Source of the DNA: a virus | Lineage: Duplodnaviria > Caudoviricetes | Virus record (IMG/VR): IMGVR_UViG_3300001525_000092 | Location: 1-64,000 of that record | DNA length: 64,000 nt | Direction: 5' to 3' (one strand) | Shown here: positions 1 to 64,000 of the stretch, piece by piece | Layout of the letters: each line of letters opens with the position of its first letter | Position numbering within the stretch: position 1 is the first letter of the stretch | Notes under the pieces: model-generated | Told to the model about the DNA's origin: nothing | Databases searched by the model: none | The model's input: the letters and a program-made list of their open reading frames with translations, nothing else | Position numbers and translations under genes: made by a program

Positions 1-3
1 GTA

Positions 4-822
4 TTGAAAAGCGAAGAGTTCAAGAAAAGAATCAAAGCAACAAACTTAGAAAGATATGGATGTTGCTATATAGGAGGGAGTGTATGTATCAAAGAAAAGA
101 AGGAAAATACATGCATAGAAAGATATGGTGTTAAGTCATACTTTAACAGCAATGATTTTAAAGAAAAGAAGAAAAATGCATGCATAGAAAGATATGGTGT
201 TGATAATCCATTCAAGTCCAATAAAATACAACAACAAATAAAGGAAACAAATATAAAGAAATATGGGGTAGATAATCCATTTGTATCTCCTATTTTAAGA
301 CAAAAAGGAATAAAGACAATGATAAAGAAATATGGTAGCCCTTACATTTCTCAGACTAAAGACTGGAAAGAAAATATGTCTAGATTAATGTCTAGTGAAG
401 AAATGCAAGAGCATAGATACGCTATCATGAAGAAAAATCATTCCTTTATGGGTTCTATATCTAAAGCAGAGAAGAAAGTGCTAGAGATGCTGAAGACTGT
501 CTATCCTGACATCATCCATCAATATAGAGACAATGAGAGATATCCTTGGAACTGCGACTTCTATGTTCCAAGCAAAGACTTGTTCATAGAATACCAAGGC
601 TACTACACTCACAACACACATCCTTATAATGATGACAATGAAGAAGACAGAAAAGAAGTAGAAAGACTTATATCGAAGTATGGTGAAGATAGTCAGACAG
701 TCACTATATGGACTAAGAAAGATGTAGAGAAGCGAACTACTGCAAAGAAGAACAACTTGCATTATATAGAGTTCTTCAGTATAAAAGAAGTTGAAAAGTA
801 CATAGAGAATCCTATATTTTGA
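4..822 (+). CDS. Free-standing homing endonuclease-like protein, 5'-truncated by window edge ((K/R)YGVDNPF repeats plus C-terminal Vsr/PD-(D/E)XK-type nuclease domain)
   Basis: Repeated ERYGV/KYGVDNPF units, then SKAE...YPWNCDFYVPSKDLFIEYQGYYTH...WTKKDVEKR; paralogous to 35934-37082 and 62544-63620. Confidence 0.75.
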   Translation: MKSEEFKKRIKATNLERYGCCYIGGSVCIKEKKENTCIERYGVKSYFNSNDFKEKKKNACIERYGVDNPFKSNKIQQQIKETNIKKYGVDNPFVSPILRQKGIKTMIKKYGSPYISQTKDWKENMSRLMSSEEMQEHRYAIMKKNHSFMGSISKAEKKVLEMLKTVYPDIIHQYRDNERYPWNCDFYVPSKDLFIEYQGYYTHNTHPYNDDNEEDRKEVERLISKYGEDSQTVTIWTKKDVEKRTTAKKNNLHYIEFFSIKEVEKYIENPIF

Positions 823-844
823 TTGAACATTAATAAGAAGAAAA

Positions 845-2113
845 ATGGAACAGAACAAGAAGATAGAGTTTAGTGATGACATCAAGAAGTTGCTAGCAGA
901 GAAATACCCAAATAAAGACATATACAATATGTCATTAGAAGAACTTAAAAAGTTCAGAGAAACAATTGAAGAGTTGCGAGAAGAATACTTCATGTTAGAA
1001 ATAGCGCAAAAACAGCTTGGAAATGCGAGTTATGGTGCGTGCGCGAACCAGTTCTTCTATTATTATAATCCGAGGTTGGCCGCAGATATAACCGGAGAGT
1101 GCCGTGTCCTGACAAAGTTCATGTGGAATCGTCTTGAGAAGTTCTTCCATGAAGACATTTGGGAACGCAAAGACTTATGGAAGAAGTTCAATTTTGAATT
1201 GGATCCATCAAAGAAAGAATGGTATTCGAACAAAGTCGTGAGCACATATAGTGATACCGACTCCGTTTATTCTTCTTATGGAGACTTCTTTAGATGTTGG
1301 ACAGAAGAAGCATTGAAGACAGTTCCTGACAGAGATAGTAAGATCAATTGGATATTGAAGTTCAATCAAGAGTTTCTTGACAAGCAGAATACTGAGTGGA
1401 TGGATGAGATGTACAATCCTAGACATGCTAAGTCAGTTCATGCATTTGAGCTTGAGACAGTCTCAGAAGCAACTATTGTATTGAAGAAGAAGAAATATTT
1501 GAAAGCAATGTCTTATTCGAAAGGCAAGTGGTTCACTCCATCTAAGATAACAGGTGTAGGTGTTGAGCTCATCAAGTCTACTTCTCCTAAGCTTGCTAAA
1601 GAGATAATCACAGACATGACTCACTCATTAGTGTATGAGACTACTGACATGGATCCTCAAGCATACATGATATACTTCAATCAGAAATTAGAGAAGTGGA
1701 AGAAGAAGTTCTGGAGCGCTGCTATAGAAGATATAAGTCAATCCATAGGAATAGGTGCTTATAAGAAATACGTTCTCGAAGACAAAGACAATCTTGTTCT
1801 TGCTAAGAAAGCTCCAGTGTCAGTGAAGTGTGCAGCGCGATTCAATCATCTTGCCCACTTGAACAATGAAGACAACAAGAGAATGCTATCAGGAAAGATC
1901 AAGTACTACAATATCAGACTAGGCTCAGGAAAGAAATCAGAAACTGATTACTTCGGATATCCATCTGGAGAGCTTCCATCTTGGGCTCCTGAGTGTGACA
2001 GAGCAACACAATGGGCGAAGAATGTGATAGAGCCATTGAATAGATTCCTTGAAGCAATGAACTTCCCTACGGTGAATGGAAATGGAACATTGCAATTTGA
2101 CTTGTTTGGTTAG
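845..2113 (+). CDS. Family B DNA polymerase, C-terminal (fingers/palm/thumb) subunit of a split gp43-like polymerase
   Basis: Motif B KQLGNASYG, motif C YSDTDSVY, KKKY and GVELIKSTSP; no exonuclease domain or motif A (DxxSLYP). Confidence 0.9.
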   Translation: MEQNKKIEFSDDIKKLLAEKYPNKDIYNMSLEELKKFRETIEELREEYFMLEIAQKQLGNASYGACANQFFYYYNPRLAADITGECRVLTKFMWNRLEKFFHEDIWERKDLWKKFNFELDPSKKEWYSNKVVSTYSDTDSVYSSYGDFFRCWTEEALKTVPDRDSKINWILKFNQEFLDKQNTEWMDEMYNPRHAKSVHAFELETVSEATIVLKKKKYLKAMSYSKGKWFTPSKITGVGVELIKSTSPKLAKEIITDMTHSLVYETTDMDPQAYMIYFNQKLEKWKKKFWSAAIEDISQSIGIGAYKKYVLEDKDNLVLAKKAPVSVKCAARFNHLAHLNNEDNKRMLSGKIKYYNIRLGSGKKSETDYFGYPSGELPSWAPECDRATQWAKNVIEPLNRFLEAMNFPTVNGNGTLQFDLFG

Positions 2114-2129
2114 AAGTAACATTTGAGAT

Positions 2130-2138
2130 TATTTTTAA
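2130..2138 (+). promoter_or_regulatory. Putative late promoter motif TATTTTTAA
   Basis: Same 9-mer lies about 15-40 nt upstream of several probable virion or internal-protein genes. Confidence 0.45.
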
Positions 2139-2166
2139 CTAAATGAGATAATCACTAAATAAAGAT

Positions 2167-2793
2167 ATGGCTAAGAAAGAGAAAGCAATAGCACAAGAAT
2201 CTATCACAGAAGATGTGAAGAACTCAACTGTTGTATTGAATGACAATACAAGTGACAATGAAGCAAACTGTCCAGTCCACAATGACACTGCTTGTGAATG
2301 TGAGCCTGGTCATTGTCCTAACAAGAATTGCAAAGATGGAAAGTACTGGACTGTAGCAACAAAGACTGACAAGTACCAGTATCACTTTGATGAGAACTTT
2401 GCTACAATAGAGCAAATTGATACTAATCCGGATGCTGATCATCGTCAAGCAAATCCTAGCTATGAAGAGAAAAAAGATACAGAACCTACACCAACTCCTA
2501 ATCCAGATGATGACAAGAAAGATGACACACCATCATCTGATGAGTGTCCTAATGACTTAGAAGAGCCATGGGCACATGACAAAGTAGGTGAGTTGAGAGA
2601 AGAGCTTCATCTTCACACAGGATCTAACTATGATGTAGTAGATGCTTGGATAGAAGACATCAAGAATGAGCAAGATGCTGATACTAAAGCGGCTAAGATT
2701 GCTCATGTAGCATGGCACATTCCTACAGGAGGACATCATGCAATAAAAGCACACCATAAAGACTTGATTGTTGCTGAGCTTAAGAAGTTGTAA
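2167..2793 (+). CDS. Hypothetical acidic protein
   Basis: 208-aa ORF with genome-typical codon usage, preceded by TATTTTTAA. Confidence 0.7.
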   Translation: MAKKEKAIAQESITEDVKNSTVVLNDNTSDNEANCPVHNDTACECEPGHCPNKNCKDGKYWTVATKTDKYQYHFDENFATIEQIDTNPDADHRQANPSYEEKKDTEPTPTPNPDDDKKDDTPSSDECPNDLEEPWAHDKVGELREELHLHTGSNYDVVDAWIEDIKNEQDADTKAAKIAHVAWHIPTGGHHAIKAHHKDLIVAELKKL

Positions 2794-2888
2794 CAATTGC
2801 TTGTTTGTTGTTGCTACTATTGAAATAATCATCTGTTACATCCTATATTTGTTATGTTAATTAATCTAATTTCTAAATAGACAATATT

Positions 2889-3140
2889 ATGTTCAATGGA
2901 TTTGTTTCATTATATAAGAAAGATGATAAGAGTCATCTTTTCTTCTTTCCTGGAATAGATGACAATGGAAAGCCCATATTCATGTCACTAGACATGACTA
3001 ACATCAGCAACAACTACACATTCATCAAGAATTCTGATGGATCTATAGACTATGCATTTGATGAAGATGTGTCTAAAGTGACAGCAGACTTGATATACAA
3101 GAAGACAGGACTTGCTTATCGCATGACTGTACATCTATAA
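2889..3140 (+). CDS. Hypothetical protein
   Basis: ORF with typical codon usage. Confidence 0.6.
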   Translation: MFNGFVSLYKKDDKSHLFFFPGIDDNGKPIFMSLDMTNISNNYTFIKNSDGSIDYAFDEDVSKVTADLIYKKTGLAYRMTVHL

Positions 3141-3149
3141 GACTTTGAC

Positions 3150-3731
3150 ATGATATACACAGAACATAAAGACCACTCATTCATATATGTGAAAGGATGT
3201 CCATCTAATCCAGTAGGCGTGATGAACAGACTTATTGCGTGTGGAGGTGTAGCATTTGATGAGTTCAAGTCAATTGAGCTTGCTAATCCGCACCACATAT
3301 TCTACATTGATTTCCATGATGGCAATCACATCAAGTACATGGAAGATGATTCTATGCTATGGGAATCATTGAAGGATGTATGGAAAGAGTTGCCTCCATT
3401 GAATGTGATAGACAAGTATCCTGAGTCATGGGAAGAAGCAGTTGACAACTTCTATGAAGCTTCTTCTTATGAAGATGATGAGAAGTCAGACTTGAGAGAT
3501 GACTTGTATGAGCTAGGAAAAGTCATTGTTTTGCGAGACTTGTACAGAAAAGGATGGGTACCGTCTCATGATGGAAGTCCATTCTGGTATGTCGGTCTTC
3601 ACAATGATGAGCTAGACATCAGGAAAGGAAATGCATGGAATGCATTGCTCTCTTTCCAGAATGAAGAGATTGCTAACTTGTTCTTGCATACTTTTGAGAA
3701 GTCTATAGAGAATGTGAAAGAATACATATAG
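3150..3731 (+). CDS. Hypothetical phage protein
   Basis: 193-aa ORF with typical codon usage. Confidence 0.7.
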   Translation: MIYTEHKDHSFIYVKGCPSNPVGVMNRLIACGGVAFDEFKSIELANPHHIFYIDFHDGNHIKYMEDDSMLWESLKDVWKELPPLNVIDKYPESWEEAVDNFYEASSYEDDEKSDLRDDLYELGKVIVLRDLYRKGWVPSHDGSPFWYVGLHNDELDIRKGNAWNALLSFQNEEIANLFLHTFEKSIENVKEYI

Positions 3732-3766
3732 AATACATTTATAAAAGAACATATCTCCTTTCTGGA

Positions 3767-3802
3767 TGCAGTTGCTCGTGATGAGTAGCTGCATTTTTTT
3801 TT
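3767..3802 (+). terminator. Intrinsic terminator
   Basis: atgcagttgctc-gtgat-gagtagctgcat stem followed by a T-run. Confidence 0.7.
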
Positions 3803-3820
3803 GAAATTTCATCACTTATT

Positions 3821-3849
3821 TTTGAAATTTCTAGAACATTGCCTATATT
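3821..3849 (+). promoter_or_regulatory. Putative early promoter TTGAAA-N16-TATATT
   Basis: TTGAAA 3822-3827, TATATT 3844-3849; one of 12 copies with a 16-nt spacer. Confidence 0.75.
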
Positions 3850-3884
3850 TATCATGTCTAAAATAAAGTTGAACAATTTAAATA

Positions 3885-4676
3885 ATGATTATCATGACAT
3901 ACAACGAAATCAAGAACAAGTTTACATCAATTGAGTCAATCAACTCTCGCTTTGCCGAGATCGAGAAACTATATGATGAGAAGAACAAGAAGCTGAATGA
4001 AGTCGATGACAAGCACTTTGAGTTGATCAAGTCTTTCTTGAGTGAGAAACTCAATTCTACTTATGAGCTAAAGTCTCTCACTCCTTCTAACATGAGACTG
4101 TATGTTGGAAATGACACTTTCTACTCAATTCAGTTCTGGTTTGGATATGATGTTCTTGATTGGAAGAATCCTGACAATCTAACCTGGAAGTTTGAGATGA
4201 ACATCGCATCTTGCGGAAACTTCTCTGTCAATAGCAACTCTGATGACAGAATCTTCAACTACTACAACACTATTGCTACTATTCTTTCTGATGTAGATCT
4301 CAGAACATCACTAGAGAAGAAAGTGAGAGAGTATGCTGATGAGATTGAAGAGACTAGAAAGCTAACAAGAGGTCTTACTTCAGAGAAGCAGCAACTTGAG
4401 ATACTCAAGAAGAACTTAGAGAAAGAAAGCATCGAGGTTGGCTATTACGAAGAAGCAAAGAATGCTTCTGACAAGACTCAGCTTGTGATAATTGACAAGA
4501 AAGCTAATCTAGAGAATTGCAAAGCAACACACCGCGGTACTCCAGTCACATTCCATTCATCTCTCATGCCTAACAATGCTTATGAAGAAGCCTGCAAGAA
4601 GTGCAAAGAGATGAACAAGATGAACAAGAATGCAAGATACATTGCAACTGAAGTACGTTACATCAAGTTCAACTAA
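3885..4676 (+). CDS. Hypothetical coiled-coil protein
   Basis: 263-aa ORF behind promoter motif. Confidence 0.7.
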   Translation: MIIMTYNEIKNKFTSIESINSRFAEIEKLYDEKNKKLNEVDDKHFELIKSFLSEKLNSTYELKSLTPSNMRLYVGNDTFYSIQFWFGYDVLDWKNPDNLTWKFEMNIASCGNFSVNSNSDDRIFNYYNTIATILSDVDLRTSLEKKVREYADEIEETRKLTRGLTSEKQQLEILKKNLEKESIEVGYYEEAKNASDKTQLVIIDKKANLENCKATHRGTPVTFHSSLMPNNAYEEACKKCKEMNKMNKNARYIATEVRYIKFN

Positions 4677-4693
4677 TCAATACAATACACATT

Positions 4694-4986
4694 ATGAGCA
4701 ACAACATATCTTATGAAGAGAACTTAGCAGTGTTCAACTCCGGAAAGCAACTCAAGTACAGAAAGACAATGATGGAAACTTGACATGGATTGACAAAGTT
4801 CAGTATGTAGGTCAGAGAATTGTTTCATCTAGTTGGTTCTCCAGAAAATTGGAGACTATCAATTTCTGTGATGAGCATGGAGAGCAGACTTACTTCGACA
4901 ATGCTAGAGACATCATAGACTGGTTCAAGCATCTTGATGGAGAGAAGACTAAAGTGGTTAAGTCATACAGTTTAGAAGCAAAATAA
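4694..4986 (+). pseudogene. Hypothetical protein split by an apparent 1-nt frameshift near 4760
   Basis: ATG at 4694 (MSNNISYEENLAVFNSGKQLKYR) stops at 4783; one extra A in AGAAAGAC joins it to KDNDGNLTWIDKV of ORF 4780-4986. Confidence 0.5.
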
Positions 4987-4993
4987 GAAAATC

Positions 4994-6301
4994 ATGGAAA
5001 TATTAGTGAATGGAAAGTACAACAAGGACTGCAAGATATTTGCAAAGACTATAGAAGATGAAGCATTGAAGACTATCTACTCTATATGTGACTGTCCAGC
5101 ATTCAAAGATCAGAAGATGCGAATCATGCCCGATGTGCACCAAGGTTGTGGAATTGTCATTGGATTCAGCTCCACTATAGATGAAGACAATCCATTGATC
5201 AATCCATCACATGTTGGTGTTGACATTGGTTGCCAAGTGACTTGCTTAGAAATGTCAAAGCCTTGTCCTGAAGAAAGCTATCCATTGCTCGAGCATCGAT
5301 GGAAGAAGTCTATTCCTATGGGATTCTCTATATATGACAAGAAGATTGCAGAAGAGAAGAAGTTCTACAAGATGTGCAACGCTGCTATAGACTGGGCTAT
5401 TGCATCTACTAAGCTTGTCAACAATGTCCACATAGATGAGAAGTACATCTCTAAGATGCTCAAGAGAATTGGGATGGATGAAGGAACTTTCTGGAAGTCA
5501 TTAGGAACAGTAGGTGGAGGCAATCACTTCTTGTCTTATGATACTGATGATGACAGAAATGGGTACATCATGATACACTGTGGATCACGCAACTTCGGGC
5601 TGAAGGTAGCAAAGTACTGGATGAGTGTTGCTGCTAAGCCATATCATGTTGACACTTCTTCTTTGGCTAAAGAGATAGAGAAGATAAAAGATTCTTATCC
5701 TAAGTCAGAGTGGAATGCTAGAATCAAAGAAGCAAAAGAGACAATAGTGTCATTGGTTCCAACTGGTTATCTTTCAGGTAATGATGTAGTAGGTTACTTG
5801 ACTGACATGGTGATAGCACAGACTTATGCTAACTACAATCATGCATTGATATCCGAGAAGATGATAGAGATCTATAGAAAGATTGTCAAAGGTGCAAAGG
5901 TAATCAATACCATCAATACTATGCACAACTACATAGACTTTGATGACATGATTATCAGAAAAGGTGCAGTCAATGCTAGCTATGGTCGTCGTCTTGTCAT
6001 TCCTATCAACATGAGAGATGGTGTCTTGATATGTTGTGGAAGAGGAAATGAAGACTGGAACTGCACTGCTCCACACGGCGCTGGTCGACTAATGTCTCGT
6101 TCTTCTTCTAAGGAGAATCTTTCTATGGAAGAGTTCAAAGAAGAGATGAAAGATGTCTATTCAACATCTGTCAACAAGTCAACTCTTGATGAGTCACCTA
6201 TGGCTTACAAGCCTATGCAGGAAATAATTGATGAAATTGATCCTACTGTTCAGATACTGAAACGAATCAAAGAACGCATCAATATCAAGGCGAGTGAATG
6301 A
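4994..6301 (+). CDS. rtcB: RtcB-family RNA ligase
   Basis: MPDVHQG, VGVDIGC, LGTVGGGNHF, IHCGSRNFG, HNY, RKGA, APHGAGR, DESPMAYK motifs. Confidence 0.95.
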   Translation: MEILVNGKYNKDCKIFAKTIEDEALKTIYSICDCPAFKDQKMRIMPDVHQGCGIVIGFSSTIDEDNPLINPSHVGVDIGCQVTCLEMSKPCPEESYPLLEHRWKKSIPMGFSIYDKKIAEEKKFYKMCNAAIDWAIASTKLVNNVHIDEKYISKMLKRIGMDEGTFWKSLGTVGGGNHFLSYDTDDDRNGYIMIHCGSRNFGLKVAKYWMSVAAKPYHVDTSSLAKEIEKIKDSYPKSEWNARIKEAKETIVSLVPTGYLSGNDVVGYLTDMVIAQTYANYNHALISEKMIEIYRKIVKGAKVINTINTMHNYIDFDDMIIRKGAVNASYGRRLVIPINMRDGVLICCGRGNEDWNCTAPHGAGRLMSRSSSKENLSMEEFKEEMKDVYSTSVNKSTLDESPMAYKPMQEIIDEIDPTVQILKRIKERINIKASE

Positions 6302-6333
6302 GATGCTCGCAGAAAGCCGCTGGGTGGCCTTTA

Positions 6334-6408
6334 GGCGCCGCTGGCGGCCGCGAAAGTACTTGAGTTATAAATTATGAACCTGGGACTTTTTCGCGGCCGC
6401 CAGCGGCC
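6334..6408. repeat. GC-rich hairpin element, copy 1
   Basis: 19-bp inverted repeat gccgctggcggccgcgaaa (6337-6355) / tttcgcggccgccagcggc (6389-6407) around an AT core containing TATAAATTAT. Confidence 0.9.
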
Positions 6409-6421
6409 TATTTAGCTTTAT

Positions 6422-6450
6422 TTTGAAATTTCTTCTACTTTTACTATCTT
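6422..6450 (+). promoter_or_regulatory. Putative early promoter (TTGAAA-N16-TATCTT variant)
   Basis: TTGAAA 6423-6428, TATCTT 6445-6450. Confidence 0.6.
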
Positions 6451-6478
6451 TAGATTGCTTAATACATATATTCATAAA

Positions 6479-6802
6479 ATGAAATACTTATGGACTAACA
6501 AAGAAATACATGTTGGAGACTTGTGTCTACTAGTGTATGGAGCAGAAGACATACCTAACTCTAAAGGAAACAGAGTTCCAGACATGAAGCTCATTCCTGT
6601 ACGGATATCTAAGTATGATGAGAAGACAAAGGAATGGTGGATTGACTTGTACACTATCAAGAACAGAAAGTTTGTTCCATTGGAAGTAGGACCAGACAAG
6701 ATAAACTGCTTGATATCAACAAGAGAAAGTGGTATCTTAGGAAGATTGATTCCATACAACTGGCTAGAAGAAATCAACATCAACTATAGAGACAAACATT
6801 AA
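6479..6802 (+). CDS. Hypothetical protein
   Basis: ATG at 6479 within ORF 6455-6802. Confidence 0.6.
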   Translation: MKYLWTNKEIHVGDLCLLVYGAEDIPNSKGNRVPDMKLIPVRISKYDEKTKEWWIDLYTIKNRKFVPLEVGPDKINCLISTRESGILGRLIPYNWLEEININYRDKH

Positions 6803-6815
6803 ATACATTAAGATT

Positions 6816-7667
6816 ATGATAAAGTTTGAAGTAGTAGGAGTACAGTACAAGAATGATGAGCATAGTCAAGCACTTGCTACAGTCATCTATGCTAAGATGA
6901 ACATGCTTGTCATCGGGTTAGAAGAAGCTAAGCACATCAGTGCAATAGTAGTAAGATGCAGTGACTTTCACAACATAGTAGAAGTATGGAAAGAGCTTTG
7001 TCATGCAGCTCAGTACTTCAACTGCAAGATGATATGTTGGCACCACAATTGCCAGTTCATAGTCTATCCTGACTCAGATGAGAACTTGATAGATGAGTGG
7101 GCATACTATATCATTGACTATCGACTTCTGAAGTTTGGTCCTTATGCTCCTATCAAGAAGAAGAGCTATGAAGCATTCTGCGATGCATACTCTTCTTCTA
7201 ACAGAGCACTCAATAGACTATATAAAGAAATCAAAGAACAGAAGAAGAAGAGAGCTAGCATCATCTATGACAGATTTGCTTTTGATGTCAAAGATGAGAT
7301 TGGCATGAGTGACATTGATGCAGGCACCCCAAAAGTTGTCGAGAAGAACATCAATGCTATATTGAAGATGGTGATAGGAATTCATGACAAGTCTAAAGAG
7401 AAGTACTTGTCTGACTTCAAGTATGACTTAAGTGACAACTATACTTGGTGCTGTGGTCCTAACAACAGAAAGTTTAAAGTGCAAGACTATCTATTTGAAG
7501 AGTGGCTTGATTCTATTGATGAGATGAAAGGAAACTATGGAGAGAACTATGAGATAGCAGCACTCTACATCAAGAAGTATCTGATGAAGAAGCTTGGAAT
7601 GGATGAAGAGAAGTTCCAAGACACATACTACAACTATTTTGCAAACTTAATTAAGAATCATGATTGA
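6816..7667 (+). CDS. Hypothetical protein, paralog of 7660-8661
   Basis: Shares WK..C..A...NCK.I......FIV...S.E...DE block with next ORF. Confidence 0.7.
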   Translation: MIKFEVVGVQYKNDEHSQALATVIYAKMNMLVIGLEEAKHISAIVVRCSDFHNIVEVWKELCHAAQYFNCKMICWHHNCQFIVYPDSDENLIDEWAYYIIDYRLLKFGPYAPIKKKSYEAFCDAYSSSNRALNRLYKEIKEQKKKRASIIYDRFAFDVKDEIGMSDIDAGTPKVVEKNINAILKMVIGIHDKSKEKYLSDFKYDLSDNYTWCCGPNNRKFKVQDYLFEEWLDSIDEMKGNYGENYEIAALYIKKYLMKKLGMDEEKFQDTYYNYFANLIKNHD

Positions 7668-8661
7668 CATGACAGAAGAACTAAAGAAAGCAGCAAGCTA
7701 TTTCTATGTAGAGAAGATCTACATGAAGGATAGAAAGACTGGAGAGCTTGGAATGCATTTTAGCAATCCGAGGAACATGAAGCTTTCCTATGCACTAGAT
7801 GATAAGTATAAAGTTGACTGGGAAGATGTTGATGCTATTTATTGCACAGTAGAATATGTTGAGAATAAACTATATACTATTGACAATATTTGCAAGCATT
7901 GGAAACATGCTTGTTCTATAGCAAGAGAACTGAACTGCAAAGTAATCTACTATATAGCATGTTCTAAGTTCATAGTAAGTAGTGAGTCGAATGAGTACAT
8001 GATGGATGAGTTGATGCCAAAGCCATCATTCTTCAATAGCTACTACAATTGTGACTACTTCCTTCATAGTAGATTTGAAGACTTTGACTGCAATGCAGAC
8101 ATCATCATCAAGATGAAGATGAAGCAAGTAGGTCCTGTCAAGATGCCATTGTTGACAAAGCAATACTTTGAGTACATGGACAATCACAATAGCTTCATTT
8201 ATAGAACTAACAGATTGCTAGTAGAAGTAGAGCAAGAATACAAAGCTATTGCTTACATGAAATACAAGAGTTACTTGAAGCTAGGAGAAAGTTACAATGA
8301 CTTGGAAGTTGACGGAAAAGAAATAGAGTCATTTTCTGATAACAACAAGAAACTTGCTAGTAAGTTGCTCAAGATAGTATATGCGGTGTTCGATCACTTT
8401 GAGTACATGTCAAGTCCGGAGTGTGGAGTGGTATCATCAGATGATGCTTGGAATGCTATAATGGAAGAGATCAACTTCATCATTGCATATCAGTTTGCTA
8501 CTGAGACTAATGACAAGAACTTGAAGTACATCATCATTGCTATTAAAAATCATTGCATCAACAACAACATGATACCAGATCCATGGGAAGAGTTAGAGAA
8601 TATGAGATGGACAGACAAAGAATATATAGAAAAAATTAAGAAAAAAATGATCAAAGTTTGA
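7660..8661 (+). CDS. Hypothetical protein, paralog of 6816-7667
   Basis: Overlaps upstream ORF; shared sequence blocks. Confidence 0.7.
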   Translation: MIDMTEELKKAASYFYVEKIYMKDRKTGELGMHFSNPRNMKLSYALDDKYKVDWEDVDAIYCTVEYVENKLYTIDNICKHWKHACSIARELNCKVIYYIACSKFIVSSESNEYMMDELMPKPSFFNSYYNCDYFLHSRFEDFDCNADIIIKMKMKQVGPVKMPLLTKQYFEYMDNHNSFIYRTNRLLVEVEQEYKAIAYMKYKSYLKLGESYNDLEVDGKEIESFSDNNKKLASKLLKIVYAVFDHFEYMSSPECGVVSSDDAWNAIMEEINFIIAYQFATETNDKNLKYIIIAIKNHCINNNMIPDPWEELENMRWTDKEYIEKIKKKMIKV

Positions 8662-8685
8662 AATTATTTAGTTTGATTCTATATT
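8657..8685 (+). promoter_or_regulatory. Putative early promoter TTGAAA-N16-TATATT
   Basis: TTGAAA 8658-8663, TATATT 8680-8685. Confidence 0.75.
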
Positions 8686-8718
8686 ATTCATGTCAATAAA
8701 ATAATAACAAATTAAATA

Positions 8719-9105
8719 ATGATGATTATGATTACAAACAACACATACAATGCTCTTGAGAATCTTCTTTTAGATAATGTTAAGTTAGTCAAGATCAAAG
8801 ACTTAGCACCTAATTATGCAGACAGTGTATCGGCTACATTCTCTATTGATAGTTTTGATGACACTATCATCATGACACTTACTAGAGCAGAATATGATGA
8901 TGATCTTGACCTTCCAGTGAACAAGAGCAAGTCATTCAAGCTAGATCCAGAGAAAGAGTATGAGTTCATGGATGTGTCTGAAAATCCTATTCTTGATACT
9001 ATCAACTTCATGTTAGAGCAATTGCAAGATAAGCTCAATGAAGAGTATGGAATTGCTCCTATCGGAACTACTAAGCTTAAGAATTCTAATGCATTAGAAT
9101 TCTAA
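8719..9105 (+). CDS. Hypothetical protein
   Basis: ORF behind promoter motif. Confidence 0.65.
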   Translation: MMIMITNNTYNALENLLLDNVKLVKIKDLAPNYADSVSATFSIDSFDDTIIMTLTRAEYDDDLDLPVNKSKSFKLDPEKEYEFMDVSENPILDTINFMLEQLQDKLNEEYGIAPIGTTKLKNSNALEF

Positions 9106-9111
9106 ATCATT

Positions 9112-9140
9112 TTTGAAATTTAATTCAACTTTCCTATATT
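9112..9140 (+). promoter_or_regulatory. Putative early promoter TTGAAA-N16-TATATT
   Basis: TTGAAA 9113-9118, TATATT 9135-9140. Confidence 0.75.
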
Positions 9141-9186
9141 AAAACTGTAAATAAAACGAAGTATAGCATAATAATGACTAATAATT

Positions 9187-9624
9187 ATGACAGTAAGTAA
9201 AGAACAAGCAGAAAAATACAACAAGATGCATAAGTATTCTGACACTAACTATGAGAACAAGCCACAGAGAGTTCCTAATCCACATGAGAAGTTCATGTTC
9301 TTTGATGATGGAAAAATTAGTCTCTCTAGAATGTACCAAGCAGAAGTTCTTCGTACATATAAACCAAATGAAGCTCCAGAGTTTGTGAAGCAAGCTCTTC
9401 AAGACAATGACTGTGACTGGATTTATGCAAAAGATGAGAATGGCAAGTATGTGACTGATGTCTACATTGAGTGCAACATTCCTAAGTATGATGACAATCA
9501 CATCTGGTTTGCAAGAACTAAAGATGGTGGATTCTTCAGTCTAGACATTCAATCTGGTTGGCAAGGTGGAATCTTAGATGTAGATGGCCGACTAGAAGGC
9601 TACATTGAGTCACTCAATGACTAA
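9187..9624 (+). CDS. Hypothetical protein
   Basis: 145-aa ORF behind promoter motif. Confidence 0.7.
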   Translation: MTVSKEQAEKYNKMHKYSDTNYENKPQRVPNPHEKFMFFDDGKISLSRMYQAEVLRTYKPNEAPEFVKQALQDNDCDWIYAKDENGKYVTDVYIECNIPKYDDNHIWFARTKDGGFFSLDIQSGWQGGILDVDGRLEGYIESLND

Positions 9625-9686
9625 TGCTTACTAAGCAACTAAACAAACATATATATTTATAAATTTATTAAAAGAAGATAAGAATT

Positions 9687-9914
9687 ATGAAGAATGTAAA
9701 GAACACATCAAACTTGAAGTATGCAATGTTGTCAAATGGACTTGTAGTGAACATGGATCAGATTGTAGGAGTCCAGCCTAATCCAGACAAAGAGAATGAG
9801 TTCTATGTGCATACTACTACAGCTCAGTACTACAAGATCAATGCATCTGACTATGCATACTTGGTGACTTACGGACTTGGGCTTAATATTGAAGCTGCTG
9901 AAGAGAAGAAGTAA
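9687..9914 (+). CDS. Hypothetical protein
   Basis: 75-aa ORF, typical codon usage. Confidence 0.6.
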   Translation: MKNVKNTSNLKYAMLSNGLVVNMDQIVGVQPNPDKENEFYVHTTTAQYYKINASDYAYLVTYGLGLNIEAAEEKK

Positions 9915-9971
9915 AGACTATTTGTGAATTAGATATATAAAATCATGAGGCAATTGCAACCTCCTTTCTTT

Positions 9972-10007
9972 ATGGACATTAGTCGTGATGATTAGTGTCC
10001 ATTTTTT
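9972..10007 (+). terminator. Intrinsic terminator
   Basis: atggacattagtc-gtgat-gattagtgtccat stem followed by a T-run. Confidence 0.7.
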
Positions 10008-10028
10008 AACTTAATTAGATGAATAATC

Positions 10029-10262
10029 ATGGACAAGAAATTCAATACATACGTGTTCTATCTAGACAGTGACCATACAACTACTAACTTCAACACGTTA
10101 GATGATGTGAAAGCGCATGTGATAGACATCTTTGGTGTAGATCAGAGTCGTGTAGTGATTGAGAAAGATGTTGATGTTGCAGGACATAGCAATGTTTCTA
10201 TCAAGGACAAGTTTGGAGACTTAGTTCGTGTTGTCGGATTTGTATATGGGTCTATTTGGTAA
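10029..10262 (+). CDS. Hypothetical protein
   Basis: 77-aa ORF. Confidence 0.6.
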   Translation: MDKKFNTYVFYLDSDHTTTNFNTLDDVKAHVIDIFGVDQSRVVIEKDVDVAGHSNVSIKDKFGDLVRVVGFVYGSIW

Positions 10263-10268
10263 GCAACT

Positions 10269-10817
10269 ATGGAAACAAGAATAGTAAAAGAGACAAAGCA
10301 ACTGACTTATGAGAAAGTTGCTTATGTGGCATATGATTTCTATGGAAATGAAGTAGAGCTAGACAATGAAGATGCCGCTCATGCATTAGAAGGTGCTGTG
10401 TCAAAAGCAAAGATAGCACATAACTACATCTGCAAGTCAACAGAACTAAAGTACATCACGCCTAAAGGAATCAAGAAAGGTGACATAGTCAAAGTTGTCA
10501 CTTACTGGCCAGAACAAAAGAAGACTACTACAACTGAGTCTATTGGTGTATATGATGGAATAGAGATAGAAAGATTTGATAGTGTTGATGGTAGTCCAGC
10601 ATATCAGATTCTATTGAGCAACAAATGGTCACCTGGATTGCATGCAACTGCTAGAGAATACCCATACCAGTGGATTCCTCAAGTATTGTCTAAGTCTTCC
10701 TGCTCATTCAGACCAATCAATGACAATGTCCATTGCTATGAAGAAATCTTATTAATTACTGAAGAAGAAAAGAAGAAGTATGCTGAAGCAATTCTAGAAA
10801 ATGCAAAATATAGTTAA
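10269..10817 (+). CDS. Hypothetical protein
   Basis: 182-aa ORF. Confidence 0.65.
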   Translation: METRIVKETKQLTYEKVAYVAYDFYGNEVELDNEDAAHALEGAVSKAKIAHNYICKSTELKYITPKGIKKGDIVKVVTYWPEQKKTTTTESIGVYDGIEIERFDSVDGSPAYQILLSNKWSPGLHATAREYPYQWIPQVLSKSSCSFRPINDNVHCYEEILLITEEEKKKYAEAILENAKYS

Positions 10818-10904
10818 CTAAATTTAACATTAGTTAAATGAAATAATCATTGATTACTTTCTATATTATGTTCATGAGACAATTATATGAGTATGATATA
10901 AAAA

Positions 10905-12140
10905 GTGCCACGTATCAAAGTAACTATAAACAAAGCTAACACTAAGCGTATTGTTGACTTTGTCAAGAGATTGAAGAAAGAATGTCCACAATATGGGCAA
11001 TGGAAAGGAGAAGAAGATGAGTTCTATTTGTCATGGTTCCAAATCATGAAAGATGAGATTCGTTCTATAAGAGACTGCCATGACAAAGACATCATAGAAG
11101 CATACATATCTGAAGCATTGAGAGTAGCTCCTATGATGACTTCAATTGATCCTAAGTCACTTTATCTTGCATCTAAGAAAAAAGCAAGAGCAGCATTAGT
11201 AGAGAAGTACACTAACAAGACTTTTGACAACAACATAGACAGATATTTCAATGAGGTGAAGAAGCAGTACATTGAGCATCCTCAGAATGAGTGTGATGAC
11301 TTAGTGTTCTGTGATGAGAATCGAGAAATATTCTTGAAGAACAATCTGAAGCTTGTAGTGAACTGTGCTAAGCGGTACCAGAACTTAGGATTGCCATTTG
11401 AAGACTTGATACAAGCAGGAAATGAAGGGTTGCTACTTGCTTTTGAGAAGTTTGATGTTGACAAAGCAAACTTGAGAAACAAGATAATGGACTTAGCCAG
11501 ACAAGAATGTGCTAGCTTGCTGTATATATCACATGAGAGAGCAGAAAGTGTCATACGTGAAGGATTCACTTATGGAAAGTTGCTAGACCAGACACTTGAG
11601 AAGTTGCCTAAAGATGGATTTGATTGCTTAGATGACTTCATCACTTGGATAAAGAAGAATGTGAAGACGGCGGTGTTTGCTTCTGTTGCATTTCAATGGA
11701 TACGTGCGTCTATATTGATAGAAATTACTAAGAAAGGTTCAGTGATTTCTATTCCAGGAAAGAATGCTATGTCATCAGTAGTGCGACTAGATAGCATGAA
11801 CCCTTACACTGAAGATGTGTATCATGACAATGACATGTCAAAAGTAGCAAATGAAGAGTTCATCATAGAAGACAACAAGCTAGATGAAGAAGAGAGACAA
11901 GACACACTTCGATCTATAATAGATGATGCTATGAAGGACATGAAACCTAATGAGAAGAGATTCTTGAGAAAGAGATTTGGCATTGGACTTCCTTATAGCA
12001 TGTCGGTGTCTGAGCTAGCAGAGAATGAAGGTGTGTCATTGTCAACAACAAAGCAAATACTGAAGTCTGCTACTGAGACTTTTGCGGCAGCATTCAATGA
12101 TGATCAGCGAGAACTAGTGTTAGAATACTTGAACAAATGA
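10905..12140 (+). CDS. Sigma-70-family RNA polymerase sigma factor
   Basis: Region 2 [52 protein letters not shown], region 4 RFGIG...[12 protein letters not shown]. Confidence 0.9.
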
Positions 12141-12144
12141 GAAC

Positions 12145-12660
12145 ATGAGAAATTGGAAACTATTTAACTTGATAAAGATAAGTGTAGAAAATCCACTAAA
12201 AGAGTGGATTCTATGTAGAAAGTACTTCATCATGCCTAAGCTCAAGATTGGGTTTGCTCAGCGCAACTGGCATGAAGGTCCATTGTACAAGTTGTTAGAA
12301 GTATATAGCAGGAGCTTGTTCTACAAAGACAAGTATGGGATGCTAGAATATGAGAATGATCCTTATGTAGAAGTAACTCTACTTGGATTCATCACTATTC
12401 ATCTTTCTATATCTGCACCTGATGCATTGCCAGAGATGGAAGACATCTGCTACTGGGAAGGAATGCTTTCTTATATCCAGAAAAGAGAGAAGAAAGTAGT
12501 AGAACATGATGCTCTCTATCTTGCATACAAAGACAACATCTGGACTAGGCAAGATGGACCTGAATTCACTATCAAGCCTTTCTTGACTAACTTAGGTTGG
12601 CACACACTTCAGTCTGCTATCCAGAAGCATGCTAAAGACTTCTCAGATGATTCTGAATGA
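12145..12660 (+). CDS. Hypothetical protein
   Basis: 171-aa ORF directly after the sigma gene. Confidence 0.65.
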   Translation: MRNWKLFNLIKISVENPLKEWILCRKYFIMPKLKIGFAQRNWHEGPLYKLLEVYSRSLFYKDKYGMLEYENDPYVEVTLLGFITIHLSISAPDALPEMEDICYWEGMLSYIQKREKKVVEHDALYLAYKDNIWTRQDGPEFTIKPFLTNLGWHTLQSAIQKHAKDFSDDSE

Positions 12661-12912
12661 CAAACCATTCATTCCACCATCAACACGGATGCTTGCTTGA
12701 TTCTGCTTCACATATATCAAGCAAGCATTTGTTGTCTTCTGTTCTATCTTATATACTAATCCATTTGCATGAAAGTTAGGAAACAGCTCACACCTAGCTT
12801 TCATTTCTATTTTCTTTCCTAGTATCAATGGTTGCAATGTTGTCAATGGAAAGTTTTGAATTATTTTCCAATCTTTGTTTGAAATTTTTTCTTCTTTACC
12901 TATATTATACAT
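12643..12912 (-). CDS. Hypothetical protein
   Basis: 89-aa minus-strand ORF filling a gap; start overlaps the promoter motif at 12879. Confidence 0.45.
   Translation of the reverse strand: MYNIGKEEKISNKDWKIIQNFPLTTLQPLILGKKIEMKARCELFPNFHANGLVYKIEQKTTNACLIYVKQNQASIRVDGGMNGLSFRII
12878..12906 (+). promoter_or_regulatory. Putative early promoter TTGAAA-N16-TATATT
   Basis: TTGAAA 12879-12884, TATATT 12901-12906. Confidence 0.75.
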
Positions 12913-12953
12913 GTCAATAAATAATACTAATATTAATTAAAAATTTTATAATT

Positions 12954-13298
12954 ATGCAGACATTCTTAGACAAAGCATCAGTAAAGAACATCAACATCAA
13001 CAATCCTATGATGATCAAGCTTCCTTTCCTTGACTATGAGAATGGTGATGACACTGACACTTCATGGAGACTTGCGAATGTTGTATGGACTAACTGCAAC
13101 TCAGATGACAGAATGGAAGTCATCATAGTAGAAGTAGCACCAGGAAAGTACCAGGACTACTATTACAATGACTATGAAGAGCACTTCAAGAAGCTCACTT
13201 ACAAGAATGAGAAAGTTGCTCCAAGAGTAAATTGGTATGATGAAGAAGTATATTCTACATGTCCAAAGTTCTTCACTAAGAAATCACTAGCAGACTAA
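12954..13298 (+). CDS. Hypothetical protein
   Basis: 114-aa ORF behind promoter. Confidence 0.65.
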   Translation: MQTFLDKASVKNININNPMMIKLPFLDYENGDDTDTSWRLANVVWTNCNSDDRMEVIIVEVAPGKYQDYYYNDYEEHFKKLTYKNEKVAPRVNWYDEEVYSTCPKFFTKKSLAD

Positions 13299-13304
13299 TT
13301 AAGA

Positions 13305-14537
13305 ATGATGAAAGAAAACAATAAAGATATGGTTGTTTGCAATTTCTGTGGCAAGCCAGTAGAGCAAGGAAACTACTTTGAAGGCATAGATGCTTATATT
13401 TGCAAAGATTGCTCTACTCTTCTTTCTTCTTACACTTCTACTATTAATAGCAAGAAGAAGAAAGTAGAAGAAGTAAAGAACATCAGAACTCCCAGAGACA
13501 TCATCAAGTTCCTTGATAGCTATGTGATAGGACAAGACTATGCAAAGAAAGTTCTTGCTACTGCTATCTTCAACCATTACATGAGACTGTTGCAACCAGA
13601 TGATGAAGACAACACTGAGATTGAGAAGTCTAATGTTTGCTTGATTGGTCCATCCGGTAGTGGAAAGACATTGCTAGTACAGACCATTGCAAAGATGCTT
13701 GATGTTCCTTATGCTATCGGTGATGCAACTTCACTCACTCAAGCTGGTTATGTTGGAGATGATGTTGAGACACTCATCACTCGGTTGCTTCAGAACTGCG
13801 ACTATGATGTAGACAAAGCAGAGAGAGGAATCATCTTCATTGATGAGATTGACAAGATTGGTCGCAAGTCAGCTAATCCAAGCATTACTAGAGATGTGTC
13901 TGGAGAAGGTGTCCAGCAAGCACTACTCAAGATCATAGAAGGAAGTGATGTTCTTGTAGCTCCTAACGGTGGACGCAAGCATCCTGACCAGCCAAAGATC
14001 AAAGTCAACACTAAGAACATACTGTTCATTGGATCTGGTGCATTTGAAGGAATAGAGAAGAAGATTGCATCTCGCATCAACAAGAAAGTGATTGGATATA
14101 ATCAGTCAGATTCTAAGAACTTGACAGATAATGAGTTGATGAAGTGTGTGTGCTCACTTGACTTGAAGGACTTTGGCCTGATACCTGAGCTGATTGGTCG
14201 TCTTCCTGTGATTTCTTATACATCAGAGCTAGACAGCAATGCACTCAAGAGAATCTTGTCTGAGCCAAAGAATGCACTCATCAAGCAATATGTGAAGCTC
14301 TTCAAGATGAATGACATTGACATGACAATGGATGATGATGCACTAGATGTCATAGTTGATGAAGCAATGAAGACAAAAGTTGGAGCACGTGGATTGCGTT
14401 CTATAGTAGAGAGAGTTCTTCTCGATGACATGTGTGAGCTGCCTGGTTCTGACATTCATGAACTGCACATCACTAAAGAATATGTCATTGATAAGCTGAA
14501 CATAAGAAAGAACAAAGAAGATGAAAAGAACAATTGA
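13305..14537 (+). CDS. clpX: ATP-dependent Clp protease ATP-binding subunit ClpX
   Basis: C4 zinc finger CNFC...CKDC, Walker [45 protein letters not shown] loop, IGY loop, GARGLR. Confidence 0.97.
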
Positions 14538-15015
14538 TTGGATAGTGCTGAACTTGCTTGCTATCACTGGCAATGTATATGTATCTAAGAAAGATAGTGA
14601 TTGCTATCCTGACAGAGTAGTGATAGATCCATCTGTATTGATAGTCTACTCTTTAGTATGGATGTTCATCTCTATATTTCTAGGAAGCATCTTTGAAGTG
14701 TCTAACATACCAGAGATGAGAGAGCTGACTAAATCAGAGAAGTTCTGGATAGGAACAAACTATGCTATTCTGGGCTATGCTGTCACTTATATAGTAGGAT
14801 GCTTGTTTAGATGGTTTTGTACAGATTGCTATTCTAAGTACAAAGTGAATGGCACCACAAGGAACAACTACAGATGTGTTCCATTCATATCTTATAAAGA
14901 ATTATACAATATAGAAAGAGATGTGAAGAGAGAAGAGAGACAACTGAAGCAATCTAAGAACAAAGATGACTTAGATGAGCTCGAGAGAAACTTAAGAGTC
15001 TTAGTCAACAAATAA
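14521..15015 (+). CDS. Hypothetical membrane protein
   Basis: Two hydrophobic segments and C-terminal coiled coil. Confidence 0.65.
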
Positions 15016-15038
15016 AATTAATTAAACTTTAAGAAAAA

Positions 15039-15791
15039 ATGGGAATCATTACAAGTACAGTGTTTTGGGTATTAGTAGGTATTGTTGTTCTTCTTGGAGT
15101 AGCTTGGCTTTCTGGAAGAAAGAAGAGACCATCAGAGAGAACATCAACAGAGAGGCTAGCAACTACATTGCAGCATAAGTTTGACAAGTGGGTTGATCAG
15201 CTCAACAAGAAGCTTCGCACACCAGAAGACATCCAAGAAGAGATGCTTGAGGCACTAGATGACTACAAAGCTAGCAAGGTGAAGGAAGTGAAAGATGTCA
15301 TTGCACACATCACTACAACAGAGACTAACATCAACAACAACTTGTCTAAGTTGCAGAATGCTAAAGACAACATCATCCATCAGGTACGCAACATGAAAGC
15401 GTCGGGCGATGTTGATGACAACATTGGTGCAAACATGATGATGCAGATTGACTCATTAGATAAGTCAATCATTACAAGTCAGAAGTCACTTGACAACTTG
15501 CAGAATCAAGTATTGGCTATCAATACTGCAGTTGCTAAGTTTGGAAACAAGATAGAGATGAAGCGTGCTGAAGTGCTTACATTGATTGCTAACTATGTGG
15601 CAACTAATTGCAATGCAACTATCAAGTTTGACATTGACCTCTCTGACTTGATGTCCGACTACAGTACAGAGATCAAGACTATTGAGAGACAGAATGCAGT
15701 AGATGAGATCATGAACAAGAAGGTGACTGATGAGACAGAAGATACTACTGCACCAGAGGCTTACATCAAGAAGTTCCATGAATTCAAGTAA
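15039..15791 (+). CDS. Membrane-anchored coiled-coil protein (loosely PspA-like)
   Basis: N-terminal TM helix followed by long heptad-rich region. Confidence 0.6.
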   Translation: MGIITSTVFWVLVGIVVLLGVAWLSGRKKRPSERTSTERLATTLQHKFDKWVDQLNKKLRTPEDIQEEMLEALDDYKASKVKEVKDVIAHITTTETNINNNLSKLQNAKDNIIHQVRNMKASGDVDDNIGANMMMQIDSLDKSIITSQKSLDNLQNQVLAINTAVAKFGNKIEMKRAEVLTLIANYVATNCNATIKFDIDLSDLMSDYSTEIKTIERQNAVDEIMNKKVTDETEDTTAPEAYIKKFHEFK

Positions 15792-15802
15792 AGACTACCG
15801 AC

Positions 15803-16096
15803 ATGAAAAAGAATTGGACTAACGACTACAAGTTTGAGTTTCAGACTCACATATCTGAGAAGTCACATATCACAGACTTCATGGTCAAGCACCTGATGTT
15901 TCCTGGCAACACACTGAAGTGCACATTATACATGAGACCATGCAACCATGGCTACAACAGCCACACATCACTGACCATTCATGTAGAAGTGTGGAAGAAT
16001 ATATACAAGATAGATGAGTTTGACTTGAGCCAAGGTATGTTCTGTAAAGTGATGTCTAATGTGCATCATGATGCAATGTCAACATTCATTAATTGA
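15803..16096 (+). CDS. Hypothetical protein
   Basis: 97-aa ORF. Confidence 0.6.
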   Translation: MKKNWTNDYKFEFQTHISEKSHITDFMVKHLMFPGNTLKCTLYMRPCNHGYNSHTSLTIHVEVWKNIYKIDEFDLSQGMFCKVMSNVHHDAMSTFIN

Positions 16097-16120
16097 TAAA
16101 TGTTAACAAATGTGAAATTT

Positions 16121-16190
16121 GACGCTGGCGGCCTTTAAAATCTTACCCTAATATAATTTATATCTTGAGCTATTTCGCGGCCGCCAGCGG
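16121..16190. repeat. GC-rich hairpin element, copy 2 (orientation opposite to copies 1 and 3)
   Basis: gacgctggcggcc...ttaccctaatataatttatatcttgagctatttcgcggccgccagcgg. Confidence 0.9.
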
Positions 16191-16202
16191 AATATAGATT
16201 AA

Positions 16203-16231
16203 TTTGAAATTCTATAAGAATGTCCTATTTT
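16203..16231 (+). promoter_or_regulatory. Putative early promoter (TTGAAA-N16-TATTTT variant)
   Basis: TTGAAA 16204-16209, TATTTT 16226-16231. Confidence 0.6.
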
Positions 16232-16260
16232 TGTATTGTAATAATTTAAATGAATATTAA

Positions 16261-16761
16261 ATGAGCAAGTATTTAGTACGTTACAACATTCAAGGTTATT
16301 CTAAAGACTATCAAGAGTCAACTATATATGAGACAGAGAATGACATGTCTTATGAAGATGTAGTGAAGTTTGAAGATGAGATGACGAAGACTAAACATGG
16401 AATGATTGTCACTATGATTTCTTTTGACAAGCTCTATGAGAAGCCAAAGTCATTGGAAGAGTTGAACAAAGAGAAGTTGCCAAAGCTAGCAGCATTCTTC
16501 TTGTTTGACAAAGACTATAAAGAGGCAGTTCTTGTGTACACCAATGTAGATGACATTGTAAGCTATACATTTGAAGCCAGTAACTTTTGCATTGTAATTA
16601 AAGATGACAAAGGTAGTCTTCAGAAGAAGTATTCGTGTCCTATTCCTGGAATATGGATTGGAGGTGAAGATATCTTCAGTCAGATGCCAAAAGGACTGAT
16701 GGAGCAATTTCCACACACATACTTGTTCTCTATAGAGTATGATGGCTATGCGACAGTATAA
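16261..16761 (+). CDS. Hypothetical protein
   Basis: 166-aa ORF. Confidence 0.65.
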   Translation: MSKYLVRYNIQGYSKDYQESTIYETENDMSYEDVVKFEDEMTKTKHGMIVTMISFDKLYEKPKSLEELNKEKLPKLAAFFLFDKDYKEAVLVYTNVDDIVSYTFEASNFCIVIKDDKGSLQKKYSCPIPGIWIGGEDIFSQMPKGLMEQFPHTYLFSIEYDGYATV

Positions 16762-16802
16762 TATATGCGACAGTAAAGTAGAAATTTATATACAAAAGAG
16801 AT

Positions 16803-17291
16803 ATGTTATCAAAAGAAGAGTTTGAAAAGTTGTCTTCGAAACAAGATGAGCTTCGAAAGATACGCAACGACTATGCTGACAAGCAGCAAGAGATTCAGAA
16901 GCAAATAGATGATCTCGAGATCAAGAAATATGATGTAGAGCAGTTCATCGGGAAGATCATTGTCATCAAAGACTTGCTTGGTGCTCTCTATCATACTTAT
17001 GAATACATGGTAGTAGACAGAGTAGAGAGACTTTATAGTGGACCTAGATTCTACGGCAAGACTATAAGCATCACATATAGTGATTCTTGTAAGATTGGCA
17101 ATTCAATGCAACTATGGGAACGTTCTGAATATAATGGAATTAACTGGGAAGGTGTAGATGCCATCAAGACAGTAGAACCTGAGAAAGTGAAGAGACAAAT
17201 AAACAACTTACTCAACATCTTTGACTATGGTGAAGAGTTGAACAAGCTTAAGACTAAGAGAAAGGAGACATCAGATGTGGAAGTACATTAA
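16803..17291 (+). CDS. Hypothetical protein
   Basis: 162-aa ORF, N-terminal coiled coil. Confidence 0.65.
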   Translation: MLSKEEFEKLSSKQDELRKIRNDYADKQQEIQKQIDDLEIKKYDVEQFIGKIIVIKDLLGALYHTYEYMVVDRVERLYSGPRFYGKTISITYSDSCKIGNSMQLWERSEYNGINWEGVDAIKTVEPEKVKRQINNLLNIFDYGEELNKLKTKRKETSDVEVH

Positions 17292-17496
17292 AGAGACAAT
17301 TCTTTACTATGTAGTGAATTGGTGGTATTTTAGTCCAATATATGATAAGTTTGTCATTCCTATTCTTTGGTTTGATGAAGATTTAGAAAAATATTGTGAG
17401 ACAAAGAAAGAAGCAATGGATATGATTAGAAGAAGAAAATATTCTAATGTCTCTAAAAAGTATATGATAAGAAAAATAGATGAAAAGTTTAAGTGA
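17275..17496 (+). CDS. Hypothetical protein
   Basis: 73-aa ORF overlapping both neighbours. Confidence 0.55.
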   Translation: MWKYIKETILYYVVNWWYFSPIYDKFVIPILWFDEDLEKYCETKKEAMDMIRRRKYSNVSKKYMIRKIDEKFK

Positions 17497-17938
17497 TTAT
17501 ATAAAAGAGTTCTTCATAACAGAAATGTCAATTAAGTTAGGAGAATTCAGGAAGAAGAATGAAGGAATCATCAATCAAGTAATCGAGAATTGGTGCTTGG
17601 TTAAGTGGTGTGATGATAATCCTAACGAGCTGACTTCAAAGAGCCTTAGAAATCATTGGGCATCGGAGTTGATAGGTCACATGAAATCTATTGTGAACAC
17701 TAAGTTGAAGAGTGGAAGAAAAGACAAAGCACTAAAGAACTTGATGATTGATACAATGGAATTAGATGATATTGCAGTCGTATCTAGGATTATAAGAGAT
17801 AAGTTTAACAAAGAAGGATTGTCTAAGTATGTCAATAAGATGTCTTTTGAATGTTCTAAGCATATTGAAGAAATATGTAGTGTGCTTTCAGGTACAGAAG
17901 AAGATGTAGAAGAATATATTAAAGGAGAGATAAGTTAA
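17480..17938 (+). CDS. Hypothetical protein with capsid-targeting-like N-terminus
   Basis: MKSLSDYIKEFFITE start. Confidence 0.65.
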   Translation: MKSLSDYIKEFFITEMSIKLGEFRKKNEGIINQVIENWCLVKWCDDNPNELTSKSLRNHWASELIGHMKSIVNTKLKSGRKDKALKNLMIDTMELDDIAVVSRIIRDKFNKEGLSKYVNKMSFECSKHIEEICSVLSGTEEDVEEYIKGEIS

Positions 17939-17948
17939 TAGACATAAG

Positions 17949-18161
17949 ATGATGAAGAACATGACATTTAAGATGGGATTGCGAAGTATAATTTTCTTCA
18001 TGATCTTATCAACAGTATTGATATGCTCATTGGATGAGACATTAGGCGTACTGTTCATCATAGCAGACTTAAGTTGGTTATGCATAGCTATAGATGAGTA
18101 TTATAGACAGAAAAACAAGAAGAAAGAGAAAGATGAGAAAGTTGATGAAGAAACTAGATAA
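17949..18161 (+). CDS. Small membrane protein
   Basis: Two hydrophobic helices and charged tail. Confidence 0.55.
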   Translation: MMKNMTFKMGLRSIIFFMILSTVLICSLDETLGVLFIIADLSWLCIAIDEYYRQKNKKKEKDEKVDEETR

Positions 18162-18390
18162 CATCGGAATATTCATCATGTTTGTTATAATCGCATTCAT
18201 GATATGGCTAGCAAAGACATTTGACAACATGATTCAGTTTTGGCCATTCTTTTGCTTTGTCAGCATCCCATTAGTATTGATTAGCTTCTTGTGGATTGGA
18301 TTCATATTGATAGGATGCTTGATTTACTTCTTGTTCTGTGGTACTAAAGCATTCTTCACACTAGATGATTTTTCATTTAGTGAAGAATAA
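18094..18390 (+). CDS. Small membrane protein (true start probably an internal Met)
   Basis: Two hydrophobic helices. Confidence 0.5.
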   Translation: MSIIDRKTRRKRKMRKLMKKLDNIGIFIMFVIIAFMIWLAKTFDNMIQFWPFFCFVSIPLVLISFLWIGFILIGCLIYFLFCGTKAFFTLDDFSFSEE

Positions 18391-18422
18391 TTCAATTTTT
18401 AATATATAAATATCAATTAAAA

Positions 18423-18812
18423 ATGAAAAGTTTAGTAGAACACGTATTAGAATCAGAAGCTAGTCATCCGGCTATGCATACAGAGAAGAACTCTAAGTTA
18501 GCATTGATCACCAAGTATCTTGACAAGTATGAAGTAGAAGGAGGTGAGCACATCGGTCATGGAATGTTAGCTAGAACATCATATCTTGTGAAGTGCACTA
18601 GCCCTAATGATGTAGAAGACATCTGTAGAGGAATCTGGTCAGTCATAGCAGAATGGCAAGGAAGAGACAAGCCAGAAGAGTCAATGATCAAGTACATGAC
18701 AAGCATGTGGAAGAATGCATTCTTGGCACAGAATGATGGACATCAGAAGAAAGCAAGCTTTGTCAGAATCCCATTTGAGATTTATGACAATGATGCTAGA
18801 AGTATAAAATAG
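18423..18812 (+). CDS. Hypothetical protein with capsid-targeting-like N-terminus
   Basis: MKSLVEHVLESE start; AATTTTTAA variant motif at 18394-18402. Confidence 0.65.
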   Translation: MKSLVEHVLESEASHPAMHTEKNSKLALITKYLDKYEVEGGEHIGHGMLARTSYLVKCTSPNDVEDICRGIWSVIAEWQGRDKPEESMIKYMTSMWKNAFLAQNDGHQKKASFVRIPFEIYDNDARSIK

Positions 18813-18822
18813 TTCGAATTCT

Positions 18823-19425
18823 ATGAAAGACGTCAATTTGTTTAGTGGCAGATTCATGCCATTCACTTTAGGCCATCAGAGTGTTCTTGAAGCTCTATAT
18901 AAAGAAAATGGATATCCATGTGTAGTAGCATGCATCAAGAACACTAAGCATGATGCTAAGCACCCATTTTCTGATGAGCTTATCAAGAAAGAGTTTGATT
19001 TTTGCTTGAAAGGAAAGAAATTCTTTGAAGATCAAATATACATTTCTTCTGCTGCTATTGACAAGATAGGAGAGCAACTGAAAGAGAAAGGTTACTCTGC
19101 CCATCTTTGGGGATGCGGCACAGACAGAGCTAAGTCTTATGAGAGGATGGCAACTAACAAGAAATATTTGAATGACTTTCCTGATGACTTCAAAGTTTTT
19201 GTTGTTGACAGGGATGAGAAGAGCTCTGCAGTAGATGGAATATCAGCTACTAAAGTACGCGAAGCTATCAAGTCTGAAGACAAAGCGGAGTTTGTCAAGA
19301 TGATGCCAGATGGTGCAGAGAAACTCTTCGATGACTTCAAAGAGGAATTGTCTAAAGTGAATGAAGACAAAGGATGCTCACTTGAAGACTATATAGAAAA
19401 CAACAATATGTTTGATATAGATTGA
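18823..19425 (+). CDS. HIGH-superfamily (cytidylyltransferase-like) nucleotidyltransferase
   Basis: FSGRFMPFTLGH (HIGH-like), GCGTDR, GISATKVREAI (KMSKS-like). Confidence 0.85.
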   Translation: MKDVNLFSGRFMPFTLGHQSVLEALYKENGYPCVVACIKNTKHDAKHPFSDELIKKEFDFCLKGKKFFEDQIYISSAAIDKIGEQLKEKGYSAHLWGCGTDRAKSYERMATNKKYLNDFPDDFKVFVVDRDEKSSAVDGISATKVREAIKSEDKAEFVKMMPDGAEKLFDDFKEELSKVNEDKGCSLEDYIENNNMFDID

Positions 19426-20750
19426 TGATAAAACTGAATGAATACATTCATTTGTTTGAAGCGAAGTTTCAAGCTAACGAATATAGCAAGCATAACTATA
19501 AATACAGAGATGCACTCATAAACGATATATTGTCTAGCAAAGAAATCAAGCTAGGTAGTTCTTCTAATTCTGTAGACACATGGAAATGTGGTGACATAGA
19601 GAAAGCAAAGAAATTGTTTGATGAGTATCCTGAGAAAGTTGAAGAATTCAACACTATAATGAAAGAGCTGAATGGTCCAAAGTTCAGCGATGTGTTCAAG
19701 GGTGTGTATAGTGGATTTGACAAAGAAGGCCAGTCAGACGGTGAATTAGCAGAGTCATTAGTATGCTACTTATATAATCATGAGAATTCTGAAAAGGACT
19801 TCAATGAATTCTGCAAGATTGTGAAGTATGACTTGTCAGATATCTGGAAACTATCATCATTCAAGACAGTGAAGTTGATGCAAGAGGAATGGCCAAAAGA
19901 AGATAAGTATGTTGCAATACATGTAGACGGAAACAACAAAGACAAGATTGACAAGAAAATAACAGACATTGCATTGTTGTTCAAGAACAAGAAAGATGCA
20001 TCAAAGATAGTGCACAATTCTGTTGATGACATGTATGCAGGGTCAAAGAAAGACAAGTGGAATCCTGCAGACATCATATTAGTGAACAAAGAAAAGTTGA
20101 GTGACATATATGATGTGCTAGACAATGAGATTGGAAATGGACAAGCATTGAATGCGTTCTTGGTCAGTTGCTTGAAGGAAAAGTCTATAATACCAATATC
20201 ACTGAAACAAGTAGGCAAGTCTGCTAGTCTTGGAACTAACAATGTGAAAGATGATGAAGCGCCTGTGTCATTCAAAGATTTCCACATAAACTTTGGAAAA
20301 GACTTCAAAGAGAATACAGTAGTAGGATCTATAATACTGATAGCAACAGACGAGAGCGGCCAAGAAAGAAGAATACAAAGCAGGTCACAGACATCAAAGA
20401 TAAACAACATATCTATAGAAGCTAAAGCTTCTGCTACTGCAAGATTAGGCAAAGGAATATCTACTGCTAAGAATGCGCTGAACATAGACAAAGGAAATTC
20501 TTACTATGTAGAAGTGAGCACAATCAGCGAGTTGAAGAAGAAGTTCAAAGAGTTCAACATAGAAGTTTCTTTAGATGATTCATTAGACGATGTGAAGCCT
20601 GCAATAGGCACTAGACCTTGCATATCCGGATTGGTAGGATTGCTAGCAGAATACAAGAAGCAAGAAAAAGATTACACACCAGAGAATTTCTTCAAGTTCT
20701 TGTGGATATCTTGTACAAAATGTCCAGGATCTTACTACATAATTCATTAG
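19422..20750 (+). CDS. Putative PD-(D/E)XK-type endonuclease
   Basis: AESL...KDKWNPADIILV...IIPISLKQ pattern; N-terminus MIKLNEYIHLFE. Confidence 0.5.
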   Translation: MMIKLNEYIHLFEAKFQANEYSKHNYKYRDALINDILSSKEIKLGSSSNSVDTWKCGDIEKAKKLFDEYPEKVEEFNTIMKELNGPKFSDVFKGVYSGFDKEGQSDGELAESLVCYLYNHENSEKDFNEFCKIVKYDLSDIWKLSSFKTVKLMQEEWPKEDKYVAIHVDGNNKDKIDKKITDIALLFKNKKDASKIVHNSVDDMYAGSKKDKWNPADIILVNKEKLSDIYDVLDNEIGNGQALNAFLVSCLKEKSIIPISLKQVGKSASLGTNNVKDDEAPVSFKDFHINFGKDFKENTVVGSIILIATDESGQERRIQSRSQTSKINNISIEAKASATARLGKGISTAKNALNIDKGNSYYVEVSTISELKKKFKEFNIEVSLDDSLDDVKPAIGTRPCISGLVGLLAEYKKQEKDYTPENFFKFLWISCTKCPGSYYIIH

Positions 20751-20766
20751 ACTTAATAGAGCAATT

Positions 20767-21969
20767 ATGATAAACTTAAGACAATATGTCCAAATATTCG
20801 AAGGTGGAGCATCGGGCCACATGGCACACATCATAGACGAGACTGACTTCACATGCCAAGACTTGCTTGACTTGATAGATGACATCTTTGGAGGCAAGAT
20901 AGCTAATGCGACAGAGAAGCTAGATGGCACTAACATACAAGCTTCTATGAATGACAAAGGAGAAGTAATCTTCATTCGCAACAAAGGTGACTTGAATAGT
21001 GAGAGAGGAGGAATGACTGTCCAAGACATGGTAGAGAAATGGAAAGACAAGCCAGCAACACAGAAGACTTTTGTATCAGCCGGCAAGACTTTAGAGAAGA
21101 TATTCAAGAGGATAGGAAGCAAGTTCTTCAATCCAGATCCATCCACTAGATTATTAATGAACTGTGAGTGCATCGTTGCTGGTACTACAAATATCATGTA
21201 CTATGATGATGATCAAGTTGATTTCCATAACATCTGGGTATACAAGAAGATTGGGGATGAATGGCACAAAGACAAAGTGACTAGAGATGGACTTGATGTG
21301 ATACAGAAAGCAATAGACAAAGATGACAAAGCAAAGCTAACACCTAATGTAATCATACAAGTCACTAAAGATTCTAATAAGTTTGCTAATGAGTACAAGA
21401 AGAAAGTTCTGGAGTTGTTCAAGTCTGAAGGTCTAGGAAAAGAAGCTACCATAGAAGATTGGAAGAAGAAACGATTTGAGAAAGTTGCACCGGAATGGAT
21501 GACGGAGAAGGATGCATTCTTCAATAGATGGTTCAACTCAGATAAGAGTGTGAACATCAGAATACTGAAGAAGAGCTACCCAGAACATGCTGATGAGATA
21601 ACATCTATAGATAAGAAAGACTACAAGAAATATGTGAAAGATGTGATAGAACCTATAGATGAGTTGTTCTTGGACATGTCTAACAAAGCAATAGAGCTCA
21701 CTAGCGGGTTGATGAATGACAATGTCAAAGACAAAGCAATACTCAATCTAAAGAATGAGATAGAAGCTACTAAGAAAGTTGTTGATGAGAAAGGCACTCA
21801 AGATGACAAAGACAAGCTCAAAGAACAAATTCTTAGATTACAGAAGATTGGAAACAAAGTGAATAGCACTGAAGGCATAGTCTTCACTTGGAAAGGAAGA
21901 ATGATGAAGATGACAGGTGGATTTGCTGTATGCAACCAGATAATTGGAATGAAATACAAAATAAAATAA
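20767..21969 (+). CDS. KxDG nucleotidyltransferase / ligase-like protein (DUF6267-like)
   Basis: GHMAH, ATEKLDGTN motif I, NCEC, EGIVF...MMKMTG motifs IV/V. Confidence 0.6.
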   Translation: MINLRQYVQIFEGGASGHMAHIIDETDFTCQDLLDLIDDIFGGKIANATEKLDGTNIQASMNDKGEVIFIRNKGDLNSERGGMTVQDMVEKWKDKPATQKTFVSAGKTLEKIFKRIGSKFFNPDPSTRLLMNCECIVAGTTNIMYYDDDQVDFHNIWVYKKIGDEWHKDKVTRDGLDVIQKAIDKDDKAKLTPNVIIQVTKDSNKFANEYKKKVLELFKSEGLGKEATIEDWKKKRFEKVAPEWMTEKDAFFNRWFNSDKSVNIRILKKSYPEHADEITSIDKKDYKKYVKDVIEPIDELFLDMSNKAIELTSGLMNDNVKDKAILNLKNEIEATKKVVDEKGTQDDKDKLKEQILRLQKIGNKVNSTEGIVFTWKGRMMKMTGGFAVCNQIIGMKYKIK

Positions 21970-21976
21970 GAATAGA

Positions 21977-21998
21977 AAGGAAGACTTAAGTCTTCCTT
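21977..21998. terminator. Bidirectional terminator (perfect 22-bp palindrome)
   Basis: aaggaagacttaagtcttcctt between convergent genes. Confidence 0.7.
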
Positions 21999-22467
21999 AA
22001 TTATAATTCAAATTAATTACAAGTTCACAAAAACCGTCACCGAATAAATCTTCATTCAATATATAATATAAGTTTGCGATTTCTTTCCCATAAAATAAAC
22101 AATTAGAATCCCAGTCATTAGTATCATATTTTATATGTGTACCAGATGCAGTAAATGTTCCTACCGTAAGTTTTGCTGATTCATATTTAGATATATCAAA
22201 AGTAATATCGTTATTAGTTACTTTATGTTTTACTCCATTGATAATATAACCCATTTCTGTTATCTTGGTAATTACTTCTTTTGTAGTACCATTAGACTCT
22301 ACTATTTCAATGTTGATACCAGCACAATCCGCATAATTTGAATTAACTCCAATAGTAACATTAAATGTAGTAAGTTCACTCCCATATCCTATATTTATCG
22401 ATGATTCAACAGTTTCATTATTTATAACTGCGGCGCCCATACTAATATCTTCAACTACTATATTCAA
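21997..22467 (-). CDS. Hypothetical beta-rich protein, probably the C-terminal part of the silent cassette gene
   Basis: TTG start 15 nt after stop of 22482-22727; joined in frame if A6 at 22485-22490 were A7; very AT-rich. Confidence 0.5.
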   Translation of the reverse strand: MNIVVEDISMGAAVINNETVESSINIGYGSELTTFNVTIGVNSNYADCAGINIEIVESNGTTKEVITKITEMGYIINGVKHKVTNNDITFDISKYESAKLTVGTFTASGTHIKYDTNDWDSNCLFYGKEIANLYYILNEDLFGDGFCELVINLNYN

Positions 22468-22481
22468 ATAGTATATACTTT

Positions 22482-22727
22482 CTATTTTTTACTGAAATAA
22501 AAAATTTTAGTTACACCATTATTATTTCTCCAGTCAGGACCATAAATAGTCTTACATGATATCTCGTAAGAGGTACTTGTTGAATCAACATAACCATCTT
22601 TTACAATGCTATATTTTCCGTTACTATCAGGTCCAGTAACTCTTAAGGTGGTACCTGTAGGATAAACGGATACTATACCGCTAAAGTTATTAGATTCATA
22701 TTTCTTCACTTCTCCACTCTGGGTGTA
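22482..22727 (-). CDS. Start-less alternative cassette (YTQSGEVKKYESNNFSG...)
   Basis: First 11 codons identical to codons 7-17 of 23161-24225; immediately preceded by in-frame TAA (22730-22728). Confidence 0.6.
   Translation of the reverse strand, partial: YTQSGEVKKYESNNFSGIVSVYPTGTTLRVTGPDSNGKYSIVKDGYVDSTSTSYEISCKTIYGPDWRNNNGVTKIFYFSKK
22695..22727. repeat. Left 33-bp inverted repeat of putative invertible segment
   Basis: ttcatatttcttcacttctccactctgggtgta is the exact reverse complement of 23179-23211. Confidence 0.95.
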
Positions 22728-22748
22728 TTAAGAAAATGTATGTAAGGC

Positions 22749-22781
22749 TTGAAATTTACTTTTCTGCTTTTCTATTTTTAA
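22749..22781 (+). promoter_or_regulatory. Putative promoter inside the invertible segment, pointing at 23161
   Basis: TTGAAA 22749-22754 and TATTTTTAA 22773-22781. Confidence 0.5.
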
Positions 22782-22828
22782 TTATATAAAGATGATGAAT
22801 GACATCATGTTGTTTCAAAATTTGTTCA

Positions 22829-23098
22829 CAACTATCTTCTCATCTAGCGATGATTTGATACGTCAAAGAAATTCATGACTAACTCATCATTTCTTATTGA
22901 ATAAAGCGTCAGAGTGAATAATGAAATAGCTACAAATCAATTAATCGTGTCTCTGACGCTTTTGTTGTCTCATTTAAATTGACTATCGTCAATCATATTA
23001 TTAAGACTTTGTAGACATCATTAAGTTGTTCTGAACTCTTATTGAAATATTCACTAACAAATTAGTTATCAAATCATCGCTAGATGAGAAGATAGTTG
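22829..23098. repeat. Nested perfect 32-bp inverted repeat with inner 12-bp inverted repeat
   Basis: caactatcttctcatctagcgatgatttgata (22829-22860) vs its reverse complement at 23067-23098; aaagcgtcagag (22903-22914) vs ctctgacgcttt (22951-22962). Confidence 0.9.
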
Positions 23099-23160
23099 GT
23101 GTGAATTTTTTGATTGATTCATGATTTCTTTCTATAAAATTATGAAGAGAAAGAAATTTT

Positions 23161-24225
23161 ATGGCGACAGGAGTTTGCTACACCCAGAGTGGAGAAGTGA
23201 AGAAATATGAAAGTAAACTTTTTTCATATTATATGGCTAAGCCAATGCCAATACCTTGTTACTTTAATATATATTATCATGATGAGGATAAAGATACAGA
23301 ATATAATTATAATGTAATTAATTCTAACTTAAATTATCCTTACTATTATACATATTTTGCTGAAGTAACTAATGCCACTTCGAATAAAATAGCATGGTAT
23401 ACATTTTCTGATATTACTAAATCTGAATATATAGATGCATATCAAAATGCATTAGTAACAAAATATGGAGTTAATGATAGTTACCAATATGCATATTTTC
23501 CAATGTACGCATATTATTCTATTGTGCCAGATCTAAGTACTAAAATAAGTACAACACGAGCCCAAAAATCTATCAATACAGGGTTAAATTTGGATTATTG
23601 CGTTATAGATTGGCAACATAATGGAGATCAGAATAATAATACTACTATATCTAGATCAAAATTGATATGTAAAGATGCTGTAGGAAATAAAATAGATGCA
23701 ATAACCATACATATTAATCCTATTTCTTATATAGATTTTCAAGAAAGTAGTAAAGTATGGAGAAAGGAAGTACATTTTATAAATAAAAATGTATTTGATG
23801 GTACAACTTCTTATATTAGACTAGATTATGATAACAATTCTGTAGTTCCTTGGAAAGGATACTGGAATACTAGAGCAATGTCTTATTTATATTCTTATTA
23901 TATGATCTTAGATATGAACATCAGTTATTTACACCCGCTTGTTGTAATGGATTATAAACATTCTGGAGATGAGAATGGTTGGAGTAGGATACATATTGGA
24001 TACGTAACTGCTACTATAAACAATAAGTATTCATATTACACAAATGGTACTGTATTTATAAAACAAGATTCTAGTATTTGGGAATATAATCATAAATATA
24101 GCAATAATTTTAATTCAAATGATAATAATAAAAAATATCTTTCTTGTGTAAAAGATTATAGACATTCCGGGGATGAAAATGGTAATAGCGCCATACAATT
24201 TACTTATCTTAATTGTGTGTTTTAA
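23161..24225 (+). CDS. Tyr/Asn-rich protein with three H-x-G-D-(E/Q)-N repeats (possible adhesin or receptor-binding module)
   Basis: DWQHNGDQN, DYKHSGDENG, DYRHSGDENG; codon usage more AT-rich than flanking genes. Confidence 0.6.
   Translation: MATGVCYTQSGEVKKYESKLFSYYMAKPMPIPCYFNIYYHDEDKDTEYNYNVINSNLNYPYYYTYFAEVTNATSNKIAWYTFSDITKSEYIDAYQNALVTKYGVNDSYQYAYFPMYAYYSIVPDLSTKISTTRAQKSINTGLNLDYCVIDWQHNGDQNNNTTISRSKLICKDAVGNKIDAITIHINPISYIDFQESSKVWRKEVHFINKNVFDGTTSYIRLDYDNNSVVPWKGYWNTRAMSYLYSYYMILDMNISYLHPLVVMDYKHSGDENGWSRIHIGYVTATINNKYSYYTNGTVFIKQDSSIWEYNHKYSNNFNSNDNNKKYLSCVKDYRHSGDENGNSAIQFTYLNCVF
23179..23211. repeat. Right 33-bp inverted repeat of putative invertible segment
   Basis: tacacccagagtggagaagtgaagaaatatgaa, codons 7-17 of ORF 23161. 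Confidence 0.95.
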
Positions 24226-24226
24226 G

Positions 24227-24260
24227 GAGAGATGGACCTTCAATTGAAGGTCCATCTCTC
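24227..24260. terminator. Bidirectional terminator (perfect 34-bp palindrome)
   Basis: gagagatggaccttcaattgaaggtccatctctc between convergent genes. Confidence 0.7.
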
Positions 24261-24770
24261 TCTATTGTATCTAATGTAGTTGCATAGAACATCTCTTAAG
24301 TCATACTCACATTCTACATTGATTTCTATATATCTTCCTTCTTGCAATCCTTTGATGTCATCATCATAGTGTTCCATTGCTCTCTCATAAGCAAGCAAAT
24401 TCTTCTGAGTAGGATCTTTCTTCCATCTATCTCTCAATCTGATGAGCCACCAATCTTTAATGTTCAATGATGGCATCACATTGACATAGTCTATGCCTCT
24501 CTTCTTCAACTCATCTCTCACTAACTGATGTGTGCTAGTGAATACACAGACGCCTTGGTCTATCATAGTCTCTACATAATTGACATAGATCTGTACCCAG
24601 TTAGCTGGTCTCTCCCATCCTTCTGTTCTCATCAGACTTGTCTCCATGTCTATGATAGGAATCCATCTACCATCAGGCATCTGAATTGACTCACCTCCTA
24701 TGCTGGACTTTCCTATTGCTGGATATCCGCAAAAAACTAATCCTTTCATAATCTTATTTGATGTCATCAT
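24240..24770 (-). CDS. P-loop NTPase/kinase-like protein
   Basis: Walker A CGYPAIGKS. Confidence 0.7.
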   Translation of the reverse strand: MMTSNKIMKGLVFCGYPAIGKSSIGGESIQMPDGRWIPIIDMETSLMRTEGWERPANWVQIYVNYVETMIDQGVCVFTSTHQLVRDELKKRGIDYVNVMPSLNIKDWWLIRLRDRWKKDPTQKNLLAYERAMEHYDDDIKGLQEGRYIEINVECEYDLRDVLCNYIRYNRERWTFN

Positions 24771-24927
24771 AATTTATGTCAATATATATATATGAATCTT
24801 GTATTTCTTTTGGTATGTCATCTATTGACTCGCCGAAATATGTTGCTAACTCATCTAGATTATTTTGACAGAGCAACTTATCATGAAAATTACTCTGTCT
24901 TTCAATGTATTCTCTTAAGTTTATCAT
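24754..24927 (-). CDS. Small hypothetical protein (57 aa, absent from ORF track)
   Basis: MINLREYIERQSNFHDK...YDDIK*; ATG overlaps the thyX stop. Confidence 0.55.
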   Translation of the reverse strand: MINLREYIERQSNFHDKLLCQNNLDELATYFGESIDDIPKEIQDSYIYIDINYDDIK

Positions 24928-25751
24928 AATTCTAATCCTATAGTCTTGAACTCATTATGTATCATTGTTGAGAGCTGTTTCATTTGTGGATGAACTTTCC
25001 CAGTCACTTCTCTATATCTCAAGTCAAAGAAATGTCTCCAATCTAAAATAGTTCCTGACACTATCATCTCACACTTAGTAGCTTTAGGAAGAATTTGAGC
25101 ACACTCTTGAGCATTAGCACCTAACTTAGCAAGCTTAAGATAAGCATACTCTGCACGTTCCATGTCTTTCTCCCATTCTCTCATGACATTTTGGTCTTTA
25201 ATATAGATGCCAAAGTTTGGACGAATGAAGTTCACGTTGTTGTCAAACTTGTCTTTAGAATAAGCACAGTAACGTGTGCTCTCCACGCAATAAGAGAGCA
25301 CACGATGTCTAGTGAACTCTCCAAGTACTTGCAAGTTAGTGACTAGTCTTACTGTAAGTCTTTTCTCATGACAACCTTCTATGTATGCACACTGATACTT
25401 CAATGCATCTTCTAGTTCATTCTCTACAATCACTCTATAGTTAGTAGTTATATATAAGAAGTTGCCATCATTAGAAACAGAACTATACTTTGACACTTTA
25501 TCATTGTGCTGAAATTCTGTAGCTAAACTATCTGATACAGGAATCTTAAGATAGATTGTAAGGTGCTCGATAGGAGCATAATGGGTACTGTTCACCATCC
25601 TGTCTACAAACTTCTCCGCAGATCCTTCTTCTATCCTGTCTAATGAATGATAGCAAGTTCTGCCTGCTACTTCTGCTATCTTCTTGCCTTCTGTCAATGT
25701 TGCTTCGCCTTGACTAATGATTACTACTGACTGATTCTCTATGATGTTCAT
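24924..25751 (-). CDS. thyX: FAD-dependent thymidylate synthase
   Basis: AGRTCY, HYAPIEH, FTRHRVLSYCVESTRY (RHRx7S), WRHFFDLR, HPQM. Confidence 0.93.
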   Translation of the reverse strand: MNIIENQSVVIISQGEATLTEGKKIAEVAGRTCYHSLDRIEEGSAEKFVDRMVNSTHYAPIEHLTIYLKIPVSDSLATEFQHNDKVSKYSSVSNDGNFLYITTNYRVIVENELEDALKYQCAYIEGCHEKRLTVRLVTNLQVLGEFTRHRVLSYCVESTRYCAYSKDKFDNNVNFIRPNFGIYIKDQNVMREWEKDMERAEYAYLKLAKLGANAQECAQILPKATKCEMIVSGTILDWRHFFDLRYREVTGKVHPQMKQLSTMIHNEFKTIGLEL

Positions 25752-25822
25752 ATTGTTATTGTTTGTTGAATTTATAAGTGATGTCTTTTATCTAGTCTAC
25801 TAAGCTTTTCATAGTGCTTCGT

Positions 25823-26800
25823 CTAGAATAGATTGAACTCTTCTACTTGCTTCTTTGTAAGCTTACCGCTATGTTCATTCTCTTCATGCTTCTTCTTTCT
25901 ATTCAGTTGATCTTTCTTGTAAGCATACTCAAAGATTCTGTTCATTCTCTGCTCATCATACGGAAATGCACCCATGTATGCTTTGTACTTCTGTCCTTTG
26001 CCGAGAACTGCATCATCATTGTCATATTCTATTTTTGGTAAGTTCACTATCATGCATTGCACATGAGATGGTTCTGTTCCTTCTGGTAGATAGTTCTGGA
26101 GCAATGCTTCTTTGTAGTTGTATACTTGAAGAGTGTAAGTGTTCCAGTCTATGGCGAGCAAGTCTTTAGCTGGTCCTAACAGATGCTCTGTCCACTTTGT
26201 TCCTGATGTAGTGATTGACTCATTTGACTTCCAATCTATCACTATCCAAGTGTCTGTTCTCTTGTTGTAGAAGAGTGCATCAAGTCGACCTTTCACATAG
26301 AACTCATTGTCATTGACCTTCACTCTGTTCCATACTTCTATCTCTCTACCAACAAACACTACATCTCCTGACTTCATGATTCTCTCATAGAACTCATCAA
26401 ATGCTGTGATATGTCCTTTGAGTCTCTCATCATTCTCAACATCATTGTCAAGCATGTACTCTTCTAATGCTAACTTGTCTTCATTCAAGATGCAGTCTGT
26501 ATAAGCATCAACTTTCTTTCCATACTCTCTAGATACAGATGCTTTGTCCTCCCACATCTGCATGATTTCTTTTGCTGTCTTTCCAGTCCACTGGCACTGG
26601 CATTTCTTGCCTTTCTCTTCACACTTCTTAGCTACACCTTCTTTGTCAAATGGTGTAGTGATGAGTCCATTTACTGCACTTATAGTGACATAAGATAAAG
26701 ATCTGTCTACAAATCTATTATCAGTATTTCTTAGTTTCTTTTTATATTCATTTTCCATATATGAAAGATAGAAACTATGACATAAATAATTCATAAACAA
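25823..26800 (-). CDS. PD-(D/E)XK exonuclease (start probably Met at 26758)
   Basis: GREIEV...KGRLDALF...VIDWKSN...YTLQVYNY. Confidence 0.8.
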   Translation of the reverse strand: MFMNYLCHSFYLSYMENEYKKKLRNTDNRFVDRSLSYVTISAVNGLITTPFDKEGVAKKCEEKGKKCQCQWTGKTAKEIMQMWEDKASVSREYGKKVDAYTDCILNEDKLALEEYMLDNDVENDERLKGHITAFDEFYERIMKSGDVVFVGREIEVWNRVKVNDNEFYVKGRLDALFYNKRTDTWIVIDWKSNESITTSGTKWTEHLLGPAKDLLAIDWNTYTLQVYNYKEALLQNYLPEGTEPSHVQCMIVNLPKIEYDNDDAVLGKGQKYKAYMGAFPYDEQRMNRIFEYAYKKDQLNRKKKHEENEHSGKLTKKQVEEFNLF

Positions 26801-26809
26801 TGACTTTTA

Positions 26810-26838
26810 TTTGAAATTTTCTAGTATGTTTCTATATT
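26810..26838 (+). promoter_or_regulatory. Putative early promoter TTGAAA-N16-TATATT
   Basis: TTGAAA 26811-26816, TATATT 26833-26838. Confidence 0.75.
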
Positions 26839-26866
26839 ATGAATGTAAATTAAAAATGATTATATT

Positions 26867-27043
26867 ATGAAAGAATTAATTATCTATTCAATAGCTTTCT
26901 TGATGTTCACCTCAATAGTTTTCTCTACTAGAGTTCTCTTTAATTACGGAACGAGAAAAGGTGGTGAGCCTATTGGATTCGTCTTCTCTGGAATCTACTT
27001 GATGTTAGTAATTGTTTCTATTTCACTTTTTATGTTTCACTAA
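26867..27043 (+). CDS. Small two-TM membrane protein (58 aa, absent from ORF track)
   Basis: MKELIIYSIAFLMFTSIVFS...GIYLMLVIVSISLFMFH*, directly behind promoter. Confidence 0.6.
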   Translation: MKELIIYSIAFLMFTSIVFSTRVLFNYGTRKGGEPIGFVFSGIYLMLVIVSISLFMFH

Positions 27044-27049
27044 TAGATT

Positions 27050-27475
27050 ATGATGAATATGAACACTACAACTTCTTCTTTCACTCCTGAGTTTGATACA
27101 CTTGCAATTGCTGAACATCAACTTCCTCTCTTTGAGATGAAGCTTGACAATGTATCTAATCTTCCTACTCAGTTAACATTCAATAGAACTTTTCATGATA
27201 CAATGCAGTCTTCGAGAATTCTCTCTTATCATAGCAACAAGTTCAGAATCTATATTGAGTATGATAGGCAATATACAAGAAAGTTCACCCTTAAGACTGA
27301 ACTTCTTACGCCTAACGGATGGTCAGCCATCTTGACTGGAATAGACATTCCTCTTCCTAATGAAGTGATGAACAATAAGCTGTTCTATCTTGAAGGCGAA
27401 AATATAGAGAAGCTAAATGAGATAGCTAATAAGATAGAAGAAGAGTTCATCAAGTTGATTGTACTGATGTACTAA
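27050..27475 (+). CDS. Hypothetical protein
   Basis: 141-aa ORF. Confidence 0.65.
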   Translation: MMNMNTTTSSFTPEFDTLAIAEHQLPLFEMKLDNVSNLPTQLTFNRTFHDTMQSSRILSYHSNKFRIYIEYDRQYTRKFTLKTELLTPNGWSAILTGIDIPLPNEVMNNKLFYLEGENIEKLNEIANKIEEEFIKLIVLMY

Positions 27476-27495
27476 ACAAAACTCTACTATACTAT

Positions 27496-28038
27496 ATGAA
27501 AAGTTTAATTTCATTTATAAAAGAAAAGCTACAAGAAAAACTTGGAATAGTAGATCCTGATATGCCTATCATAGAAATGTCTACTATAGACAAGAAAGCA
27601 AAGTTAGGAAAGTCTTTCTATAGAATTGCATTGCATGGACCTGCAGTAGGAGACAGGCCCTACCCTCATATTCATATATATGATCCAAGAGACAAGTTCC
27701 CTTACAAGAACTTCAATTTTGAGGTGAGTCTAATAGACTTACTTTGCTATGATGAGCTTAATCTTATATGCCAACAAGACAAGTCAAGCAACATCAACAT
27801 AAAAAATAGAAACAATTGCTCATGGAATGGATATCGTAAGATGAGAGATGACTTTGAAGATTGGCTCACAAGACCTTGCACAGGCATGCCTGGTAACTTC
27901 AAAGACAACTTAGATGCATTGATATGGTGTTACAACAATGAGTCTCCTGACAACGGTGATAGAAATCCATTACTAGACTATATTAAAGATCAAGGAAAGA
28001 AAGTGCTTCCTAAATACAAGAAATATTTTAATGACTAA
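27496..28038 (+). CDS. Hypothetical protein with capsid-targeting-like N-terminus and PHIH motif
   Basis: MKSLISFIKEKLQE; RPYPHIHIY. Confidence 0.65.
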   Translation: MKSLISFIKEKLQEKLGIVDPDMPIIEMSTIDKKAKLGKSFYRIALHGPAVGDRPYPHIHIYDPRDKFPYKNFNFEVSLIDLLCYDELNLICQQDKSSNINIKNRNNCSWNGYRKMRDDFEDWLTRPCTGMPGNFKDNLDALIWCYNNESPDNGDRNPLLDYIKDQGKKVLPKYKKYFND

Positions 28039-28050
28039 AAGATACATAAA

Positions 28051-28572
28051 ATGACACAGAACTTTTATGAACATTGGTCTTTCTTTAAGAAGTGGCTGAT
28101 TGAAGACAAAGAAGAGAGAAAGAGACATGCATACTTCAAGAAAGTTCATTCTTCTATATTGCAAGACTTGAAAGAGATATCTAGAAATGATGAATGCAAT
28201 AGTACTCCTATTATTGAGAATCGATACTATCACATCATCATCAAAGGCCTGAACACACAGGCTTGGAGAGCTTACTTCTTGAAAGAAGACAATGCTTTTG
28301 TTGCATTTCCTGTTCCATGTGGATCTATCTACATCCAGAAGTTGCATGGAGGAAGTCTTTATCATTCCAATGGAATGGAACTATCAGAGCGCAGCTCATT
28401 TTACTTTCCTAACTTCTCATTCAACTATAATGCATTGTGGAATGTACAAAATGAGATAGATGACAAGAAGTTTGTCTTAGATTGGTTGACAAAACATACT
28501 GACTACAAAGAATACGAGAAGAACTTTCCTGGATGGGACAGTGAGTCTTATTGTAAACTTAAGCTAAATTGA
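28051..28572 (+). CDS. Hypothetical protein
   Basis: 173-aa ORF. Confidence 0.65.
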   Translation: MTQNFYEHWSFFKKWLIEDKEERKRHAYFKKVHSSILQDLKEISRNDECNSTPIIENRYYHIIIKGLNTQAWRAYFLKEDNAFVAFPVPCGSIYIQKLHGGSLYHSNGMELSERSSFYFPNFSFNYNALWNVQNEIDDKKFVLDWLTKHTDYKEYEKNFPGWDSESYCKLKLN

Positions 28573-28578
28573 TAGAAC

Positions 28579-30564
28579 ATGACACTGAAAGAAAGATACT
28601 TGAATGACAAAGGTTCTCTCTCATTAGAAGAGAAGAAGCAGCTTCTAGATGAAGCAAAAGATACATATTACAACACATCAACTGAGCTACTTAGTGATAG
28701 TGAGTATGATGCATTAGAGAAGTCTATAGGATATGAGAACAAGTCATACATTGGTTCTAAGCATAGTGAGAACTATACTATAGAGCATCCTATTATCATG
28801 GGTAGTCTGAGCAAAGTGCAGATTCATCAACAGAAAGATGGTACTATTGACTGGTCTACTTACTTGAATGAACTTCACTCTTATATATACAGACACTATC
28901 CTAACAGTAAGTGCATAGTAACACCAAAGTATGACGGTTGTTCCTTTGAGATAGTCCTAGACATCAAGAACAAGAAGATAGTCTCAATATCCGGCCGAGG
29001 TGATGGCACTTATGGAAAGGACATCAGAAATCAAGTAGGAATTCCATTCACTCAAGATGTGATAGATGACTTCTGCTACAACATCAAGAGCATGTACAAT
29101 GACTGGACAGAGTTTGCTATCTTGAGAGGTGAAGTTCTTGTAAGCAAGACAGTCTTCAAAGAGAAGTATGCTGATCAGTATGCTAATCCTCGCGCTTTCG
29201 TTGCAGGAATGCTAAATAGAGAAGATGAGTACATTCCTGAGTACTCTGACTTGTGTGAGATAATCTATGACTTGCGTATCAAAGATGACAACAGCACTTG
29301 GGAAGACTATGACTGGATTAGACTTGCTAACAACACTAAGTACAACTACTTCTTCCCTAAAGTATATAAGTATGGATATGATCTTTCTACTACTTATGAT
29401 CTTGTCAAGATATATAATGGGTTTGAAGAGTACAGAAGTAGTAGTGAGTATGCACAAGATGGCATTGTCATCAAGCCAGTTGATGCATTGAGAAAGAACA
29501 ATTTGACAGAACGCAGACCTGATGATTGCATTGCATTGAAGTACACTCCTATGACTGAGCCAACAACTGTGACAGACATAGAATGGAAGCTCGGAAAGAC
29601 AGGCGAATGGGTACCAACTATCATTACCGATACTGTCAAGATGGATGGAAAGAACATCAATAGAGCTTCTGCATTCAATTATGGATATCTTATACAGAAG
29701 AGAATAAGCATAGGTACTAAAGTTGTTCTGTCGCTTGCTGGTGACATCATTCCGTTCATATACAAGATAGAAGACAGTAGCAAGTTTGATGAGAGCAATC
29801 TAGGAAAGAACTATCCAAATACAGGAAAGGTAGTAGGAATTCACTTGATGGAAGACAAGCTTCCTCTAGACCATTCACTGCTACATAGTGCACTTGCTCT
29901 GAACATTCCAGGATTTGGTGAGTCAAACATAAAGAAGTTCATAGAATGGAAGAAGAAGGATTGTGAAGGTGATGAGTTCTTTGGAATAGAAGCTAAGCCA
30001 TTACCAGAGCACATCTTGCTTTGTAACCCGACAGAGATAGAGACAGCACTAGGTGGCATGACTGGAAAGAAAGTCTCTAATGCTTACCAGAAGATACTGA
30101 ACAACATGTCGTTGAAAGACATCATCACTTCTTGCAACTTCAAGCTATGTGGTGGCAAGGTAGCAGAACAGATTGTCAACAAGATGATAGGAGAAAGATA
30201 TGACTTCACATCGATGGCATCAGAAGCATACTCTTGGGTAGATGAGAAAGAATCAGAGCAATGGATGTTGCTGATGAAGATATTCAATTTCAATGGTTGG
30301 ACTATAGACAAGTGGAAACTTACTACTGAAGAAAAAGAATCTATATATAAAGAGAAGAAGAAAGTAGAAAGTCAAGTACCTGTGATACTTACTGGTGAGC
30401 CTAACAACTATGCAAGCAAGAATGAGTTCTTGAAGTGTCATCCTGAATATCGATTGACTGGTTCATGGAAAGAGGTAAAAATAGTGTTTACCAACTCATT
30501 AGAATCCAATACAGGAAAGATGAAGAAAGCTCGCGAGAAGAACATTGAAATTAAAGTATATTAA
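28579..30564 (+). CDS. ligA: NAD+-dependent DNA ligase
   Basis: YY...LSDSEYDAL, MGSLSK, PKYDG, RGDG, RGEV, NPR, DGIVIK, ALKY, GDIIP, C-terminal BRCT-like domain. Confidence 0.93.
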   Translation: MTLKERYLNDKGSLSLEEKKQLLDEAKDTYYNTSTELLSDSEYDALEKSIGYENKSYIGSKHSENYTIEHPIIMGSLSKVQIHQQKDGTIDWSTYLNELHSYIYRHYPNSKCIVTPKYDGCSFEIVLDIKNKKIVSISGRGDGTYGKDIRNQVGIPFTQDVIDDFCYNIKSMYNDWTEFAILRGEVLVSKTVFKEKYADQYANPRAFVAGMLNREDEYIPEYSDLCEIIYDLRIKDDNSTWEDYDWIRLANNTKYNYFFPKVYKYGYDLSTTYDLVKIYNGFEEYRSSSEYAQDGIVIKPVDALRKNNLTERRPDDCIALKYTPMTEPTTVTDIEWKLGKTGEWVPTIITDTVKMDGKNINRASAFNYGYLIQKRISIGTKVVLSLAGDIIPFIYKIEDSSKFDESNLGKNYPNTGKVVGIHLMEDKLPLDHSLLHSALALNIPGFGESNIKKFIEWKKKDCEGDEFFGIEAKPLPEHILLCNPTEIETALGGMTGKKVSNAYQKILNNMSLKDIITSCNFKLCGGKVAEQIVNKMIGERYDFTSMASEAYSWVDEKESEQWMLLMKIFNFNGWTIDKWKLTTEEKESIYKEKKKVESQVPVILTGEPNNYASKNEFLKCHPEYRLTGSWKEVKIVFTNSLESNTGKMKKAREKNIEIKVY

Positions 30565-30580
30565 TGACTATAATTAAACT

Positions 30581-30841
30581 ATGGAAATAAAGAAAGGAAA
30601 GACAGTATACAAGAACTTAAGCTTGTCACCAGACAGCTATGCATTCTATGACATGAACACATTACAGAAGATGTTTAGAGAACGTCATTTGACAGACAAT
30701 GGCATGGATGGAGAGCAAACAAAGACAGAGAGAATGCTGTTTGATGAGTTAAGAGAAAACTACTCTCAGTATTACTTTGTAGAATATATAGACGGATATC
30801 CATCTCAGTTAGTAGAAATCTCAACACTCAAAGTATCATGA
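30581..30841 (+). CDS. Hypothetical protein
   Basis: 86-aa ORF. Confidence 0.6.
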   Translation: MEIKKGKTVYKNLSLSPDSYAFYDMNTLQKMFRERHLTDNGMDGEQTKTERMLFDELRENYSQYYFVEYIDGYPSQLVEISTLKVS

Positions 30842-31122
30842 TAGAAGAGTATGGACAAGATGCAATCATATACAAGAGACTAGCAGATCCGGAATTGTAT
30901 GATGGTCAGCACATATCAGACATGTTAGTGTATGCATGCCAGTGCAGAGTCATGATAGAAAAAGAGCAATGGTCTACAGGAACTAAAAGAATCAATGATG
31001 TGGTATTGGGAGAGCTAAGCGACTGGCCTCCTAACAGAAAAGTCTACATTAGGTATGCTTATGATGAGAATGATGATCCTACTGCACTAGCTATACTAGA
31101 AATTAGAATAGAACATCCGTAG
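30838..31122 (+). CDS. Hypothetical protein
   Basis: ATGA-coupled 94-aa ORF. Confidence 0.6.
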   Translation: MIEEYGQDAIIYKRLADPELYDGQHISDMLVYACQCRVMIEKEQWSTGTKRINDVVLGELSDWPPNRKVYIRYAYDENDDPTALAILEIRIEHP

Positions 31123-31134
31123 AATAGAACATCC

Positions 31135-31530
31135 ATGATAAACTTGAATAATAGAAAGATAATCTATAGATGGAAGTGGTTTGATGAGAACATCTCCAAC
31201 ATGACATACTGTCACTTTCTTGTAGATGGCAAGACATTGTCAGATATGTTCTATTGGAGAGTAAACTTTGAGAGAAAACTAGGATATGATTATACGAATG
31301 TTGGATTCTATCATACTATAGATGATGTATATGACTTAGATGACATCAAGCATTATATACATGTATACGATAGCCAGAAAGTGTTTCATGTCTATGTATT
31401 GCAAGATGTACCAAAAGTCAATTACTGGAATGACAACAAAGAACTGAAGATTCGTTTGATTACTATAGATGAAAAGTTAATTGTCAACAAGAAAGAAAAG
31501 GAAGAAAAAAGAGAGAAATATTTGATTTAA
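31135..31530 (+). CDS. Hypothetical protein
   Basis: 131-aa ORF. Confidence 0.6.
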   Translation: MINLNNRKIIYRWKWFDENISNMTYCHFLVDGKTLSDMFYWRVNFERKLGYDYTNVGFYHTIDDVYDLDDIKHYIHVYDSQKVFHVYVLQDVPKVNYWNDNKELKIRLITIDEKLIVNKKEKEEKREKYLI

Positions 31531-31531
31531 A

Positions 31532-31560
31532 TTTGAAATTTTCTACTTGTGTTCTATATT
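31532..31560 (+). promoter_or_regulatory. Putative early promoter TTGAAA-N16-TATATT
   Basis: TTGAAA 31533-31538, TATATT 31555-31560. Confidence 0.75.
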
Positions 31561-31604
31561 ATTCATGTCAAACAAATAATGAACAATTTAAAATTATGAT
31601 AATT

Positions 31605-31892
31605 ATGAATACAATCAAGACATCTGCATCAGTAAACAACACAGTAAAGAACATCTCTGCTAACTTCAAGCCATTCAACTTAGATGAAGCAAAGAAGAAA
31701 GGTGTACAAGTAGTAACTAGAGATGGAAAGAAAGCAAAAGTCATCTGTGAGACAAGAGGTAAGCTTTTAGTGACAGTCTTTGGAAAAGTCTCTTATGAGA
31801 CAAGACAGTACAAGTACAACTTAGATGGTTCTCGCTTCTCTTCCAATCTCATTCATAATCTTGACTTGATGATCAAAGAAGAAGCGGCCTAA
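31605..31892 (+). CDS. Hypothetical phage protein (KPFNLDEAK...VVTRDGKKAKVIC type)
   Basis: In-frame ATG downstream of promoter; the ORF-track start lies within the promoter. Confidence 0.65.
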   Translation: MNTIKTSASVNNTVKNISANFKPFNLDEAKKKGVQVVTRDGKKAKVICETRGKLLVTVFGKVSYETRQYKYNLDGSRFSSNLIHNLDLMIKEEAA

Positions 31893-31941
31893 CATAAAAT
31901 ACTAACTAATAAAATACTAAGAAAAACATACATTTTTATAA

Positions 31942-31969
31942 AAATGCCTAATCAATTGATTAGGCATTT
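31942..31969. terminator. Terminator (perfect 28-bp palindrome)
   Basis: aaatgcctaatcaattgattaggcattt. Confidence 0.6.
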
Positions 31970-31984
31970 GTTGTATAGTGTTGT

Positions 31985-32080
31985 AAGATGACGCCAGGGG
32001 TCGCTGGGCGCCGCTGGCGGCCGCGAAATAACTCAGGATATAAATTATATTAGGGTAAGATTTTGAAGGCCGCCAGCGTC
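31985..32080. repeat. GC-rich hairpin element, copy 3
   Basis: Near-exact reverse complement of copy 4 (54974-55073). Confidence 0.9.
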
Positions 32081-32169
32081 AAATTTAAATGATTTTAACA
32101 TTTAAGAAAATGTTACTAAAAAAGTCCAATCTTAATAGACTGGACTTTCATTTTTGATATTTAGATTCT

Positions 32170-33444
32170 TTACTTATTTTCTAGTAGCGCAAGCTCTTTA
32201 GAAAGAGTAGATAAGATAGCTATCTTAGTAGGATCATTCTTGTATGCTTCTGCTAGTTGCTGTATCTTCTGTCTGCGCTCTTCTATCTTAGCATCCTTAG
32301 TAGCTTGAAGTTGCTCATTGATGTTAGCATAAGACTCAGGATCTTCTTTCTTCATGTCTTCATTGATGCGGGCTTCATAGCTTGCTCTTAAATTCACATT
32401 TGTCATTGCCTTCACTTGATCTAGTGCTTCATGCATGTACTCAAAGTCAGTACTAGCAGAACCGGATGCTGAGCGTACCCATGTCAAGTTCACATTGTCA
32501 TTGCCTTCAATGATGTTAGCAATAGAACCATCTGCACACTCAAGAACTTTAGCACAGTCAACTTCACAGATATTGTCAAAGCCTTCTTGTACTCTTGCTA
32601 CATTCATCACAATGTTCATGAAGTTAGTCTTAGTAGCACCAAACAATGTAGAAGAGAAGTTGTCAGCGTATTGCTTGAAGTCTATGGTGTTGTTGAATGA
32701 CTCTGATATATTTTCACCTTTCTCTAACTTGATCTCATTCTCTGATATTGTGAACTTATAAGATGGCTCATTCCAGTTTGCTTGCCACTCATACACTAAT
32801 GACTCATCTACTTTATGGAAGTTAGGAAGAAGTGAGTTGATAGTGTTGAAGTCTGCATCATCGCATGCTGCTTGGCTTACCTTTCCTTCTTTGATGCAGT
32901 AGCTATATCCATTGATAGCAAACCATGTCTCATTCTCTTTCACAATAGAATATGACAAAGGTGAAGTAAGTGAGTAGTTCTGAGTTCTCACTTCATCTAC
33001 ATGCATAGTACCATATACCTCTTTACAGATGTTACGGAACTCTGGGATGTACTGGATAGACTTGAGTGCACCTGCTTTGATATATTGCACTACTTCTGAC
33101 TCATTCATAGAAAGCAGCTTCTCTGCCGTCTTGCAACCTTCTTTAGCAATGTAGTCATATTGAGAGTTAGAGTTCTCTATGATCTCACAAGCAGTAGCAA
33201 TCTTCCAACTGATGTTGTTCTCTGTCACATATTTCAGTACACTCTCTAATATAGTAGCAATTCCATTGTCGTACTTGTATTGTGTTGATTCTCTTATGAA
33301 GCTATTGACTAGGCCATAGCTTGCTGGATTTGTATAAAGATAGCCACGATAGTTCTTCAAGAACTCTTTGCCTGACTCAGTAATGGCCTCTGTCATGTTA
33401 AGCTTGTCAGCAAAACTAAGACCTTTAATCAAATTTAGATTCAT
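32170..33444 (-). CDS. Hypothetical protein, possibly head/virion-associated
   Basis: 424 aa, many I/L/V-x-E sites, C-terminal coiled coil, TATTTTTAA motif upstream (33474-33482). Confidence 0.6.
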   Translation of the reverse strand: MNLNLIKGLSFADKLNMTEAITESGKEFLKNYRGYLYTNPASYGLVNSFIRESTQYKYDNGIATILESVLKYVTENNISWKIATACEIIENSNSQYDYIAKEGCKTAEKLLSMNESEVVQYIKAGALKSIQYIPEFRNICKEVYGTMHVDEVRTQNYSLTSPLSYSIVKENETWFAINGYSYCIKEGKVSQAACDDADFNTINSLLPNFHKVDESLVYEWQANWNEPSYKFTISENEIKLEKGENISESFNNTIDFKQYADNFSSTLFGATKTNFMNIVMNVARVQEGFDNICEVDCAKVLECADGSIANIIEGNDNVNLTWVRSASGSASTDFEYMHEALDQVKAMTNVNLRASYEARINEDMKKEDPESYANINEQLQATKDAKIEERRQKIQQLAEAYKNDPTKIAILSTLSKELALLENK

Positions 33445-33537
33445 TTAGTTTTTGGTATGATTTATTTAGATAGTTAAAAATAATGTCTTTATTATTCATA
33501 TAAATAAAACATACTAATTAAATGACATGAATATAAT

Positions 33538-34482
33538 ATGAAAGAAACGGTCATAATTGTGACAGTGTACAAGAATAGGTACAGTAAGTTGATAGATTGG
33601 CTAGCATCAGAGAAAAGCACCATTTCTGATACTTGCGACATAGTGCTTCTTGCTCAGAACAATGATGAATATAAAGAATATGAGAAGTATTGCAAGAAAG
33701 AAAACATGAGAGTAGTATGGTGTGATGCTACTAACATAGGAGAGAAAAGGAAGTACGGATATCATTGGGCTATAGACAATGGATATAAGAATCTGATATG
33801 GACAGATGATGACTTATATCCAACTGGCACTGCTATAGACTTCATCACTAAGAATCCTTCTGGTAAGTACAAAGGACATAGAATTCCTGTTGATGAAATA
33901 TATGATAGACTTATAAAAGTAGTAGAAGATCATCCTGATGCTGGGATGGTGACTTGCTTCAGAAGCGGATTCTTAGGCATGTCTACTACACGGATATACA
34001 AGAACAAAGCGTTGCATCCTAATGCATTGATCTTGATAAATCTAAATGTCATGAAACATAGTGATATAGAATACAATACATCTCCTGATTGGATGGAAGA
34101 TCAATGCTTCTATCTAGACATGCTAGTATCAGGATATCCTATATATTGTGAAGGAAGCATATGTCCTAACTATCCTATATATAGATGGAATCACAACAAT
34201 AAGTCATTAGTATATAGTGACAGTAATGGTGGCTTGTCTAAGAGGGACATGCAACAGATAAGACAGTATGTCAAGTATGGCGGAGACTTGTACATAGGAA
34301 GATCTGGCAATCTTACTACTAAGATAAACTATAGCAAGTATTATGGTGCTAAAGACCTTCCTATTCCTTATGGAAAGTCTTTTGATGAAGATCTGATGAG
34401 ACTATGCAAGTCAAGAGAAGATGAGACATTGTTGAAAGAAGTGATAGACTATCTAACTAACAAGAAAACAAAAAAAAGATGA
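33538..34482 (+). CDS. GT-A-fold glycosyltransferase (phage DNA-base glycosyltransferase-like)
   Basis: IIVTVYKNR, NIGEKRKY, LIWTDDDL (DxD), WMEDQCF. Confidence 0.65.
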   Translation: MKETVIIVTVYKNRYSKLIDWLASEKSTISDTCDIVLLAQNNDEYKEYEKYCKKENMRVVWCDATNIGEKRKYGYHWAIDNGYKNLIWTDDDLYPTGTAIDFITKNPSGKYKGHRIPVDEIYDRLIKVVEDHPDAGMVTCFRSGFLGMSTTRIYKNKALHPNALILINLNVMKHSDIEYNTSPDWMEDQCFYLDMLVSGYPIYCEGSICPNYPIYRWNHNNKSLVYSDSNGGLSKRDMQQIRQYVKYGGDLYIGRSGNLTTKINYSKYYGAKDLPIPYGKSFDEDLMRLCKSREDETLLKEVIDYLTNKKTKKR

Positions 34483-34507
34483 TTCCTTAAGGAATCATCT
34501 TTTTTTT
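34470..34507. terminator. Bidirectional terminator (perfect palindrome)
   Basis: A8-gatgattccttaaggaatcatc-T8 between convergent genes. Confidence 0.75.
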
Positions 34508-34523
34508 TGTGTGTTGTATCATA

Positions 34524-34805
34524 TCACATCTTAAGACCTAGCTTAGTAGCACAAGCTGTCACTATCAATCTGCTTGTCATCAAGCTTCCTAATGGTCCTT
34601 TCAAGTCAATTCCAAGTGTGTTAGCTACTGCTTTCATTATAATTGGTCCAACAGTGAATCCTGCTAAGCCACCGAACAATCCACCGAGAATGCCTTCTGT
34701 CAAAGGAGTGCCATTCTCTCTAGCACCTTCAAGATGCTTTATAAGATCTCCATATGCTTTGTCTTCATTGATAGGTTGCTCTAGACAATCATTTATAGAC
34801 TTCAT
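34524..34805 (-). CDS. Small protein with Gly-rich hydrophobic segment and capsid-targeting-like N-terminus
   Basis: MKSINDCLEQPINE...LTEGILGGLFGGLAG. Confidence 0.65.
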   Translation of the reverse strand: MKSINDCLEQPINEDKAYGDLIKHLEGARENGTPLTEGILGGLFGGLAGFTVGPIIMKAVANTLGIDLKGPLGSLMTSRLIVTACATKLGLKM

Positions 34806-34808
34806 TGT

Positions 34809-35282
34809 TTATATGCTCACTATATTGTTGTCTAAGAATGAAACTATAGCATGCACCCATTTCTTAGCATCTACTGGCTTGTTGTCTGATGTCTTGATGT
34901 CAAACTCATGACCTTCTTTCTTAGCTGTAGTACCTTTAGACTTTCTAGGTGTAGACTTAGGTCCATACTCTATAGAAAGTGTAGTAACATGGCTAGATTG
35001 ATTGAATGATAATGTCATGTTTAGAAGTCTCATATCATCCCAATTAGACATCACATACTGCTCAAAAGGTATCAAACCAAGCCCATTCACATCATCATAA
35101 GATGTCCTGTCATCTTTGAAGAAGTTCTTGTAATGATTGACAAGCATCTCTTCTGTCACTTTCTCATCATCTTTGAAAGGAACATTCTTAGGCATGCTCT
35201 TCAATGCATAAGTATACTGCTTCCATAAGTCATTAGATTCAAAGACTAATGACTCGTTCATATATTCTGTCAATGATTTCAT
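34809..35282 (-). CDS. Hypothetical protein with capsid-targeting-like N-terminus
   Basis: MKSLTEYMNESLVFES. Confidence 0.7.
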   Translation of the reverse strand: MKSLTEYMNESLVFESNDLWKQYTYALKSMPKNVPFKDDEKVTEEMLVNHYKNFFKDDRTSYDDVNGLGLIPFEQYVMSNWDDMRLLNMTLSFNQSSHVTTLSIEYGPKSTPRKSKGTTAKKEGHEFDIKTSDNKPVDAKKWVHAIVSFLDNNIVSI

Positions 35283-35366
35283 CCTGCTATTATGTCCTGT
35301 GTTTTCTTTTTGTCTTTGTTGTCTTCTGTTACCATTCCTTCACAATATGTTTGTGTTATGTTGCTG

Positions 35367-35891
35367 CTACATGGTACCTCCGTTATTTGCATTGTCTCCA
35401 TTGTTTTCATTATTGTTTTTGTTGTCATCACCATTGTCTGGCTTAGCTTCTGCCTTCATAGACTTTATCACATCTGCTATCTTTGGTCCTTTCGACTTAG
35501 ACCAACCGGTAGACACATAACCATAAGGCTTGATTCCATCTATCAAGAAAGCATAGTCATTGCTGAACTCTACTATTGCTACTTTGCATACATTGTCTAG
35601 TTGCTTAGAAAGTGTAGCAGTCTTAGCTTGGGTATTTCCTCCTAGTCCTTGAACTGATGTTGGAACAAGAAAGCCACCATCAAAGAAGCTATCCTTTGCT
35701 TCTTCTTGTCCGGACATCACTTTAATCCACCCTTTCACTGTAGTGTTGAAAACAGGCCAAGTCTTGAATGTGCCAGCATCTATCTTAGTAGACTTGTCCT
35801 TGTTGTCTTGATTATTCTGATTGTCTTGATTTTGGTCGCTCTGATTATTTTGATCTTCCGCTTCTAGAATCAACTCACTTAGACTTTTCAT
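35367..35891 (-). CDS. Hypothetical protein with capsid-targeting-like N-terminus
   Basis: MKSLSELILEAE; N/D/Q-rich termini; TATTTTTAA upstream (35916-35924). Confidence 0.7.
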   Translation of the reverse strand: MKSLSELILEAEDQNNQSDQNQDNQNNQDNKDKSTKIDAGTFKTWPVFNTTVKGWIKVMSGQEEAKDSFFDGGFLVPTSVQGLGGNTQAKTATLSKQLDNVCKVAIVEFSNDYAFLIDGIKPYGYVSTGWSKSKGPKIADVIKSMKAEAKPDNGDDNKNNNENNGDNANNGGTM

Positions 35892-35933
35892 TGTTCTTAA
35901 GTTCTTTCAATTTAGTTAAAAATAGAACAATTA

Positions 35934-37082
35934 TCATTGTTCTGTTTCATTCCTGCGCTTCTTAGAAAGCTCAGTTAAAAATAATTGAATGTCTTCTTTT
36001 GAGAAGAGCTCTACATAATTCAAGTTGTTCTTCTTAGCAGTTTCCCTTTTATTTACATCTGAGATTGTCCAAGTAGTTATAGCTGACTTATAAAATGGAT
36101 GTTCTTTACTTCTTTCTTTCCATTGTTCTAATATAGAAGAATCTTCTTTAGAAGTAGAAGAGTAAGGATGCTTGCCGTGTGTCCAAGAACCTTGCAATTC
36201 TATGAACATGTCTAGTTCCGGTATATAAAAGTCACAATGCGAAGGATAACGTTCTTCCTTATATTGTCTTATGACAGAAGGATATATATCACATATGTCT
36301 TTGTAAAGTTGTTCTTCTGGTTTAGATGTGCTGAAAGTATGATTATTTCTTTTAGTTCTTGAAATCTTCTCTAATGATTCTTTAGATGCTCCTCCATTAG
36401 TTACACCATATTTCTTAAGGCAAGTATCTACTAATTTATTCTTGAACTTATCACATTTCAATGGATTGTCTACACCATACCTTTCTATTAATGTATTCTT
36501 TATCTTCTCCTTGACTTCTTTTGCCTGATATGCGTTGTCTACACCATATTTTTGTTGCATTGATTTTTTGTATGCTTTCTTTGCTTGAGATGACTTAGCA
36601 GTATTGTCTACCCCATATCTTTCTAGTGTTGTTTGGATAATCCTTTTCTTTATGACATCTGACTTAGCAGGATTATCTACCCCATAATGATTCATCAAAG
36701 TATTCTTTATTTTTTCTTGTGCTTGCTTAGAGGCTCCTCCGTTTATGACTCCATATCTTTCCATGCAAGTAGAAGCTATCTTATTTTTAGTGATAGGAGA
36801 TTTCTGTGCACAAGAAATAGAACAATGATATTCAAATGGCTTGAATGATGCTCCTCTAAATTTCACATATTTACCACAAATAGGACACTTAGGATGTGCT
36901 TCTATATTACGACTAATTCTAAACAATGTCTCTTTAATAGAAAATGAATCATGATATCTATTTAAGAGATATTCTTCTATGTTAGGATATTTGTATATTT
37001 TTCTAATTCTATTAGAATTTATTCTTCTTTTCTTATCAAACAATATTCTTAATATCAATTGGTCATGGTTGTTCATATACAA
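35934..37082 (-). CDS. Free-standing homing endonuclease-like protein
   Basis: CPIC...HCSISC zinc-binding segment, six YGV repeats, SKPEE...YPSHCDFYIPELDMFIELQGSWTHG. Confidence 0.75.
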   Translation of the reverse strand: MYMNNHDQLILRILFDKKRRINSNRIRKIYKYPNIEEYLLNRYHDSFSIKETLFRISRNIEAHPKCPICGKYVKFRGASFKPFEYHCSISCAQKSPITKNKIASTCMERYGVINGGASKQAQEKIKNTLMNHYGVDNPAKSDVIKKRIIQTTLERYGVDNTAKSSQAKKAYKKSMQQKYGVDNAYQAKEVKEKIKNTLIERYGVDNPLKCDKFKNKLVDTCLKKYGVTNGGASKESLEKISRTKRNNHTFSTSKPEEQLYKDICDIYPSVIRQYKEERYPSHCDFYIPELDMFIELQGSWTHGKHPYSSTSKEDSSILEQWKERSKEHPFYKSAITTWTISDVNKRETAKKNNLNYVELFSKEDIQLFLTELSKKRRNETEQ

Positions 37083-37151
37083 AAAATGTTGCCTAATTCT
37101 TTTTTATATAAGAAAATAGGCAACATCTGTGAAGATATTCAAGTTTAAATT

Positions 37152-38819
37152 CTAGAAATGCTTTCCGCCTCGGAGTGCTTGATTCCGAAGTTGCTCTGCA
37201 ATCATCTTCTCCGCAAGTTGCAATTCTTCATCATTCTCTGCATTCTCATATAGACGGGCACATGTCAAGAATGATCTAATAGATATTTCTATTTGATTGC
37301 CATCTTCTACCATCTTGTTCAAGTAGTTCATAGCCTTAGCTTTGCTAGACATTCCAAGATGATTAGGCTCAAGTTTTGGCATCAAGTCTTTGATAATCTC
37401 AAGCACATCTTTCACATCAAAGTCAAGTGACTGGGTGAATGCACGGTTACGCAATGCAGTGTCAATCTGACCTACATTGTAGTTTGTAATCACAATAACT
37501 CCACATTTCACATAGCAACTCTTAGGAACTGGTGTGCCTTCATCATCTTTCAACTCACCTGATATCTTATATGACACAAGACGACCTTCATCATCTGCTG
37601 TAGAATCAAGAGCTGCTTTTAGAATGTTGATGCAGTCTTCAGGAGCCTTTGGACCAATCAATCCATCTGCATCATCAATCACTACCATGTCACCTTTAGA
37701 CTTGTTATTGTACAATGTCAAGTAAAGTTGACGAGGTGAGCACTTGCCTTTGATGATGTTGTCACCGGTCATAGTATAACCTGCGGCTTTAAGTTGCTGC
37801 AATACGCGATAAGTTTTTCCTAGGCCCGGAGCTCCCGCTAATATGACCGCAGGTTGTATTCCTTTAATTACCATCTTCACATACATCTGCATCTCCTTGA
37901 ATGCTGTCTTAGGATCACTCTTGTGTCTCTCAATCTCTTTCTTTGCATTGCTTCCTCCTTCTATAGAAGAACTTACCGAAACATTCTTCTTAGAACGACA
38001 CTCTAGATCTTCAAGTGTCTCTCCTCCACCTTTGATGCAATTCTGAATTCTACGATACTCGGCATATGCTTTGCCTTCTGCTTCTCTCTCACCATCTTTT
38101 CTAGCTTGCTTCACTCTCTCCCATGCATCTTTCTTCATGTCTTCAAGCTCTGTCTCTAGAACCGGATTCATCCATTGATAAGAACCATTGATGTTCTCAA
38201 ACTTATGTCCTAACTTCAAGTGGAACTTCTCAATCACTTTAGAATCAGACATTCCTTCATATACAGTGTACTTCTGCGCACCAATATAGTATGGATAAGA
38301 AAGACACTCATTCTTCTTGTCAAATACCTTGCGACCTATCTTCACAGCTTCATCGCCTGACATGTCAAACTTCTTGCTATTGATGACAGCACTTATCACA
38401 GGAATGTAGTACACTATAGATGCACCCATCATATCAATAGTAAGTGCTGCTTTAGTATTCACTGTCTCTTCATCTCCATTCCACATCAATGCATCCAATG
38501 ATTCTTTCTTATAGAATGCTACAGAGAATGGAACCATTGACTTTCCTGACTTGAGCCAGTTGATAGAGAATCCAGAAACTGTTGCATGTGACTTCTTATC
38601 AAGAACAGTGTACAAGCATGACTCACAGTCATTGCCATCTACTTTGAGTGAGTAGATTCCAACATACAATGGATCACCTACTGTTATCTGTTTCTTCAAC
38701 AAAGAAAGAATTGCACTCTTTGCTTTTCCGAAGTTCTCTTTCTTGAATGCTTCTGATATCATCTGAAATGACTCAGAAACTAATTGCTTCTTGTTTACAA
38801 AATCTAAGAAATTTCCCAT
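37152..38819 (-). CDS. AAA+-type ATPase with N-terminal extension
   Basis: Walker A GAPGLGKT, Walker B VVIDDAD, NILKAALD, VITN, ALRNR. Confidence 0.8.
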   Translation of the reverse strand: MGNFLDFVNKKQLVSESFQMISEAFKKENFGKAKSAILSLLKKQITVGDPLYVGIYSLKVDGNDCESCLYTVLDKKSHATVSGFSINWLKSGKSMVPFSVAFYKKESLDALMWNGDEETVNTKAALTIDMMGASIVYYIPVISAVINSKKFDMSGDEAVKIGRKVFDKKNECLSYPYYIGAQKYTVYEGMSDSKVIEKFHLKLGHKFENINGSYQWMNPVLETELEDMKKDAWERVKQARKDGEREAEGKAYAEYRRIQNCIKGGGETLEDLECRSKKNVSVSSSIEGGSNAKKEIERHKSDPKTAFKEMQMYVKMVIKGIQPAVILAGAPGLGKTYRVLQQLKAAGYTMTGDNIIKGKCSPRQLYLTLYNNKSKGDMVVIDDADGLIGPKAPEDCINILKAALDSTADDEGRLVSYKISGELKDDEGTPVPKSCYVKCGVIVITNYNVGQIDTALRNRAFTQSLDFDVKDVLEIIKDLMPKLEPNHLGMSSKAKAMNYLNKMVEDGNQIEISIRSFLTCARLYENAENDEELQLAEKMIAEQLRNQALRGGKHF

Positions 38820-38836
38820 ATTGTATATTATATTGA

Positions 38837-39040
38837 CTAGTCTTTCATGTAATTTGATTTCTTGTCCTTCACAACTTCATAGTTGTTGCCTTCGACTGCA
38901 TCTGACACTGCTTTCTTTGCTTGCTCTTCAGTGTCACAGACGGTAATGATAGTGCCATCATCTTTGTCCTTCACAACATAGACTTCTGCTTCCTCTTCTA
39001 ATAGCAAAGCTTCATCTATGCACTCTAATAAACTTTTCAT
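38837..39040 (-). CDS. Small protein with capsid-targeting-like N-terminus
   Basis: MKSLLECIDEALLLE; TATTTTTAA upstream (39072-39080). Confidence 0.65.
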   Translation of the reverse strand: MKSLLECIDEALLLEEEAEVYVVKDKDDGTIITVCDTEEQAKKAVSDAVEGNNYEVVKDKKSNYMKD

Positions 39041-39085
39041 ATAGCTATATAATGTTTAGATATCTTTGTGATTAAAAATAAGATG

Positions 39086-39964
39086 TCACTTGACTGCATT
39101 CTTGTCAAACTTGCCATTCTTCATTCTATTGAGGGCAGATCCTTCTTTATCAGGGTAACTAGATGGCTTAGAACCTTTCTCTTGTCCTGCTTTGTCTGTC
39201 TGCGGCATCTCTCCTCTAGATGGAGCATTGTCTTCAGGATAATTGTTGACTTTCACATTCCAAATGTTAGAGCAGATGTCTTCTACTACTTCTTCTCTTT
39301 CTATGTTCTTCTCTTCACTGTATATAGAAGCAGACTCTTCTGAAAGCTTAGTAGTCACATACTCTCTTATCTTGCTCTTGTTCCATTCTTTGTCATACAA
39401 GTTAGGACCATTTGTCTTTCCTGATGGTATCTCCGGATCTTCATCTCGCTTAGCTAGTGCTGCTGCAATGTTTCCTTGCACCGCTTTCAGCATCTGCACA
39501 GGAGAGATGTCAGCATCATAGTCAAAGCAAACCATGTTTCCTTCTGGATTAATCATCGCACACTCAGACCATCTATGATGTCCATCTATCACATAGTTTC
39601 CTCTGAATGTGACTAACGGCATTCCTGCTGTCACTATCTTGTCATCAAACAAGTGCTTCATGTTGTCTGGCTTAGTTAGACTATGCTTGATAGACTTGTC
39701 AACATCTATCTCATTCTGAGTTGGCCGCAATGCCATTGGCTTGATTAGCTTCACTCTGAATGTGAACTTGGTGTCTCCTAAGTCACCTCCAAAGCCGTCT
39801 TCTAGCAAAGTCTTTGCTTTAGGATCTTCTAGCATCTTGTTAAGAGTACTAACATAGTCAGGATAGTTCTTGCCTTTCAAGTACTTCTCTAATTCCTTCT
39901 TTCTCTCTTTGTTAGAAGAAGTAGTTCTTGCATTCTCTAGTATGTATTCTTCTAGTCTTACCAT
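39086..39964 (-). CDS. ParB/Srx-like domain protein
   Basis: LRPTQNEI...YVIDGHHRW; N-terminus MVRLEEYILE. Confidence 0.75.
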   Translation of the reverse strand: MVRLEEYILENARTTSSNKERKKELEKYLKGKNYPDYVSTLNKMLEDPKAKTLLEDGFGGDLGDTKFTFRVKLIKPMALRPTQNEIDVDKSIKHSLTKPDNMKHLFDDKIVTAGMPLVTFRGNYVIDGHHRWSECAMINPEGNMVCFDYDADISPVQMLKAVQGNIAAALAKRDEDPEIPSGKTNGPNLYDKEWNKSKIREYVTTKLSEESASIYSEEKNIEREEVVEDICSNIWNVKVNNYPEDNAPSRGEMPQTDKAGQEKGSKPSSYPDKEGSALNRMKNGKFDKNAVK

Positions 39965-39975
39965 TTCTTATTCTT

Positions 39976-40860
39976 TTATATTGCGTCATCTTCACTTATC
40001 AAGTCAGGTGCATTTTTTTCTATCTTGTATGTTGAGTTGTCATATATTGACACTACTGGCTTGTTCTTGCCTAAGTAGCCTGACAAGAAATGATTATAGT
40101 ATAAGTAATAGTCTTCTCCTTCTACATTGTCTAACATGAAGTTTACGATAGCTATGTCACTTGACAACTTCTTCACTCTAGCAACTATAGAAATTCCATT
40201 AGACAACTTATACTTATAAGAATATTCTTTATCTAGAACTCTGTCATGACTAGGACACCCGTAGAACACTATGTCTTGAAGTGTGATGTCAGACTTATCA
40301 AGAAGAGAAGAAAAGTTCAAGTAAGTGAAGAATGGATCATCATATAGTTCTTTTACTCTATCTATTGTGAGATTGACTGTCTCATCATCTTCTATTCCTA
40401 AAGTGTCTTTAGCTATTCCTTCAAGTGTGTCTATGACCGGAATTCCAATGCATTTGTTACATTTCATCAATGATCTCCATCTCACTATGTAAATCAAGTC
40501 AAGCTTCTTGATGATAGGTGTAGCAGTTCCTATGAATGTGTCATCAAATATGATGCTAGGCACTTCTATCACATCACTGACTTTCTCTTTCCAATAATCT
40601 GGGATATTCACATCATCAATGAAGATGTAATACCCATCTAGCTCATATTCATTGTCTTCTAGTGGATATAAGCAGTCTCTTGCTTGGTCACTCAACAGAT
40701 TAGCTTCTGCTTCTATCAATGGTAGATGATGGAGATGAATAGCATGCAATGTGACTGTATCATCTGCACCGCTGGATGAAGTCATGTAAGACTTTATCTT
40801 GTTCCATCTTTCTCTATTTATTAAGAATGGACACTTACTCTTTAGTTCTTCTATATTCAT
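39976..40860 (-). CDS. Hypothetical protein (baseplate gene neighbourhood)
   Basis: 294-aa ORF downstream of gp6-like gene. Confidence 0.6.
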   Translation of the reverse strand: MNIEELKSKCPFLINRERWNKIKSYMTSSSGADDTVTLHAIHLHHLPLIEAEANLLSDQARDCLYPLEDNEYELDGYYIFIDDVNIPDYWKEKVSDVIEVPSIIFDDTFIGTATPIIKKLDLIYIVRWRSLMKCNKCIGIPVIDTLEGIAKDTLGIEDDETVNLTIDRVKELYDDPFFTYLNFSSLLDKSDITLQDIVFYGCPSHDRVLDKEYSYKYKLSNGISIVARVKKLSSDIAIVNFMLDNVEGEDYYLYYNHFLSGYLGKNKPVVSIYDNSTYKIEKNAPDLISEDDAI

Positions 40861-40892
40861 GTTCTATTGTCTTATATGAATCAATATAGAAA

Positions 40893-42551
40893 CTATATGA
40901 AGTGTATTTCAATTGCTTCTTGCATCACAACAGACTCTTTGATATTGTCTGTAGGATATGTTCTCACTCCTTTCTTGAGCACAGGCACTTCTAGCAAAGT
41001 GTCAAGTGAGATGTTTCCATAGTAGTCTAGTCCAATAGGATGAAGCTCATCATACACTTGTCTGTCTTCTACTATCTTGTATGTGTTGTTAGAGACATGC
41101 ATCTGGTGCTTGTACCAGTAACCTTTCACTCTTCCTTCTTCGTTGTCATTAGATATGATGTCTATGTCTATGCTAGAAAGTCCGGAACAGTTAGACAGCA
41201 CAGCGGATATGATGTCTGACTTAGGTATGAATGTAGTGTTCATAGGCAATGACATGAAGTACTGTGATATGGTGTTAGATATGCTTGTCTTCAGTGCTTC
41301 TTGTCCGTATATAGTGTCACATTTCACATAGCACACAATAGCATACTTTCTCACTATAGGATCTACTATCTTTACTGTAAGTCCAGCAAAAGTCTTCTTT
41401 GACTCTTCTATTGCTGTCAGCAACATTGACTTCTGGTAGTCACTTAAGAACACATTAGAAGAGCTAGCACACATATAGTCTGAGCTAGACACTGAGAGCA
41501 ATGGACATATAGTCACAGTCAGTGAGTTAGAATGCATCAGTATGTTAGCAGTAGATATGAATGAGTATCTGTCTAAGAAGAGCTTGAAGTTGTCTTCTGA
41601 TGCTAGCACTAGTGATCTTGAGTTGCATCCTACTAGCTTTCTCACAGAAGCAATTGTGTCACTATTAGATCCACCAGATATGTAGTTAGAGAGAACTAAG
41701 TCAAGATAGTCATTTCCGTCTACTTCATTTCCTAGACCATCTATCAATGATGACTTGAACTTCAATTGTGCTTTCTGGCTGTAGCTGACATTTCCTGCTG
41801 CCCCGTCATGCACAACATACTTGACGCTCACATTGTCTGCTTCAGCAAGTTGCTTCCCGTGCACACCATCTCCAAACATGAATGCAAGGCCGCCATCATA
41901 TCCTGCCGTCACTACTACTTCTTTTCCATTCTCTGTCATGTCATATATTGATGTGACTTTGTCATACTTCTCATTGTTCACATACACACTAACATAAGAC
42001 ATGTCAAACAAACCTGTAGGAGAGATAGTGAATGTCTCTAACTTTTCTCCTTTAGCTATGTATCTTGATTCTTCTCGCTTTCCTTGCACTATCTTCACAT
42101 CATAAGTCACTAAAGGTCTGTTCATGTCTATGACGATGCAATCAGTAGGCAACCATATCAAGTACTCATATCCAGTGCTACTATTCACTATTATTGTGTA
42201 GTTAGGAACAATGAGCTTCACTGATCCACTTTCTAGACCATTTCCTATCTTGTTCTTTAAGTGCACAGTTCCTATAGCAGATGATCCAAACCAAGGCTCA
42301 TGCCCTGATAGCTTAGCAAGTCCATACACTGACTTCTTTCTTATAGCAGTGAATATGTTCTGCTCAGTAAGTGCATCTTCTATATAGAACATGATGTTTT
42401 GCATCACACCTTTTATTCCTTGCAATATGACACCATATATAGATGCCTGTGAATATGGCAAGCCGACTGACTTGAATGCTTTTGCTAAGAATGACTGCAT
42501 TGTGTCATCAAACTTGTCGTATGTTGTGCTAAGTAAGCTAAATAGTCTCAT
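40893..42551 (-). CDS. Baseplate wedge protein (T4 gp6 / baseplate J-like)
   Basis: EQNIFTAIRKKSVYGLAKLSGH, FGDGVHGK, YVVHDGAAGN, GGSNSDTIASVR, LVLASEDNF. Confidence 0.8.
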   Translation of the reverse strand: MRLFSLLSTTYDKFDDTMQSFLAKAFKSVGLPYSQASIYGVILQGIKGVMQNIMFYIEDALTEQNIFTAIRKKSVYGLAKLSGHEPWFGSSAIGTVHLKNKIGNGLESGSVKLIVPNYTIIVNSSTGYEYLIWLPTDCIVIDMNRPLVTYDVKIVQGKREESRYIAKGEKLETFTISPTGLFDMSYVSVYVNNEKYDKVTSIYDMTENGKEVVVTAGYDGGLAFMFGDGVHGKQLAEADNVSVKYVVHDGAAGNVSYSQKAQLKFKSSLIDGLGNEVDGNDYLDLVLSNYISGGSNSDTIASVRKLVGCNSRSLVLASEDNFKLFLDRYSFISTANILMHSNSLTVTICPLLSVSSSDYMCASSSNVFLSDYQKSMLLTAIEESKKTFAGLTVKIVDPIVRKYAIVCYVKCDTIYGQEALKTSISNTISQYFMSLPMNTTFIPKSDIISAVLSNCSGLSSIDIDIISNDNEEGRVKGYWYKHQMHVSNNTYKIVEDRQVYDELHPIGLDYYGNISLDTLLEVPVLKKGVRTYPTDNIKESVVMQEAIEIHFI

Positions 42552-42581
42552 TGTTGTTCTTTTGTATATATGTCTTTGTCT

Positions 42582-42950
42582 TTATCTGTATGTGTAGTCT
42601 TTAGATGCTAGAACAGGTGCATCGCTATCATTCTCTTCTCCTATTCCTCTCAATGATATTGACACAGTATATATAGCATGCTCAGAACCAGGAACTGCTT
42701 CTACTGATATGTCATGAGTGAACTGTCTTAGCCAGAAAGTGTACTTTGATATGTTGTCATCTATGTGTCTCTTTATTTGCTCAGTAGAAGGTTGCAAGTC
42801 CCATAAGAACTGCTCCATGTTGAGACCAAAGTAAGGCATGCCAATAAGCTGTGTCTTCTCTGTTCCCATTATCATGTCTAGCTCTTGGATAGCAGCAGAC
42901 AATGCATCTGTCACAACTAATGACTCTGTGAGTGACATGTCTAGTTCCAT
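42582..42950 (-). CDS. Baseplate wedge subunit, gp25-like
   Basis: IQELDMIMGTEKTQLIGMPYFGLNMEQFLW pattern, adjacent to gp6-like gene. Confidence 0.7.
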   Translation of the reverse strand: MELDMSLTESLVVTDALSAAIQELDMIMGTEKTQLIGMPYFGLNMEQFLWDLQPSTEQIKRHIDDNISKYTFWLRQFTHDISVEAVPGSEHAIYTVSISLRGIGEENDSDAPVLASKDYTYR

Positions 42951-42955
42951 GATGC

Positions 42956-44815
42956 TTATGTGTATGATATGTTTCCTGTTGTTATGTAGTTGCCTTCATT
43001 GTCTATCACATCATAAGAAGGAGACTCAAGTGAGTTAGACAATGCATCTACTTTGAATATGACATATATTCCATTTCTAGCTATCTCAGGAAAGTCATTC
43101 CCGTCTATTCTGATGTAGAACAAGTCAACTTTAGTCATGTACTTAGATAGATTGATGCCGACATTCTGTGTCACATTCCTTCTTATCTTTATGTTCTGAG
43201 CATCTTCTGTTCTGTAGAACAATGGCTTGTAAATAACTCTAGGTGCTGTTCTTTGGTGTGTGCTAGAGACAGAAGATCCTTTTTTCAGTATGTTGCATCT
43301 TATGTTGTCAATGAAAAATACTTTGTTAGTGTCATTCATGATTTCTATGTTCTTGTTGTATTGTTTGTAAGTGTAAGGATTGTCTTCATCTCTTTCTTGA
43401 AGAGAAGGCAATTCTCTCACTCTTCCTTCTTCTATGTCAGTGATGATGTGTCTTATATAGTCTTTAGTGAGAACACACACATTAGACTTCATAGTGATGC
43501 CTATGTATCTGTCAATGAATGCAAGTCTCAAATACACATTAGACGGAACTTGATTCCAGTCTGTGAACAAGTCTATCAATGGAATGCTAAAGTCATCTAT
43601 GGTATTGTCGTAAGATGAGCTAGTCCAAATAACATGCTTGAAGTCTACATCAGATGCTACTGTGACCTCATATCCGCACATCTCCGGATGTCCTTGAAGC
43701 AACTCACTGTCTAAGGCATCTTCGTCTATAGAAGTTGCCACTTTCTTGTAAGTGCTCAAGTCAACATTATATAGCTCTTCATAATACTGCTGTAATTGCA
43801 TAGAACTATTGTACTGGAACTTTCCTACAGCTGACACTTTTCCATCTATGAACTGGACATTAGCTTCTAGAAATATCTTGGAATCTGTGTTGAATGAGCA
43901 AGAAGAGCTTTCAATTTCTTCATTTCCTTGATAGAATTCATCAATGATCTTGCTCCAAGGAAACAATGTGACTATCATTTCTTTAGACATCTTAGCATAT
44001 GAGTCCATGTTGCTAGCATCGTATTTCATCATCTGGATTCCATCAACATCAAGAATGCTCCATTTCATCATCAGAGACTTGAATGACACTTGCTGGATAG
44101 CACCGTCAGGAACATCATACTTTGTGAATGTGTATGTGCCATCTTCATTCAATTGACACCTTCTCTTGCTAGATTCACACAATAAGCTAAACTCTTGATC
44201 AGTGATTGTTCTAGTGACTTTCTTCACTTCTATCTCATTCTTGTCTTCATCAATGAATCTTATTACACTCATAGCAATGTCATCTATCCATATAGGATAA
44301 GGAAAGTCTATCCAAGCAGAAGTAAACAATATGTCCATGTCAGGAACATCATACTCATCATACTCCGTATATGTGTCATGACATATCTTTCTAAGTGGCG
44401 CTATAGATGTGTCTTTGTCATTCTTCGACAATATCCAATGAAACTTTATGTTGTTGATTAGTGAATAGCAATGAACTATCATTGGTTGCTTCTTCTTGGT
44501 AGAAGGATGCCATATCTTCAATGACTTAGTCTTGCACTCTATCTCATTTCCACTTCCATTCAAAGGATTTCCAATGAACTTAGAAGAAGTACAGAAAGCA
44601 GCAATTCCACTTTCATTTCTCTTTGATATCCACACATCATTCACTGATAAGTCAAGAGAAGAAGGCACAAGCCACACATCGGTGACATGCATCATGTCAT
44701 TCACTAAGTCACCATACACTAATGCCTTTTCTTTCTTGTAAGTCTCATAACCGACATTGTCTGAGAATGTCACTAAGTAGTTGTGTGATCCAAGTCTGAC
44801 ATTGCTTTCTTTCAT
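42956..44815 (-). CDS. Hypothetical protein, probably structural
   Basis: 619-aa ORF co-oriented with baseplate genes. Confidence 0.6.
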   Translation of the reverse strand: MKESNVRLGSHNYLVTFSDNVGYETYKKEKALVYGDLVNDMMHVTDVWLVPSSLDLSVNDVWISKRNESGIAAFCTSSKFIGNPLNGSGNEIECKTKSLKIWHPSTKKKQPMIVHCYSLINNIKFHWILSKNDKDTSIAPLRKICHDTYTEYDEYDVPDMDILFTSAWIDFPYPIWIDDIAMSVIRFIDEDKNEIEVKKVTRTITDQEFSLLCESSKRRCQLNEDGTYTFTKYDVPDGAIQQVSFKSLMMKWSILDVDGIQMMKYDASNMDSYAKMSKEMIVTLFPWSKIIDEFYQGNEEIESSSCSFNTDSKIFLEANVQFIDGKVSAVGKFQYNSSMQLQQYYEELYNVDLSTYKKVATSIDEDALDSELLQGHPEMCGYEVTVASDVDFKHVIWTSSSYDNTIDDFSIPLIDLFTDWNQVPSNVYLRLAFIDRYIGITMKSNVCVLTKDYIRHIITDIEEGRVRELPSLQERDEDNPYTYKQYNKNIEIMNDTNKVFFIDNIRCNILKKGSSVSSTHQRTAPRVIYKPLFYRTEDAQNIKIRRNVTQNVGINLSKYMTKVDLFYIRIDGNDFPEIARNGIYVIFKVDALSNSLESPSYDVIDNEGNYITTGNISYT

Positions 44816-44852
44816 TGTATAGAGTTAACTTATAATATAATTATAGTATAGT

Positions 44853-46571
44853 TTATAGTATGGTTGTAGTTATTGTTGCTTCAATTGGCTCTGTCTCTCT
44901 AAGAAGGATACCCATAGAGATTAGCTTCTTCACTAAGTGATCTGTCTTCTCTCCTATAGCATCTGTGTCTATGTTCTTCATTCTAAAGAAGAAGTTGAAG
45001 TGGCTATAGTCTGAAAGTTGCACACCATACAAGTAAGAAGTGTCAAACCATCTTCCTGCTCCTGCATAGATGCCACAATGATTCAGTATAGTTGACTCAT
45101 TCTTCACTCCTATGTCACCCGGCTTCAGATCATCTCCACTTATCATTTCCCAATCCGAGTCAGAGAATATAGTGAAGAAGTCTACACACATGTTAGGTGT
45201 CTCCATTCCTAGAGACTTCTTCATGATGTGCTTGACATATCCAGAGCAGTCTAGTCCATACTCTGGCTTGTCTTTTCCGTGTATCTTGTAGAAAAGACCT
45301 GGTTGCATGCACAAGCAATTGTACATCACTTCCTGTCTCTTGCTAGACAGATTCATCCAGTCATGCTCATACAAGCTTCTTACTTCTTCTTTGTCATATC
45401 CTGTGAAGCACTTTCCTTTGTCTTGTCCAAACTCAAACTCATCAGTGTGATAGATGGCATTCTTTTTCATGTAAGTCTCTATCTTGTCTATGACAATGTC
45501 AAACATGTTGTGCTTTATCTGCTGAGATATTCCTTGGACGCCTGGACTTGAGTTGTACTCTATCACAAAGTCTCCATCAGTGCATGCCATCAAGTCTATT
45601 CCTACCCATCGGCATCCTGAGAGCTTAGCTACCTTGAGTGCTATCTCTTTCTGCTTGTCCGTCATCTGGTACTCTTCTGTCTTAGCACCTAGTGACACAT
45701 TAGAACGGAAGTCACCTGATATCTTGTCTCTTTTCATGCAAGCAAGTATCTCGTAGTTGGCACCATCTACAGAGAATGCATGGACACGAATGTCACCAGT
45801 GTTCTCTTTGTACTCTTGTATGATGAACTCTGCTTCTTTGTCTATAGTGAACATAGCTTGAAGTATTCCTTCTATCTCTTCATGGTTGCAGATGAACACT
45901 CCAATGCCAAGACTGCCATTCAGTATCTTCACAACATACTGTCTGTTCTCTTTCACATCATTGATGTTCTCATTAGCGGTGTATATAGAGTCAAGCATCT
46001 TCCAGAAGCTTTCTCTTGTGTCATGGCACTCAGTGTTCAGATCTTCCATCAATTCTCTGGTGATGAGAACATATCCTGGTTGTGGAATGTTCTCTTGAGC
46101 AAGCAAGTTAGAAGCAAGGAACTTGTCTGATGCCATGATTATCTCATCTATAGTATTGAGCATGAAGAATCCTTCATATTCTAGAGCACGCATCAGACCA
46201 ATGTAGTTCTTCTTGTTGTCATCATTTGCTTGTCCTTGAAACACTATAGTGTCATGGATGTTGCTATGCTTGAGAGAGAAGTGCATGTCCATGATGTCAT
46301 CATCTATAGATATGACATGATTCTTGTAAGTGAAGCGCACTGTTGACTTGTTGAGCCAGACTAAGTTGAGCTTGCGCTTGTGGCAGCATATAGTGAGATA
46401 GTCTTGGTAAGACCAGTCTTCTTCTTTGTCTTTGATAGCTTCATCATAAGTCTTCACCTTCTTGTCTCCAACATAGAAGCATATCACATTCTTAAGCTCT
46501 AGCTTAGTGTCATTCTTAAGCAATGTCATTGCCTCATTGATGTTCTTGTACTCTTTCTCTTTTACTTGCAT
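44853..46571 (-). CDS. RimK-like ATP-grasp ligase fused to C-terminal NlpC/P60 domain
   Basis: ASDKF, VVKILNGSLGIGV, IIQEY, GDIRV, DFRSNVSLG, GIDL, VIEYNSSPG; then GLDCSGYV, LKPGDI, HCGIYAG. Confidence 0.85.
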   Translation of the reverse strand: MQVKEKEYKNINEAMTLLKNDTKLELKNVICFYVGDKKVKTYDEAIKDKEEDWSYQDYLTICCHKRKLNLVWLNKSTVRFTYKNHVISIDDDIMDMHFSLKHSNIHDTIVFQGQANDDNKKNYIGLMRALEYEGFFMLNTIDEIIMASDKFLASNLLAQENIPQPGYVLITRELMEDLNTECHDTRESFWKMLDSIYTANENINDVKENRQYVVKILNGSLGIGVFICNHEEIEGILQAMFTIDKEAEFIIQEYKENTGDIRVHAFSVDGANYEILACMKRDKISGDFRSNVSLGAKTEEYQMTDKQKEIALKVAKLSGCRWVGIDLMACTDGDFVIEYNSSPGVQGISQQIKHNMFDIVIDKIETYMKKNAIYHTDEFEFGQDKGKCFTGYDKEEVRSLYEHDWMNLSSKRQEVMYNCLCMQPGLFYKIHGKDKPEYGLDCSGYVKHIMKKSLGMETPNMCVDFFTIFSDSDWEMISGDDLKPGDIGVKNESTILNHCGIYAGAGRWFDTSYLYGVQLSDYSHFNFFFRMKNIDTDAIGEKTDHLVKKLISMGILLRETEPIEATITTTIL

Positions 46572-47596
46572 AACTCATCAATAGCATTTATAAGTTTCTC
46601 AAAGAACTTGCAGTTAGTCTCTTCTATGTCAGGATCATTGATAGGTGAGCTTGGTCCTGGTGCACCATTTAGCTCTACAATGATAGTCTTTCCATTCTGG
46701 AGTGGAAGCATGTCGACACCGCACCACTCTAGTCCTGATGCTCTAGCAACTTCTAATGCAAGCTTCTCTTGCTCACTAGAAAGTTTGTAGTCATCTTCCA
46801 TGTCACATCCAAGACTTAGATTAGTCCTGAAGTCTTTTCCTTTCTTCCTCATTATAGAAGAAAGTATCTTTTGCTTTCCATTCAACGTCAGAACATGAAC
46901 TCTGATGTCACCATCTTTTATCTCTTGAAAGTCTTGTATCAGTATAGGACAGTTCTCTTTGAGCTTGAACAGGCATTGCAATATAGAGACGATGTTCTTT
47001 CCTCTGCAGCAGAACACACCTTTGCCACCATGGCCACCCAATATCTTGCACACATAATTGAAGTCATCATCTAGCTTTCCGTACAGCGTCTTTAGTTTCT
47101 CATCTAGCTTCTTGTGATCTTCTTTGTCGATATCTGCTGATGTTGATAAGACAAACTTAGGCTGAGGAAACTTATTCTGGTCTAAGAAGCATGCTGTGGC
47201 ATACTTGTCAGAAGAGAGTGCTACTGCTAATGGACAGTTCAATATCAGTATTCCTAAGCTTTGGATAGCTTTCAATAGATTAGACACAACTGGATTAGTA
47301 TATCCACTCCTCATCAGTATGACAGTGTCTTTTCTATCAGATATTGTCAGCTTCACTGTACTGCTGTCTTTTTCTCTACTATATATAGTTACACTCTTCT
47401 CTTCAGTAGAGAAGTCAAGCTTAGTAGGATCAGCATACTCTACTTTGATGTGATCTCTAGACAGCATCTTGATGCTGTTCAAGTAGAGTTCTCCTATCAA
47501 TACTAGCCTCTTCACTTTCTTAAGCTCGGTTGTATGTTCTTGATTCTTGCTCTCAACTAATGTAAGCATGTCATCAAGATTAGTGACATATTTCAT
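46562..47596 (-). CDS. RimK-like ATP-grasp ligase
   Basis: SSDKY, VCKILGGHGGKGV, LIQDF, GDIRV, DFRTNLSLG, GVDM, VELNGAPG. Confidence 0.88.
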   Translation of the reverse strand: MKYVTNLDDMLTLVESKNQEHTTELKKVKRLVLIGELYLNSIKMLSRDHIKVEYADPTKLDFSTEEKSVTIYSREKDSSTVKLTISDRKDTVILMRSGYTNPVVSNLLKAIQSLGILILNCPLAVALSSDKYATACFLDQNKFPQPKFVLSTSADIDKEDHKKLDEKLKTLYGKLDDDFNYVCKILGGHGGKGVFCCRGKNIVSILQCLFKLKENCPILIQDFQEIKDGDIRVHVLTLNGKQKILSSIMRKKGKDFRTNLSLGCDMEDDYKLSSEQEKLALEVARASGLEWCGVDMLPLQNGKTIIVELNGAPGPSSPINDPDIEETNCKFFEKLINAIDELCK

Positions 47597-47623
47597 TGAA
47601 TTCTTGTTCTGATTATTCTATGA

Positions 47624-47632
47624 TTAAAAATA
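47624..47632 (-). promoter_or_regulatory. Putative late promoter TATTTTTAA for the ATP-grasp/baseplate operon
   Basis: ttaaaaata on + strand, 28 nt upstream of ATG at 47596. Confidence 0.45.
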
Positions 47633-47657
47633 TCAGAAACTATTAAATAGAAGAGAA

Positions 47658-47969
47658 ATGACAAAGTTAGTGAAACTCATAACAGGAGGAAAGAAAGTAA
47701 GATGTGAGATAGGATACTTGGAACATCCTACTTATGAGATAAGCATAAAGTATAGCATATATAAGTATGAGAACAAGTTCTTATGGAAGAAGTGGTATAC
47801 TTATGACTACAAGATAACTGCTCCTTATGTGAACATCAAGTATAGTCTTCAGTCGGTGTCTGAGAGAAACACTAACATCATGATAGAACAAAAGGTAAAA
47901 GAGCTAAGGCATGAGATAGAAGATAGAATATTAGAAATGAAAGCAGAAGATGCACAAAATAAAGTTTGA
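47658..47969 (+). CDS. Hypothetical protein
   Basis: 103-aa ORF. Confidence 0.55.
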   Translation: MTKLVKLITGGKKVRCEIGYLEHPTYEISIKYSIYKYENKFLWKKWYTYDYKITAPYVNIKYSLQSVSERNTNIMIEQKVKELRHEIEDRILEMKAEDAQNKV

Positions 47970-47993
47970 AATTTTTGATAATGTGACTATATT
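47965..47993 (+). promoter_or_regulatory. Putative early promoter TTGAAA-N16-TATATT
   Basis: TTGAAA 47966-47971, TATATT 47988-47993. Confidence 0.75.
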
Positions 47994-48035
47994 AATCATG
48001 TCAAAATAAAGTTGAACAATTAAAATTAAGATATC

Positions 48036-48548
48036 ATGGTTATAATTATTCTTTTAATCGCTGGAAGTGTATTTAGTTTCTTGACATATTGCATGTATTC
48101 TACATTCAAAGATAGCGACTGGGACATTATTGGAACTATCAAGTATGACAAGAAAGGATTCTTCTGGACTATCACTGGAATCATCATCTCTTTGGTAGTA
48201 AGTTACTATTGCTTTGTGACACCTAGCTATGCTATAAGTCATCAGTACTATCATAAGAATGGAACTATTACTTCGGTAGAGTACTCACTTACAGGTGACA
48301 GCACCATCAAGAACAACATCAAAGCTCCTAAAGACACTTATGGAAAGGTAGTCAGTGTAAAGTTGAATCATAGACTAAATGGAAAGATCTTGAACAGTTA
48401 CACAGAGTTCACTATTGAGTTGAATGATGGAAGAACAATGCATGATGAGCTATCAGGTGACTTGACTGACACTATCAAAGAAGGTCATGGAATGAGCATC
48501 ACAGAGACTTTCTATCCATCGTACAAAGTAGATTACAACTTTAATTAA
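48036..48548 (+). CDS. Membrane protein (two N-terminal TM helices)
   Basis: Hydrophobic N-terminus and second TM segment. Confidence 0.65.
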   Translation: MVIIILLIAGSVFSFLTYCMYSTFKDSDWDIIGTIKYDKKGFFWTITGIIISLVVSYYCFVTPSYAISHQYYHKNGTITSVEYSLTGDSTIKNNIKAPKDTYGKVVSVKLNHRLNGKILNSYTEFTIELNDGRTMHDELSGDLTDTIKEGHGMSITETFYPSYKVDYNFN

Positions 48549-48556
48549 TTAGCAAT

Positions 48557-48811
48557 ATGTATACAAACATCATCGGATTCATCATTGTCGGCATCTTCAT
48601 TGGATGTTGTCTCATGACATTGATCTCTATCTACTCATACAAGAAGAACTGTCCTGATTATGTAGAGACAGATACCGGAATTGTATGGAGGTTGAAGTGC
48701 AAAGCAACTTCTTGTGTTGACAACAAGCCTTGCTATGTCATGGAAAGCACAAAAGATGCACATGTAGAGACAGTAGACTACTTGACATTCAAGAAGAGGT
48801 TCAAAGAATGA
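48557..48811 (+). CDS. Small membrane-anchored protein
   Basis: N-terminal TM helix. Confidence 0.6.
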   Translation: MYTNIIGFIIVGIFIGCCLMTLISIYSYKKNCPDYVETDTGIVWRLKCKATSCVDNKPCYVMESTKDAHVETVDYLTFKKRFKE

Positions 48812-48871
48812 ACTTCTTCTTTTATTTATCTATGTTTTATTTAACAAACAATTAAAATCAAGAAAGTATTT

Positions 48872-50017
48872 ATGAGTTGGAAACCAGATTTTGACTACAG
48901 TAACAAGAACATGAACTTTTATAAAGTAGGTTGTAACTTTGATCCTAAGTTGATTGATGTTGCTGTAGAATTGAATGAGAAGTATAAGGGAAAGTCACAG
49001 ATAGTAGAGTTCTTCGGTTCAGATAGGTCTACACAAGATGTCTCTGCACGTCCAGGATGGAGATTGCCGGACATTTCTAAAGAAGAGTTTGCAAGTTATG
49101 TGAAGAAGTTGAAAGAAAACAACATTGGATTCAACTTTACTATGAACTCAATCATTCCATATAGCAATAAAGTAGAAATGGTGAAACATAAGAAGGACAT
49201 TCAAGATCTTGTTAAGTGGCTTGAGTCAATTGGTGTGTACCGTCTTACTATTGCTAATCCAGAGCTTCTTATTATGGTACGTGAAGTATCTAACATAGAA
49301 GTAGAAATGTCTTGTATCACTCACATTGATACTGTGACTCAACTTAAGTACTACCATGAGAACTTTGGAGTGAACAAGTTCTGTAACTCTATTCTTAAGA
49401 ATCGTAACAAGAAGTTCTTAATTAATGCTCAGAAGTATTGTGATGATAATGGATTGGTACTTGAGCTTATGGCAAATGAGTTTTGTGGAGTAGCAGGAGT
49501 AGATAGCAAAGGAACTCATTATGCAACACATTGTGTTTTCAGAGATTCTTGTTATATATGCCATGCTTGCAATAGAACAAAAGAAGATTCTATGCTTGAC
49601 AATAACTATCCAATGGGTTATTGCATGTCTGCACGTTCATCAACTCCAGAAGCATGGCTTCGTATGAGATGGATTCGTCCAGAAGATCAGAAGATCTATC
49701 GAGAGAAGACAGGAGTAAATTACTTTAAGTTGTCTGGACGAACTGGCACAACCGAATATTTGAAATATGTGATGGAAGCATATATGTCAGAAGACTTTGA
49801 CAACAACATCATTTCTCTATGGAAACCATTAAGCTCAATTTATGATGGAAAGACAGAGTTGAAGTCAAAGACTGACATAGATATTCCGAATAAGAAGCTT
49901 GATGGATTCATTGATAAGTGGATGGACGGAAATGGCTGGGAATGTGAGAATGAGCTTTGTGGAACTACTTGTCATTATTGCTTAGATTTTGCTAAAGAAC
50001 ATAATTTATATGAGTAA
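48872..50017 (+). CDS. U32 'peptidase'-family Fe-S protein (TrhP/RlhA/UbiUV-like hydroxylase family)
   Basis: FNFTMN, GVYRLTIANPEL, ELMANEFC...HCVFRDSCYICH...YPMGYC, WIRPED, YFKLSGRT (U32 KIEGR equivalent), Cys-rich C-terminus. Confidence 0.8.
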   Translation: MSWKPDFDYSNKNMNFYKVGCNFDPKLIDVAVELNEKYKGKSQIVEFFGSDRSTQDVSARPGWRLPDISKEEFASYVKKLKENNIGFNFTMNSIIPYSNKVEMVKHKKDIQDLVKWLESIGVYRLTIANPELLIMVREVSNIEVEMSCITHIDTVTQLKYYHENFGVNKFCNSILKNRNKKFLINAQKYCDDNGLVLELMANEFCGVAGVDSKGTHYATHCVFRDSCYICHACNRTKEDSMLDNNYPMGYCMSARSSTPEAWLRMRWIRPEDQKIYREKTGVNYFKLSGRTGTTEYLKYVMEAYMSEDFDNNIISLWKPLSSIYDGKTELKSKTDIDIPNKKLDGFIDKWMDGNGWECENELCGTTCHYCLDFAKEHNLYE

Positions 50018-51107
50018 AGAAACAAAAATCATTGCTGGTCCATGCTCTGCTGAGTCATTGGACCAGTGTCTTTCTACAGCTAAGCAACTTTCAGAGCAAG
50101 GCATTAATGTGTTTAGAGCTGGTGTATGGAAGCCAAGAACAAAACCAGGTGGATTTGAAGGTGTTGGTGAGATTGCATTGAATTGGCTAAGGCAAGTTCG
50201 TAGAGAAACAGGAATGAAAGTTGGATGTGAAGTAGCTAACAAAGAGCAATGTGAACTTGCGTTGATGCATAATCTAGACTATATATGGATAGGCGCAAGA
50301 ACTACAACAGATCCATTTGCGGTTCAAGAGATATCTGACACTATCAAAAAGTTTGTGAATGGCCCAGGTAAGACAATGCATAAGTATGTTGGTAACTTGA
50401 CTGTTCTTGTCAAGAATCCGGTATGTCCTGATTATGACTTGTGGGTAGGTGCTATAGAACGTGTCAAGAACTCCGGTGTCAAGAATGTAGGAGCTATTTT
50501 CAGAGGATTCAAGACATATAATCAATCTAAGTATCGTAATGAGCCTATCTGGGACATTCCATTGAAGCTAATCACTGAATATCCTAACATGGAAGTATAT
50601 TGTGATCCTAGTCATATTTCTGGCAATACAGAGTATCTTCAAGACATATCTAATGCCGCTATAGAGTATGGATTTTCTGGATTGATGATAGAAAGTCATT
50701 GTGATCCAGAGAATGGGTGGACAGATGCTAAGCAACAAGTAAAACCAAGCCAGATACATGAGATAGTCGAGAGACTTCCAAATAATGATGTTCTATGCAG
50801 TGCTACTAATGATGATTTGAAGATGCTTAGTAAACTTAGAGCAGAAGTGACAAGCATTGATAGGACATTGTCATTGCAACTGATTGCAAGAATGAGAGAT
50901 TGCATACAGATAGGTAAGATCAAAGAGAGGATGGGTCAAGAGACTTATCAGAAAGACAGATGGAATCACGTACTGAAGAATGTCAACAAACAATTCAAGG
51001 CATCTAAGCTTTATGATGAATATCCTGATGAGTTTGACTATCTTATTAATGTGATATGGAGCGCAATTCATTCTATGTCATGTAAACTTCAAATTAAGAA
51101 CAAATGA
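50010..51107 (+). CDS. Bifunctional DAHP synthase (type I-beta) / chorismate mutase (AroQ)
   Basis: IAGPCSAES, RAGVWKPRT, WIGART, VKNP, CDPSHISG, GLMIESH, WTDAKQQ; C-terminal LSKLRAEVTSIDR...RM...IGKIK...QKDRW. Confidence 0.92.
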   Translation: MSKETKIIAGPCSAESLDQCLSTAKQLSEQGINVFRAGVWKPRTKPGGFEGVGEIALNWLRQVRRETGMKVGCEVANKEQCELALMHNLDYIWIGARTTTDPFAVQEISDTIKKFVNGPGKTMHKYVGNLTVLVKNPVCPDYDLWVGAIERVKNSGVKNVGAIFRGFKTYNQSKYRNEPIWDIPLKLITEYPNMEVYCDPSHISGNTEYLQDISNAAIEYGFSGLMIESHCDPENGWTDAKQQVKPSQIHEIVERLPNNDVLCSATNDDLKMLSKLRAEVTSIDRTLSLQLIARMRDCIQIGKIKERMGQETYQKDRWNHVLKNVNKQFKASKLYDEYPDEFDYLINVIWSAIHSMSCKLQIKNK

Positions 51108-52228
51108 GAGAAGAATTCAAAAACTTAGCACAATACATTCAGGACAAGAATGTATTGTGTGTCCCAATTATCTCATCAATAAATAGAAAGACTGGTGAGT
51201 ATAAGCTGGATGCGGATGGCAATGTCAATAGAATCATCACTACATTTTGGCATGCTGACACATATAAGAAGCTGACTATTGTGTTGCCTTCTAAGCACAC
51301 ATTAGGAAGTGACTCACTTATATATCAGTGGATCAACATGAAGAGTAGTCCAGAACATGAGATAGAAGTCATTTGGTCCGAGAACTTTGGAATCCACGCA
51401 GGAGAGCAACGCAGCAACTACTTTGTCATCAATAAATTGTTTCATGAGTTGGCAAACTACTTCAATGGAAATTTCATAAATGTGTATATGATAGAATCAC
51501 AAGGATTGCTAGACAAAGCATTTCCTTCTATAGTCACTAAAGACGTGATATTCTGGAACTACACTTGCACTACTAACAAGAAGACAAGGTCATTCTTGAA
51601 TGGCTACAAAGAAGTCAATGAGAGATTTTTCAAGGCGTGTGACAAGACTATAGTAGCTTCACCTGAGCAGGTAGAGTACTTCAATGAAGTTGTTCCTGTA
51701 GAAAAGAACAAGATGATGTACATTCCTACATTCATGGATAGAGACATTCCGTTGTTCAAGTATGCCAAAGACACTGTTCTAGATCAGAAGTTGAAGAGGT
51801 ATAGTAAAGTCTTCAAGATTTTCTACTTGCCATATAGAATGACGGATGAAGGATATCTGATGAATGATGTGATACAGTACATCAATGCTGATCCTAATGA
51901 CTTCAAGATGGTATTGTATGGAGATCCTAACAATAGTGGTTACATGGACACAATCAAAGATAAGTTTGACGGCAATGTGATGTTGAAGAAAGTGTCAACA
52001 TCAAGAAATGTCTACTACACTATTCTTGACTGTGACGCTAACATAACAATACCATATTTTGAGGACATTGCATATATCAATCATGCATCAATCCAAGAGT
52101 TCATAGATGATAGATGCAAGTGTCAGATAGTTCTTGCTAATCATGACACGATTGATCCTTATGGATTGTCAAAGCATGACAATGTAAGATATCTTGCTCC
52201 TTTACATGGACCAGAAAGAGAGAAATAA
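51104..52228 (+). CDS. Putative glycosyltransferase-like (GT-B?) protein
   Basis: 374 aa, ATGA-coupled to DAHP synthase/CM; ACDKTIVASPEQVEYF and FYLPYRMTD resemble GT-B elements; fold is an inference. Confidence 0.4.
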   Translation: MREEFKNLAQYIQDKNVLCVPIISSINRKTGEYKLDADGNVNRIITTFWHADTYKKLTIVLPSKHTLGSDSLIYQWINMKSSPEHEIEVIWSENFGIHAGEQRSNYFVINKLFHELANYFNGNFINVYMIESQGLLDKAFPSIVTKDVIFWNYTCTTNKKTRSFLNGYKEVNERFFKACDKTIVASPEQVEYFNEVVPVEKNKMMYIPTFMDRDIPLFKYAKDTVLDQKLKRYSKVFKIFYLPYRMTDEGYLMNDVIQYINADPNDFKMVLYGDPNNSGYMDTIKDKFDGNVMLKKVSTSRNVYYTILDCDANITIPYFEDIAYINHASIQEFIDDRCKCQIVLANHDTIDPYGLSKHDNVRYLAPLHGPEREK

Positions 52229-52388
52229 AAATCTCTTCTTTCCTATATTCTACACACAAATATATATAATAAGAGAATTATGACATTTAATGTAAATGAA
52301 TTGAAAAATGCTACAATGACAACCGTGCCAGTATATGTATGCCAGACATGTACCGACAACACACATAAATATATTTATGACTATGTGA

Positions 52389-52982
52389 ATGAGTAAGATA
52401 AACATTATATGCATGGATGGCCATGATCGTAGTGGCAAAGATACTATCATGGATTCATTGTCATTTGATGACTATCTAGTATACAAGCAACCAGAGACAG
52501 AAGATCAAGATGTAGACTATAAAGATCCTGAGAAGTTCAAGAACTTCATGGTGAAGTACATCAGGAAAGTTCTAGATGACTTGTACACTATGTCTAAGAT
52601 GAATGGAACAGACAGACCTATAGTGATATCTAGACTTCTTCTTTGTGACAATGTCTTTTCTGACATATATGGTAGAGAGCATGTAGTAGAGAAGTATTTT
52701 GGTAAAGAGATAGAGACTAACTTCAATGTCATCAACTACATCATGCTTTTCAGAGACTATGAAGAGTATGTGAAGAGAGTGGAGATGATAGGAAGTACTA
52801 TTGACTTCACTGAGAAAGAGTTTGATGACATAGTGAGCAACTATAATCATTATAAGTCAGACAAAGACATTGTCAAGTTGATAGATGCAACAGATTCTAA
52901 AGAGAAAGAGTATGCTGACTTTGTGAATGCATTTGAATATTTGACACCACATTATAGATTAGAGCATGATAACACAGTTTGA
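52389..52982 (+). CDS. Thymidylate-kinase-like deoxynucleoside monophosphate kinase
   Basis: P-loop ICMDGHDRSGKDT, IVISRLLLCDNVFSDIYGR. Confidence 0.75.
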   Translation: MSKINIICMDGHDRSGKDTIMDSLSFDDYLVYKQPETEDQDVDYKDPEKFKNFMVKYIRKVLDDLYTMSKMNGTDRPIVISRLLLCDNVFSDIYGREHVVEKYFGKEIETNFNVINYIMLFRDYEEYVKRVEMIGSTIDFTEKEFDDIVSNYNHYKSDKDIVKLIDATDSKEKEYADFVNAFEYLTPHYRLEHDNTV

Positions 52983-53580
52983 GAGACAGTTGACAGAAGT
53001 GCAAGGATCACCATACAACCAAGCAGCAGAGATGATGATCCTTCACTACATGGCTATAGGATACAAGTTCAAGATGAACAGAAATCAGATGCTTGATGAC
53101 TACATTGCTAGTCCTAAAGTATTGTTCACAAGTGTAGTACCACAATATCAGTCACCTTATGACGAAGAGGTAATAGAGCTTGCTATGTCACTTGGGTGGA
53201 AGTTTGTATGTTGTGGAAGACTATATACTGAGCTAGAGCAATTTAGCTATGACAGAAAGAGAACTAATTGGGGTTTGTGTTGGAAATGGGACATTGTATG
53301 GCCTCTTGGTATCAAAGACATGATTGTATCTAACAAAGAGAATAATGCCAAGACTGCATTCATCGGATATCGTATGGATGAAGTGATAGACATGAATGTT
53401 GCTGACTATAGCGGCACTTGCATAGATGCTTCTGAGTTCACTAAGCAGTTCTGTGACTATGTGTCAGACAGGTCATTCAACAACTTTGCATTCAGTGAGT
53501 TGTTGCTAGCTATAGTAGAGAAAGATGTGAAAGTCTTCATTGAAGAAAATGTTGAGAAATATTTTGAAAAAATTTCTTAG
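52966..53580 (+). CDS. Hypothetical protein coupled to the kinase
   Basis: 204 aa, overlaps kinase stop. Confidence 0.65.
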   Translation: MITQFERQLTEVQGSPYNQAAEMMILHYMAIGYKFKMNRNQMLDDYIASPKVLFTSVVPQYQSPYDEEVIELAMSLGWKFVCCGRLYTELEQFSYDRKRTNWGLCWKWDIVWPLGIKDMIVSNKENNAKTAFIGYRMDEVIDMNVADYSGTCIDASEFTKQFCDYVSDRSFNNFAFSELLLAIVEKDVKVFIEENVEKYFEKIS

Positions 53581-53591
53581 TGTTCTATATT
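53563..53591 (+). promoter_or_regulatory. Putative early promoter TTGAAA-N16-TATATT
   Basis: TTGAAA 53564-53569, TATATT 53586-53591. Confidence 0.7.
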
Positions 53592-53595
53592 ATAA

Positions 53596-53778
53596 TTGTT
53601 AATGACACTTAAGAATACAAGAATCAAGTGCAAGATACAGATGAGAGAAGATAGTCATATTGATGACATAGTCAATGTTTGGTTCACATTTGACAATCTT
53701 CCATCACTTGTCTTTAGCATGAATTGGTACTCTTATAAAGAGAATATTGAGAACTGGCTATATACCCAGCCTCATTAA
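53596..53778 (+). CDS. Small hypothetical protein
   Basis: 60-aa ORF. Confidence 0.45.
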   Translation: MLMTLKNTRIKCKIQMREDSHIDDIVNVWFTFDNLPSLVFSMNWYSYKENIENWLYTQPH

Positions 53779-53816
53779 TTAAATAATGTTAAATTAAAAG
53801 TAAATTTAAGAGAAAG

Positions 53817-54899
53817 ATGAAAAAGTTTATTTTAAGCATCTTGATGGCTTTTGTAGCCGTCTTTAGTGTGAATGCACAGAATCAGAGTAACTATAGCAGT
53901 AGTTCTAAGCTTACTGACAATGTGAGTGTGACCGTTCAAGGTGGTGTTCTGACATCATTTGACAACTTCTACTCTGGTCATACTGCTATGGCTCCTATTG
54001 CATTGGTAGGAATTGACAAGTATGTCACTCCGGTGTTTGGAATTGGTATCGAAGGTCGTACATTGATTGGTACTGGACATGGTTCATACAACACTTATAC
54101 CGCATTTGACTATGTGAATGTGTCAGGTTACTTGAAAGGTAACTTGGGTAATGCATTCAATTATGTAGGTGCACGACATGCTTTTGAGCCAGTAGTATAC
54201 ACAGGTATTGGATGGGGTCATGGAACCGCTTATATGCATCCTAACTGGATGACTTACCGTGCCGGTATGGAGCTTAATTACAACTTCGGAAATGCAAAGA
54301 ATTGGGCAGTAGTTGTGAATCCATCAGTTGTATGGAATGACATTGACAATGGCAAGCTTATCAAGAAGAATGGTAGCTTTGAGGTCACAGCAGGTGTAGT
54401 ATATCACTTCAATACATCTAATGGCACTAGTGCATTCAAGAAGGCTAAGCTTTATGACCAGAATGAGATTGATGAGCTCAATGGAAAGATCAATGGATTG
54501 CAGAAGGACTTAGACAATGCTAATGCTACTATCGAGTTGCTGAAGAGCAAGCCTGTTCCACAGACAAACACTGTAGAGACAGTGAAGACAGTTTATCCTA
54601 AGGTACAGTTCAAGCAAGGTTCTGCTAAGATCACTGAGACATCTATGGCTAACATCTATGACATTGCAGATGCATTGAAAGATGTAGATGGCACTATCAA
54701 AGTGACCGGCTATGCTTCAACTGAAGGTAGCACTTCATACAACAAGACATTGTCACTGAAGCGTGCAGAAGCAGTGAAGAATGCACTCGTCAAGGCCGGA
54801 GTTGATGCTTCAAAGATTGAAGTAATTGGTCTTGGTGCTACTGACAAGTTCAATCCTGATGATCTAAGCACTAATCGAGTTGTTACTACAGAGAAGTAA
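53817..54899 (+). CDS. OmpA-family outer membrane protein (Bacteroidales type)
   Basis: Signal peptide ending VNA-Q, beta-barrel with YTGIGWGH and TAGVVYHF, coiled linker, OmpA domain VTGYASTEGSTSYNKTLSLKRAEAVK...NRVV. Confidence 0.9.
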   Translation: MKKFILSILMAFVAVFSVNAQNQSNYSSSSKLTDNVSVTVQGGVLTSFDNFYSGHTAMAPIALVGIDKYVTPVFGIGIEGRTLIGTGHGSYNTYTAFDYVNVSGYLKGNLGNAFNYVGARHAFEPVVYTGIGWGHGTAYMHPNWMTYRAGMELNYNFGNAKNWAVVVNPSVVWNDIDNGKLIKKNGSFEVTAGVVYHFNTSNGTSAFKKAKLYDQNEIDELNGKINGLQKDLDNANATIELLKSKPVPQTNTVETVKTVYPKVQFKQGSAKITETSMANIYDIADALKDVDGTIKVTGYASTEGSTSYNKTLSLKRAEAVKNALVKAGVDASKIEVIGLGATDKFNPDDLSTNRVVTTEK

Positions 54900-54927
54900 C
54901 ATTAAAACAATTCTCTGAAGATTGCTT

Positions 54928-54962
54928 AAATGGACATTGCTTGTGAAAGTGATGTCCATTGT
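54928..54962 (+). terminator. Stem-loop terminator after ompA-like gene
   Basis: aatggacattgctt-gtga-aagtgatgtccatt. Confidence 0.55.
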
Positions 54963-54973
54963 TGATTATGAAA

Positions 54974-55073
54974 AGATGACGCTGGCGGCCTTGAAAATGT
55001 TGCCCTAATATAATTTATATCTCGAGTTATTTCGCGGCCGCCAGCGGCGCCCAGCGACTCCTGGCGTCATCTT
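54974..55073. repeat. GC-rich hairpin element, copy 4
   Basis: agatgacgctggcggcc...ccctaatataatttatatctcgagttatttcgcggccgccagcggcgcccagcgactcctggcgtcatct. Confidence 0.9.
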
Positions 55074-55123
55074 GTAACATATTATTAGATAGAACATAAA
55101 TATATAACACATAAATTAATAAG

Positions 55124-56638
55124 ATGAAAACAAAATGGGTGTATAGTATGGTGATGCTTGCATTCACTTTATTCTTTAGTTGTTGCTCTACTGACATTGA
55201 GAACAACAACATCATAGTTCCTGGATGGAATGAAACAGAAGTAGTGAAGACAGGATCTAACTTCATACTGAATGTTGGTGAGTCAGACTATGGAAAGACT
55301 GACAACCAGAAATCTAAGTCTATGACTAGAGCAATTGATTCTAAGGTGTCATCAAAAGATGCTATCCAAGTAAGTCTAGCTAACAAGCTGAATGGCATCA
55401 TAGGACTGAACTACTCTAACAACATGTGGGATCAGTACAACTTTGACAGCGGAAGCCAGACTAATGTTAAGGAAATCAATGTTGTTGTTGGATCTAATCG
55501 TGGATATGTCTATGCAACATCTGACTTAGATTGTCCTTATGAGACTACTTGGAAGTCTAGCTACAAGATAGATGAAGCTTCACTCACAATAGACGCAAGC
55601 ATAGAAGATGGATATGCTAAGCCTGTGCCTGTTCAGTTCTGGGGCAATCATGCACTAGCCATCAATGATGCTACTAAGACAACTTACTATGAAGGACAAG
55701 AGACAGATGGATGGAGCATAGGAAGTGTCAAGACTTCTACTAAGACTGTGGCAATATCTAAGAACATACAGTATGCTAACTCTGCTATAAGTGCAACATT
55801 CAACTTAGGAGAAGACAAGATACTAGCATGGTATGATGCTTATGAGCAAGTAGAGAATGGTGTGAAAGGAATCAAAGTGACATCAGACCATAAGAGTGAT
55901 GTTGATGACAATGGCATAGCATTGTATCCTGACAAGACTGACAAGAAGAATGGTCTAGATAGAATAGTGTCTGGTGCCTGGTCAGAACAGAACTGCTACT
56001 ATCACGAGAGACACGGAAAGGCTATCAAGATATTTCAGTCTAACAATGCTCAGACATGGCACTTCATAGGAGACGAGCCAGAAGATGACATCAACTTCAT
56101 CATAGAAGAGCTAAGAATAGAATCAAGCAAGTCTGTGACTTACAATGAAGACTTCAACTATACTTGTTCTGATGAGCAAGTACCTTACAAGTACACATTC
56201 TATGATGGAATGATAGAAGATAGTGAGACTGCTTACATGACTGTGTTGCCTACTAATGAAGCATCAAGCAAAGTAATTATCAAGTGCAAGATCAACAAGT
56301 TCCCTACTTCTTCTACTAAGAAGTTTGATTGGTACATAGAGAAGACAGTGAATAGTGATGAGTATGTTGCAGTGAAAGACAACACTGAGTTCTTCATCAT
56401 TGGAAAGATAAGCCAAGTAGAAGGAAAGACACCTACAGGCACTCCGTACAAAGACACCTGGACTTCTGGCATCTATGTTCCTGATGCTATCACTAAAGTG
56501 AATCTGAACATCAACAATCTATGTGTCAAAGGTGCAGTAGTGACTGATCCAGATGGACAAGTGAACTCTAACACTATATTCAACTTTGACTATGAGTATG
56601 GGGAGATGGAAGGAAGTTGGTCAACAGGTTATTTTTAA
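55124..56638 (+). CDS. Bacteroidales-type lipoprotein, possibly fimbrillin/type V pilin-like
   Basis: Lipobox FFSC, SMTRA motif after a linker, beta-rich body. Confidence 0.55.
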   Translation: MKTKWVYSMVMLAFTLFFSCCSTDIENNNIIVPGWNETEVVKTGSNFILNVGESDYGKTDNQKSKSMTRAIDSKVSSKDAIQVSLANKLNGIIGLNYSNNMWDQYNFDSGSQTNVKEINVVVGSNRGYVYATSDLDCPYETTWKSSYKIDEASLTIDASIEDGYAKPVPVQFWGNHALAINDATKTTYYEGQETDGWSIGSVKTSTKTVAISKNIQYANSAISATFNLGEDKILAWYDAYEQVENGVKGIKVTSDHKSDVDDNGIALYPDKTDKKNGLDRIVSGAWSEQNCYYHERHGKAIKIFQSNNAQTWHFIGDEPEDDINFIIEELRIESSKSVTYNEDFNYTCSDEQVPYKYTFYDGMIEDSETAYMTVLPTNEASSKVIIKCKINKFPTSSTKKFDWYIEKTVNSDEYVAVKDNTEFFIIGKISQVEGKTPTGTPYKDTWTSGIYVPDAITKVNLNINNLCVKGAVVTDPDGQVNSNTIFNFDYEYGEMEGSWSTGYF

Positions 56639-56652
56639 CCAAAACAAAAAAA

Positions 56653-57091
56653 ATGAAATCATTAACAGTTTTTTTTGAATGAGTCAATAATAGATGAATC
56701 AAACTTTTCTTCTAAAGGAATATTCAATTTCAGAATGGAAAGATACAATGATAAGAAATATGTTCCTTTGACACTAGAAGAATTCATCGACAAAGTAAGA
56801 AAAGAGAAAGACATCCAGATAGGATATCAAGTTTCTGATAAGAACAAATATGTTGTACTAAGAGAAACTGGTTCTGGATCAGAAGTGAACTCTAACTGGA
56901 AAGTGACAACACTAGACGACTTTGTGTCTAGTGACATAGCAAAGAAATGTTCTTCTTATAAGATGTATTCTTATACTGGTGGATATGCTTTAGGCATTGT
57001 GTTTGATGCTAGTGTCAATCATGGAAAAGGATTCATAGAATATTCTCCTAGCGATGTAAGAGTAAAAGAAGTAGAAGACTTGAAATTATAA
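56653..57091 (+). CDS. Hypothetical protein with capsid-targeting-like N-terminus, frameshifted in a T8 tract
   Basis: ATG 56653 gives MKSLTVFLNESIIDES if T8 (56669-56676) is T7; TATTTTTAA at 56630-56638. Confidence 0.6.
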
Positions 57092-57099
57092 AATATAGA

Positions 57100-57131
57100 A
57101 AAAAAGACATGTACTAGTACATGTCTTTTTT
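57100..57131. terminator. Bidirectional terminator (perfect 32-bp palindrome)
   Basis: aaaaaagacatgtactagtacatgtctttttt between convergent genes. Confidence 0.75.
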
Positions 57132-57137
57132 GTATGT

Positions 57138-57605
57138 TTAATATAGTTGTATGTGCTTCTCATATTCGGAATCTTTTCTCATAGTAGACGAGAAGTTGCT
57201 ATATTTGCCAACTGTCTTGATGACAACATTGCATTTCTTAAACTTTGAATCTGACCAAGACACGAATCCAACAACTGTCAGAGGATGCTCTCTGTTCTTT
57301 CTAGCATCTGTTATGACAAAAGTGTACTGCTTCTTGTCTTTGTAGCTTGCAACTTTCAATGCTCCGTCTTTCAACAACTGCTTTATGTCCTTCTTAGCAC
57401 CCATTACAGCATTCACAATCTCATCATTAGTCACCTTTCTCTCAGACTTTCTGTCTTCAACATGGTCACCTATCATGATGCTTATGGGAGTGAACTTGTA
57501 TGATCCGTCCGGCTGTCTGAGTGGCCATATCTTCTTGTTAGCCTCAAGAATCAAGTCTAAGCTAATTCCAAGATTCTCATTGATATATTGTTTAAAGTTT
57601 AGCAT
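57138..57605 (-). CDS. Protein with capsid-targeting-like N-terminus and possible BECR/DUF4258-like RNase fold
   Basis: MLNFKQYINE...LILE; GDHVEDRKSERKVTNDEIVNAV...VVIKTV. Confidence 0.5.
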   Translation of the reverse strand: MLNFKQYINENLGISLDLILEANKKIWPLRQPDGSYKFTPISIMIGDHVEDRKSERKVTNDEIVNAVMGAKKDIKQLLKDGALKVASYKDKKQYTFVITDARKNREHPLTVVGFVSWSDSKFKKCNVVIKTVGKYSNFSSTMRKDSEYEKHIQLY

Positions 57606-57611
57606 GTTTTC

Positions 57612-57640
57612 TTTGAAATTTTCTTAGTTGTTACTATATT
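57612..57640 (+). promoter_or_regulatory. Putative early promoter TTGAAA-N16-TATATT
   Basis: TTGAAA 57613-57618, TATATT 57635-57640. Confidence 0.75.
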
Positions 57641-57670
57641 AGATATGTAAAAATAAAACGAATAATAATT

Positions 57671-57952
57671 ATGAAAATGAATACAACAACTATAAAGTCA
57701 CAAGTAGAGAACATTGCAAAGAAGCTCAACATCAAGTTAGTAAACTTGAATGTAGAACTGAATCCTTCTTTTGACTATGGCAAAGACACTACTAATGACA
57801 TCTACTCAGTGAGTGCTAAAGTAGAGAATCCAGAAGCAATCTCTCAAGACAAGATGAAGTCATTCATGTCTACAGTAGAAAGTGAATGCTATGAAGACTG
57901 GAAATATGAGACTTACATTGATATAGAGAACTTTGACATTGAAGAAGACTAA
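57671..57952 (+). CDS. Hypothetical protein
   Basis: 93-aa ORF behind promoter. Confidence 0.6.
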   Translation: MKMNTTTIKSQVENIAKKLNIKLVNLNVELNPSFDYGKDTTNDIYSVSAKVENPEAISQDKMKSFMSTVESECYEDWKYETYIDIENFDIEED

Positions 57953-57971
57953 TCATAATTATTAATAAGAC

Positions 57972-58244
57972 ATGGCATCAGCAAAAGTAAAGACACTCAC
58001 ACAAGCTATGGTTGAAGTGAAGAAGATAATGGAAAAGTATAGATTTCCTTATCAGAATGTATTTGGTCATTATACTAATGATGACAATTGGGAAATTGAT
58101 GTAGTCTCGGATTGTGAAGATGATGACTTGTATGACAAAGTATATACAAGATGTGGATTCTTGAATGAAGAGAGATGTGAGAGAGACTTGACAGTATTTT
58201 TAGATGACAAATTCAAAGATAGAAGAAAAAATGAACAAGATTAA
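57972..58244 (+). CDS. Hypothetical protein
   Basis: 90-aa ORF. Confidence 0.6.
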   Translation: MASAKVKTLTQAMVEVKKIMEKYRFPYQNVFGHYTNDDNWEIDVVSDCEDDDLYDKVYTRCGFLNEERCERDLTVFLDDKFKDRRKNEQD

Positions 58245-58554
58245 GAAGAATTGGAAGACTATATTGATAGTATTGCTATTGTTGTTTAGCTTGAACAAGT
58301 GCACAGTATCTTGCAATCGTGGTTCTAAGCTAACTAAAGCAGAACAAGAGATTGTCTCAAAAGATAGTGCTATCAAAGTGATGAGTGACTCTATAAAGAC
58401 ATTGAATGTCACCATAGCTAACTTGACTGACAAGAATGGAATGCTGAGAGAGTTCAACAAGCAACAGTCTAAGAGTGACTCATTGAACAGAGCAGTGCAA
58501 CAGAAGCAAATGAATCAAGTTAACTCAGTTATCAATCGTCTAAAGAAGAAGTAA
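58231..58554 (+). CDS. Membrane-anchored coiled-coil protein
   Basis: MNKIKKNWKTILIVLLLLFSLNKC then coiled coil. Confidence 0.6.
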   Translation: MNKIKKNWKTILIVLLLLFSLNKCTVSCNRGSKLTKAEQEIVSKDSAIKVMSDSIKTLNVTIANLTDKNGMLREFNKQQSKSDSLNRAVQQKQMNQVNSVINRLKKK

Positions 58555-58558
58555 CTAT

Positions 58559-59269
58559 ATGGCTAAGAAGAAAGTATCAAAGAACAAGTTCATGTCAGAG
58601 TATGAGTATGACTTGATGTGGATGGCAATTCGATATGCAATAGGTCGCAATACTATATCATCAGGACAGTTAATAAAGGAAGTAGCTATCAATGCATACA
58701 GTAGAATGACTCCTGAAGATCAGATTCTAGAAGCCATAGACATCAGAAGAGAGATAGCAAGCAAGTTGATGATATATCCGTTCAACTTTCGTATGCTTAG
58801 CTCTATTGGCACCGATGAGACTGATTATCTTCCATTAGAGAAGTTCATCAGATGGATGGATGACAACAACATCACGCAACCAGAAGACTTGAACATCTGG
58901 CAGACTATTATCTACAAAGGAGAGAATCAGTATGAATCTATACAGAGAGATGTTCCTGCAGAGTATAGCACATCAGACTACAACAACCTAGTTCCATGGG
59001 CTATGCTTGCTAACTTCTTAGACTATAGACAGCATAAGTTTGCTAAAGACAAAGAAGGCAAAGTAGTAGAGTACTTTGAAGCTTATCAGAGAATCTCATA
59101 CAAGAGCTATGCTTACAAGAAAATCAAGATAAGTGTTGAAGCATTTCATAGCAATCCATATACTGTGATTGATTTGAAAGATGTGGATGACATCACTCTT
59201 AAAGAAGCCATCAAGTGGTATGAAGGAAATGAACTAGAGACGCCATTAGCATTGACATTAGAAAAGTAA
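58559..59269 (+). CDS. Hypothetical phage protein
   Basis: 236 aa, MAIRYAIGRNT motif. Confidence 0.65.
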   Translation: MAKKKVSKNKFMSEYEYDLMWMAIRYAIGRNTISSGQLIKEVAINAYSRMTPEDQILEAIDIRREIASKLMIYPFNFRMLSSIGTDETDYLPLEKFIRWMDDNNITQPEDLNIWQTIIYKGENQYESIQRDVPAEYSTSDYNNLVPWAMLANFLDYRQHKFAKDKEGKVVEYFEAYQRISYKSYAYKKIKISVEAFHSNPYTVIDLKDVDDITLKEAIKWYEGNELETPLALTLEK

Positions 59270-59282
59270 CAACATAACTAAC

Positions 59283-59657
59283 ATGATAGACAAACTTAAG
59301 AACATCTGGACAAAGATATGCCTTGCCGTTTACATCCTGAAGGCAGACAACAATCTTGTGTTGACAGATAGTGTGTTTCATACATCAGTGAAGAACATTG
59401 ACATTCTTGGAGATCCAAAGACGCAGAACTATGTGTGTCTAGAGAATGCAGAAGGTGGATTTGACATAGCATACATGATTCCATGGAACATGGGTCAGAA
59501 GTGCTTCACCATCACTGTATCAAGGCTTAAAGGTGACAATGCAGGTGCTATAGCAGATGCTACCATAGACATACTGAACAATCATACTATGTCTGGTCTA
59601 GTGTTTGGTGACAGCAAGAATCAACCTAAGCCTACTAACTATATTCCATACAATTGA
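59283..59657 (+). CDS. Hypothetical protein
   Basis: 124-aa ORF. Confidence 0.6.
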   Translation: MIDKLKNIWTKICLAVYILKADNNLVLTDSVFHTSVKNIDILGDPKTQNYVCLENAEGGFDIAYMIPWNMGQKCFTITVSRLKGDNAGAIADATIDILNNHTMSGLVFGDSKNQPKPTNYIPYN

Positions 59658-59664
59658 TACTATT

Positions 59665-60066
59665 ATGAACAACCCAAATGAAGGTTATTACTTAGATGAC
59701 TATGAGTTTGACTTTGTTGACAAAGATGAGAATTGCAAGACCTTGATTATCAATCCACTCAAAGGTGCTAAGATTGTTAACTTGTATCTTGACTATCATA
59801 ATCATCTTCATGCAGTAGTGAAAGAGCAACCTTATCTGCAGTACAATCCAACAACTATCACAGTCAAGTTGCAACATGCACCTGTATGCAAGATGACTTA
59901 CTCGACTAAGCTGAATCCTGACTTTGATATAGACAACATCTTAGTTGTCGGAAAGAATGATGCTGGGTATCCACAGTTCTACATCTACAAAGACATGGAA
60001 TGTGAATATTGGAAGAATGAGGAGATGCTAGAAAAAGGAAAGCAAATTGTTGGAGGCATTTTTTGA
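59665..60066 (+). CDS. Hypothetical protein
   Basis: In-frame ATG at 59665 within ORF 59605-60066. Confidence 0.6.
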   Translation: MNNPNEGYYLDDYEFDFVDKDENCKTLIINPLKGAKIVNLYLDYHNHLHAVVKEQPYLQYNPTTITVKLQHAPVCKMTYSTKLNPDFDIDNILVVGKNDAGYPQFYIYKDMECEYWKNEEMLEKGKQIVGGIF

Positions 60067-60090
60067 AATTTTCAATTTAATTTCTATATT
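60062..60090 (+). promoter_or_regulatory. Putative early promoter TTGAAA-N16-TATATT
   Basis: TTGAAA 60063-60068, TATATT 60085-60090. Confidence 0.75.
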
Positions 60091-60120
60091 TTAAATGTCA
60101 AACAAATATGATTATAGAAT

Positions 60121-60498
60121 ATGGAAACATTGAAGATGAACATTCGCGGCAAAGAAGAAGAAATCATTCTTCCAGTAAATCGACTTACTGGAACTATGTA
60201 TGTGGGCTCAGATCGTTATTTTGTAGTTTGCAACACTGTTCTTTCTAATAAGAAGTGTGGCATAGTAGTTCTCTATGACATCGATGAGAACAACTACAAG
60301 AACTACATTGAAGTTGGTTCTGATGGTCTTGAGTACTTGAAGGCAGATGCTTACAACAAGATGGTACCTAACAATGAGACTAGATATTACTCACTTCGGA
60401 AGAATGGAGTATGGTATCCAGTCGGACAAGAGATGAGACCTGGATGTTCTGGAGTGAACTTCGGATATGGCAGACCTTATCTAGATCCATCATTCTAG
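60121..60498 (+). CDS. Hypothetical phage protein (GSDRY...YLDPSF type)
   Basis: 125-aa ORF behind promoter. Confidence 0.65.
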   Translation: METLKMNIRGKEEEIILPVNRLTGTMYVGSDRYFVVCNTVLSNKKCGIVVLYDIDENNYKNYIEVGSDGLEYLKADAYNKMVPNNETRYYSLRKNGVWYPVGQEMRPGCSGVNFGYGRPYLDPSF

Positions 60499-60564
60499 CA
60501 ATCTTTTTAAACAATAGATAAACAATAATTAGCAAACATAAATAAACTTAAAATAAACAAAATT

Positions 60565-61032
60565 ATGGCAAACTTGATGATTACAGATGTATTTGACATT
60601 TTCAATGATATTTTCAAAGACTTGGTAGTTCCATCATCTAAAAGTGAAAAGGATGAAGTGAATGAAGAGACTTGGCTCAATGGTGTAGACATGGCTAATG
60701 TGTCAAAAGAAGATCTTGACGAAGTAATGAACTCATTGAAGAAGATGAAGGAGAATGATGTTCTTGCATACATTCTTGGAGATGAGTATCTTGACAAGCT
60801 CATGGGAGAGATTCAAGCTAAGTGGGATATTGCCCATGAAGCTCCTAAAGAGAATGCTCCTGAGTTGCCTGTTGATGACAATCCAAAGACAGTAGATGGA
60901 CAGATTGAGAAGCTTGTTGATGAGTACATGAAAGAGCTTGGTGTGTCTGATCAGCTGAAGTCTAACTATCTCATTCAAGCAGCACGTGATTCTTACATCA
61001 ACTTTGCTAAGTTCATTTATAATCATGAGTAG
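60565..61032 (+). CDS. Hypothetical acidic protein
   Basis: 155-aa ORF. Confidence 0.65.
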   Translation: MANLMITDVFDIFNDIFKDLVVPSSKSEKDEVNEETWLNGVDMANVSKEDLDEVMNSLKKMKENDVLAYILGDEYLDKLMGEIQAKWDIAHEAPKENAPELPVDDNPKTVDGQIEKLVDEYMKELGVSDQLKSNYLIQAARDSYINFAKFIYNHE

Positions 61033-61037
61033 TATAT

Positions 61038-61367
61038 ATGCTGAAAGTAGATGAGTTGCAGAAATCATTGCAGGTGGCATTCGAAGAAGTATTGCCATCT
61101 GCATTCAAAGAGGTGATGAAAGCCATATTGCCTGTCAAGTCAGAAGATGGTGATGACAAAGTCAAAGCTGTAGAAGAGATGGTAAAAGACTTGATAAGCA
61201 AAGACTTGTCAACTCGAATAGCGGAAGCGATTGACTACTATATAAAGAATGCCGACATATATGGAAAGATTGTCACTCTCGGAGGTCCTAGTATGCAAAT
61301 GGCATTGATAGAGAGTCCATTACCTTTTACAAATGGAAAAGTACAAAACACACTAGGAATAAAATGA
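61038..61367 (+). CDS. Hypothetical protein
   Basis: 109-aa ORF. Confidence 0.6.
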   Translation: MLKVDELQKSLQVAFEEVLPSAFKEVMKAILPVKSEDGDDKVKAVEEMVKDLISKDLSTRIAEAIDYYIKNADIYGKIVTLGGPSMQMALIESPLPFTNGKVQNTLGIK

Positions 61368-62557
61368 GAACAGACATTCAACTTTCTATAGATAGACTAA
61401 ACAATATATTTGAAGATGGAATAGAAAAGTATGTTGATCCTATCACTAACTTGACATATGACTATTATGTTCCTTCTACTAATCTTTACATTGACATGAG
61501 ATATGGGATAGAATGGCAAGGACATTCTTTTGATTCTTATAATCGTATTGATATAGAATTGGCGGAGTGGCTTAAAGAGAAGGGTACGGATAATGCACCA
61601 TATAAATGGGTGACAGAAGGATCTGCTAAAGACAATGTTGCTAAGATGTACAATAGAAGCTACATCATATTCTGGTCTATAGAAGAGTTGAATGCATTCT
61701 TTGACATGTCAATGAAGCTAGAATATAGCAATGATGACATGAGAATAGAGTATGAGAAGATACTTAAGCATGATGGAAAGCTCTCATTGTATAGTGGACA
61801 CAACAAGATAGTGAAGCAATTTCAGCAAGAGAACTTGTACCAACCAGAACAAGCATTGTTTGATGACTATGCTAAGAGATACAAGCTATGTAGGAATCGA
61901 GACAAGTATCTTGGTCTCAAGATATGGGACTTGAATGCTAATGACATGATAAATGGATTCAAGATAGCAGGAATGCATTATGGATTTAGCATGTTCAGTC
62001 CTATGATAGGTAAGTGGTTTGTATGGCATTTCAACTTGCAGGACAGTGTGTGTTATGATCCAACTGGAGGATGGGGTCATCGCTTGCTAGGAATAGCACC
62101 ATTTGTGAAGAAGTACATATACAATGACTTGAGTCCTCATACAGTAGAAAGTTGCAAGAGGATAGCACAATGGGCAAATCTAGACAATGTAGAGTATCAC
62201 AATGAGGATGCAACAACATTCATGCCAGATGCAGACTATGACTTCATGTTCACATGTCCTCCTTATTATGCTGATGACAAGAACACTGAAGAGTATGAGT
62301 GTGATGGATTCACTTCATTGGAACAATTCAATGACTTCTTGCTAGGAATGTATGATAAGTTCTTGAAGAAAGAATCTTGCAAGTACTTTGGATTAGTGAT
62401 ACGAGAGGACATGGTACCAGACATCATGAGAAAGGACATCAAAGAATCATACTGTGTAGCAAGAAACTCTAACTCACACTATGCTAGAACATCTAAGCTT
62501 CAAAGAAAGAAGTTCTTAGAATACTTATACATATTCAAGAAAGATGGAATTAAGTGA
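61364..62557 (+). CDS. Amino (N6-A/N4-C) DNA methyltransferase with N-terminal degenerate nuclease-like domain
   Basis: SAM motif CYDPTGGWGHRLLG, catalytic FTCPPYY; N-terminal YDYYVPSTNLYID...H...W...KDNVAK...YIIFWS resembles the local endonuclease domain. Confidence 0.8.
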   Translation: MRTDIQLSIDRLNNIFEDGIEKYVDPITNLTYDYYVPSTNLYIDMRYGIEWQGHSFDSYNRIDIELAEWLKEKGTDNAPYKWVTEGSAKDNVAKMYNRSYIIFWSIEELNAFFDMSMKLEYSNDDMRIEYEKILKHDGKLSLYSGHNKIVKQFQQENLYQPEQALFDDYAKRYKLCRNRDKYLGLKIWDLNANDMINGFKIAGMHYGFSMFSPMIGKWFVWHFNLQDSVCYDPTGGWGHRLLGIAPFVKKYIYNDLSPHTVESCKRIAQWANLDNVEYHNEDATTFMPDADYDFMFTCPPYYADDKNTEEYECDGFTSLEQFNDFLLGMYDKFLKKESCKYFGLVIREDMVPDIMRKDIKESYCVARNSNSHYARTSKLQRKKFLEYLYIFKKDGIK

Positions 62558-63620
62558 TGAAGTGAACAATATATACCTTAAGTATGTTGATTCAAGAAAT
62601 AGAATAATTCCGAAGAAAGTCACACACATTACAGGAGAAGAAATAGAATGTCTTAGAAAATATTTAGTTAATTTGCCCATATCATATACTCCAGTGACAT
62701 TATTGCAACATATCAAAAATAAAGTATATGAAATAGGCAAATGCAAAAGATGTGGCAAACCTACAAAATGGCTAAAAAATCATTATCAAGAATATTGTTG
62801 CTTGCTATGCATGCAAAAATCAATATACGTGAAAGAAAATAGAATTAAGACAAATCTACACAAATACGGTGTCACCAACAATCTAAGAATAGATGATGTA
62901 GTCAAAAAAGCAACATTCAATTCTCACACAAAAGAAGCAATATACAAACAACAACAAACTAGATTAGAAAAATATGGCTACATAACTCCATTCCAAAATG
63001 AAGAAAGTATGTCATTAGCAATTAAAAGATCTCATACATCTAAAGCAGAAAAGAAAAGAAAAAATACTTTTTATAAGAAATATGGAGAAAATAGAAAAGA
63101 AATAGTAGAAAAATACAAAAATACTATGCTGGCTAAATATGGTGTAGAAAATGCTGGACAATTAAAGAAAACAATAGATTCTCATACAAAAGAATCAATT
63201 CTAAAAGGAATAGAAACTAAAAGAAAAAATCATACATTCAACACTTCTAAGCCAGAAGAAGAACTATACTTATACATAAAGTCTAAGTTTCCTAATGTGA
63301 AGAGACAGTACAAAGACAAAGAACGATATCCATATTACTGCGACTTCTACATTCCTGAGCTAGACTACTTTATAGAACTACAAGGTTACTACACTCATGG
63401 GAAAGAACCTTATAATCCTGCTTCTATCAAGCATCAAGCCTTAGTGCAAAGATACAGAGAAAGGTATGGTTCAGATTGCCAAGCAATCACTATATGGACA
63501 ATCAAAGATGTAGAGAAGAGAAACTGTGCTAAAGAGCATAATCTGAACTTCAGAGAAGTATGGTGCTTAGAAGAAGGAAAGAAATTTGTTGATGAATTAT
63601 TTGAAAAATCAATTAGCTAA
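62544..63620 (+). CDS. Free-standing homing endonuclease-like protein
   Basis: CKRC...YCCLLC, KYGV-type repeats, TSKPEE...YPYYCDFYIPELDYFIELQGYYTHG...WTIKDVEKR. Confidence 0.75.
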   Translation: MELSDEVNNIYLKYVDSRNRIIPKKVTHITGEEIECLRKYLVNLPISYTPVTLLQHIKNKVYEIGKCKRCGKPTKWLKNHYQEYCCLLCMQKSIYVKENRIKTNLHKYGVTNNLRIDDVVKKATFNSHTKEAIYKQQQTRLEKYGYITPFQNEESMSLAIKRSHTSKAEKKRKNTFYKKYGENRKEIVEKYKNTMLAKYGVENAGQLKKTIDSHTKESILKGIETKRKNHTFNTSKPEEELYLYIKSKFPNVKRQYKDKERYPYYCDFYIPELDYFIELQGYYTHGKEPYNPASIKHQALVQRYRERYGSDCQAITIWTIKDVEKRNCAKEHNLNFREVWCLEEGKKFVDELFEKSIS

Positions 63621-63707
63621 ATCTATATTACAATTACAAAATAAAGAAATGTGTTGCAACACACATTGACAAGTACAATTAAACAAAAACATTAAAAGTT
63701 AAATTTT

Positions 63708-64000
63708 ATGAGTAACGTAAACATGAATCAGAACGAAAACATTGAAAATGACATCCTAGGCTTCGATCCTACTCAACTCTCATGTTATCAAGAGCAGCCA
63801 CAGCAGACTTCTGGAGGTAATCCTAATATCTATCATCCGAAGCCAGCGCTTTCTAAGAGCGAAGACGGAGTTTACCGCGCACAAATCAAGGTGATTTACA
63901 ATCCTTTCGACTTGAAGAACTCTATCCTTGAGCAACAGAGCTATGCTCTTCAGGATAGCAACGGTTTCTTCTCAGTAGTTAGCTCATTGACTAACAATGA
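63708..64000 (+). CDS. Probable single-stranded DNA-binding protein (gp32-like), 3'-truncated by window edge
   Basis: MSNVNMNQNENIENDILGFDP...NIYHPKPALSKSEDGVYRAQIKVIYNP resembles a gp32 N-terminal core; promoter-like motif at 63601-63629. Confidence 0.5.
   Translation, partial: MSNVNMNQNENIENDILGFDPTQLSCYQEQPQQTSGGNPNIYHPKPALSKSEDGVYRAQIKVIYNPFDLKNSILEQQSYALQDSNGFFSVVSSLTNN

Follow-up and report, generated by a model that had tools for sequence, protein, structure and literature searches.

A probable two-level inversion switch for alternative late cassettes in large gut phages

Introduction

The known examples of programmed inversion in phages come from temperate ones, in which an adjacent invertase flips tail-fibre tips. 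Here we ask how a single start codon could serve two opposed reading frames in a phage of the human gut, and what might turn the DNA that carries it. The phage genome is about 290 kb in size, the contig at hand is 148 kb, and all coordinates refer to the window, the whole stretch of 64,000 nt that was analysed. A preliminary description of this stretch had proposed a single invertible segment that brings a start codon to either of two fixed cassettes. The start-carrying head and the two fixed cassettes are upheld by our analysis, but the switch has two levels, the second being a nested repeat pair that had been missed. We regard it as probable that the locus is a two-level inversion switch, driven by homology with no dedicated invertase, between alternative late cassettes of a large and probably virulent phage.

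Results

An expression head between two cassettes

The outer inverted repeats are perfect over 33 nt, with one copy per strand and 451 nt between the arms, exactly as first described. A match of this length was found in 0 of 100 shuffled sequences, and a search for more copies of the 33-mer, as had been suggested, returned none anywhere in the 148-kb contig. At 95% identity, the repeat reaches 38 nt (22690-22727 and 23179-23216). The module comprises the following parts.

21977..21998, unstranded: terminator-like palindromic hairpin on the ligase side, serving the ligase-like gene (plus strand) and the left cassette (minus strand)
21997..22467, minus strand: distal portion of the left cassette; its 156-aa ORF is in the -1 frame with respect to the proximal portion
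22482..22727, minus strand: proximal part of the left cassette, start-less, 81 codons (YTQSGEVKKYESNNFSG...), with an in-frame TAA directly before it
22485..22490, minus strand: A6 run (AGT AAA AAA TAG on this strand), where the left cassette changes frame
22695..22727, unstranded: left arm of the outer inverted repeat, 33 nt exact, encoding YTQSGEVKKYE on the minus strand
22728..22828, plus strand: P flank, which has no start codon in its 101 nt and is an inverted, diverged paralogue of the ATG flank
23099..23178, plus strand: ATG flank, with TATAAAAT at 23133-23140, a stretch rich in purines, and codons 1-6 (MATGVC), of which the first is the ATG at 23161
23161..24225, plus strand: right cassette in the expressed position, 354 aa, of no known family
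23179..23211, unstranded: right arm of the outer inverted repeat, codons 7-17 of the expressed gene
24226..24261, unstranded: terminator-like palindromic hairpin on the kinase side, bounding the module

The outer repeat forms codons 7-17 in both flanking reading frames. On the right, ATG GCG ACA GGA GTT TGC (23161-23178) runs in frame through the arm into the 354-aa ORF, as had been reported. The 451-nt segment, which we call the expression head, has the sole ribosome site together with the ATG and the first six codons for both cassettes. The promoter had been assigned to 22749-22781, where the motif is indeed present: the P flank contains an inward-facing array of TTGAAA (22749-22754), a spacer of 18 nt and TATTTTTA (22773-22780). 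However, the P flank is a paralogue of the ATG flank, and TATTTTTA at 22773 is one of two promoter candidates, the other being TATAAAAT at 23133. The two bounding terminator-like palindromes are found where the preliminary description put them, the region containing four palindromes against 0.6 expected, and the modules of related phages are bounded by the same terminator type. The module is also more AT-rich than its flanks, as claimed, with a GC content of 0.28-0.29 at 22-24 kb versus 0.32-0.42 in the remaining 1-kb windows. An Rfam search of 22400-23500 gave no match, nor did megablast of 21-25 kb against deposited phages. A lipoprotein signal at the N terminus of the cassettes was considered and ruled out, as the Cys is preceded by only five residues.

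A second inverted repeat nested in the head

Within the head lies a second inverted repeat, perfect over 32 nt, which encloses a core with a conserved hairpin.

22829..22860, unstranded: left arm of the inner inverted repeat, 32 nt exact
22861..23066, unstranded: invertible core, 206 nt, whose orientation with respect to the start codon is, in the window, the minority one
22903..22962, minus strand: conserved core hairpin with a 12-bp stem (AAAGCGTCAGAG / CTCTGACGCTTT) and a 36-nt loop
23067..23098, unstranded: right arm of the inner inverted repeat, 32 nt

The centre of the hairpin loop is invariant in all copies, over 24 nt in 12 copies and 19 nt in the L030 genome, and the wobble pairs of the stem favour the minus strand of the window. 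T runs follow the hairpin on both strands, and hence no orientation-dependent effect is evident from the sequence. The hairpin shows covariation of the RNA type, and the 386-nt leader region folds with z = -7.6. Both observations would fit a static head-to-head gene pair, in which the outer repeat is a shared N-terminal peptide, the inner repeat an RNA stem in the leader (for example, a processing site), and differences in orientation are rare accidents; the genomic comparisons below bear on this reading. A reading of the core as an IS110/bridge-RNA element was rejected because DEDD_Tnp_IS110 has no match in four genomes (G000-G003). Small ORFs of 9-28 codons in the core and P flank are unconserved between genomes when the sequences are read by eye. 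The L018 and L028 contigs have a 24-nt string in common with the core and nothing more, which we took as chance.

Start-less cassettes on either side

The left ORF is preceded by TAA and has no start, as the preliminary description stated, but it is open for only 81 codons before a frameshift: the frame ends at TAG (22482-22484) after the A6 run, and about 160 codons more follow in the -1 frame. The change of frame at the A6 run may be due to a frameshift mutation, to an error in the homopolymer or to slippage into the -1 frame. With the left cassette of the window interrupted in this way, the alternative state in this genome may be defective. In L003 the left cassette is intact, with 301 codons, and its N-terminal region weakly matches the proximal part; the distal ORF matches only itself. 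In related phages, start-less cassettes remain open for 247-581 codons with the earliest possible start as late as codon 266, and in 9 of 11 genomes the stretch from the last stop to the repeat lacks an in-frame start for the silent cassette.

Cassettes of the same kind occur in both roles. The expressed cassette of the window is 49% identical over 358 aa (E 1e-109) to a start-less cassette of L030, which lies on the opposite side of the switch, and the family A cassettes of L022, where the family is expressed, and L027, where it is silent, are 93% identical over 533 aa. That the same cassette families are found on either side of the switch in different genomes is not explained by simple inversion of the head. 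Searches of Pfam and PHROGs with all cassettes returned no family, and the window's own cassettes are orphans in family and homologue searches, apart from the cassettes of related phages. The AlphaFold model of the right cassette has a pLDDT of 32, and its ESM Atlas model is poor, with no usable match. One cassette family is predicted to adopt an Ig/CnaB-like sandwich at Z 6, and the family A model had no Foldseek match in the PDB at E <= 0.001. The earlier suggestion of an adhesin or receptor-binding module is thus weakly favoured by the sandwich of a single family, but not by the orphan cassettes of the window.

All four orientation states among related phages

The preliminary description had recommended looking for the flipped state in related genomes. 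Fifteen further contigs of gut phages have this module flanked by the same pair of genes, with the same design and different repeat sequences. In all genomes, the outer repeat encodes YTQSGxxK(K/R)YE in both frames, and in 14 genomes each module has a single ATG flank. For these 14 genomes, we scored the orientation against the fixed neighbours, the ligase-like and kinase-like genes. In 12 genomes the ATG flank faces the cassette on the kinase side, and in two it faces the one on the ligase side. With the head towards the kinase, the core is co-directional in 10 of the 14 and inverted in the window and L029; with the head towards the ligase, it is co-directional in L020 and inverted in L021. 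All four combinations of the outer and inner units are therefore present, in separate lineages, and these differences are between diverged genomes, not within one population. The closest comparison is that of L025 with L029, whose flanks are 99% identical and whose cores are 95% identical only as reverse complements. Likewise, the core of the window is inverted relative to L003 and L006 while the flanks are collinear. A search of the viral contig collection, from which records close to the window may be missing, gave no exact flipped junction for either the outer or the inner unit of the window. Both orientations of the head, together with the start-less silent cassettes, support the claim that inversion would fuse the start to the other cassette.

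Could the repeats or the orientation states have arisen by mis-assembly of metagenomes? The double P flank of L015 and the many short contigs ending near the locus would be accounted for. However, the architecture was recovered independently in assemblies from IMG/VR, ENA and Logan, for which different assemblers had been used, and some of the contigs are 290-300 kb long. Several contigs come from assemblies named with a final word size of 141, which exceeds the repeats of 32-33 nt, indicating that the orientation in those contigs was set by reads. Mis-assembly is accordingly hardly credible. The locus itself accounts for assembly breaks at this site.

The static gene pair introduced above draws further support from the single state common to 10 of the 14 genomes, and from the L032 lineage, in which a fixed two-gene form is viable. 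On the other hand, it does not explain why start-less cassettes stay open across hundreds of codons or why separate lineages show four states, with one flip setting apart two switches whose flanks are 99% identical, and the behaviour of the repeat arms described next also opposes it. We consider this explanation very improbable.

Repeat arms are identical within and divergent between genomes

In each of the 11 two-cassette genomes, the two arms of a pair differ at only 0-1 of 32 positions. Between genomes, the outer arms differ at 4.9 positions on average (seven distinct sequences) and the inner arms at 8.7 on average and up to 19 (nine distinct sequences). Despite this divergence, the identity within a genome covers synonymous and non-coding positions, which argues against a static pair. 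The shared homology of the repeats spans 29-46 nt. In both repeats, the core-proximal ends are best conserved, over 12-13 nt each (TACACYCAGAGTG; GAWGAWTYGRTA), and the arms' distal 20 nt, identical within a genome, vary freely from one genome to the next.

Two variant forms are informative. The L032 lineage, a natural control, has an ATG flank on both sides and decayed repeats (6/32 differences), and of its 10 retrieved contigs, which come from different samples, 9 show the same form. Decay of the repeats where both genes have their own ATG indicates that the repeats are not needed for expression as such, which again counts against a static pair. L015 has a single 163-nt perfect repeat built from two P flanks, as expected of a long conversion tract, although it could be a chimeric assembly.

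Search for a recombinase

In a survey of gene-altering inversions, recombinase families were among those most enriched beside predicted loci (PMC9881135). The absence of an adjacent recombinase gene noted in the preliminary description extends to the whole 148-kb contig, in which the recommended search elsewhere in the genome gave no serine or tyrosine match. Neither Resolvase (PF00239) nor Phage_integrase had a match in this contig and six related genomes, which include the complete genome G003 carrying the inner switch. As controls, the recombinase profiles matched in 10-14 of 14 control genomes, PF00239 in 13 of them. RecA and Rad51 profiles had no match in the phage, a result that weighs against homology-driven inversion; a gp46/Rad50-like ATPase, which the phage does encode, weighs in its favour. 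The site motif of Mpi, ARACGTWCGT, is absent from both repeats.

Bacteroidales carry many invertases that act in trans, such as Mpi and Tsr. The same anatomy and outcome could be produced by a site-specific recombinase supplied in trans, either a serine or tyrosine enzyme of the host, probably of the Bacteroidales, or an unrecognised phage enzyme, which reads the core-proximal ends of the repeats. That these 12-13 nt are the most conserved across genomes and that the repeats keep to about 32 nt, as is typical of recombinase sites, would suit such an enzyme; moreover, 32-33 nt is short for efficient general recombination, which we count against homology-driven inversion. However, the outer and inner repeats have no common motif and would call for two enzymes, or else for relaxed specificity. 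Free variation of the distal 20 nt coupled with identity within genomes is neither a requirement nor a product of conservative site-specific recombination, and the two P flanks of L015 and the two ATG flanks of L032 resemble products of gene conversion. The empty searches of the seven phage genomes and the missing Mpi motif also speak against a recombinase in trans, an explanation that we regard as serious but rather unlikely.

Discussion

We favour a switch at two levels, both driven by homology. Recombination between the outer repeats would reverse the head, joining MATGVC-YTQSGEVKKYE to the other cassette and setting a stop codon before the cassette previously expressed. Independently of the outer flip, the inner 32-nt pair would turn the core of about 200 nt with its hairpin, and this may alter the transcribed strand of the hairpin element and thereby modulate expression. 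Homology-dependent recombination by phage or host enzymes presumably acts on the short perfect repeats, and the accompanying gene conversion would hold the arms identical. We infer that the cassettes are alternative late proteins with a common N-terminal docking or targeting peptide of 17 residues.

The closest parallels are systems with one expression site and silent cassettes (vsa, sap), where a single start-bearing element and a shared site in the 5' coding sequence are found as they are here. The sap (S-layer) promoter of Campylobacter fetus reportedly undergoes what Dworkin and Blaser termed "nested DNA inversion" in 1996-97. It reportedly recombines in a RecA-dependent manner over long homology, without a dedicated invertase. 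Like the present locus, it has a single expression element between opposed cassettes, nested inversions and recombination inside a conserved 5' coding region common to the cassettes. In sap, however, the shared region is hundreds of nt long, compared with 29-46 nt here, and the inner inversion concerns extra cassettes instead of a non-coding core; the 451-nt piece that flips here includes the start codon and six codons and resides in a phage genome. The vsa locus of Mycoplasma pulmonis and the related vsp/vpma loci have many cassettes and a dedicated tyrosine recombinase (HvsR for vsa) beside the locus. As here, vsa has one expression site with promoter, start and 5' end, which the silent genes lack, and the recombination site lies inside conserved 5' coding sequence. 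The present locus differs in having two cassettes and in the absence of a serine or tyrosine recombinase match from the seven phage genomes searched.

The G segment of Mu and the C segment of P1 are likewise phage-borne inversions that pick between two proteins with a constant N-terminal part. In those tail-fibre genes, the variable 3' parts flip by an adjacent serine invertase (Gin or Cin), and the 5' part and promoter are fixed. Here, the segment encloses the start and six codons and leaves the variable cassettes outside, so that the constant head of 17 residues flips, a difference from Mu and P1 already recognised in the preliminary description, and no invertase gene was found in the contig. 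Gin, Cin and Hin use 26-bp sites of the gix/hix type and a Fis-bound enhancer; the repeats here are 32-33 nt and the two pairs are mutually unrelated. Inversions of the Bacteroidales resemble this locus in their short inverted repeats, in some enzymes acting in trans and in the same ecosystem and probably the same host order. In invertible promoters such as fimS and the Bacteroides polysaccharide loci, which turn one downstream operon ON or OFF, the repeats lie outside coding sequence, whereas the outer repeats here lie inside both cassettes; the inner unit could be of the invertible-promoter kind, but no promoter is placeable in it.

Compared with the inversions of temperate phages, the logic is reversed, since the start-bearing constant head flips, the inversions are nested and the phages are probably virulent. 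As a tentative generalisation, large virulent gut phages might use multi-level inversion free of a recombinase, in which self-maintained repeats pass a start from one start-less orphan gene to another, a structured RNA element is turned by a nested flip, and terminators let cassettes swap sides, as bet-hedging for late and possibly virion-borne or injected proteins. If the switching is true, the locus would be a natural case of inversion upheld by short homology alone, and lytic gut phages would be hedging with alternative orphan proteins. A family of more than 180 uncharacterised proteins of gut phages would then stand out as the variable cargo and hence as candidates for functions in host range or anti-defence.

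Architecture of the module

The preliminary description had proposed an invertible promoter and start-codon switch at 22695-23211 in the window, which forms the first 64 kb of a viral contig of 148 kb judged to be ~52% complete. The elements described there were recovered together with an inner repeat pair, absent from that description, which lies within the head, the 451 nt enclosed by the two outer arms.

Features of the module in the window
21977-21998: terminator-like palindrome at the module edge
22695-22727, minus strand: left arm of the outer repeat, 33 nt, exact, encoding YTQSGEVKKYE
22829-22860 and 23067-23098, inverted: inner repeat pair, 32 nt, perfect, 206 nt apart
22903-22962: core hairpin, 12-bp stem and 36-nt loop
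23161-23178: ATG GCG ACA GGA GTT TGC, in frame with the right arm
23179-23211, plus strand: right arm of the outer repeat, 33 nt, exact, encoding YTQSGEVKKYE in frame with the ATG
24226-24261: terminator-like palindrome at the module edge

The exact 33-nt inverted repeat had no match in shuffles of the window, and no further copies of the 33-mer were found in the 148-kb contig. The ATG opens a 354-aa ORF reaching 24225, and the left frame, carrying the same 11 residues, has no start and an in-frame TAA ahead of it. GC content falls to 0.28-0.29 across the module, which had been described as AT-rich. The left frame comprises 81 codons and ends at a TAG after an A6 run (22485-22490), a point not made previously; past this TAG, ~160 codons are open in the -1 frame, to 21997. 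The alternative cassette of the window's genome is frameshifted.

A 24-nt inverted repeat (96%) at 20763-20786 and 24908-24931 covers the ribosome site and first codons of two genes (MINLRQY and MINLREY), which face opposite ways 4.1 kb apart with a ligase-like gene, the switch and a kinase-like gene between them. The leader peptide common to both genes probably accounts for this repeat.

Conservation of the design among relatives

Relatives were sought with the ligase-like neighbour protein, a degenerate start-region pattern, a 22-nt core word and contigs encoding cassette proteins. We obtained 15 further distinct loci in assemblies of the human gut; several of the contigs measure 249-301 kb, and two of these have terminal repeats. 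The module always has the ligase-like gene on one side and, on the other, a P-loop kinase-like gene that is followed by thyX. In the complete relative G002 (locus L004), only ~400 nt separate these two neighbours, without switch motifs or a long inverted repeat, and the module is therefore accessory. Its order is constant, running from the outer repeat (29-46 nt) through a flank (80-101 nt) and the inner repeat (32 nt) to the core (183-206 nt), then the mirrored half with inner repeat, other flank and outer repeat. One flank, the ATG flank, contains TATAAAAT, a purine-rich stretch, the ATG and codons for M-[AVP]-[TSY]-G-[VIL]-C; the other, the P flank, is its diverged inverted paralogue with TTTCAAG in place of the ATG region. 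Four genomes (L006, L017/L022, L024) have a single-cassette form, which lacks the left outer arm and keeps the inner repeats.

Two neighbouring ORFs were also observed. The match of the 57-aa ORF at 24754-24927 (minus strand) is confined to the first 47 residues (77%) of a 269-aa protein, whose gene separates the kinase-like gene from thyX in L006 and L004; the ORF in the window is a truncated remnant. A 325-aa protein at 25823-26800 (minus strand), 1.6 kb from the switch and kept in the same place in L006, has a weak match to PD-(D/E)XK nucleases (E 0.0012, below the cut-off).

Both units occur in both orientations

We oriented the loci by their fixed neighbours and scored the direction of the ATG flank and the orientation of the core relative to the ATG. 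The flipped state was found in related genomes, and all four outer/inner combinations occur.

Orientation states of the outer and inner units
ATG flank towards the kinase side, core co-directional: 10 genomes
ATG flank towards the kinase side, core inverted: the window and L029
ATG flank towards the ligase side, core co-directional: L020
ATG flank towards the ligase side, core inverted: L021

The flanks of the window and L003 are collinear, and their cores align only as reverse complements. L025 and L029 share flanks with 99% identity, and their cores are 95% identical as reverse complements compared with 56% in the forward sense, a difference that reflects a recent flip. Several contigs come from assemblies with word size 141 in the name; because this exceeds the repeat length, their orientation reflects reads. 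Comparison between genomes thus supports the proposed invertible start-codon segment, with corrections, among them the inner unit nested in it and the frameshift in the window's left cassette.

Cassettes without a start codon

In nine of the 11 two-cassette genomes, the silent cassette has no in-frame start in the interval from the last stop to its repeat, and these start-less frames are still open for 247-581 codons; the first possible start comes at codon 266 in L030 and codon 95 in L020. The window's expressed cassette, otherwise an orphan, has one full-length relative (49% identical, E 1e-109). This relative is the L030 cassette, which lacks a start and stands across the switch; a gene caller could call only its last 93 residues. 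The expressed position is taken by family A cassettes in L003, L022, L023, L025 and L029; in L020 and L027 such cassettes are the silent ones, and the copies of L022 (expressed) and L027 (silent) are 93% identical over 533 residues. Long start-less open frames and homologues in both positions support the view that silent cassettes are used.

No cassette matched Pfam or PHROG families. All share a 17-residue N-terminus with invariant Cys6 and Glu17, which we suspect to be a docking or targeting peptide. For family A, gut metagenomes yielded 184 relatives; in most of them the match is confined to roughly the first 100 residues of the query, and the remainder of the protein is thus variable. Its predicted model (41 sequences; pLDDT 72, pTM 0.76) is nearly all beta, and residues 85-199 resemble sandwiches of the Ig/CnaB type known from pilins and from Bacteroides 'cell adhesion' proteins (Z 6.0, rmsd 3.0 over 89 residues); weak matches to a 'binding domain' and to 'tail collar fiber' proteins were obtained in a viral structure library. 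The modelled fold would be compatible with a binding protein and is not diagnostic.

Repeat evolution and the driver of inversion

In any one switch-bearing genome, the paired arms carry 0-1 differences over 32 positions. In comparisons between genomes, outer arms show a mean of 4.9 differences (seven distinct sequences) and inner arms a mean of 8.7 and up to 19 (nine distinct sequences); the inner repeat of L030 is almost unrelated to that of the window, yet exactly 32 nt long and perfect. In L015, which lacks an ATG flank, the outer repeat, P flank and inner repeat are joined on each side into a single perfect repeat of 163 nt. In the L032 lineage both flanks are ATG flanks (MATGIC and MVTGVC) and the arms are decayed (6/32 differences, no repeat of at least 18 nt), a form identical in nine of the ten contigs retrieved, from different samples. 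A single start thus goes with perfect arms. L015 and L032 look like the products that long conversion tracts should leave. Alternatively, two isomers may have been assembled into a chimera in the case of L015, and such a chimera would in turn imply that the population was mixed.

The absence of a recombinase gene beside the switch, pointed out previously, extends to the rest of the contig: serine and tyrosine recombinase profiles had no match there or in six related genomes, including the complete G003, which carries the inner switch, and control genomes were matched. An IS110-type profile had no match in the four genomes G000-G003. Given the lack of a recombinase match in these genomes and of a motif common to the outer and inner repeat pairs, arms identical only within genomes and the conversion-like variants, we favour homology-dependent recombination of both pairs. 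The phage encodes a gp46/Rad50-like ATPase. A host enzyme inverting the units in trans stays a serious rival, because 32 nt is short for homology-dependent recombination, RecA and Rad51 profiles had no match in the phage, and both repeats are best conserved at their core-proximal ends.

Promoter candidates and the core hairpin

TTGAAA-N16-CTATATT occurs 22 times genome-wide, always on the plus strand, against 0.8 expected, and represents a strong phage-wide promoter class; in the window's contig, TTGAAAT-N16-CTATATT is followed by nnCATGTCAA, for example at 791, 3822, 8658, 26811, 31533 and 47966. TATTTTTA is a candidate late promoter, with 15 of 25 sites lying 25-55 nt upstream of an ORF start compared with 11% for random positions (P = 5e-9) and 0-17% upstream of ORF starts for same-composition control motifs. 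Its sites in this contig include 33482-, 35924-, 39080-, 47632- and 110244+, and several downstream ORFs open with an MKSL..E leader. The promoter-like motif previously placed at 22749-22781 is indeed present in the P flank (TTGAAA-N18-cTATTTTTA, 22749-22780), facing the core with the ATG 388 nt away; it matches TATTTTTA well and TTGAAA-N16-CTATATT poorly. However, it is one of two candidates, the other being TATAAAAT in the ATG flank, 28 nt ahead of the ATG, of which 4 of 13 copies genome-wide precede ORFs.

In the loop of the core hairpin, 12 of 13 distinct copies agree in all of the central 24 nt, and 19 nt are shared by all 13. In the stem, two genomes replace one G:C pair by A:U, and each of five one-sided changes leaves a G.U pair on the strand that points the same way as the ATG in the majority state. 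These paired and G.U-preserving changes suggest an RNA element read co-directionally with the ATG, of which the window would carry the antisense. Since T runs follow the stem on both strands, an orientation-dependent terminator is not evident from sequence alone, and an Rfam search with 22400-23500 gave no match. Our best guess is that the inner flip would modulate, or switch on and off, the transcript of the head. An exact 24-nt string in common with the loop, with nothing around it, was seen in L018/L028 (a 43-kb giant-virus-labelled contig), probably by chance.

Cassette exchange and comparison with known systems

A given cassette family can lie on one side of the switch in one genome and on the other side in another, an arrangement that inversion of the head cannot create. 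In many modules both ends are marked by the same perfect palindromic terminator, GGCTCGATCTTAAGATCGAGCC, which might act as a whole-module inverted repeat or as a joint for cassette exchange; the window's two module terminators differ from each other. Terminators of this phage are perfect palindromes whose loops sit within CTTAAG or CAATTG (window 21977, 24227, 31942, 34470 and 57100; contig 71734, 89031, 93052, 126976 and 138488). GC-rich dyads (GCCGCTGGCGGCC...) with arms 33 nt apart lie at 6337-6407 in the window and at 131429-131513 in the contig, in an AT-rich genome.

The observation in the preliminary description is confirmed, and its interpretation is supported with the corrections made here. 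The module works unlike the Mu or P1 systems and resembles the expression-site inversions known as sap in Campylobacter fetus and vsa in Mycoplasma pulmonis. Features that set it apart are its phage setting, the absence of serine and tyrosine recombinase genes from the genomes searched, its nested second unit, and very short repeats that appear to be kept identical by concerted evolution.

Follow-up and report, generated by a model that had tools for sequence, protein, structure and literature searches.

A phage gene block predicted to couple prephenate supply to oxygen-independent hydroxylation and glycosylation of DNA pyrimidines

The U32 proteins RlhA, TrhP and UbiU/V of Escherichia coli are prephenate-dependent, O2-independent Fe-S hydroxylases. 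To our knowledge, the substrates of characterized U32 hydroxylases are RNA or quinones, and none of these enzymes works on DNA or deoxynucleotides. Arabinosyl-5-hydroxycytosine has reportedly been described as a DNA hypermodification by He et al. in Nat Chem Biol in 2026. Formation of 5-hydroxycytidine, the product of RlhA, needs both prephenate and Fe-S biogenesis (PMC5727448). Many phages guard their DNA by placing sugars on 5-hydroxycytosine (5hoC) (PMC13326640), and arabinosyl-5hoC gene clusters are documented in Escherichia phage RB69, Acinetobacter phage DLP3 and E. coli phage HY126 (Lee et al., NAR 2026, PMC13326640). The hydroxyl in these RB69-type systems derives from an O2/flavin-dependent ThyA homologue (PMC13326640). 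This only known hydroxyl source for sugar-5hoC needs O2, and the anoxic gut is home to many such phages together with their hosts. RB69 also encodes a U32 protein, gp50, which is entered in a table of the same study as a 'sugar or heterocycle reductase', with no assayed function in the paper (PMC13326640). In Synechococcus phage S-B43, CmoA and the methyltransferase-like CmoX generate 5-carboxymethylcytosine in DNA (PMC12783734).

We analyzed a window of 64,000 nucleotides (positions 1 to 64,000 of IMG/VR virus record IMGVR_UViG_3300001525_000092, Caudoviricetes) from a giant gut phage, in which a tightly coupled five-gene block on the + strand (48872-53580) combines homologs of RB69-type 5hoC genes with a predicted prephenate source (Table 1). 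Homology and structural models lead us to interpret this block, with a probability of roughly 0.6, as a pathway that relies on prephenate in place of oxygen to put a glycosylated 5-hydroxypyrimidine into DNA, and we found no publication proposing such a hydroxylation for this phage DNA modification.

Table 1. Features of the block and its 5' boundary (coordinates refer to the window).
Feature	Coordinates	Strand	Remarks
Terminator-like hairpin	48791..48821	+	13-pair stem followed by T-rich tail; closes upstream gene; 5' limit of block
U32-family Cys-rich protein, 381 aa	48872..50017	+	PF01136 match; orthologue of RB69 ORF050c (gp50)
Type I-beta DAHP synthase with C-terminal AroQ chorismate mutase (CM)	50010..51107	+	DAHP_synth_1 and CM_2 matches
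GT-B glycosyltransferase, 374 aa	51104..52228	+	hhalign and AlphaFold model; homologue of RB69 gp46:47, Thanatos TH1_063 family
Small ORF, 38 aa, with CxxC	52280..52396	+	overlaps kinase start via ATGAGTAA junction
Thymidylate-kinase-like P-loop protein, 197 aa	52389..52982	+	homologue of RB69 ORF045c (gp45) 'nucleotide kinase'
Degenerate HAD-like (KdsC-type) paralogue, 204 aa	52966..53580	+	hhalign; lacks catalytic motifs

All five genes of the original prediction were recovered in the order and with the overlaps it had described. The block is compatible with a single transcription unit, because a terminator-like hairpin immediately precedes it and the next such site on the + strand lies only at 53843. 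The DAHP synthase-CM reading frame is listed from a TTG codon (49989-51107), but translation likely begins with the ATG at position 50010, giving an 8-nt overlap with the U32 stop (ATGAGTAA). The same sequence recurs at the junction between the small ORF and the kinase gene, the fusion gene and the glycosyltransferase gene share an ATGA overlap, and the kinase gene and the fifth gene have 17 nt in common. An ORF of 29-48 aa with the motif KYIY occupies the position of the small ORF in loci L003-L008 too, and we count the 38-aa ORF only tentatively as part of the modification system. Six giant phages related to this one keep the same neighbors, and large phages without such kinship have them too, though rearranged, so that the arrangement is not attributable to chance and the anticipated linkage in related phages extends beyond them.

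The first gene encodes a protein matching Pfam Peptidase_U32 (PF01136) with 30 bits (gathering cut-off 22.4) and PHROG 5757 (8.8e-113), and its counterparts in 222 records of T4-like phages share 46-50% identity with it. PF01136 is also matched by 80 of 90 aligned relatives, at best with 3e-18. The AF2 model (pLDDT 96.3, pTM 0.94) has the U32 peptidase Mk0906 (5d88) as its top PDB match in Foldseek (E 3.4e-8), and identifies the phage protein as a predicted U32 TIM barrel. Searches with the sequence and its profile returned no PDB match, and no NCBIfam model, including those named for TrhP, RlhA, UbiU and UbiV, was matched at E <= 0.01. By sequence, the protein thus belongs to a distinct, phage-centered subfamily outside these four groups.

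Residues C205, C221 and C251 are invariant in all 90 relatives, position 227 is Cys, His or Asp, and a C-terminal CX4CX3CX2C motif is retained in 88-89 of the 90. Judged from alignment and model, the phage protein, with two conserved, putative four-ligand Cys sites, is a candidate Fe-S prephenate-dependent hydroxylase. It resembles RlhA, TrhP, UbiU and UbiV in its Peptidase_U32 domain and fold, in possessing conserved sets of putative Cys ligands and in an apparent genomic dependence on a prephenate source, which on the phage side takes the form of gene linkage. It differs from them in being phage-encoded, in its additional C-terminal Cys site and in its proposed substrate, DNA or a deoxynucleotide. 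In contrast to RlhA, moreover, it lacks DUF3656 and its Cys spacing is unlike the CX6C signature; the alignment yielded no equivalence between its cysteines and C169, C176, C580 and C611 of RlhA.

The second gene matches DAHP_synth_1 (2e-32) and, at its C-terminus, CM_2 (1e-9), with the DAHP synthase domain spanning approximately 50022-50765 and the AroQ chorismate mutase domain approximately 50835-51092. The synthase domain contains the motifs GPCSAES, KPRT, GAR and DPSH, and the mutase has invariant counterparts of the E. coli residues R11, R28, K39, S84 and Q88. Its scores against PRK12595 (130.9 bits, cut-off 279) and PRK08673 (163.7 bits, cut-off 335) fall below the NCBIfam equivalog cut-offs and therefore mark it as a divergent member. 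The nearest cellular relatives are fusions from Bacteroides and Paludibacteraceae (45-46% identity), with which it shares an R-Y/W variant at the 'RE' position of the mutase. Domain order and catalytic motifs are those of the Bacteroidales-type I-beta DAH7P synthase with C-terminal CM, the enzyme type of Porphyromonas gingivalis and Prevotella nigrescens. The phage version, however, is coupled to a U32 gene instead of aromatic amino-acid genes, and its DAHP synthase half has been lost from, or was never present in, sister phages. We propose that this fusion supplies prephenate.

The GT-like ORF of the original prediction had no Pfam match, and its assignment as a GT-B glycosyltransferase comes from an AF2 model (pLDDT 92) and from hhalign to the GT1 family of T4-like phages (97.7%, E 1.4e-12, 274 columns; controls <1.1%). 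Foldseek matched the model to LmbT (8ixp), sucrose-phosphate synthase (6kih), MshA (3c4q) and BshA (3mbo), and the same four structures are neighbors of the RB69, DLP3 and RL38J1 enzymes (PMC13326640). The kinase aligns with the TMK-like family of T4-like phages (hhalign 96.2%, E 2.4e-9), sharing a G-x-D-x-x-GK-x-T P-loop (GxDRSGKDT in the window protein) and a DR motif. Three genes of the block (U32, glycosyltransferase and kinase) are hence homologous to 5hoC-cluster genes of RB69-type phages, where the presence of U32 and TMP-kinase genes alongside sugar-modified cytosine had been noted correctly. The fifth gene, previously described as unknown, can now be placed next to the phage KdsC-like HAD family (97.5%, E 6.6e-12) as a degenerate paralogue lacking DxDG and GDxxxD, with motif I deleted and FIGY in place of FIGDSxSD.

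The block differs from the RB69-type clusters, with which it shares a homologue of the proposed base-proximal GT-B glycosyltransferase, in containing the DAHP synthase-CM fusion and in lacking both a ThyA-like 5hodCMP synthase and an arabinose-activation arm. A search for ThyA (PF00303) found no match in the 148 kb of the record. Two relatives whose genomes are complete and bear terminal repeats (294 and 283 kb) gave no match either, nor did a phage of 128 kb that is 98% complete. Genes for NDP-arabinose synthesis (A5P isomerase, AfhE-like kinase/pyrophosphorylase, phosphatase) are absent from the 148 kb of the record, which is 52% complete. They are present in sister phages and in large phages of the L018 and L030 types, and relatives of the window phage share AfhE-like, HAD and A5P-isomerase-like genes with the 5hoC clusters.

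We surveyed 42 U32 loci, comprising 15 T4-like loci and 27 others. A TMK-like gene lies beside U32 in 36 of them, and the GT1 and TMK-like genes neighbor U32 in 35-36 loci, in phages that are not related to one another and with varying gene order; some loci consist solely of the trio TMK-GT1-U32. A CM gene adjoins U32 in 26 loci and no CM is found nearby in the remaining 16. A ThyA of the 5hodCMP-synthase type (D169N/N177D signature) accompanies all 15 T4-like loci and none of the 27 others. The single ThyA detected in a non-T4 genome carries the canonical D169/N177/L143 residues.

These distributions bear on whether the U32 protein and CM might instead hydroxylate RNA of phage or host (tRNA wobble uridine or rRNA cytidine) in the manner of TrhP and RlhA, with the DNA-modification neighbors reflecting shared early expression. 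Every characterized U32 enzyme acting on nucleic acids works on RNA, and a second hydroxylase would seem redundant in T4-like phages that already own a working 5hoC synthase. The persistence of the GT1 and TMK-like neighbors in unrelated phages, the lack of any other hydroxyl source for the GT1 homologs in the non-T4 clusters and the absence of RlhA's extra domains and of any NCBIfam match nevertheless make an RNA substrate improbable.

The aromatic genes tend to accompany the U32 gene. Mini-CM genes lie next to it in 13 of the 15 T4-like loci, sister phages of the window phage carry only a stand-alone CM, always directly after U32, and DAHP synthase-CM fusions lie within the operon in L018 and L030-type large phages, in L018 between two of its sugar-activation genes. 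One phage (L024/L025) adds aroB, aroK, aroQ-aroA, aroC and aroE, completing a whole shikimate pathway that ends at prephenate; neither a prephenate dehydratase nor a prephenate dehydrogenase is encoded within 10 kb. The recruited types differ, with a mini AroQ CM and a type I-alpha AroFGH in the T4-like phages and a Bacteroidales-type I-beta fusion in the window phage, and show that CM and DAHP synthase were recruited at least twice. RB69 itself has no detectable CM, ORF049c included, and no DAHP synthase.

It is conceivable that the fusion is an ordinary auxiliary metabolic gene, unrelated to U32, that increases the aromatic amino acids available for phage protein synthesis, as phage DAHP synthases are annotated (PHROG 5045) and as the two T4-like phages carrying a DAHP synthase far from the modification cluster might indicate. 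We regard this as very unlikely, given that these genes come without a prephenate dehydratase, a dehydrogenase or an aminotransferase even where the shikimate pathway is full, that sister phages retain CM alone directly behind U32, and that the L018 gene is embedded among sugar-activation genes. The earlier view of the aromatic gene as a co-substrate supply is thereby supported.

The same repeated, independent linkage to CM, DAHP synthase and shikimate genes suggests that prephenate is consumed, as is characteristic of U32 hydroxylases. It speaks against a U32 protein that handles the sugar or a different pathway step while CM serves something else. A sugar substrate would accord with the sole published guess for RB69 gp50, that of a sugar or heterocycle reductase (PMC13326640), and with the TIM-barrel fold common to many sugar-phosphate enzymes. 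The window phage, however, retains U32 without arabinose-activation genes, and phages of aerobic hosts that make the same arabinosyl-5hoC have no U32, leaving a role in sugar metabolism quite unlikely.

Phages of strict aerobes encode a ThyA-type enzyme and no U32, as seen across the entire genomes of phages of Acinetobacter, Rhizobium and Tenacibaculum. The host-oxygen pattern is not strict, as the E. coli phage JS98 has a 5hoC cluster without U32. The lineage of the window phage, as originally envisaged, looks anaerobic: its ribonucleotide reductase is class III NrdD only, and a class I R2 subunit is absent.

Prephenate could also feed a CmoA-type carboxy-SAM synthase leading to a 5-carboxymethylcytosine-type modification, for which S-B43 provides a precedent of phage prephenate use in DNA modification (PMC12783734). 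Both systems would borrow prephenate to modify cytosine C5 in DNA, S-B43 by taking chemistry from the tRNA cmo5U pathway. The CmoA model TIGR00740, however, matched nothing in the window record and nothing in four relatives, of which two are complete, so that prephenate does not serve to make Cx-SAM in these five genomes and we judge this explanation extremely improbable.

The reading that we favor is accordingly one of O2-independent hydroxylation. The DAHP synthase domain would send more substrate down the shikimate pathway of the host, and the mutase fused to it would convert chorismate to prephenate, which the U32 Fe-S enzyme would use as oxygen-atom donor to hydroxylate pyrimidine C5 in a deoxynucleotide or in DNA, replacing the O2/flavin-dependent ThyA-like 5hodCMP synthase of RB69-type phages. 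The TMK-like kinase would act on a nucleotide intermediate and the GT-B enzyme would add a sugar to the new hydroxyl, shielding the DNA from nucleases. The modified base would most likely be 5-hydroxycytosine. The computationally testable parts of the original prediction (homologies, linkage and anaerobic lineage) held. A MazG-type dCTPase, present in the 5hoC clusters, was not found in the complete relatives, which weakens a T4-style replacement of the whole dCTP pool.

A more tentative possibility, which we consider unlikely, is that the phage U32 protein hydroxylates DNA itself after replication, consuming one prephenate for every 5-hydroxypyrimidine that it places throughout the genome, and would be the first prephenate-dependent hydroxylase to act on DNA. 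This cost would explain the whole shikimate pathway of some phages. Cellular relatives of the U32 subfamily (L028) adjoin nucleoside-deoxyribosyltransferase-like and Eco57I/ResIII genes, and would, if U32 acts on DNA, represent the modification half of a hydroxylation-based restriction-modification system.

If the favored reading is true, the block would constitute an anaerobic route to glycosylated 5-hydroxypyrimidine DNA modification and would provide a function for RB69 gp50 and more than 200 genes annotated as 'peptidase'. It would extend the chemistry of prephenate as an oxygen donor from RNA and quinones to DNA, and phage shikimate genes, amounting to up to a complete seven-enzyme pathway, would represent co-substrate supply and not amino-acid metabolism. 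For a 290-kb genome of 36% G+C, we estimate approximately 10^5 cytosines; a burst of 50-100 phages would then consume prephenate by the million molecules, which plausibly accounts for reinforcement of the shikimate pathway. The reading is also of relevance to phage therapy and to the sequencing of gut phages, whose DNA may be refractory to enzymes and cause errors in base calling.

Five genes, all running in the same direction, occupy positions 48872-53580, and our annotation confirmed at gene and domain level the predicted succession of a U32 protein, a fusion of DAHP synthase and chorismate mutase (DAHPS-CM), a glycosyltransferase-like protein, a kinase-like protein and an overlapping fifth gene (see table). 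The fusion most likely starts at the ATG that overlaps the stop of the U32 gene by 8 bases. The window spans the initial 64 kb of its source record, which comprises 148 kb and has an estimated completeness of 52% (CheckV). Searched at nucleotide level, the block had no match among 50,697 phage records. A 38-aa ORF containing a CxxC overlaps the start of the kinase gene through a ATGAGTAA junction, the same as at U32/DAHPS, and loci L003-L008 present a 29-48 aa ORF in the same position with a KYIY motif in common.

Positions of the features discussed, in the window unless another sequence is named
Feature	Position	Strand	Remarks
Terminator-like hairpin	48791-48821		just upstream of block
Gene 1, U32 family, 381 aa	48872-50017	+	Pfam Peptidase_U32 30 bits (cut-off 22.4); PHROG 5757 'peptidase' 8.8e-113
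Gene 2, DAHPS-CM fusion	from ATG 50010	+	DAHP_synthase_1 2e-32, then type II CM domain 1e-9
Gene 3, 374 aa	51104-52228	+	ATGA-overlap start; no family match
38-aa ORF	52280-52396		
Gene 4, P-loop protein, 197 aa	52389-52982	+	
Gene 5, 204 aa	52966-53580	+	17-nt overlap with gene 4
Next terminator-like hairpin	53843	+	
14-pair hairpin	54929-54960		after OmpA-like gene
RimK-type ATP-grasp ligase pair	44853-47596	-	
DUF7487 paralogues	35934-37082	-	also 62544-63620, 1-822 and G000 ~92043-93044
ThyX	24924-25751	-	
NAD-dependent DNA ligase	28579-30564	+	
Class III NrdD	G000 69301-71355		
Shikimate cluster	L024:9068-20025		DAHPS-CM, aroB, aroK, aroQ-aroA fusion, aroC, aroE; also L025, L026, L019
Canonical thymidylate synthase	L037 ~5593-6333 (G006:66217-66957)		directly before glycosyltransferase gene; complete 230-kb phage
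RB69 ORF049c	L010:2757-2996		between U32 and ThyA-like gene
DAHPS/KDO8PS-like gene	L042:9384 onward		directly downstream of U32
Island with U32 relative	L028:4752-14636		36% identity

Searches with the window U32 protein (tblastn) matched 222 phage records, and all 40 matches listed, with identities of 46-50%, come from T4-like phages or related Straboviridae that infect Enterobacterales and Shewanella. The AlphaFold model, built on a 90-sequence alignment, scores pLDDT 96.3 and pTM 0.94 and has the U32 structure 5d88 as its best PDB match; PDB sequence and profile searches returned chance hits only, and an exact-sequence contig look-up gave no record. Pfam U32 is matched by 80 of the 90 aligned relatives, and none of the NCBIfam models matched the window protein, which therefore belongs to a separate U32 subfamily. 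Residues C205, C221 and C251 are invariant across the alignment, down to 23% identity, position 227 is occupied by Cys (68 sequences), His (21) or Asp (1), and a C-terminal CX4CX3CX2C motif is conserved in 88-89 of the 90, a pattern that would be compatible with two metal or Fe-S sites. The U32 enzyme RlhA, which produces 5-hydroxycytidine in 23S rRNA, needs conserved cysteines, Fe-S biogenesis and prephenate (PMC5727448). A U32 relative with 36% identity lies in the bacterial-looking L028 island. It adjoins genes for a 1081-aa protein, a 1361-aa ResIII/Eco57I protein and a protein resembling nucleoside 2-deoxyribosyltransferase, and Mrr_cat is close by; the island could be a cellular restriction-modification system based on DNA hydroxylation.

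We surveyed 42 U32 loci (39 from IMG/VR, two from metagenomes and the one in this window) with our own HMMs. The predicted linkage of DAHPS/CM and U32 in related phages was borne out: CM lies beside U32 in 26 of the 42 loci, and none was seen in the remaining 16. Six sister phages, whose U32 proteins are 67-84% identical to that of the window, carry a stand-alone CM directly after U32, corresponding to residues 269-371 of the window fusion (Pfam CM_2, 1e-14), and no DAHPS. L018 and the L030 group (U32 ~59%) carry a DAHPS-CM fusion inside the operon, alongside AfhE-like, HAD, A5P-isomerase-like, base-proximal GT-B glycosyltransferase (GT1) and TMK-like genes. A further large phage (L024/L025; U32 68%), present in three samples with contigs of up to 107 kb and a catalogue entry of 203 kb, encodes GT1, DAHPS-CM and U32 in this order, followed soon after by DHQ synthase, shikimate kinase, a type II dehydroquinase-EPSP synthase fusion, chorismate synthase and shikimate dehydrogenase, and hence a complete pathway to prephenate. 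The L024 cluster also holds TMK-like, A5P-isomerase-like and AfhE-like genes, with no prephenate dehydratase or dehydrogenase within 10 kb of the L024/L025 cluster. These contigs have no genes in common with the window phage apart from those of the module and an HNH endonuclease, and their remaining genes match phage families.

Among T4-like phages, an 81-85 aa ORF adjoining U32 passes Pfam CM_2 (40 bits against 27) and is present in 13 of 15 U32 loci and in 50 GenBank phage records, while a type I-alpha AroFGH DAHPS is encoded elsewhere in the genome in two of five U32-bearing T4-likes versus none of four U32-less phages. The window fusion is of type I-beta, with its nearest proteins in Bacteroides and Paludibacteraceae (45-46% identity); CM and DAHPS have therefore been recruited at least twice. 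Its CM domain retains the equivalents of E. coli R11, R28, K39, S84 and Q88, and its unusual R-W at the 'RE' position corresponds to the R-Y of the Bacteroidales enzymes. The top 'phage' match to DAHPS-CM, MT837090, was set aside, as it resembles a bacterial aro operon and encodes prephenate dehydrogenase and DXP synthase. ORF049c of RB69, in the position of the small CM, is not detectably a CM, so the CM link is not asserted for RB69, where a search for DAHPS also found none. At L042, U32 is followed by a DAHPS/KDO8PS-like gene, and a CM was not detected. Prephenate has one other known use in phages, via CmoA and Cx-SAM; we tested this and rejected it, since searches of the window record and four relatives gave no CmoA.

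The T4-like U32 genes neighbour 'thymidylate kinase', a 'thymidylate synthase' homologue, sugar-activation genes and DNA polymerase. The product of the RB69-type cluster is arabinosylated 5-hydroxycytosine (5hoC), for which the flavin-binding ThyA homologue gp48 hydroxylates dCMP with oxygen from O2, as determined by 18O2 labelling; the first glycosyltransferase is proposed to be gp46:47, gp45 is a TMK-like 'nucleotide kinase', and the U32 homologue gp50 is tabulated only as a putative 'sugar or heterocycle reductase' (PMC13326640). The same paper does not mention prephenate, chorismate or Fe-S. Profile-profile comparison placed gene 3 in the gp46:47 family (97.7%, E 1.4e-12, 274 columns) and gene 4 in the gp45 family (96.2%, E 2.4e-9), with eight unrelated control pairs all below 1.1%; this homology surfaced in profile-profile comparison only, tblastn with either protein alone returning nothing. 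The gene 3 model (pLDDT 92) adopts a GT-B glycosyltransferase fold and has the same PDB neighbours (8ixp, 6kih, 3c4q, 3mbo) as reported for the RB69, DLP3 and RL38J1 enzymes (PMC13326640). The product of gene 5 is paralogous to the phage KdsC-like HAD phosphatase, but its motifs I and IV have been lost. Profile comparison revealed no similarity between the J_HAD family and the gp51 phosphatases of T4-like phages, and we therefore do not equate the two. Between GT1 and the kinase gene, the sister phages encode AfhE-like, HAD, second glycosyltransferase and SIS proteins, all of which the window phage lacks. Its glycosyltransferase is ~39% identical to theirs, against 83% for U32; its sugar donor may differ. 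Two side-by-side RimK-type ligase genes, 77-89% conserved, invariably border the module in the sister phages, the larger with a murein-endopeptidase-like region at its C-terminus. The DUF7487 protein has at least four paralogues scattered in the genome, and a further copy sits inside the L003 modification cluster.

In the same survey, GT1 accompanies U32 in 35 of the 42 loci and a TMK-like gene in 36, the exceptions being mostly short or truncated contigs. The 5hodCMP-synthase type of ThyA is present in all 15 T4-like loci, whereas none of the 27 other U32 loci has it. No ThyA homologue was found in the 148-kb record, in two complete relatives that have terminal repeats, G001 (294,491 bp) and G003 (282,933 bp), in two further relatives that are 86-90% complete, or in a 128-kb phage of another lineage that is 98% complete. 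The ThyA beside GT1 in a complete non-T4 phage (L037/G006, 230 kb), which also encodes U32, TMK-like and AfhE-like proteins, was rejected as a 5hodCMP synthase, having the canonical D169, N177 and L143 and no D169N/N177D.

We found the ThyA-type 5hoC synthase in 376 phage records. Acinetobacter phages account for 57 of them and Rhizobium phages for 22, and both genera fall outside the ten most frequent among U32 matches. Whole-record searches, with RB69 as positive control, found no U32 in Acinetobacter phage Lazarus, Tenacibaculum phage PTm1 and Rhizobium phage IG49. This host-oxygen pattern has an exception in E. coli phage JS98, whose 5hoC cluster lacks U32. Class III (anaerobic) ribonucleotide reductase is encoded in the window record and in four other non-T4 U32 phage genomes, and the class I R2 subunit in none of these five; the NrdD match is spread over two open frames in relative G001, not in the window record.

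A full-text literature search found no paper joining the U32 genes of phages to prephenate and DNA hydroxylation. No MazG-type dCTPase was found in the complete relatives, leaving total replacement via the nucleotide pool unsupported, and U32 could possibly act directly on DNA. The presence of ThyX indicates that thymine is probably kept in the window phage DNA, and GT1 homology points to cytosine as the candidate modified base. The proposal of a prephenate-fed, O2-independent hydroxylation and glycosylation of a DNA base stood in its computationally testable parts, with the hydroxylation and glycosylation chemistry as its prediction. Supported to that extent by sequence comparison, the block is a candidate U32/prephenate version of the known 5hoC glycosylation system.
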